A stretch of 23,860 nt of DNA, from IMG/VR virus record IMGVR_UViG_3300042564_003265, one strand, 5' to 3'. The position numbers and the translations under genes are program-made. This document shows, piece after piece, positions 1 to 23,860 of this stretch. Source of the stretch: a virus (lineage: Duplodnaviria; Heunggongvirae; Uroviricota; Caudoviricetes). Position 1 is the first letter of the stretch, and every line of letters starts with the position of its first letter. The notes below the pieces were generated by a model. The model was not told the DNA's origin. It worked only from the letters and a program-made list of their open reading frames with translations, and made no database searches.

Positions 1-842
1 ACTATACCATTTTGATTGAATTTTGCCTTTCTTTTGGTTAATCCCGACATCAAATAATCACTCACCACTTTTGCTCTTGCGTCTGACAATTCTTTAAACG
101 TTGGAACCTTTCCAGGGAATGTTTTTTTACTTGTCCCGTTTGGTATTGTAGAACAAGATGAAGTAATTTCTAATTTATTTACATAAACGTCTACCGCAGT
201 TCTACCATCTTTTTGTAATTCTTCGGTCATATTTTTAATTGCCTCATCAATACCACCAAAAATAGTTTCATTAATATATTGAATAAATTCAGGTGTCATT
301 ACGGCCTCATTAAATTGAAATTGCATTGGTTGTGCCACTGCTGGAGGTGTTAACATTTCATACCCCTGCTCAACATTTGGTAGTTCGATTTCCTTACCTT
401 CCTGACCTGGACTAACCATTTCTTGTTTTACCGTTGTTTGATTATCAACAACAATTTTTTTATTTTTTGTTTGTATACCGAAAACACCGTTATTCATTGC
501 AGAAACTACATAATAATAAAAGTTCGGATTTTTAGTTAACATACTGTCGAAAATCTGTGCGGATGTTTCATCCATCATAGATTTCATTTGTGATACAGTT
601 TGATTAAATCGTTTATTGGCATTATCATCCGCCGCGGGTTGGTTAGTTTTATTATCCCACACTAAACCTGCTCTTCTCGCCATATCACCTACCTTTTTAC
701 CTTCAAAATATTTGGTATGTCTTGGGTCCTTTGTTGAAATAATATTGTTAATATCTCTTTGTTTTTCAAACCCGATTTGTTCCTCAATCATCTTGTCCAT
801 AACAAATTTGGCTTGCTCCTCGGTAATTATAATTTTTTTCAT
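1..842 (-). CDS. Protein with KIIITEEQ leader and C-terminal OmpA-like motif; runs off the left edge
   Basis: Not in the ORF track. Manual translation from ATG 842 is open to position 1: MKKIIITEEQAKFVMDKMIEEQ...ELSDARAKVVSDYL, resembling the OmpA LS..RA..V..YL motif. Confidence 0.75.
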   Translation of the reverse strand, partial: MKKIIITEEQAKFVMDKMIEEQIGFEKQRDINNIISTKDPRHTKYFEGKKVGDMARRAGLVWDNKTNQPAADDNANKRFNQTVSQMKSMMDETSAQIFDSMLTKNPNFYYYVVSAMNNGVFGIQTKNKKIVVDNQTTVKQEMVSPGQEGKEIELPNVEQGYEMLTPPAVAQPMQFQFNEAVMTPEFIQYINETIFGGIDEAIKNMTEELQKDGRTAVDVYVNKLEITSSCSTIPNGTSKKTFPGKVPTFKELSDARAKVVSDYLMSGLTKRKAKFNQNGI

Positions 843-909
843 TAAAATCTATATTTTTATATAAATATCAAAAAAAATACTTACATTTACAATCCTAATA
901 TTTATTATT

Positions 910-1380
910 ATGGGAAAAATGGTAATTACAGAAAATCAATACAAAAATCTTCAGAAAATGATTAACGAAGAAGTAAGTAACAGATACGAAATGAAAGTAG
1001 ATGTTAATGTCGGTACAAATGGTACATACAAGTACGAGGGTATGGTTTTTGATGAAGCCACCACCTATTATGACGAAATGAGAGTGACCTATTTAATTGA
1101 CCAAGAACATAGAAGTTGGGGTATCAAAAACATATCAATATATGATATTCAAGGTTATGACGATATTGAAGTAACTCTTTATTTATATCCCGAAAATTCA
1201 AACAATTCTGATGATGCGGTGACCAAAGAAGTAAAAGTCCCATTAGATTGGAGTAAATTAAATGTTGAAACCATTCAGGGAAAAGGTATTGTAACTGTAG
1301 ATAATAGAGTTGACATTGAAATTCACGTCCAAGACGGTAAATTAGTACCTGAACTAAGAATGCAAGTTTACACAATGTAA
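910..1380 (+). CDS. Hypothetical protein with MVITENQ leader
   Basis: 156-aa ORF; TATTTAT at 899-905 just upstream. Confidence 0.8.
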   Translation: MGKMVITENQYKNLQKMINEEVSNRYEMKVDVNVGTNGTYKYEGMVFDEATTYYDEMRVTYLIDQEHRSWGIKNISIYDIQGYDDIEVTLYLYPENSNNSDDAVTKEVKVPLDWSKLNVETIQGKGIVTVDNRVDIEIHVQDGKLVPELRMQVYTM

Positions 1381-1389
1381 GGTTTTCAC

Positions 1390-1421
1390 TTTACATTTTA
1401 TAAAATTTCCTTATACTTATA
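1390..1421 (+). promoter_or_regulatory. Putative promoter of the 1516 gene
   Basis: TTTACA-N16-TATACT, alternatively TTTA-N20-TACTTATA; implies a start site near 1424. Confidence 0.4.
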
Positions 1422-1515
1422 ATAGACCTTGTGGTTGAAGTCGAAGTGTCCTTGAGGCATTTGAGTTGGAATTGATACCAACGAATTCGGGTTCAAATAC
1501 AAAAAATATAAGGAA

Positions 1516-2355
1516 ATGAACAGAAGAATTTCAGTTAACACAACTGGTTTCGCTGTACCACAATCTTTCATTACCAAAGGTAAACAAAGATTAAAACAGC
1601 ACATTGACACCGTATATCTCAATAACGGTGATGAGTTCGAAATTGAACTTTTTAATCCAAAATCAAATAAAGTTTTAGCAAGAATCGAGATGAATGGTAA
1701 TTCCATCGGTAATGGTATCATACTTCGTCCTGGTGAACGTGTTTTCCTCGAAAGGTATCTTGATGAGGCAAAGAAGTTTTTGTTCGAAACATACTTTGTA
1801 AATGGAAATAATGAGCAAGTAAAACAAGCAATCGCTAATAATGGTGACGTGGTTGTTAAATTCTTTGATGAGATTACCACACCAAGCTATTATAGTGGTA
1901 GTGGTACGTTAACAATTAACAACCCGAACATTGGGTGGTCAACCACAACAGGGACACCATATTATGGTAATACTTTCACAACAACCTCCACAAACACGTT
2001 TTACAACACCTCATTAACAAGTGGAACATTTAGCACTTCTAACACATTCTTAAACAATCCTACGAGAAAATTAAAAACTCAAAATTTAGCAACAATGGAT
2101 AGTTTGGACGATATTAGTAGTTCAAAAAGTGTTGAGACAGGTAGGGTTGAGAAGGGGTCAAATTCAGGTCAATCATTCACATATGATAATTCATTGTTTT
2201 ATTCTTACCCGACCGCGTCGGATTGGTGGAAAATAAAACCACAATCAATTAAACCTTTAATGAAAGAAGATTTAGTTGTTTATTGTACAGAGTGTGGTTC
2301 AAAGCGTAAAAAAGATAGTCATAAGTTCTGCCCACATTGCGGAACAAAATTCTAA
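1516..2355 (+). CDS. Phage protein with T/S/N-rich linker and C-terminal double zinc ribbon
   Basis: 279-aa ORF ending CTECG...FCPHCGTKF. Confidence 0.85.
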   Translation: MNRRISVNTTGFAVPQSFITKGKQRLKQHIDTVYLNNGDEFEIELFNPKSNKVLARIEMNGNSIGNGIILRPGERVFLERYLDEAKKFLFETYFVNGNNEQVKQAIANNGDVVVKFFDEITTPSYYSGSGTLTINNPNIGWSTTTGTPYYGNTFTTTSTNTFYNTSLTSGTFSTSNTFLNNPTRKLKTQNLATMDSLDDISSSKSVETGRVEKGSNSGQSFTYDNSLFYSYPTASDWWKIKPQSIKPLMKEDLVVYCTECGSKRKKDSHKFCPHCGTKF

Positions 2356-2381
2356 TAATAAACTAATCACAAGGTCAAATA

Positions 2382-2408
2382 AAAAAGGAGAGTCTTAACT
2401 CTCCTTTT
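2382..2408. terminator. Bidirectional intrinsic terminator
   Basis: aaaaaGGAGAG-tcttaa-CTCTCCtttt between convergent genes. Confidence 0.75.
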
Positions 2409-2565
2409 CTTTTTCATTATCGTGACCACATTTGTGACAAAGATACATATCTTTACCCCCCTCAGATTTTTTCCAAGACCACCCACATCCGTCACATATT
2501 ACCTTGTCTTCTGTTTCGGCTTCAACCAATTTTTTCAATTGTGATTCAGTTACTATTATTTTCAT
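2395..2565 (-). CDS. 56-aa zinc-ribbon protein with KIIVTESQL leader
   Basis: Missed by the track. MKIIVTESQLKKLVEAETEDKVICDGCGWSWKKSEGGKDMYLCHKCGHDNEKEKES; two CxxC; TATTTAT upstream (2571-2577). Confidence 0.8.
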   Translation of the reverse strand: MKIIVTESQLKKLVEAETEDKVICDGCGWSWKKSEGGKDMYLCHKCGHDNEKEKES

Positions 2566-2642
2566 ATAAAATAAATACCATTTGATTTCCGTTTTATTTA
2601 TTTTTTTTGTATATTTCTACTATATCTAATTTTGGTAACAAT

Positions 2643-2996
2643 ATGAATGAACACATAAAAAAGGGTTGGGGTCAAGAGATTATAATTACTAACAATGAAA
2701 AATATTGTGGTAAGTTATTGTGTTTTAATCAAGGAAGTATGTTCTCAATGCATTATCATATGATAAAAGACGAGACTTGGTATGTTAATAGTGGTAAATT
2801 TATTTATCGTTGGATTGACACTAACACCGCCGATTTATTTGAGGAAACGTTAGATGTTGGTAATGTGGTAAGAATACCACCCGGTTTACCACATCAATTA
2901 GAATGTGTTGAGGAAGGTGTAATCTTTGAAGTATCAACACAACACTTTGACGATGATTCATATAGAGTTTGGAAGGGGGACTCACAAAAAAAATAA
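2643..2996 (+). CDS. Cupin-fold protein (sugar isomerase / mannose-6-phosphate isomerase-like)
   Basis: KGWGQE...SMHYH..KDETWYV and PPGLPHQL cupin motifs; ATG 2643 preferred to the track start 2607. Confidence 0.8.
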   Translation: MNEHIKKGWGQEIIITNNEKYCGKLLCFNQGSMFSMHYHMIKDETWYVNSGKFIYRWIDTNTADLFEETLDVGNVVRIPPGLPHQLECVEEGVIFEVSTQHFDDDSYRVWKGDSQKK

Positions 2997-2997
2997 T

Positions 2998-3399
2998 ATG
3001 CCAAAAGTTTGGGTAAACGGGACATTTGATGTCTTACATATTGGACACATAAAATTATTAGAATATGCTTCAACATTTGGGACCGTTAGGGTGGGTATTG
3101 ACACAGATAGTAGAGTACGTGAAAAAAAAGGAGAAGGTAGACCATATAATGGAATCGAAGACCGTATGGAATTTATCCGTAGCATTAGGTTTGTCGACAG
3201 CGTTGTATCTTTTGATTCTAACAATACACTCGTTGATAGTATAAAAGAATGGGAGCCGGATGTGATGGTTATTGGTGGTGAATACCGATACAAAGAAATA
3301 ATCGGACTTGAGATGGTTCCTCACATTGAATTTTTTGATAAGGTTGGTAATCACTCTTCCACAAATATTTTAAATTATGAGAATAATAGTAATAGGTGA
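2998..3399 (+). CDS. Cytidylyltransferase-family nucleotidyltransferase (RfaE domain II / HldC-like)
   Basis: NGTFDVLHIGH (HIGH motif), GIDTD.RV...KG..RP; ATG 2998 follows the cupin stop directly. Confidence 0.85.
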   Translation: MPKVWVNGTFDVLHIGHIKLLEYASTFGTVRVGIDTDSRVREKKGEGRPYNGIEDRMEFIRSIRFVDSVVSFDSNNTLVDSIKEWEPDVMVIGGEYRYKEIIGLEMVPHIEFFDKVGNHSSTNILNYENNSNR

Positions 3400-4123
3400 A
3401 ATATGTGAAGATGTGTTTGTCTATGGGGAATCTAAAAGATTAAGTCCCGAAGCTCCGGTACCTGTCTTCATTCCAAAATACACAACCATCAATAATGGTA
3501 TGTGTGGTAATGTTATGGAAAACTTAAAAGGTCTTTTACCCGATGCCGACATTAACTATGTTCCACAACAAGCTAAAATCACAAAAACAAGGTACGTTGA
3601 TGATAAATCAAATTATATGTTTTTGCGTGTTGATAGTGGTGAGAATGATGTGAGTGCTCTTAAATTAAATGGATACATTAAAAAGTTAATTGAGAAGAGT
3701 GACATTACAATTGTTAGTGATTATAACAAAGGTTTTTTAACGGACGATGTTTTAATAGAAATTGGACAATTGTCCAAATTATCAATCATCGATAGTAAGC
3801 GAAATCTAACGGATGATGTTGTGGAGTCATATTCATTCGTTAAACTAAATGAAGAAGAATTTTCAGTTAATAAAAAGTTATCTGAAAAATATTTAAATAA
3901 AATGGTTGTTACACTTGGTATGAAAGGTGCTATGTATAACAACGTTAATTATCCATCACCATCACCAAAACAAACAATAGATGTTAGTGGTGCGGGTGAT
4001 ACTTTTGTGGCCTCTTTCATTACTAAATTTTACGAAACAGATGATGTTTCCGATTCAATAAAATTTGCAAATGAAATGGCGTCAATTGTAGTTTCAAAAA
4101 GAGGTGTTGCAACACCATTTTAA
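3377..4123 (+). CDS. PfkB-family sugar kinase (RfaE domain I / HldA-like heptose-7-phosphate kinase)
   Basis: RLSPEAPVPV, SDYNKG and DVSGAGDTF motifs typical of RfaE domain I. Confidence 0.85.
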   Translation: MRIIVIGEICEDVFVYGESKRLSPEAPVPVFIPKYTTINNGMCGNVMENLKGLLPDADINYVPQQAKITKTRYVDDKSNYMFLRVDSGENDVSALKLNGYIKKLIEKSDITIVSDYNKGFLTDDVLIEIGQLSKLSIIDSKRNLTDDVVESYSFVKLNEEEFSVNKKLSEKYLNKMVVTLGMKGAMYNNVNYPSPSPKQTIDVSGAGDTFVASFITKFYETDDVSDSIKFANEMASIVVSKRGVATPF

Positions 4124-4125
4124 TT

Positions 4126-5643
4126 ATGTTAAAAAGATTTAAAAGAATTTATGTTTCGGGTTGTTCATTAACTGCGGGTAGTGGATTGGATTCCGATATG
4201 GTTAAAGAAAAATATAAGGAACTCCACAACATAGAATATGCTCACGAGAAAGACGTGACCTACCCTAAGTACTTAGGTGATTTTTTTGAGTGTCCTGTAA
4301 TCAATGATGCGAAGTCTGGTACTGGTTCACCAAGATTAATTAGAAGAGCGTATGAATTTATAAAAGAAATCGGTTTTGATGAGGCGAAAAAAACATTGTT
4401 CTTTTTTCAAATAAATAATGCAGCTCATAGAGCTGAAATGTACTATAAAAAAATTGGAGATTATTTGGTCATCAATCCTAAATATGATTTAGAAACTGGT
4501 GAACTAAATGGTGTCGATGCAACTGATAATTGGTCGGGTACTGATAGAATGTACGACGCTCGTGAATATTTTGAAGTAAACAAGTATTTGAAAAATCATT
4601 TAAATACGTTTCACGACCCATTTGTTTATCAAGATAAAATAGGGGATGAATTTTTAGGTTTAATAAGTTTTTTAGAAAGTTTAAATATTGAGTATTATTA
4701 TATTTTAGAATTCCATAGTATCCAAGACAGATACAGAATGGAAGTTTATAATAAATTAAATAAAAAAAGATTGATTACTCCAGGTGGTGAGTGGGGAGTT
4801 AGTCCATTTACCACAAATAGAAAATTAAACATTTGTGACGAAACTGATTTCATAGTTACAGATTCACACCCCGGTGTTCTTGGTCATAAAGCATTAGGTG
4901 AACAGTTATGTAAAGAATTGAAAGAAAAACTAACCCAAAGATTATGGGTTTTTGGTGATTCTTATAGTGTAGATTTTGAAGATTTATCGATGTCATATAA
5001 ACAGTTCGAGGATTATATAAACTTAAAAGGTTACATACCGAAAACATATGTTAATCATATTTCAAACGAATACGGTTACAATGTAAAAAACTTTGCAAAA
5101 TCCGGAAGTTCTAACGCCACAATATTAAGTCAATTCATTAAGGTAATGGACGAAATTCAGCCTGAAGATATTGTTATTATAAATTGGTCCTCTATTTTAA
5201 GATTTAGAACGTCAAATGGTAATGATGATTTTTGGGATGTGGTATCTACTGAAAATATATCACATCTCGAAAATTCAATTTCCGAAAATTCATTAAATGA
5301 GTTTAAACAAAATAGAAATAGAGATTTTGCTTTCTATAAAGAATTATTAGAACATATAAAATTAGTTGACAAGATATGTAAAAATAATTTAGTGATTCAT
5401 TGGTCTTGGGACTTTCCGCAAATGATAAACTCTAATATCACTATTAATATATTAAAAAATAAACTATTAAGCCTCAAAGATTTTGAAACAATATTCGAAG
5501 AAACTGGTGGACAAATAGTTGATTACCACTATTCGGAAAAAGGTCATTTAGAATTATCGCAATTTATAATTAAAGAAATTAAAAAGAAATTTGACCATCC
5601 GAAAGAATCATTTTTTGATAGGATGCTTAAAAAATTACTTTAA
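4126..5643 (+). CDS. Tandem SGNH/GDSL hydrolase-like protein
   Basis: Two block sets: GCSLTAG...DSHPG..GH and FGDSYS...KSGSSN...DYHYSEKGH. Confidence 0.7.
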   Translation: MLKRFKRIYVSGCSLTAGSGLDSDMVKEKYKELHNIEYAHEKDVTYPKYLGDFFECPVINDAKSGTGSPRLIRRAYEFIKEIGFDEAKKTLFFFQINNAAHRAEMYYKKIGDYLVINPKYDLETGELNGVDATDNWSGTDRMYDAREYFEVNKYLKNHLNTFHDPFVYQDKIGDEFLGLISFLESLNIEYYYILEFHSIQDRYRMEVYNKLNKKRLITPGGEWGVSPFTTNRKLNICDETDFIVTDSHPGVLGHKALGEQLCKELKEKLTQRLWVFGDSYSVDFEDLSMSYKQFEDYINLKGYIPKTYVNHISNEYGYNVKNFAKSGSSNATILSQFIKVMDEIQPEDIVIINWSSILRFRTSNGNDDFWDVVSTENISHLENSISENSLNEFKQNRNRDFAFYKELLEHIKLVDKICKNNLVIHWSWDFPQMINSNITINILKNKLLSLKDFETIFEETGGQIVDYHYSEKGHLELSQFIIKEIKKKFDHPKESFFDRMLKKLL

Positions 5644-5976
5644 TTATTTGTGTTTAATAATTAATTCACCCAACACTTCAATCTGACCTACTAATCTTTG
5701 GAATTCGATTTGTCCGATGTCACTACCCAAATCACACAATTTATCTAAGTGTTCTTTATATTCTTTTTTGGCTTCTGATAAATCAAAATCGCCTTCAGAT
5801 GCTTTTTTATAATATGGTAATTTAACCACAAAATGATGATACGTTAACATTGCAGGTCCTCCCTTTTCTTTTGCGTTGTCTACAATTTTAGACGCACCTC
5901 CCATTCTCTTTTCCGCAAATTCACAGAACTTTGCGTTTTTTGATTCGGACTCTGATAATAACTGTAATAATTTCAT
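5644..5976 (-). CDS. Hypothetical protein (MKLLQLLSE leader)
   Basis: 110-aa ORF directly downstream of the 5983-6249 gene. Confidence 0.75.
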   Translation of the reverse strand: MKLLQLLSESESKNAKFCEFAEKRMGGASKIVDNAKEKGGPAMLTYHHFVVKLPYYKKASEGDFDLSEAKKEYKEHLDKLCDLGSDIGQIEFQRLVGQIEVLGELIIKHK

Positions 5977-5982
5977 ATAATA

Positions 5983-6249
5983 TTAATTTTCTTCTGAACC
6001 CATTTTTGTACCATATAGGAAGGGTAATTCTTCTTTCATTCTAACCAAGATATCGAACATAGGTTGTCTAACCGCCGCGAATTCTTCGTCCTTAATAATA
6101 CCACTATCTTTTAATTCTAACAATCTATGGAATATTCTAACAAACTCATCGTAATGACGTTCATTTAAAACTTCGGGTCCTTGTTCCGATTCTTTGTCAA
6201 AATATTCAAATATTTTGTCAAGTTGTTCTTCTGTTAATGCTAATTTCAT
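5983..6249 (-). CDS. Hypothetical protein (MKLALTEEQL leader)
   Basis: 88-aa ORF; TATTTAT upstream (6254-6260). Confidence 0.75.
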   Translation of the reverse strand: MKLALTEEQLDKIFEYFDKESEQGPEVLNERHYDEFVRIFHRLLELKDSGIIKDEEFAAVRQPMFDILVRMKEELPFLYGTKMGSEEN

Positions 6250-6260
6250 AATAATAAATA

Positions 6261-6890
6261 TCAGTTCTTTTTAATTACCCAAAAATTACCATCAATCACA
6301 TCATAATTGACTTGAGCATCGTCTTTAAACCTTCTTATTGCGTTTCTAACACCTTCCCAATTTGAGTAGTCGTCACCAAAAATAACCCCTCCTTCTTTTA
6401 ATATTGAGTAGTAGTTTTTAATGTCTTTATACACGTCATCCTCTTCGTGAGATGCATCAATATAAATAAGCTCAGGTTTTAATCCCTTATATTGAAGGTA
6501 TCGATACCCATTTTCAGAAGTATTAGGAAATGGTGATATAACGTCCTGTAATCCATTATGAACCACATTAGAGAGAAACTGGTAGTATATTTGAGGGTAC
6601 CCGTTTTTTAAAAGTAGGTTTCTTTCGTCGGTAGTTGCCGCCCAAGACCAAAATTCAATAGCACCTAACCAAGTATCAATACATATAATTTTAGTGTTTT
6701 TACCGGTATCTAATATGTGTTTACCCATATTAATGGCGGATTGTCCTTTCCAAGTTCCCACTTCAACAATTAAATTAGGGTTCACTTCATCTATTATTTT
6801 TTTGAAGAAATTGTGGGTACCGTTCCATCCCTGTTTATCTTCCGGTAATAATTCTAAACCATCATAGATGGATTTGTCGATACTATTCAT
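6261..6890 (-). CDS. Class I SAM-dependent methyltransferase (small-molecule/sugar type)
   Basis: VEVGTWKGQS motif I, LIYIDASH, GGVIFGDDY. Confidence 0.85.
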   Translation of the reverse strand: MNSIDKSIYDGLELLPEDKQGWNGTHNFFKKIIDEVNPNLIVEVGTWKGQSAINMGKHILDTGKNTKIICIDTWLGAIEFWSWAATTDERNLLLKNGYPQIYYQFLSNVVHNGLQDVISPFPNTSENGYRYLQYKGLKPELIYIDASHEEDDVYKDIKNYYSILKEGGVIFGDDYSNWEGVRNAIRRFKDDAQVNYDVIDGNFWVIKKN

Positions 6891-6891
6891 A

Positions 6892-7527
6892 TTAAGGTTT
6901 GTTTGTGTAGATGTCTTTTAAACACCAATTTGCTTTTATTTTATGTAAATCAATACCGGGGAAGTACTCAATTATCCTTTCGGTCCCGTTGTTGTAGTAA
7001 TCTCCAGCATTTGATGTTTCTCTTTTATTGTAGTTATAGTGATGTTCCTTGGGTCTAAAAAATATATCTTCGTCATTTATTAGTATTTGTTTGTAATACT
7101 GTAAATCCTCCGATACATTTTTATAATTTAATATTTGGTCTTTCTTTTCTTGCAAATAATCCCAACGATATGACCCCATATTCATACTTAAGTCGTGAGT
7201 TAAACTAATATATTTTTTATCTCTATATTGGTAATTTTTAACTTTCTCATAAAACCTATCACCAACATAACAGGTATCGTGTAATAAAAACCAATAGTCT
7301 GATTCGATATTTAAATCCAATACCGAAATTAAACCCGTGAAATCCATCGAATTATGTGGACAGGTGTATCTATTGTATTCACCCTCTATTTTCTGATAAT
7401 CACCTTTATACCCCCCGATGAAAAAATAAATATTTTCAGGTTCAATACCCGAATTTATTAACGATTCAACAACTTTGTTTTCCGTTAATTCATAGTAATC
7501 TCTATGTGAACTGATTGCAAATTTCAT
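6892..7527 (-). CDS. Glycosyltransferase-like protein
   Basis: GT-A-like start (FAISSH) and YWFLLHDTC motif; adjacent to the methyltransferase. Confidence 0.5.
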   Translation of the reverse strand: MKFAISSHRDYYELTENKVVESLINSGIEPENIYFFIGGYKGDYQKIEGEYNRYTCPHNSMDFTGLISVLDLNIESDYWFLLHDTCYVGDRFYEKVKNYQYRDKKYISLTHDLSMNMGSYRWDYLQEKKDQILNYKNVSEDLQYYKQILINDEDIFFRPKEHHYNYNKRETSNAGDYYNNGTERIIEYFPGIDLHKIKANWCLKDIYTNKP

Positions 7528-7557
7528 TCAATAAAATATACCAAATAAATATCAAAT

Positions 7558-7583
7558 AAAAAACCCCTTACGAGAAGGGGTTT
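7558..7583 (-). terminator. Intrinsic terminator
   Basis: AAACCCCTT-acgag-AAGGGGTTT with U-tract on the minus strand. Confidence 0.75.
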
Positions 7584-7608
7584 AAAATTTTTTAATGTAA
7601 TATATTGA

Positions 7609-8550
7609 TTAAATTAATCCTGGCACACTTGCCAATTTCACATCAACTGTTGACCATTTAGTAAGACCTATACTACCACTACCAAGATTACCGAATTCGG
7701 CTTGGATTCCTTCAGATTGAAAGTCGTTACGTATTGCCTCAAGTTTTTGTGGTCCCACTAAAATTTCTAAAGCTAATGGGTCGTGTAACGCGTCTGGAAA
7801 ATTATATGTGTTCATCTTGGGTAATCTAAAACCTCTAATTCCTGTTGTTTGTCCGGTACTGGCAGTTACCCCGTTTTTACGTAATATTTGTCTAATTTTA
7901 GGAATGTTTAATACATTTCTATTATTTTCCAATTTAACCTTGTAAGCATCTTTTAATGCTTCCTTCGCTTGTTCTTTTAATCTATAAAACTCTCCACTTT
8001 TTGGGTTTACACGTTCTGCTCTATCTCTTTCATTACTAAGTTGTCTCCAACGATTAATTAAATAATCATATTGTGCTCTCATACCTCCCTCACCCTCAAC
8101 TTGCTCATTAACAGATAATTTAATCACTCTCTCAAGTTGTTCTTCAGTTAATACGATTTTTCTATTTTTAATTGATTCATTCATTTCTGTTTCTTCTGAA
8201 CTTCTATTTTTATATTTCACATCCAATACAAAATCAGAGAATATGTCGTGCATATCTGAAACATATTTCTGACTCATTTTTCTCACTTCTTTATTTAAGT
8301 CGTGAAGTTGACCCACCGCAGTTTCGATTGTTTCTTTAAGTTGTGGGTTTTCTGATGAAATTAAATCCAAAATTCGTATTGAGTATTGTATTTGATTTGT
8401 CGCATCACTACTGAATCCCGAATCCTCAATGATGTTTTGTAAAAGACTAATTGAAGTTTGAGAGGCTTCAACCACCGACAATGTTTGAAATGCTCTTTGA
8501 GCTTTTACAAAATCTAATTGTGGTCCTGATAATTGTTTTTCATTTTCCAT
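7609..8550 (-). CDS. Hypothetical protein with internal KIVLTEEQL...VNEQ motif
   Basis: 313-aa ORF; two TATTTAT upstream (8557-8563, 8568-8574). Confidence 0.8.
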   Translation of the reverse strand: MENEKQLSGPQLDFVKAQRAFQTLSVVEASQTSISLLQNIIEDSGFSSDATNQIQYSIRILDLISSENPQLKETIETAVGQLHDLNKEVRKMSQKYVSDMHDIFSDFVLDVKYKNRSSEETEMNESIKNRKIVLTEEQLERVIKLSVNEQVEGEGGMRAQYDYLINRWRQLSNERDRAERVNPKSGEFYRLKEQAKEALKDAYKVKLENNRNVLNIPKIRQILRKNGVTASTGQTTGIRGFRLPKMNTYNFPDALHDPLALEILVGPQKLEAIRNDFQSEGIQAEFGNLGSGSIGLTKWSTVDVKLASVPGLI

Positions 8551-8618
8551 ATTAACATAAATATATAATAAATACTCTCAAACCTTGGTTTCTACATATA
8601 AAATCCCAAGTTAAAGGT

Positions 8619-8729
8619 TCATTTTCTTAATTTATTAGATATTAACACATATAACTCCCAAGACAGATAGAAGGGAGAGAAAAAAATTACCATCAAGGAA
8701 ACTGCAATAATTGCCAATAAACGTGTCAT
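8619..8729 (-). CDS. 36-aa single-TM membrane peptide
   Basis: MTRLLAIIAVSLMVIFFSPFYLSWELYVLISNKLRK; start 8729 lies downstream of a terminator and two TATTTAT, so the longer track ORF is unlikely. Confidence 0.55.
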   Translation of the reverse strand: MTRLLAIIAVSLMVIFFSPFYLSWELYVLISNKLRK

Positions 8730-8760
8730 ATAATAAAATATATTAAATAAATATAAATAA

Positions 8761-8792
8761 AAAAAGGGATAAGAGTAGCGAATTCTTATCCC
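8761..8792 (-). terminator. Intrinsic terminator
   Basis: GGGATAAGA-9 nt-TCTTATCCC followed by a U-tract on the minus strand. Confidence 0.8.
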
Positions 8793-8858
8793 AACGGGAT
8801 AGTAACTAGTCCCGGTCCTAAGCTGGGTCTTCAAACCCAGGTTATCGTAAAAATGGAT

Positions 8859-9365
8859 TTACCATCTTAAAAGTCCAAAAAGACCTCGAGACTGTGTCCC
8901 ATCACAAAAATAAGTTTTTGTTTTTTTAATATTAAGAAGTCTACCCAAAAACGATAATACCATAATAAAAGCAATACCACCAATTACCATTGCAAATGCG
9001 GGAGGCATACTAACACCCAATAAGGTAACAAGTGCAGGTGCCGCAACTTGTTCCGTTTGTTGTTGTCTCTTTAATTCTTTTAATTGTTTCTTCAATTGCA
9101 TTAATTGTGCAAATGATGCGGTTTTCATTTTTTCTTTTAATTCCGCAATTTTTTGACTCTCCTCATCACCAATATTTGTCGGTAATTCAATAGTCTCAGG
9201 GTCGGAACAGATTACCTCTTTATATTCTTCAGGTGTTAAATCTTCCCCAACTTTCTCATTGAATTCTTGGGTTTCTTGTTGTAACAAAGCCATTGACGAA
9301 TCGTCTTCCATAAGATTCATCATCAATTTAATTCTTGATACTTGTTCGTTTAATGTTTTTTTCAT
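8859..9365 (-). CDS. Membrane-anchored protein with LNEQVSRIKLMM leader
   Basis: 168 aa; hydrophobic segment near the C-terminus. Confidence 0.8.
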   Translation of the reverse strand: MKKTLNEQVSRIKLMMNLMEDDSSMALLQQETQEFNEKVGEDLTPEEYKEVICSDPETIELPTNIGDEESQKIAELKEKMKTASFAQLMQLKKQLKELKRQQQTEQVAAPALVTLLGVSMPPAFAMVIGGIAFIMVLSFLGRLLNIKKTKTYFCDGTQSRGLFGLLRW

Positions 9366-9475
9366 TTCGTTAAAATTTTCTTTAAGATTTCCAAGTTACG
9401 TTTAACTTGTTCCATTTTCTTAATGCCTGAACGTTTACTTCTTTTGGCTCTTGGTTTTTTTGGTGCACTTCCCAT
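9362..9475 (-). CDS. 37-aa K/R-rich basic peptide
   Basis: Missed by the track. MGSAPKKPRAKRSKRSGIKKMEQVKRNLEILKKILTK; its TGA overlaps the next ATG (ATGA coupling). Confidence 0.7.
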   Translation of the reverse strand: MGSAPKKPRAKRSKRSGIKKMEQVKRNLEILKKILTK

Positions 9476-9496
9476 AATATTGTTTTAATATAAGTA

Positions 9497-9688
9497 TTAA
9501 ATAATTGGAGTATAATTAACTTTATCTTCGTATTCTTTGACTTTATCTTCAAGGAATTTCATTCTATCACTATCACCACTAATGGAGTCATATCTCCCAT
9601 AACGTTTTACAAAGAGTTCAAGACCGTCCCTTTCAATTTCTTCTTCCATATTTTCAATGGACGGTAGATAACATTTATTAAATCCCAT
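9497..9688 (-). CDS. Small hypothetical protein
   Basis: 63-aa ORF; TATTTATA upstream (9694-9700). Confidence 0.7.
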   Translation of the reverse strand: MGFNKCYLPSIENMEEEIERDGLELFVKRYGRYDSISGDSDRMKFLEDKVKEYEDKVNYTPII

Positions 9689-9704
9689 AATATATAAATA
9701 TAAT

Positions 9705-9732
9705 AAAAAAACCCTCCAATGTGGAGGGTTTT
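9705..9732 (-). terminator. Intrinsic terminator
   Basis: AAAACCCTCCA-atg-TGGAGGGTTTT. Confidence 0.8.
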
Positions 9733-9755
9733 AAAAATAAAGTTTAAAAAATTAG

Positions 9756-10502
9756 TTATGCTGCCAAATCTGCTTCGGTCGGCGTTCCACCACCTTTAAC
9801 CCACACCAATTTTTGTCCGTATCTCTTATCACCAACTTGTGAGAATCTTCTACCATAACCTTTACTAACAAGATAGTCAGTTAATGTGGTTATTTGTTGT
9901 TGCGCCAATGGTGCACCTTTATAAACGATTCTTCTGTTCTCATAACCATTAGCATCTGCAAAACCATTAATCAATCCTTTTTGCATCAACATATTGTGTA
10001 TTTGTTGACCTTGAGATGCTGGATTTGTTGGACCACTGGCAACTTTTCCAGTTGCGTCAGCATCTGTTTTAGAACCAGCAGCTGCATCCGGTTGTTTGGT
10101 TGTCGAAATACCTGATGGTTCACCTTGTGTTGGTGCACCTCCTTGAATACCTTGAACAGGTGCTTTAACCTGTGGTAATGGAATATCTTTTGCGTTTGCA
10201 ATTGCAGGTGCAGGACCTCTTTTTGCTGATACAGTTACATCTGGTAAATCGGTTACCGTTGGTAATCCATCCTTACCTGTAAAATAATCTGAGATTTTTT
10301 CACCCTGTTTTATTAATCCGTTTTGTAACGCAAGTTTCTCAAGGGCAGCCATTTTATCTGCCCCAAATCCTGTTGCAAATCTTGTGGTATTAACACTTGC
10401 CAATTGTGGTTGTTCAGATAATGGTTGTTTATATCCCTTTCCTTGATGTTGTTCAAGGATTTGTTGTCTTTCTTCGTCTGTTAAATTAAAGTTCTTATAC
10501 AT
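9756..10502 (-). CDS. Ala/Gly/Pro/Gln-rich protein with LTDEERQQILEQH leader
   Basis: Start MYKNF at 10502 avoids overlap with the upstream gene; 248 aa with more than 25 Ala. Confidence 0.75.
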   Translation of the reverse strand: MYKNFNLTDEERQQILEQHQGKGYKQPLSEQPQLASVNTTRFATGFGADKMAALEKLALQNGLIKQGEKISDYFTGKDGLPTVTDLPDVTVSAKRGPAPAIANAKDIPLPQVKAPVQGIQGGAPTQGEPSGISTTKQPDAAAGSKTDADATGKVASGPTNPASQGQQIHNMLMQKGLINGFADANGYENRRIVYKGAPLAQQQITTLTDYLVSKGYGRRFSQVGDKRYGQKLVWVKGGGTPTEADLAA

Positions 10503-10527
10503 ATTTTTAAATTGTTTTTTAATTGTT

Positions 10528-11685
10528 TTAGAATGGCATATCTTCTTTATTAGGTTCTCCGTCTGGTGATTCTCCGTGTGTGTTTTTCCAATCTTCATCA
10601 TACTTCACAGACTTATATATTTCTTGCATATAGTTGGAAAGTTTTAGATAGTCCTCGGTTGGCATTTCGATGTCACCATAAGAATAGATGTTTAATAATA
10701 GCCTATGTGCTCTTAATACATCATATCCCGAATATCCCTCGTGAATTCTTGGGTCAACTTTTGCAATTTTGGGTCCTGTAATCTTCTCAGGAGCATTTCC
10801 AATATACCCACCCAATTCATTTATATCTTGTCCTTTAGGTGTTGCAACATCGACAGGTTGTTTAGTATCAACAAAACAATATCCTATAGTCTTAACACCA
10901 AGTTTAGCACATTCAACCACAGGTTTTTTAGTTACTTTATCACAAAGACCGGCAAATTTTACACCAAGACCAGAACAAGCAACCAAATTGGGTGGTGTTT
11001 TATCATTTACATCTTCTTCATTGGTATCTGCCATTTTTGAACCGATATATGACGCAGCCATTGGTGCCGCAATTCTTGCAAGCATTCCCAAGTTCTCATC
11101 CACTTCGTAGTTTCTTTCTTGTTTCTCGTCGTAGTCGTCATTCTCTACTGATGATTCATAATCATCATCCTTTCCGTGTTTAACAAATGGGTCATCTTCC
11201 ATTGGTTCATCTGACATTGGAGGTAATTCACCACTTTTAATTCCGCCATTTGCGTTAATCAATTCTTTGATAACTGATACAGGAACATATGGGTATACGT
11301 TTTTATATGGATTTTCTGAACCATCGTCATTGTAAACACCACCTTGTTCAACGTATTTCAATACATTTTTTGGAAGTACGGTACCCTCACTTGGATAACC
11401 CATTTCCATATGAGTATAAGGTCCCATATTATCTCTTGGTTCAGAATATGCTGTTCTACTTGCTTGAATGGATATATTTCCACCATTGTTGAAATAAACT
11501 CTTTTATATAGGGGTTTATTACCTGAGAACTTTGTAACGGGTCCGTTCACTTCATCGTCACGTCTTTTTTGTAAATCCTTACTATAAAAATTTGGGTCCA
11601 TTGACGGAGATGTAAATGACTGTTCTGATATCATTCCCATCATTCCTTTAATGCGGGAAAGTTGTTCATTAAGGTTATTTTTCAT
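10528..11685 (-). CDS. Multi-domain phage protein with LNEQLSRIKGMM leader
   Basis: 385 aa; SIQAS..YSEPR...PY...E.GYPS block and a 22-aa Cys repeat; TATTTATA upstream (11705-11711). Confidence 0.8.
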   Translation of the reverse strand: MKNNLNEQLSRIKGMMGMISEQSFTSPSMDPNFYSKDLQKRRDDEVNGPVTKFSGNKPLYKRVYFNNGGNISIQASRTAYSEPRDNMGPYTHMEMGYPSEGTVLPKNVLKYVEQGGVYNDDGSENPYKNVYPYVPVSVIKELINANGGIKSGELPPMSDEPMEDDPFVKHGKDDDYESSVENDDYDEKQERNYEVDENLGMLARIAAPMAASYIGSKMADTNEEDVNDKTPPNLVACSGLGVKFAGLCDKVTKKPVVECAKLGVKTIGYCFVDTKQPVDVATPKGQDINELGGYIGNAPEKITGPKIAKVDPRIHEGYSGYDVLRAHRLLLNIYSYGDIEMPTEDYLKLSNYMQEIYKSVKYDEDWKNTHGESPDGEPNKEDMPF

Positions 11686-11725
11686 TCGAATAAATCTTTA
11701 ATATATAAATAGTGGGACACCAAAT

Positions 11726-11752
11726 AAAAAATCCCATATTTCTATGGGATTT
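11726..11752 (-). terminator. Intrinsic terminator
   Basis: AAATCCCATA-tttc-TATGGGATTT. Confidence 0.75.
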
Positions 11753-11756
11753 CAAA

Positions 11757-11879
11757 TTAAGCTCTCTTTTTCACCGTTCGGGTGGAACCTTTTCTAATAC
11801 AGTTCTTAACCACGGGACCATTTTTCGTCTTAACGATTCTCTGAAAGTTATGAGGACGGGTTGTTACAGTTTTCGACAT
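11757..11879 (-). CDS. 40-aa basic peptide
   Basis: Missed by the track. MSKTVTTRPHNFQRIVKTKNGPVVKNCIRKGSTRTVKKRA; lies between a promoter and a terminator. Confidence 0.65.
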   Translation of the reverse strand: MSKTVTTRPHNFQRIVKTKNGPVVKNCIRKGSTRTVKKRA

Positions 11880-11896
11880 ATGATGAATATTTTTTA

Positions 11897-11926
11897 CAAA
11901 ACTAATGATTATTACGGATATACAAA
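11897..11926 (-). promoter_or_regulatory. Bacteroidota sigma-A type promoter
   Basis: Minus strand TTTG-N18-TAGTTTTG. Confidence 0.55.
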
Positions 11927-11973
11927 AAAATTTTTTAAAAATCCCGGTTCCGGCGTACGAGATTCAAATTTTA

Positions 11974-12369
11974 TTATCGAAGAATCGTGGGAACGAAATC
12001 AAAATACAATAGATTCAACAAGTTGGCACGGTGATTGCCGTCCTTTAAATGATAAGTTTCATCGGGTAACTTAGTAACTTCAATAGGGTCGGTCTTAACA
12101 TAATCCATAATGTAGTTCTTTACATCCGGTTGTTCTCTGATGGTTAAGATTAAATCCTTAAGGGAATTGTACTCAGGAAGGTTTAATTCATATACATTCG
12201 ATATATGTTTAACCAAATTAATTATGGACTCAGGGGTATACCCTTGTGTACCGACGGAACCATTCGGTCTACGTATATTATCCATAGGTAACATAACGTA
12301 CCCCATATCTTCCTCAGATAGTATACCCATCATCTGTTTAATCCTCTGTATATTCTCTTGTAAGTTCAT
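11974..12369 (-). CDS. ParB/Srx-like domain protein with LQENIQRIKQMM leader
   Basis: PIEV......YHLKDGNHRANLL, the ParB-like DGxHR motif. Confidence 0.7.
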   Translation of the reverse strand: MNLQENIQRIKQMMGILSEEDMGYVMLPMDNIRRPNGSVGTQGYTPESIINLVKHISNVYELNLPEYNSLKDLILTIREQPDVKNYIMDYVKTDPIEVTKLPDETYHLKDGNHRANLLNLLYFDFVPTILR

Positions 12370-12395
12370 ATGATATAAATATTATTCCCATTAAA

Positions 12396-12424
12396 TAAAA
12401 AATCCCACCGTATGGTGGGATTTT
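12396..12424 (-). terminator. Intrinsic terminator
   Basis: AAAATCCCACC-gtat-GGTGGGATTTT. Confidence 0.8.
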
Positions 12425-12427
12425 GTT

Positions 12428-13375
12428 TTATCCAAGATAGTTCTGATAATAGTCCAACAAGACCTTATCTCTAATCTTATTTTTCTTATGGATAGTCTCG
12501 TCTCTCATAAAACAGTCGAAGCCATATAATACTTTGGCAATCACGATTCGTGCGTTACTAAACCCGGTTGCTTTCCAATTAATACCGTATTCACTATAAA
12601 CGGCACTGAACACGTAATCAACACCGTCTCTATGGGTTCTATCGTTCACCGTGGTAATGGTATCCACATAGTTCTCAATCAAGGTCTTAATCTTCTTGTT
12701 ATTGGTACCGTACTTCTTGGAGATTAATAGAAGTGCTGTCAATACATTCCCACTATACTTCTTACCCATTCTATCCAAGTTGAATCCATCAACGTATTTT
12801 AATTCGGACCAGAAGAAGTCCAATAAGATGTTGAAGTTCTTTCTTACATTCTTTCCTCCAAGGTATAAACCGTCATCGTTATGAGCATATTGTGCTGCGT
12901 TCTTGACTGCGGTAATAAACTTACCCGTTTTAACCACGGTGCTAACGGCATTATAACCTCTCTCACGTAAAAGTCCTGTGGACTTATCATTGGAGGTTTC
13001 AACTGATTGTTGACTATCAATTGAATCATATAATTTGTAGGTATAATCAGCGGAGTCCACCTCATATACTTTCACATCCAACGGAACGTTGGGAGTTAAT
13101 TCAGGTTTAACTGACCAACACTCACAACGTGTGTTTCCATTAAGACGGAAGTATTCCCCTTTCTTATAAGGACCAAACGCTTTGGTTGTGTACCCAACAG
13201 CAACCTCCAAGTGTGTTGGAAGAGCTTCTTCTGATAATAATCCCACAATACGAGGAATACGTACCTCCACCTCTCGGTTTCTATTATAAGGAGGAAGTTT
13301 CATAAACCAAGAAGGTGACTTTGATACTCGATACGATTTCTTTGTAGTGAAATCTAACTTTTTAGATTTTTCCAT
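12428..13375 (-). CDS. ParB/DGQHR-like N-terminal domain protein
   Basis: PYNRNRE...YFRLNGNTR resembles ParB-superfamily motifs; start MEKSK at 13375 follows the upstream stop directly. Confidence 0.55.
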   Translation of the reverse strand: MEKSKKLDFTTKKSYRVSKSPSWFMKLPPYNRNREVEVRIPRIVGLLSEEALPTHLEVAVGYTTKAFGPYKKGEYFRLNGNTRCECWSVKPELTPNVPLDVKVYEVDSADYTYKLYDSIDSQQSVETSNDKSTGLLRERGYNAVSTVVKTGKFITAVKNAAQYAHNDDGLYLGGKNVRKNFNILLDFFWSELKYVDGFNLDRMGKKYSGNVLTALLLISKKYGTNNKKIKTLIENYVDTITTVNDRTHRDGVDYVFSAVYSEYGINWKATGFSNARIVIAKVLYGFDCFMRDETIHKKNKIRDKVLLDYYQNYLG

Positions 13376-13376
13376 T

Positions 13377-13955
13377 TTAGTTTTTGTTTTTAAAAGTTTT
13401 GATAAAAGATAATAGATGTGTATAGGAAGTTCCCTTAAGAACATTTTGTTTCTTGAATAACCAATCGATATCCACCGAATCAATGGATGTACGTTTTCCA
13501 ACATAGGTATTATAGGAGTTTACCTCTTTGGAATTATTCATACCCGTAAGGGTAATCTTGGGATTGTCTGTAACGACTTTCTTTGGAACACAATAGAAGG
13601 ATGGTTTGAATTTACCATTAACAAAACATAGAATAAAATAATCTAAGTCCTGCCAATCACGGATGTTGGTAATGGAATACTTGTCCTTTTGGTTGAGGTA
13701 TGAAATCTTAACCTCGAAGAACTTCTTGTAGTGAATGTGTAAATCACCTCTGTTTAATTTCATTGAAACACTCTTGAGATAGTGTCCCACGTCTTGTTGT
13801 ATCTTACCGGGAAATACCGCTCCGTATTTACTCGGTGTACATACATTGTAGATTTTGAGAATGAAGTCCGACATCTTTAATTGATAGTCTGTCTCGGTAA
13901 TAATGTTACGTTTCTCCTGTTTCTTTTTAACCTCCTTTAGTAAGTCTTTATTCAT
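13377..13955 (-). CDS. Putative PD-(D/E)xK restriction-endonuclease-like protein
   Basis: RGDLHIHYKKFFEVKIS (D...ExK) and DLDYFILCFV. Confidence 0.5.
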   Translation of the reverse strand: MNKDLLKEVKKKQEKRNIITETDYQLKMSDFILKIYNVCTPSKYGAVFPGKIQQDVGHYLKSVSMKLNRGDLHIHYKKFFEVKISYLNQKDKYSITNIRDWQDLDYFILCFVNGKFKPSFYCVPKKVVTDNPKITLTGMNNSKEVNSYNTYVGKRTSIDSVDIDWLFKKQNVLKGTSYTHLLSFIKTFKNKN

Positions 13956-13974
13956 TGTGTTGGATTTAGTAGAA

Positions 13975-14005
13975 CAAAATTAGGAATAATTCTGAATATT
14001 CCAAA
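13975..14005 (-). promoter_or_regulatory. Bacteroidota sigma-A type promoter
   Basis: Minus strand TTTG-N19-TAATTTTG, a consensus match. Confidence 0.7.
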
Positions 14006-14023
14006 AAAATTCTAAAAAATATT

Positions 14024-14362
14024 TTATTTCCACAAAACTTGAATCAGGAGTATACACAACCCGAGAAGGAGACATATGACGGTTTTGAGATTAATGGGTT
14101 CACCGAAGATGAAATAACTCATAAACGCAAATACAATAATACCTATGGAGAAACCGATTAATCTACTCGGCCATATCTGTCCCCCGAAATACATAACAAA
14201 GTATTCCACGGACTTAATGAATAGATAGGATATAGGGATTGCAGATGACAACATTATAATTGGATACTTCTCAAACCAATGATATTTGACATTTCCCTGT
14301 AGTTGAAGAAAGGTGAGGATTTGGGCCACTAACCCATATAACATTCCGAGTAATAGATTCAT
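14024..14362 (-). CDS. Small 4-TM membrane protein (DMT/SMR-like)
   Basis: 112 aa from MNLLLG; four hydrophobic helices; W..RLIGF..G..VF pattern. Confidence 0.7.
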   Translation of the reverse strand: MNLLLGMLYGLVAQILTFLQLQGNVKYHWFEKYPIIMLSSAIPISYLFIKSVEYFVMYFGGQIWPSRLIGFSIGIIVFAFMSYFIFGEPINLKTVICLLLGLCILLIQVLWK

Positions 14363-14367
14363 TCTTA

Positions 14368-14399
14368 AAAATATACACATAATAGTCGGATTTTTCAAA
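14368..14399 (-). promoter_or_regulatory. Bacteroidota sigma-A type promoter
   Basis: Minus strand TTTG-N20-TATATTTT. Confidence 0.6.
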
Positions 14400-14510
14400 A
14401 AATTCTGGAAAATTTTTAAATCACTTTTAGGGGTCATTCCCCTTTTTTAGATTTTTTTCCGGAAAAATTTCAGTTACGGCATTGTCCCCCCTATTCAGAC
14501 ACCCTAAATA

Positions 14511-14575
14511 CCCTTATATAAGGGGGGATACGGGAGGGGGGAGGGGGTACCTACGGGGTAGGTAGGGGTATAGGG
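14511..14575 (+). other. G-tract cluster (putative G-quadruplex) with palindromes
   Basis: Seven runs of 3-6 G in 14522-14575; perfect palindrome CCCTTATATAAGGG (14511-14524); TACCTAC-ggg-GTAGGTA (14548-14564). Confidence 0.7.
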
Positions 14576-14588
14576 ACCGGTAGACATT
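14576..14588 (-). repeat. 13-bp box, single copy (unit 0)
   Basis: ACCGGTAGACATT, reverse complement of the box consensus AATGTYYWMCRGY. Confidence 0.7.
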
Positions 14589-14662
14589 CGGTTGAGGATT
14601 TTGTCCACGGGGGTCAGTCCTTATTTAGACTGAAAATAAATTAAAAAATAATTGGTCAATCG

Positions 14663-14694
14663 TTTGGTATTCTCATATAACCTTAATACATTTA
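14663..14694 (+). promoter_or_regulatory. Cassette promoter
   Basis: TTTG-N20-TACATTTA. Confidence 0.75.
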
Positions 14695-14724
14695 CATATC
14701 GTTTCACACTAACCACTAAACGTT

Positions 14725-15087
14725 ATGAACAAAACACACATCTTCTTACTCCGTACAAGTGTTGGAATCACTATCGACTTTGAAGTGAACACCAAAGGTC
14801 AATTCGACCACATCAGTTTTTCCACCGAAAACGAGTTCTTAATGGAGGACGAAGAGTTTGATGATTGGGGTCAAGAAGTAAGAGAGGAGTATGAATCCCT
14901 TTTGAAGTACTTGGTAAGAGAAGGGGTAATCAAAGTCGAATTAGACTTGGAACACGAGGGAATGAAAATGGTTACTATCGGGACTATCGAAGTTCTCAAA
15001 TCGGGTTACATTGTCGAATATGAATATCTCGAAGGAGGGACTTGGTTTAAGGACAAGTCGGTACACGAACACCGACTACCTTACTAA
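14725..15087 (+). CDS. Acidic hypothetical protein (0 Ala)
   Basis: 120-aa ORF between promoter and terminator. Confidence 0.85.
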   Translation: MNKTHIFLLRTSVGITIDFEVNTKGQFDHISFSTENEFLMEDEEFDDWGQEVREEYESLLKYLVREGVIKVELDLEHEGMKMVTIGTIEVLKSGYIVEYEYLEGGTWFKDKSVHEHRLPY

Positions 15088-15093
15088 CGAAAG

Positions 15094-15120
15094 GAGGAAC
15101 GGAAGTTCCTCTTTTTTTTT
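15094..15120 (+). terminator. Intrinsic terminator
   Basis: GAGGAAC-GGAA-GTTCCTC plus U9. Confidence 0.85.
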
Positions 15121-15163
15121 ATTTGTTTATATCAAAAAAAATGTTGTCGTCAGGACTGACAAA

Positions 15164-15214
15164 GATGTTCACCGGTTATTTGGTCGGTGGAAGTCATTTA
15201 ACCGGTGGACATTT
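15164..15214. repeat. Inverted box pair
   Basis: GATGTTCACCGGTTA (15164-15178) and AACCGGTGGACATTT (15200-15214). Confidence 0.8.
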
Positions 15215-15273
15215 TCGTGGGACGAATCCGAAAAAAATGTGGATAACTATGTGGAAAAGTTTTGACCAAATTA

Positions 15274-15305
15274 TTAGGATATATGGATTATATTATTTTA
15301 CTTTG
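15274..15305 (+). promoter_or_regulatory. Cassette promoter with no gene of its own
   Basis: TTAG-N20-TTACTTTG. Confidence 0.65.
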
Positions 15306-15379
15306 TATTGTTGTTGAGGGGGTAAGGAAATAAGGTTAAAAAAAATTAACATTTCTTAACAAAACTTTAACACCAAATA

Positions 15380-15411
15380 TTAGGTTATATCAGTTATATT
15401 GACTTATTTTG
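15380..15411 (+). promoter_or_regulatory. Cassette promoter
   Basis: TTAG-N20-TTATTTTG. Confidence 0.7.
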
Positions 15412-15444
15412 TTTCATCGTTTAACACTTAAATAAATAAACACT

Positions 15445-16053
15445 ATGTCTAATCAAGTAAAAAACATCGTATCAGTACCTAACAATGAGTGGGTATCAGT
15501 AGTAGGAGAAGTATTATCAGTAGTTAATAACCCTACATTCAGTTCCTTTGTATCAAAGGTAAAAGTGAAAATGAATCAGTACCTTGATTATTGGGTAATC
15601 AATGAAGAGGGTAAGAAGAAAAAGAATCCAAACCCTACAAGGAATCCTTACTACGATGAGGGTATTATCAACCACTCTCGTAAAGTTCAAATTAACACAG
15701 GTTTTGACTATGTTAAGAGTGTTAATAGAAGATTGGAAAATGAGGGTAAGGAGAGTGATTTTGAAGGACAAGATAATTGGTTTGAGGTTATCAGTAAGGG
15801 TTTGGTAACCGACAAGAGTACAAGAACAAAATTGTACTTCCGTTATCAGTACCTTAACACAAGTACACAAGACCAAGAGTTCTTGTTTCAAGGTAACCAA
15901 ATTGAAAAGAACTTATTTGAAAGTTTTATGAGTGAGAGTACAAAGTATGAGAATCAAGGGTTGGACAATCCACTACAATTCCAAGTGTGTGATTTGAACA
16001 ATATCTTAAAGATAACAATAGGTGGAACAACCTATGAGAGAGAGTTAGTATAG
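15445..16053 (+). CDS. Phage hypothetical protein (0 Ala in 202 aa)
   Basis: ORF track; KMN...NPYY...DY pattern shared with the 23490 gene. Confidence 0.85.
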   Translation: MSNQVKNIVSVPNNEWVSVVGEVLSVVNNPTFSSFVSKVKVKMNQYLDYWVINEEGKKKKNPNPTRNPYYDEGIINHSRKVQINTGFDYVKSVNRRLENEGKESDFEGQDNWFEVISKGLVTDKSTRTKLYFRYQYLNTSTQDQEFLFQGNQIEKNLFESFMSESTKYENQGLDNPLQFQVCDLNNILKITIGGTTYERELV

Positions 16054-16074
16054 TGTGAATAGTTTAACAACTGA

Positions 16075-16105
16075 AAGGGGTGTAGAAATACACTCCTTTT
16101 TTTTT
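16075..16105 (+). terminator. Intrinsic terminator
   Basis: AAGGGGTGTA-GAAA-TACACTCCTT plus U-tract. Confidence 0.85.
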
Positions 16106-16142
16106 GTCTTACGGAACAACGAGTCGGAGGAAGACGGGTCGG

Positions 16143-16193
16143 AAATGTCTTACAGCTTTCGGGGGTTGTCTTACGAATAACCGGTGGACATTT
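16143..16193. repeat. Inverted box pair
   Basis: AAATGTCTTACAGCTTT (16143-16159) and AACCGGTGGACATTT (16179-16193). Confidence 0.85.
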
Positions 16194-16269
16194 CTCACAA
16201 GGTTGTTTTCACCAAATTTTTTCCACTTTTTATTTGTTAAAAAAATAATTTAAACTTTAACATATTTTT

Positions 16270-16301
16270 TTTGGTGGTTTGGTATAATGGTATTACTTTT
16301 A
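16270..16301 (+). promoter_or_regulatory. Cassette promoter
   Basis: TTTG-N20-TACTTTTA. Confidence 0.75.
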
Positions 16302-16326
16302 CACTCTAATCAAATAACATACTACA

Positions 16327-16599
16327 ATGAACAAGATGACCGAAGAATTAGTAACCAAAGTAATCAAAGGTATTATCGTAGACCGAACTACTCAATTAAT
16401 TGAGGATATGTCGAATCAAGATTTTATCGAACAAGTAATGGACAAACTCCAAGAAGAAGAGTTTGAGTTGGACTTTGACAACGAAGAAGTCCAAGAAGAA
16501 ATTACTGACCTTGTTGGTAAACAAGTCCTACCCTTACTCCTTAAAGTAATGGAATGGGGTATCGGTAAAGAACTACCAAAGGTACCGACCTTAAATTAA
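16327..16599 (+). CDS. Acidic hypothetical protein (0 Ala)
   Basis: 90-aa ORF. Confidence 0.8.
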   Translation: MNKMTEELVTKVIKGIIVDRTTQLIEDMSNQDFIEQVMDKLQEEEFELDFDNEEVQEEITDLVGKQVLPLLLKVMEWGIGKELPKVPTLN

Positions 16600-16616
16600 A
16601 AGTTCCCCCACTTTTA

Positions 16617-16646
16617 GTCCCACAAGAAATTGTGGGATTTTTTTTT
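16617..16646 (+). terminator. Intrinsic terminator
   Basis: GTCCCACAA-GAAA-TTGTGGGAT plus U-tract. Confidence 0.85.
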
Positions 16647-16684
16647 GGTTGTGTCAAAAAATGTTGGTGGAACCGTGATGGGAA

Positions 16685-16732
16685 GATGTCTAACAGCTTC
16701 CATATTTGTCTTACAGATAACCGGTGGACATT
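16685..16732. repeat. Inverted box pair
   Basis: GATGTCTAACAGCTT (16685-16699) and AACCGGTGGACATT (16719-16732). Confidence 0.85.
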
Positions 16733-16770
16733 CCTTGTTGATGAACTGTGGAAAAGTTTTTACCAAAATA

Positions 16771-16802
16771 ATAGGATATATGGATTATATTGTTTTACTT
16801 TG
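16771..16802 (+). promoter_or_regulatory. Cassette promoter
   Basis: ATAG-N20-TTACTTTG. Confidence 0.7.
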
Positions 16803-16822
16803 TATCGTTAAACATTAATACT

Positions 16823-17116
16823 ATGACAAAAGAATTTATCCAAGAACAATTACAATACAATCCAAAGTGGATTGAGAGAGGTTTGGTTGTGTTATACAAT
16901 AGACAAACCCAAGATGAGAAAGAGAACGTAATGACCAAGTACGAGAACGGAATTGGTTTTAACGGAAGTGATGTACGTTATCTAACCTATTGTTCCAAGT
17001 GGGTTATGAGTGGTAAGAGTTTGAGTGGTGTTCACTTACAAAAGTGTGGTAAGATGTTGAAGAAGTATTGGAAACAAATCAAAGAGGAAATCGAACTGAA
17101 AAGTAGGAGAGGGTAA
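16823..17116 (+). CDS. Conserved-looking phage protein (QT.DEK...T...NGIGF; 0 Ala)
   Basis: 97 aa from ATG 16823; the track start at 16790 lies inside the promoter. Confidence 0.85.
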   Translation: MTKEFIQEQLQYNPKWIERGLVVLYNRQTQDEKENVMTKYENGIGFNGSDVRYLTYCSKWVMSGKSLSGVHLQKCGKMLKKYWKQIKEEIELKSRRG

Positions 17117-17120
17117 GGAG

Positions 17121-17178
17121 AATGTCCACCGGTTAAATGGTGGATATATCTCTATGTCCAAATCGCCGTTACACATTT
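17121..17178. repeat. Inverted box pair
   Basis: AATGTCCACCGGTT (17121-17134) and GCCGTTACACATTT (17165-17178). Confidence 0.8.
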
Positions 17179-17254
17179 CTCACGGACGAAGGTTCACCAA
17201 ATTTTTTCCACTTTTTATTTGTTAAAAAAATAATTTAAAATTTAACACGAAATA

Positions 17255-17286
17255 ATAGGAATTATCATTTATATTGTTTTACTTTG
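17255..17286 (+). promoter_or_regulatory. Cassette promoter
   Basis: ATAG-N20-TTACTTTG. Confidence 0.7.
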
Positions 17287-17309
17287 TCTTAACTTTAAAC
17301 TATAACACA

Positions 17310-17516
17310 ATGGATAATCAAGAAAACAAACTACGAGTAAAATTGAGTACGTTCAAATCCGACTTATCATTCAACGAGTGGGTTGAAAAATATAATGTCG
17401 GTCGATACTACAACGAACCTACAAAGTATTTTCAAGGTAACCCCACGAGTGGTATTGAACCTCTAAAACTCCAAAGGGTTGGTAACTCGTTTCTCAATCT
17501 CTTTTTCAAGTCCTAA
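17310..17516 (+). CDS. Small hypothetical protein (0 Ala)
   Basis: 68 aa from ATG 17310. Confidence 0.75.
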   Translation: MDNQENKLRVKLSTFKSDLSFNEWVEKYNVGRYYNEPTKYFQGNPTSGIEPLKLQRVGNSFLNLFFKS

Positions 17517-17521
17517 TAACA

Positions 17522-17546
17522 AACCCTACTTCGGTAGGGTTTTTTT
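17522..17546 (+). terminator. Intrinsic terminator
   Basis: AACCCTAC-TTCG-GTAGGGTT plus U-tract (cUUCGg loop). Confidence 0.9.
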
Positions 17547-17578
17547 ATGTCCTCATTGTAATCTAATTACAATCAACG

Positions 17579-17615
17579 AAATGTCCAACAGCTTTCAAAT
17601 AACCGGTGTACATTT
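17579..17615. repeat. Inverted box pair
   Basis: AAATGTCCAACAGCTTT (17579-17595) and AACCGGTGTACATTT (17601-17615). Confidence 0.85.
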
Positions 17616-17664
17616 CCACGGGTGAAGTATCCCATAAACTTTAACATTTCTTAACAAAGATAAA

Positions 17665-17696
17665 TTTGGTGGTCTCATATCATTATATTAATTTTA
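17665..17696 (+). promoter_or_regulatory. Cassette promoter
   Basis: TTTG-N20-TAATTTTA. Confidence 0.75.
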
Positions 17697-17718
17697 TACT
17701 ATTAAACAAACACACACT

Positions 17719-17964
17719 ATGAAAAAGTTTCAAGAAAAAATTCAGAAAATCGGAGTAGTCTTAATGTTGGTATTCCCAATTTGTTTAGTCCTTACTCTTT
17801 TGTGTTCGGACTATCGAGGTGAGACTGAATACAATCAGTACGTTGTCATCAGTAAGTTCCTCGTGAATTGGTACACATTTACTACCACGTTAATCGGTAT
17901 GTTACTTTACACACTCGGTTGGGTTAAAGTTCCACAAAAAAGAAAGAGACCACAAACTTTCTAA
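17719..17964 (+). CDS. 2-TM membrane protein (0 Ala)
   Basis: 81 aa with two hydrophobic segments. Confidence 0.75.
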   Translation: MKKFQEKIQKIGVVLMLVFPICLVLTLLCSDYRGETEYNQYVVISKFLVNWYTFTTTLIGMLLYTLGWVKVPQKRKRPQTF

Positions 17965-17982
17965 AATAATAATGGTGGGAGG

Positions 17983-18033
17983 AAGTCTAACAGCTTCCTT
18001 TCCTCATATACACAAAATAACCGGTGAACATTT
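17983..18033. repeat. Inverted box pair
   Basis: AAGTCTAACAGCTT (17983-17996) and AACCGGTGAACATTT (18019-18033). Confidence 0.8.
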
Positions 18034-18106
18034 CCGACACGTCTTCACCTTCGGGTTCTGAGTTAAAAAAATTTAACACTCTTTAACATTTTTTTAACGT
18101 GTAGAA

Positions 18107-18138
18107 TTTGGTATAATGAAATATCCATTATATATTTG
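18107..18138 (+). promoter_or_regulatory. Cassette promoter
   Basis: TTTG-N20-TATATTTG, a consensus match. Confidence 0.8.
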
Positions 18139-18173
18139 TATTGTTATTTAATCACACACTAATAATCAAACAA

Positions 18174-18374
18174 ATGAAAAATCTATTTGAAGTAATGTTC
18201 GGTCAAAATTTTGAGTATGTCGTGAACCTCGTAAGTCGTATGGACACGATTGAAAAATGTCTATTCCTTTTTTGGAGTATCTGTGTAGTATTGTTTTATT
18301 CTACAATCCTATACACTATCTACCTCGTAGGTAAAAGTCTTGTAAGTAAATTATTCACTACTAAAACTATATAA
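18174..18374 (+). CDS. Single-TM small protein (0 Ala)
   Basis: 66 aa from ATG 18174. Confidence 0.65.
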   Translation: MKNLFEVMFGQNFEYVVNLVSRMDTIEKCLFLFWSICVVLFYSTILYTIYLVGKSLVSKLFTTKTI

Positions 18375-18375
18375 G

Positions 18376-18708
18376 ATGTCAAATCACATTTCAACAAAAT
18401 CAAAGTATGTTCGTATCGATGGTTGGAGAGGTTACTCTGAACCGATAAATGCGATTGGTGGTTGTAACCACACGGGTGGTTGGGAAGATAGTCCTTGTCC
18501 AACTTCAGTAGTAAAATCTGAATTAGATGGTTTTAAGAAAATCCTAAAACAAAATAAAATCAGATTCAAACAATTAGTAACTCAAAGTTCTAATGTCTTT
18601 TGTCAACACGTTTACGTTTTAGTACACCCTATTGATAGGGAACGTGGATTGGAATTGAGTGAAGACTATTCTAAACGTGAAGGTATTAGATTGTTCTACT
18701 CGGTATAA
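18376..18708 (+). CDS. Phage hypothetical protein (1 Ala)
   Basis: 110 aa; DGWRGY..P, SSNVFC motifs. Confidence 0.85.
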   Translation: MSNHISTKSKYVRIDGWRGYSEPINAIGGCNHTGGWEDSPCPTSVVKSELDGFKKILKQNKIRFKQLVTQSSNVFCQHVYVLVHPIDRERGLELSEDYSKREGIRLFYSV

Positions 18709-18727
18709 CATTCATCTAATGAAACTG

Positions 18728-18760
18728 AAACCCTCGGACTTAAATGTTCGGGGGTTTTTT
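18728..18760 (+). terminator. Intrinsic terminator
   Basis: AAACCCTCGGAC-ttaaat-GTTCGGGGGTTT plus U-tract. Confidence 0.75.
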
Positions 18761-18792
18761 ATTTGTCCTACACCCAACACCATCTTGAGTCA

Positions 18793-18863
18793 GGACCTGG
18801 AGAAATGTCTTACAGCTTTCGGTAGTTGTCTTACAAATAACCGGTGAACATTTTTCCAGGTCC
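18793..18863. repeat. Inverted box pair with extended complementary flanks
   Basis: GGACCTGGAGAAATGT (18793-18808) is the 15/16 reverse complement of ACATTTTTCCAGGTCC (18848-18863); boxes at 18803-18819 and 18839-18853. Confidence 0.85.
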
Positions 18864-18919
18864 CTGTGGTACTACGTCATTCGCGTTAAAAAAATTTTAA
18901 CACTTTTTAACAAAATAAA

Positions 18920-18951
18920 TTTGGTGGTCTCATATCAATATATTACTTTTA
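18920..18951 (+). promoter_or_regulatory. Cassette promoter
   Basis: TTTG-N20-TACTTTTA. Confidence 0.75.
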
Positions 18952-18955
18952 CATT

Positions 18956-19033
18956 ATGAAAAACACATACATAAAGTGGTCAATTATTTTCTTATTATTA
19001 ACAATTAAAATTTTATTACAAAATGGTAATTAA
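18956..19033 (+). CDS. Possible 25-aa hydrophobic peptide
   Basis: MKNTYIKWSIIFLLLTIKILLQNGN; first ATG after the promoter; overlaps the next start. Confidence 0.35.
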   Translation: MKNTYIKWSIIFLLLTIKILLQNGN

Positions 19034-19355
19034 ACTAACACTCCTAAACGGAAACTCGTTTTTGGTAAACGTAAACCAAGTACAAACTATTTTCCCTAAA
19101 TTTTACAAAGGGAATTACATCACTCGTATTCAATTAGGTCAAGAACAAATGATTCAAGTTCAAGAGTCGATTGAAGAAATCTACAATCAGATTTGGAACG
19201 AAGAAAAAATCGAGACACCATTCACTTTGGTAACTCGTGATGATGATGATTCTGATTTTAGACCAAGACCTCAATATCAGAAACCACGTTACGAAAACCA
19301 ACGTGAATATCTACCTCGTTATGAAAGAAACTATAACAATCAAAACCATTACTAA
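19023..19355 (+). CDS. FlbD-like domain protein with polar C-tail (0 Ala)
   Basis: MVIKLTLLNGNSFLVN...IQVQESIEEI resembles the FlbD family pattern IKLTxLNG..F.LN...V.ES.EEV. Confidence 0.6.
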   Translation: MVIKLTLLNGNSFLVNVNQVQTIFPKFYKGNYITRIQLGQEQMIQVQESIEEIYNQIWNEEKIETPFTLVTRDDDDSDFRPRPQYQKPRYENQREYLPRYERNYNNQNHY

Positions 19356-19356
19356 A

Positions 19357-19500
19357 ATGAAAGAGATGATTCAGTTATTCAAAGAAGTCTATCAAGAAGA
19401 TAGAAAAGAATTTTGGGAAGGTATTTTGGGTGGAGTATTAATAGTAAGTGTATCCATATTCTTGTTTTGGTTCGCGGGTACATTTTGTTACGATATGTGA
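19357..19500 (+). CDS. 47-aa single-TM protein (1 Ala)
   Basis: ATG 19357 follows the upstream stop directly. Confidence 0.7.
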   Translation: MKEMIQLFKEVYQEDRKEFWEGILGGVLIVSVSIFLFWFAGTFCYDM

Positions 19501-19534
19501 TTAGTAGTAGTAGTGTGTTTAACGATGAGAAATT

Positions 19535-19564
19535 CCCTCGACGAAAGTCGGGGGTTTTCTTTTT
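19535..19564 (+). terminator. Intrinsic terminator
   Basis: CCCTCGAC-GAAA-GTCGGGGG plus U-rich tail. Confidence 0.8.
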
Positions 19565-19597
19565 ATGTCCAACACCATCTCATCAGGGACGCTGTGG

Positions 19598-19630
19598 AAA
19601 TGTCTTACTGCTTTTAACCGGTAAACATTT
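19598..19630. repeat. Inverted box pair
   Basis: AAATGTCTTACTGCTTT (19598-19614) and AACCGGTAAACATTT (19616-19630). Confidence 0.85.
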
Positions 19631-19681
19631 TTCAGGGACGGAACCTTCAGACAAAATTTAACACTTTTTAACAAAAATAAA

Positions 19682-19713
19682 TTTGGTAGTTTAAAATAAA
19701 GGTATTACCTTTA
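19682..19713 (+). promoter_or_regulatory. Cassette promoter
   Basis: TTTG-N20-TACCTTTA. Confidence 0.75.
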
Positions 19714-19733
19714 TATCATTAAACAAAGACATT

Positions 19734-19949
19734 ATGAAAGTAATCAATTCAAGAATCACTGAACAACCAAAATCGTTGTTCGACCCTTTACCACAAGTGT
19801 TCGTAACATTGGAGAATGGAGTTGAAGAATTTTTATTCGACTACTATCCCGATGAAATCAGTTTCACTCCGAATGAATTTATCGGATTGACTACGGATGA
19901 ATGTAGAACCTTGAAGTTCAAAAAAGATAAACATTTTCTAACCTCTTAA
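19734..19949 (+). CDS. Small phage protein (YYPDEISF motif; 0 Ala)
   Basis: 71-aa ORF. Confidence 0.85.
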   Translation: MKVINSRITEQPKSLFDPLPQVFVTLENGVEEFLFDYYPDEISFTPNEFIGLTTDECRTLKFKKDKHFLTS

Positions 19950-19958
19950 TTTACTACA

Positions 19959-20150
19959 ATGACACAAAGAGAAAAAATTAAATCAATCGTACTATTAATC
20001 TTACTATTAGTTGGTGGATTGTACATCTTGGGTTTCGGTATCTACACCATTTCAATTACACACTTGTTCATTAGTGGACTTGTACTAATCAGTTATGGTT
20101 TGGTACTCTCGTTCTTTTCATCCTATCTTTTGATTGACATCAGAAAATAA
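19959..20150 (+). CDS. 2-TM membrane protein (0 Ala)
   Basis: 63 aa, hydrophobic. Confidence 0.7.
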   Translation: MTQREKIKSIVLLILLLVGGLYILGFGIYTISITHLFISGLVLISYGLVLSFFSSYLLIDIRK

Positions 20151-20160
20151 TGATGGTGGG

Positions 20161-20211
20161 AAGTCTAACAGCTTCCCATTCTCATACACATCAAATAACC
20201 GGTAGACATTT
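20161..20211. repeat. Inverted box pair
   Basis: AAGTCTAACAGCTT (20161-20174) and AACCGGTAGACATTT (20197-20211). Confidence 0.8.
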
Positions 20212-20287
20212 TCAAAAGATGAAGGAAATCCAAATTTTTTCTACTTTTTATTTGTTAAAAAAATAATTTAAAATTTAACACAAAATA

Positions 20288-20319
20288 ATAGGATATATGG
20301 ATTATATTGTTTTATTTTG
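20288..20319 (+). promoter_or_regulatory. Cassette promoter
   Basis: ATAG-N20-TTATTTTG. Confidence 0.7.
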
Positions 20320-20323
20320 TGTT

Positions 20324-20878
20324 ATGAAAAAATTACTACTACTATTATTATTATTATCTGTTTCAATAATATCTTGTGAGAAAGATGAAATCTTACCACA
20401 AAACCAACTTGAAAAATCACAAAAAGATTTGATAGTAACATATTGTGAGGCGAATTTACCAGGGTATAGTATTGACCAACAAACGGGAATTTATTATCGA
20501 GTTACAAAAAAAGGTGATTTAACAAAAAACATTAATAGTCCGTTTGGGATTGGTATAAAATATATTGGTAAGTACATCTATTGGAAAGACAATCATATTG
20601 ATGGAGTGAAAGGTACTATATTTGACGCTCTACCCCAACCTTATGAGAATCAATTATTTTATATTAGAAGTCCTTTCGAGAACATTTTTATGTCTTTATA
20701 TAAAACGGGTGGTAATGGTTTCCCAACCGCTCAACAATTTGTGTTGAGAACAATCGGTGTGGGTGGTGAAATGGATGTTGTCGTTCCGTGTTATATGGAT
20801 GGTAATAATTGTGAAATTAGTAGATTGAATCTTCCCACAATAAAAGAATCACCATTACATTATTATGTTAGGTTTTAA
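20324..20878 (+). CDS. Bacteroidota-type lipoprotein with FKBP-like fold (3 Ala)
   Basis: MKKLLLLLLLLSVSIISC lipobox followed by EKDE; TGIYYRVTKKG, IKYIG...GTIFD, IGVGGEMDVVVP resemble FKBP PPIase elements. Confidence 0.65.
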   Translation: MKKLLLLLLLLSVSIISCEKDEILPQNQLEKSQKDLIVTYCEANLPGYSIDQQTGIYYRVTKKGDLTKNINSPFGIGIKYIGKYIYWKDNHIDGVKGTIFDALPQPYENQLFYIRSPFENIFMSLYKTGGNGFPTAQQFVLRTIGVGGEMDVVVPCYMDGNNCEISRLNLPTIKESPLHYYVRF

Positions 20879-20900
20879 CACAAATAGTATTACACAAAGG

Positions 20901-20927
20901 AATCCTACTTCGGTAGGATTTTTTTTT
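20901..20927 (+). terminator. Intrinsic terminator
   Basis: AATCCTAC-TTCG-GTAGGATT plus U-tract. Confidence 0.9.
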
Positions 20928-20966
20928 GTCCACAACTCATCTTGACCAAGCATCTGTAACCCGGAG

Positions 20967-20998
20967 AAATGTCTTACAGCTTTTCGCCGTTACACATT
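20967..20998. repeat. Inverted box pair (tight spacing)
   Basis: AAATGTCTTACAGC-ttttc-GCCGTTACACATT. Confidence 0.85.
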
Positions 20999-21059
20999 CT
21001 ACGACCTTCGCGCTGAGGAGTTCATCATAAAAAACTTTAACACTTTTTAACAAATTAAA

Positions 21060-21091
21060 TTTGGTATTCTCATATAAAGGATATACTTTTA
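21060..21091 (+). promoter_or_regulatory. Cassette promoter
   Basis: TTTG-N20-TACTTTTA. Confidence 0.75.
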
Positions 21092-21116
21092 CATCATAAT
21101 CAAAAACACAAATACT

Positions 21117-21482
21117 ATGACTAAAGGAATTTTTATTGACGTTGAAAATCGTAAGATTGAAGAAGTATTGTTAGACACCTCTAATGAACCACAATACCAA
21201 GTTATCCAAAGATTGGTTGGTGGTTTAATGGAATACCTACCAATACAAATCAAAGGTAATGACTTAATCATAAATGAAGAAGGTCGTTATATGTTTGAAA
21301 AAGGTTTTAGAATTAAAGGGTGGAATGACAAATTGTACGGAAGTGGTTTGTTGTTGGGATTCGATGACACTACGGGTGATAACATTGATACCACTCTATC
21401 GGTTGATGAAGTAACCGAGTTGGTTGAGTTCACTGATGTTAAAATTGGGGAAGGGGACTTTGTTCAAGTGTTTAGTTTTTAG
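21117..21482 (+). CDS. DUF3846-like phage protein (0 Ala)
   Basis: IQRLVGGLME, LIINEEG, LYGSGLLLG resemble DUF3846. Confidence 0.7.
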   Translation: MTKGIFIDVENRKIEEVLLDTSNEPQYQVIQRLVGGLMEYLPIQIKGNDLIINEEGRYMFEKGFRIKGWNDKLYGSGLLLGFDDTTGDNIDTTLSVDEVTELVEFTDVKIGEGDFVQVFSF

Positions 21483-21502
21483 TGTGGGTTAGTAAGTCAA
21501 AG

Positions 21503-21530
21503 ACCACTCCGAAAGGGGTGGTTTTTTTTT
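21503..21530 (+). terminator. Intrinsic terminator
   Basis: ACCACTCC-GAAA-GGGGTGGT plus U-tract. Confidence 0.85.
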
Positions 21531-21566
21531 GTCGAGAAGAAGATGTTGGTGAAGAAGACGGGGTGG

Positions 21567-21582
21567 AATGTCTAACAGCTTT
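21567..21582 (+). repeat. 13-bp box, single copy
   Basis: AATGTCTAACAGCTTT with no inverted partner. Confidence 0.75.
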
Positions 21583-21616
21583 CACTTAAAACTTTAACAC
21601 TTTTTAACAAAATAAA

Positions 21617-21648
21617 TTTGGTGGTTTAAAATAATAGTATTACCTTTA
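21617..21648 (+). promoter_or_regulatory. Cassette promoter
   Basis: TTTG-N20-TACCTTTA. Confidence 0.75.
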
Positions 21649-21671
21649 TAGTGTTAAAAAAATATACTACT

Positions 21672-21962
21672 ATGTCAAACTCAATTTCAAACGGATTCAA
21701 AGAACTCCGTAAACTCGGTTACTTTTGTAGACAAAACTATTGGTGTTGTCAAACTTGTGGGTGGAGTGATATCCCCGAAGACAAGTCGGAGAAAGTTGTG
21801 TTCTTCCACAATCAAGACAACGATGACAAAAAGAGGGGTAATCCTTTCTACCTCTGTTGGAGTGGTGACGGAAACTTAATCTGTGAAGTTCTCAAAAAAC
21901 ACGGAGTCGAAACGGATTGGAACGGAAATGACTCAACTCGAATACGAGTGGTCAGTTGGTAA
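21672..21962 (+). CDS. Small Cys-containing phage protein (NYWCCQTCG; 0 Ala)
   Basis: 96 aa from ATG 21672. Confidence 0.85.
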   Translation: MSNSISNGFKELRKLGYFCRQNYWCCQTCGWSDIPEDKSEKVVFFHNQDNDDKKRGNPFYLCWSGDGNLICEVLKKHGVETDWNGNDSTRIRVVSW

Positions 21963-21976
21963 ATGAAACTGAAAAG

Positions 21977-22002
21977 ACCTCAACGAAAGTTGGGGTTTTT
22001 TT
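21977..22002 (+). terminator. Intrinsic terminator
   Basis: ACCTCAAC-GAAA-GTTGGGGT plus U-tract. Confidence 0.85.
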
Positions 22003-22044
22003 ATTTCCACCAAGAAGAATCTGTTGACAACAGCGCACTGGTGG

Positions 22045-22075
22045 GATGTTCAACGGCGTTTAACCGGTAGACATT
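22045..22075. repeat. Inverted box pair
   Basis: GATGTTCAACGGCGTT (22045-22060) and AACCGGTAGACATT (22062-22075). Confidence 0.85.
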
Positions 22076-22138
22076 CGTCTGGTTCGGAGCTGGTCGTTCT
22101 GTTGGTCAAAAAATAATTTAAAAATAGTTGGTCAAAAA

Positions 22139-22170
22139 TTTGGTTATATCATTTATATTGTTTTACTTTG
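22139..22170 (+). promoter_or_regulatory. Cassette promoter
   Basis: TTTG-N20-TTACTTTG. Confidence 0.75.
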
Positions 22171-22191
22171 TGGTGTAATAAAATATATGGT

Positions 22192-22695
22192 ATGACAAAC
22201 ATTGATAAATTTATTGAACAACAACGAGAATTTGTACTACGAGTGTTTAAAGGTGAAGGTGAACTACAACCTATCTTATGTTTCCTAACTGAAAAGGAAG
22301 GTAAGTTGGGTACGAGTTTTTGTCCAATACCTACTGAACTTATGAATGATGAAGGTAAGGATATTATTAGGTACCAATTAATTGAACAAGTTAAAAGTGT
22401 AATTAAAGGTCAAGGTCACAAACTACTATGTGTGAATTGGAATAGTGAGGGGTGGATGTACCAAAGTTCAAAAGAACAATTAGAAGAAGTGAATGGTCAC
22501 TACCGAAAGTTACCAAGAACGGAAGTGTTGTTAATGTCCTTTGATACTGAAAGTGGTAGTCAAGTTATTACCTACGAAATTAAAAGAAATCTATCGGTCG
22601 GTGAAGACGGACTGAATGAAGAAGTTGAAGTAGAACTTATGGAGTTGTCCAAGAATGTGACAAGTAAAGGTAGGTTTACTAAAATGTTTGATTAG
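22192..22695 (+). CDS. Phage hypothetical protein (SEGW motif; 0 Ala)
   Basis: 167 aa from ATG 22192. Confidence 0.85.
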   Translation: MTNIDKFIEQQREFVLRVFKGEGELQPILCFLTEKEGKLGTSFCPIPTELMNDEGKDIIRYQLIEQVKSVIKGQGHKLLCVNWNSEGWMYQSSKEQLEEVNGHYRKLPRTEVLLMSFDTESGSQVITYEIKRNLSVGEDGLNEEVEVELMELSKNVTSKGRFTKMFD

Positions 22696-22721
22696 TGTTT
22701 TTTGTTTACTCATTAGTTTAG

Positions 22722-22755
22722 AAAGGGGTAGGAATTTTTCCTACTCTTTTTTTTT
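22722..22755 (+). terminator. Intrinsic terminator
   Basis: AAAGGGGTAGGAA-ttt-TTCCTACTCTTT plus U-tract. Confidence 0.85.
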
Positions 22756-22788
22756 GTCCAAGAACCTGATTCTGTCCCGTCCTGGTGG

Positions 22789-22819
22789 AATGTTCAACAG
22801 CTTTCGCCGTTACACATTT
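22789..22819. repeat. Inverted box pair (tight spacing)
   Basis: AATGTTCAACAGC-tttc-GCCGTTACACATTT. Confidence 0.85.
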
Positions 22820-22888
22820 GTCCCACTCTTCCGGGGAATTCACCTTCAAAAAATTTAACACTCTTTAACATTTTTTTAACTACAATTA

Positions 22889-22920
22889 TTTGGATATATC
22901 AATTATATTGTTTTACTTTA
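22889..22920 (+). promoter_or_regulatory. Cassette promoter
   Basis: TTTG-N20-TTACTTTA. Confidence 0.75.
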
Positions 22921-22953
22921 CACTATTAAATCACACACATAAAACACAAAAAA

Positions 22954-23238
22954 ATGGAAAGTAGAATTGTAGTAACACCACGAGGTGACTTCGGTCACGA
23001 TTGGAACTTGATTGTCGAAACAAACGACGGAGTAAAGAACTTTTATTTAGGTCAAGACGTAAAGTTTTGTAGTCGAGTATTAGGACTTACACCACGAGAA
23101 ATTGTCCACGAAATTGGAACGGGTGACTTCCGTAATGAAGAAAACTTAAAACTATTAGGTAACTTCATTAGTGAACAATTAGGTTTAGTCGAGGAATCGG
23201 TAAACGAATTGGAATCTTGGGAATTGTGTTGTCAGTAG
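22954..23238 (+). CDS. Phage hypothetical protein (0 Ala)
   Basis: 94-aa ORF; FYLGQDVKFCSRVLG. Confidence 0.85.
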   Translation: MESRIVVTPRGDFGHDWNLIVETNDGVKNFYLGQDVKFCSRVLGLTPREIVHEIGTGDFRNEENLKLLGNFISEQLGLVEESVNELESWELCCQ

Positions 23239-23257
23239 TAATTACTGAACTGAAAAG

Positions 23258-23283
23258 ACCTCAACGAAAGTTGGGGTTTTTTT
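23258..23283 (+). terminator. Intrinsic terminator, identical to 21977
   Basis: ACCTCAAC-GAAA-GTTGGGGT plus U-tract. Confidence 0.85.
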
Positions 23284-23318
23284 ATGTCAAGAACAACCTG
23301 AAGAAAATCCTGAGGGAG

Positions 23319-23362
23319 AAATGTTCAACAGCTTTCACACAACAAAAAAACCGGTAGACATT
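23319..23362. repeat. Inverted box pair
   Basis: AAATGTTCAACAGCTTT (23319-23335) and AACCGGTAGACATT (23349-23362). Confidence 0.85.
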
Positions 23363-23422
23363 GTTCTCCGAAGGTATCCCAAAAAATTTTAACACTTCTT
23401 AACATTTTTTTAACTACAAAAA

Positions 23423-23454
23423 TTTGGTGGTCTCATATCAATATATTACTTTTG
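23423..23454 (+). promoter_or_regulatory. Cassette promoter
   Basis: TTTG-N20-TACTTTTG, a consensus match. Confidence 0.8.
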
Positions 23455-23489
23455 TATTGTTAAATTATTAAACACTAAAAGTTACTACT

Positions 23490-23860: not shown

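What the first reader, a model, noticed from the sequence alone, without database searches (positions are those of the whole stretch)
16143..23362. Surviving GpCs sit almost only in terminator-to-promoter spacers, mostly inside the conserved box
Seen: about 23 non-coding GpC in the array all lie between a gene end or terminator and the next -33 box. Fifteen are the GC of the box (ACAGCT, ACTGCT, ACGGCG, GCCGTT); 8 are elsewhere in spacers (18883, 19591, 20950, 21010, 21012, 22033, 22035, 22089). The ten G+C-rich terminator stems and all 5' UTRs contain none. Inference: two testable models. In the RNA model a GC-specific ribonuclease destroys host mRNA or is a host defence, so transcripts are GC-free and untranscribed DNA is exempt. 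In the DNA model the box GC is a protected, protein-bound or decoy site. Three spacers lack an obvious terminator (17117-17254, 17965-18106, 20151-20287) and may be transcribed, which weakens the RNA model.
Basis: partly seen in the sequence, partly recalled or inferred. Interest (0 to 1): 0.75.

Follow-up and report, generated by a model that had tools for sequence, protein, structure and literature searches.

The report
GpC purge stops at transcript ends
In the early genes of an uncultured lake phage, the two-letter step G-then-C has been removed from everything that is transcribed (so the proteins lack alanine) but survives in the short gaps between genes, which suggests that some unidentified factor reads GC on transcripts or during transcription rather than simply cutting the DNA.

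Summary
The counts are exact. There are 23 non-coding GpC in 16143-23362: 15 in the box and 8 elsewhere in spacers. Terminators and 5' UTRs have none.

The four "box types" are one 12-nt motif, ATGTnnnACrGC, in both orientations.

Corrected for composition:
- Transcribed DNA: 5 GC against 193 expected, all of them alanine codons.
- Non-box spacer: 8 against 46.
- Boxes: 15 against 14.
- Rest of the window: 217 against 408.

So spacers are about 7-fold less purged than transcripts but are not exempt. The six proximal spacers have no non-box GC.

The window's own contig and five distant relatives give 66 terminators in all. GC observed/expected jumps from 0.0-0.2 to 0.4-1.45 within about 40 nt after the terminator T-run, while CG stays flat.

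Between close strains, substitutions that make or break GC are 2/333 in transcripts and 6/102 in spacers.

GATC, CATG and CTAG are absent everywhere in this phage, spacers included. That is ordinary DNA-level site avoidance and serves as an internal contrast.

A plain GC-cutting DNA nuclease is therefore unlikely. A transcript-level or transcription-level reader is favoured, but no agent was identified. Palindromes such as GATC behave the same way in some relatives, which is unexplained.

This scan has noted GpC-free early genes before on related phage DNA. I found no paper describing it.

The parts
14665..23860 (+). Early-gene cassette array of about 18 small genes, each with a Bacteroidota-type promoter and most with a terminator. 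It continues to about window-equivalent 33.2 kb on the same contig (L004).
   Evidence: L004 is the same contig (99.99% identity, offset 12953). Transcribed DNA has 5 GC against 193 expected.
14438..14724 (.). Divergent non-coding zone at the head of the array, with C-runs, a long G-tract and one GC-less box-2 copy. It holds only one GC (14479).
16145..16156 (+). Box motif ATGTnnnACrGC, plus orientation, GC at 16155. The other plus-strand copies are at 16686-16697, 17581-17592, 17983-17994, 18805-18816, 19600-19611, 20161-20172, 20969-20980, 21568-21579, 22046-22057, 22790-22801 and 23321-23332.
   Evidence: G and C are invariant in all 15 copies, while three upstream positions vary.
17165..17176 (-). 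The other copies are at 20986-20997 and 22806-22817.
16180..16192 (+). Box 2, ACCGGTrGACATT: a diverged, GC-less inverted partner of the box motif. The other copies are at 15201-15213, 16720-16732, 17602-17614, 18020-18032, 18840-18852, 19617-19629, 20198-20210, 22063-22075 and 23350-23362.
   Evidence: CCGG occurs 17 times against 3 expected in spacers.
18883..22090 (.). Span holding the eight non-box spacer GC: 18883, 19591, 20950, 21010, 21012, 22033, 22035, 22089. All lie in the distal half of the window.
   Evidence: Distal spacers have 8 against 25.6 expected; proximal spacers 0 against 21.
18451..20730 (+). Span holding the five coding GC: 18451, 19474, 20450, 20627, 20729. All are alanine codons. 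Three sit in the lipoprotein gene 20297-20878, a cassette that strain L005 lacks.
16616..16646 (+). Intrinsic terminator: a G+C-rich stem with no GC, followed by a T-run. The others are at 15089-15120, 16073-16105, 17521-17546, 18727-18760, 19535-19564, 20901-20927 and 21499-21530, and their T-runs end at 22002, 22755 and 23283.
   Evidence: 3'UTR plus terminators have 0 GC against 15 expected.
17117..17160 (+). Strong hairpin directly after the stop codon in a spacer that has no T-run terminator. Similar hairpins are at 17972-18007 and 20150-20185. In those two the box GC is paired inside a 10-bp stem.
   Evidence: -30, -17.8 and -18.7 kcal/mol, with z-scores -4.8, -2.9 and -2.9.

Best explanation
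The GpC purge follows transcription units, not the DNA as such. Everything from about the transcription start to the end of the terminator is kept GC-free by ongoing selection. The stretch between a terminator and the next promoter lies outside that constraint, so it can hold GC. I think the most likely agent is a factor that recognises GC in RNA, either a nuclease or an RNA modifier. It could be a host defence or a phage host-shutoff weapon. It would be active while the first genes are expressed, so early messages must carry no target. The 15 box GC belong to one 12-nt motif present in both orientations. This is most simply a binding site on the DNA for a dimeric protein. It keeps its GC because the site needs it and because it lies outside the mature transcript. 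Shown here: the counts, the boundaries, the ongoing selection, and the contrast with GATC/CATG/CTAG. Inferred: that the target is RNA, what the agent is, and what the box does.
For: 1. In the window, transcribed DNA has 5 GC against 193 expected. All five are alanine codons. Non-box spacer has 8 against 46 and boxes 15 against 14 (spacer against transcribed p=0.001).
2. In 4303 array codons of the same contig, codon-junction G|C is 0 against 94.5 expected, and NGC codons number 2 against 398 NGT. The target is therefore the dinucleotide, not alanine.
3. In a meta-profile aligned on the terminator T-run end, GC O/E is 0.00-0.06 (own contig) and 0.04-0.21 (relatives) in the 100 nt upstream and 0.4-1.45 beyond +20 nt downstream. 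This holds in the own contig (17 terminators, p=5e-7) and in five relatives with 53-59% protein identity (49 terminators, p=8e-13). In the relatives the rise is already visible in the first 40 nt, before the box (p=6e-6). CG stays flat. On the 5' side the GC-free zone starts about 20 nt before the ATG in relatives.
4. Just beyond the window end, spacers carry 9-15 GC beside genes whose only GC are alanine codons.
5. Between strains that are 97% identical, substitutions that make or break GC are 2/333 in transcribed units and 6/102 in spacers (p=0.003). For CG they are 59/333 and 10/102.
6. As an internal control, GATC (0/74), CATG (0/74) and CTAG (1/74) are absent from the whole window, spacers included, and different relatives avoid different palindromes. 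That is what DNA-level restriction avoidance looks like, and GC does not behave like that.
7. 110 of 120 homologues of the 202-aa array protein contain no alanine, so the purge is clade-wide.
8. Enzymes that read two or three RNA letters are known: CmdT reads GA in ssRNA (bioRxiv 10.1101/2024.02.24.581662) and MqsR reads GCU (PMC4905990).
Against: 1. Non-box spacers in this window are still depleted: O/E 0.17, and 0 against 21 expected in the six proximal spacers.
2. Terminator stems, which are paired RNA, are as GC-free as coding RNA. An ssRNA-only RNase such as MqsR would not require this.
3. In relatives, GATC (L007, L009) and TCGA (L008) are purged from transcribed units but kept in spacers. 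An unbiased scan finds almost only palindromes among the purged 4-mers. Palindromes suggest a reader of double-stranded DNA.
4. Non-array genes deplete GC in the order RGCY > RGCR/YGCY > YGCR, with no clear strand asymmetry.
5. Contigs from one RNA-seq library span four spacers: 17038-17190, 18628-18912, 19517-19757 and 22666-22917. DNA carry-over in that library cannot be excluded.
6. No RNase or RNA modifier was found among the array proteins.
Confidence: 0.42

Rival explanations
1. A DNA-template-level block. A factor reads GC (preferring RGCY) and other short palindromes on double-stranded DNA and harms only transcription through the site. It could act as a roadblock, as an Alc-like terminator of elongating polymerase, or by nicking the template strand. 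Early genes are transcribed from the incoming DNA, so they must lack the sites. Spacers are not transcribed, so sites there do no harm.
For: The same boundary evidence applies. In addition, the purged words are palindromes (GC, and GATC and TCGA in relatives). Context depletion is symmetric, RGCY > YGCR. Paired terminator stems are purged as well. The T4 Alc protein, which stops transcription on cytosine-containing DNA, is a precedent from my own knowledge and was not checked here.
Against: No such factor is known for a 2-bp word. Late genes keep GC at O/E about 0.5, so a time limit or a change of template must also be assumed. A nickase with 2-bp specificity would cut both strands at every palindromic site.
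Confidence: 0.25
2. DNA cleavage model. A GC-reading or RGCY-reading nuclease attacks the first-entering DNA. All DNA there is purged, and the remaining GC are shielded because a protein bound to the box and its neighbours covers the spacers.
For: In the proximal 3.7 kb the only GC are the five box GC, and non-box spacers have 0 against 21 expected. The depletion fades with distance from the array head on both sides. The RGCY hierarchy in other genes resembles the specificity of CviJI-type enzymes. Avoidance of motifs in the leading region is documented (PMC12455610).
Against: Spacers of the same contig and of all relatives carry many GC. These include AGCT and clusters such as the 15 GC at L004 14802-14918, directly beside genes with zero synonymous GC. 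The rise starts within 0-40 nt of the T-run, outside the box. GATC, CATG and CTAG show what true DNA-level avoidance looks like in this phage.
Confidence: 0.12
3. Mutational decay. GpC cytosines are methylated and deaminate preferentially in heavily transcribed, transiently single-stranded DNA, so GC erodes to GT and AC within transcription units without any selection against GC.
For: AC (O/E 1.38) and GT (1.19) are the most over-represented dinucleotides in transcribed array DNA.
Against: O/E of 0.00-0.03, together with loss of every alanine from proteins otherwise conserved across the clade (110/120 homologues), needs selection. The boundaries are sharp at terminators. Between strains CG changes freely while GC does not.
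Confidence: 0.05
4. A composition or chance artefact. Spacers simply have more G+C, and the box is repeated by duplication.
For: Box copies and parts of the spacers are repeats, so the 15 box GC are not 15 independent events.
Against: Expectations were computed per class from each class's own G and C content. CG is normal in coding, terminator and spacer DNA. Independent relatives with different box sequences show the same step.
Confidence: 0.02

Closest known systems
Restriction-motif avoidance confined to the first-injected (leading) region of phage genomes (Murciavirus, PMC12455610; T5 first-step-transfer DNA from my own knowledge)
   Same: A short word is purged from the early region only, while the rest of the genome keeps it.
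   Different: Here the word is two letters long and its removal costs the proteins their alanine. The purge stops at terminators and spares spacers in the same DNA. This phage's real DNA-level avoidance (GATC, CATG, CTAG) covers the spacers too.
CpG suppression in the immediate-early 1 transcript of human cytomegalovirus, which evades the RNA-binding protein ZAP (PMC7498042, title and abstract seen)
   Same: A dinucleotide is suppressed in the earliest transcription unit to escape a reader of RNA.
   Different: That is a eukaryotic virus, the dinucleotide is CpG, and suppression is partial.
MqsR, the GCU-specific and ribosome-independent mRNA interferase of E. coli (PMC4905990)
   Same: It is an RNA enzyme whose site contains GC, and a handful of E. 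coli mRNAs escape it by lacking the site.
   Different: All four GCN are purged here, as are paired terminator stems, whereas MqsR cuts only single-stranded GCU. No homologue was found or could be searched for in the unknown host.
[quoted passage not shown]
   Same: It is an anti-phage system that reads two letters of RNA.
   Different: The dinucleotide is different. Its authors judged escape by motif loss implausible, and the array here would be such an escape if the RNA model is right.
PeSL (promoter-early stem-loop) cassettes of T4-type phages (PMC2839356)
   Same: Small accessory genes are each framed by a strong promoter and a stem-loop terminator, and recombination between cassettes shuffles the genes. 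Strain indels and read joints at boxes and promoters are seen here.
   Different: The promoters are Bacteroidota-type. There is an extra inverted-repeat box between terminator and promoter. No dinucleotide purge is mentioned in the PeSL paper's abstract (only the outline was read).
Chlorella-virus enzymes with GC-centred short sites (CviJI RGCY, M.CviPI GpC; from my own knowledge)
   Same: Non-array genes deplete GC in the order RGCY > RGCR/YGCY > YGCR, the order I recall for relaxed CviJI cleavage.
   Different: No such gene was seen. The box itself is mostly AGCT, the best such site, so a cutting enzyme of this kind would hit every spacer.

Membership tests
DNA-level restriction-site avoidance | The word is depleted whether or not the DNA is transcribed, intergenic DNA included. 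| tested here: not met
   GC: transcribed O/E 0.03, boxes 1.06, spacers 0.17-0.54, with a step at terminators. GATC, CATG and CTAG do meet this feature.
DNA-level restriction-site avoidance | The word matches the site of a restriction system of the host. | not testable with these tools
   The host is unknown and no genome is held for this window.
Leading-region (first-injected DNA) avoidance | The purged region is the DNA that enters the cell first. | not testable with these tools
   Only a gradient away from the array head is seen. Genome ends and the mode of injection are unknown.
Evasion of an MqsR-type mRNA interferase | Avoidance is specific to GCU (and GCA). | tested here: not met
   Junction G|C is 0 against 94.5 expected across all contexts. 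Surviving alanine codons are GCG 18, GCT 10, GCA 4, GCC 2.
Evasion of an MqsR-type mRNA interferase | Only single-stranded sites matter, and paired sites are tolerated. | tested here: not met
   Terminator stems hold 0-1 GC against 15-23 expected. Two box GC do sit inside stems.
Evasion of an MqsR-type mRNA interferase | A toxin homologue is present in the host or the phage. | tested here: inconclusive
   Pfam and PHROG scans of array proteins gave no RNase family. The host and the rest of the phage could not be searched.
Dinucleotide suppression in earliest viral transcripts (ZAP-evasion type) | Suppression is confined to early transcription units and acts at synonymous sites. | tested here: met
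Dinucleotide suppression in earliest viral transcripts (ZAP-evasion type) | A host protein binds the dinucleotide in RNA. | not testable with these tools
   This needs biochemistry.
PeSL-type regulatory cassettes | Promoter plus stem-loop terminator units lie between small accessory genes, with recombination between units. | tested here: met
   L005 lacks the cassette at window 20211-20986. DNA-run joints fall at boxes and promoters.
PeSL-type regulatory cassettes | The promoters are sigma-70-type early promoters of T4-type coliphages. | tested here: not met
   The promoters here are of the TTTGG ... TAnnTTT(G/A) type, matching the Bacteroidota -33/-7 consensus (TAnnTTTG; papers listed).

The most novel reading that the evidence does not exclude
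Bacteroidota phages and their hosts fight over a factor that reads the bare dinucleotide GC on RNA or during transcription. A whole clade of giant lake phages escapes it, or stays immune to its own version of it, by writing every early message without GC and every early protein without alanine. GC is placed on purpose in the gaps just after terminators, where it marks read-through RNA or serves as a protein landing site.
Probability: 0.4. Interest if true: 0.9.

Novelty: new variant of a known kind. Interest (0 to 1): 0.74.

Why it matters
Motif avoidance in phages is normally read as escape from DNA restriction. Here the avoided word is only two letters long, removing it costs an amino acid, and the avoidance stops at transcript ends. 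GATC, CATG and CTAG in the same DNA show classical avoidance that ignores transcript ends.

That combination makes the question of what reads GC directly testable. Promoter and terminator positions are clear, and there are dozens of natural replicates. If the RNA reading holds, it would be the first phage counterpart of CpG suppression against ZAP. It would also contradict the view that phages cannot escape a two-letter RNA reader by losing the motif. Finally, it yields natural alanine-free versions of known domains, for example an RNA polymerase alpha-CTD-like protein.

Tried and rejected
- **Public phage and viral records.** Megablast of the window, and tblastn of the 202-aa protein, found nothing in phage records. 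The 358-aa protein found only distant cyanophage hits. Three scans of viral contigs (the box pattern and two proteins) found no relative.
- **Genome access.** No whole genome is held for the window, and the contigs behind my loci cannot be searched. I therefore could not look for a methyltransferase or RNase elsewhere in the phage or in a host.
- **The 202-aa conserved protein.** The AlphaFold model is confident (pLDDT 92). Foldseek found no PDB match. VIA-align gave only Z below 5, to small beta-barrels of the YaeO, WYL and Hfq type, and the PDB profile search gave nothing significant. No function is assigned.
- **RNA-seq evidence.** One metatranscriptome holds 8% of the words. Its contigs cover both genes and spacers, but the run also yields a 41-kb contig, and contigs cannot show RNA ends. 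It settles nothing about spacer transcription.
- **Alanine or tRNA-Ala as the target.** Rejected, because NGC codons, codon junctions and terminators are purged too.
- **The box pair as a strict hairpin.** Rejected. Spacing varies from 16 to 37 nt, and in L009 the arms vary independently, including C-A mismatches.
- **Literature.** Searches for GpC depletion or alanine-free phage genes found nothing relevant.

Full report
**What the window is**

The window is 34% G+C. GC is at 0.36 of expectation, while CG is normal. From 14.7 kb onward the + strand carries about 18 small genes. Each is preceded by an AT-rich element and a TTTGG/TAGG ... TAnnTTT(G/A) promoter of the Bacteroidota type (consensus in papers listed). 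Most are followed by a hairpin-plus-T-run terminator.

Notes from this scan describe the source as a large uncultured freshwater phage. Locus L004 is the same contig (99.99% identity, offset 12953) and extends the array to window-equivalent 33.2 kb. L005 and L006 are strains about 97-98% identical, with cassette gains and losses. L001, L002, L003, L007, L008 and L009 are distant relatives found through the conserved 202-aa array protein. 110 of 120 homologues of that protein contain no alanine.

**Checking the observation**

There are 23 non-coding GC in 16143-23362: 15 in boxes and 8 elsewhere in spacers. The ten terminators of that range and the 5' UTRs have none. The five coding GC are all alanine codons.

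The 'four kinds' of box GC are one 12-nt motif, ATGTnnnACrGC. Twelve copies lie on the + strand and three on the - strand, and G and C are invariant in all of them. The ACCGGTrGACATT 'box 2' is a diverged, GC-less inverted partner.

**Correction for composition**

| Class | GC observed | GC expected |
|---|---|---|
| CDS | 5 | 176 |
| 3'UTR plus terminators | 0 | 15 |
| 5'UTR | 0 | 2 |
| Promoter cores | 0 | 6 |
| Non-box spacer | 8 | 46 |
| Boxes | 15 | 14 |
| Rest of the window | 217 | 408 |

The 5'UTR figure is uninformative. CG is near expectation in every class except the CG-poor promoter cores and 5' UTRs.

Non-box spacer DNA is therefore about 7-fold less purged than transcribed DNA (p=0.001). 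It is not exempt, since it lies below the window's background of 0.53. All eight non-box GC and all five coding GC lie beyond 18.4 kb. In 14665-18373 the only GC are five box GC, and non-box spacer there has 0 against 21 expected. It is met in the proximal third of the array and not met in the rest.

**The target is the dinucleotide**

In 4303 array codons, codon-junction G|C is 0 against 94.5 expected, and NGC codons number 2 against 398 NGT. Alanine is 0.8% of residues, against 4.3% in the other genes of the window. The alanine codons that survive are shifted towards GCG (18/34 against 27/138, p=2e-4) and away from GCA. The target is the dinucleotide, not alanine or its tRNA.

**Where the purge ends**

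I aligned all predicted terminators on the end of the T-run.

- **Own contig (17 terminators).** GC O/E is 0.00-0.06 across the 100 nt upstream. Downstream it is 0.08, 0.43, 1.45, 0.34 and 0.73 in successive 20-nt bins.
- **Five distant relatives (49 terminators).** GC O/E is 0.04-0.21 upstream. Downstream it is 0.63, 0.40, 1.24, 0.97 and 0.77.
- **Control.** CG stays near 1 throughout.

Comparing +20..+119 with -60..-1 gives p=5e-7 for the own contig and p=8e-13 for the relatives. In the relatives the first 40 nt after the T-run, which precede the box, already differ from upstream (p=6e-6).

On the 5' side, GC disappears about 20 nt before the ATG in relatives. In the own contig it disappears from about -100, a zone that includes the AT-rich promoter module.

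Just beyond the window end, spacers carry 9, 15, 4 and 11 GC beside genes whose only GC are alanine codons. One of these spacers contains the run CTGCTGCAGCGCTGCGCTG.

**Is selection still acting?**

Between L004 and L006, 2 of 333 substitutions in transcribed units make or break a GC, against 6 of 102 in spacers (p=0.003). For CG the figures are 59/333 and 10/102.

**Internal control**

GATC (0 against 74 expected), CATG (0/74) and CTAG (1/74) are missing from the whole window, spacers and non-array genes alike. Relatives avoid other palindromes, for example ACGT in L001 and TCGA in L002 and L008. This is ordinary, host-specific avoidance of DNA restriction sites. GC behaves differently. Its purge is shared by the whole clade, graded along the array, and bounded by transcript ends.

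A nuclease that simply cuts DNA at GC or RGCY would also cut the AGCT of every box.

**The box**

In each relative the spacer carries an inverted repeat with a different sequence. Each one has GC at the inner ends of its arms:

- L007: ...TTGGCTC / GAGCCAA...
- L002: ...TTGGGC / GCCCAA...
- L009: ...GTGGCG / GCCAC...

A GTATTAC/GTATGAC-like heptamer often lies between the arms. In this window the corresponding heptamer is GTCTTAC, inside the box.

Arm spacing varies from 16 to 37 nt here. In L009 the arms vary independently, including combinations that would give C-A mismatches. A pair of protein half-sites therefore fits better than an obligatory hairpin.

The three spacers without a T-run each start with a strong hairpin. 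In two of them the box GC is paired inside a 10-bp stem.

**What does not fit a simple RNase model**

1. Paired terminator stems are as GC-free as coding RNA.
2. In L007 and L009 GATC, and in L008 TCGA, are purged from transcribed units but sit at or above expectation in spacers. An unbiased scan finds almost only palindromes among the strongly purged non-GC 4-mers.
3. In the non-array genes, GC is depleted in the order RGCY (0.33), then RGCR/YGCY, then YGCR (0.86). The RGCY-YGCR difference has p=3e-5, and there is no clear strand asymmetry.
4. The proximal spacers are purged.
5. Contigs from one RNA-seq library span four spacers, although DNA carry-over cannot be excluded.

That is my second-ranked model. 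No candidate enzyme was found, and the conserved 202-aa protein has no recognisable fold.

**Verdict**

The purge is tied to transcription units and is maintained by current selection. Plain DNA cleavage is unlikely. An RNA-level reader is the best single guess (about 0.4), a DNA-template-level block comes second (about 0.25), and the agent is unidentified.

This scan has reported GpC-free, alanine-free early genes on related DNA before. I found no paper that describes the phenomenon.

Noticed in passing
whole window 1-23860: GATC (0 against 74 expected), CATG (0/74) and CTAG (1/74) are absent from coding DNA and spacers alike. Relatives avoid other palindromes (ACGT in L001; GATC, CTAG and TCGA in L002; GATC and TCGA in L008). 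This is classical, lineage-specific avoidance of restriction sites.
   Followed up: yes
L007, L009 (GATC) and L008 (TCGA), array parts: In these relatives a palindromic 4-mer is purged from transcribed units but sits at or above expectation in spacers (for example L009 GATC 3/27 against 15/9), the same pattern as GC. This is unexplained.
   Followed up: partly
window 20211-20986 (lipoprotein gene 20297-20878): This cassette is missing in strain L005. It holds 3 of the 5 coding GC of the window, so it looks like a recent acquisition that is not yet fully purged.
   Followed up: partly
L005 2001-2294 and L006 1558-1851: Close strains carry an extra first cassette that encodes a 97-aa protein matching the RNA polymerase alpha C-terminal domain (Pfam E=2e-14). 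In L005 it has no alanine and no GC. The AT-rich element upstream of every array promoter could be its target or that of the host alpha-CTD.
   Followed up: partly
window 16108-23451 (joints in DNA run X1 and run X20): Metagenome contigs join distant cassettes at boxes, AT-rich elements and promoters (for example 16108>17580, 16193>21604, 18943>21084, 21085>23451). This indicates recombination between spacers and cassette shuffling in the population, as described for PeSLs.
   Followed up: partly
window 1-11700 (non-array genes): GC depletion depends on context: RGCY words 0.24-0.47, YGCR words 0.48-1.03 (TGCA 0.94). NGC codons are rare genome-wide (GGC 2 against GGT 132).
   Followed up: partly
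window 14520-14580: A G-tract of about 60 nt (runs of 4-7 G separated by 1-4 other bases, with no GC) follows C-runs at the head of the array. Depth in the DNA run is several-fold higher here, so the element seems to be shared by many phages in the sample.
   Followed up: no
spacers of the array (L004 1700-20285): CCGG is 5-fold enriched in spacers (17 against 3.1 expected, mostly in ACCGGT of box 2) and GCGC 2.6-fold. Both are rare in transcribed DNA. CTGG/CCAG is also purged from transcripts (1/25 and 5/21) but not from spacers (10/6).
   Followed up: no
window 11974-14437, minus strand: The genes that diverge leftward from the array head are also strongly GC-poor (junction G|C 2 against 23 expected, alanine 2.3%). 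The purge therefore spreads in both directions from the G-tract zone.
   Followed up: partly
window 15445-16053: This 202-aa protein is conserved in at least 160 environmental relatives and is almost always alanine-free. Its model is confident (pLDDT 92) but has no clear structural relative. It is the best-conserved gene of the array and a candidate for the key early function.
   Followed up: partly
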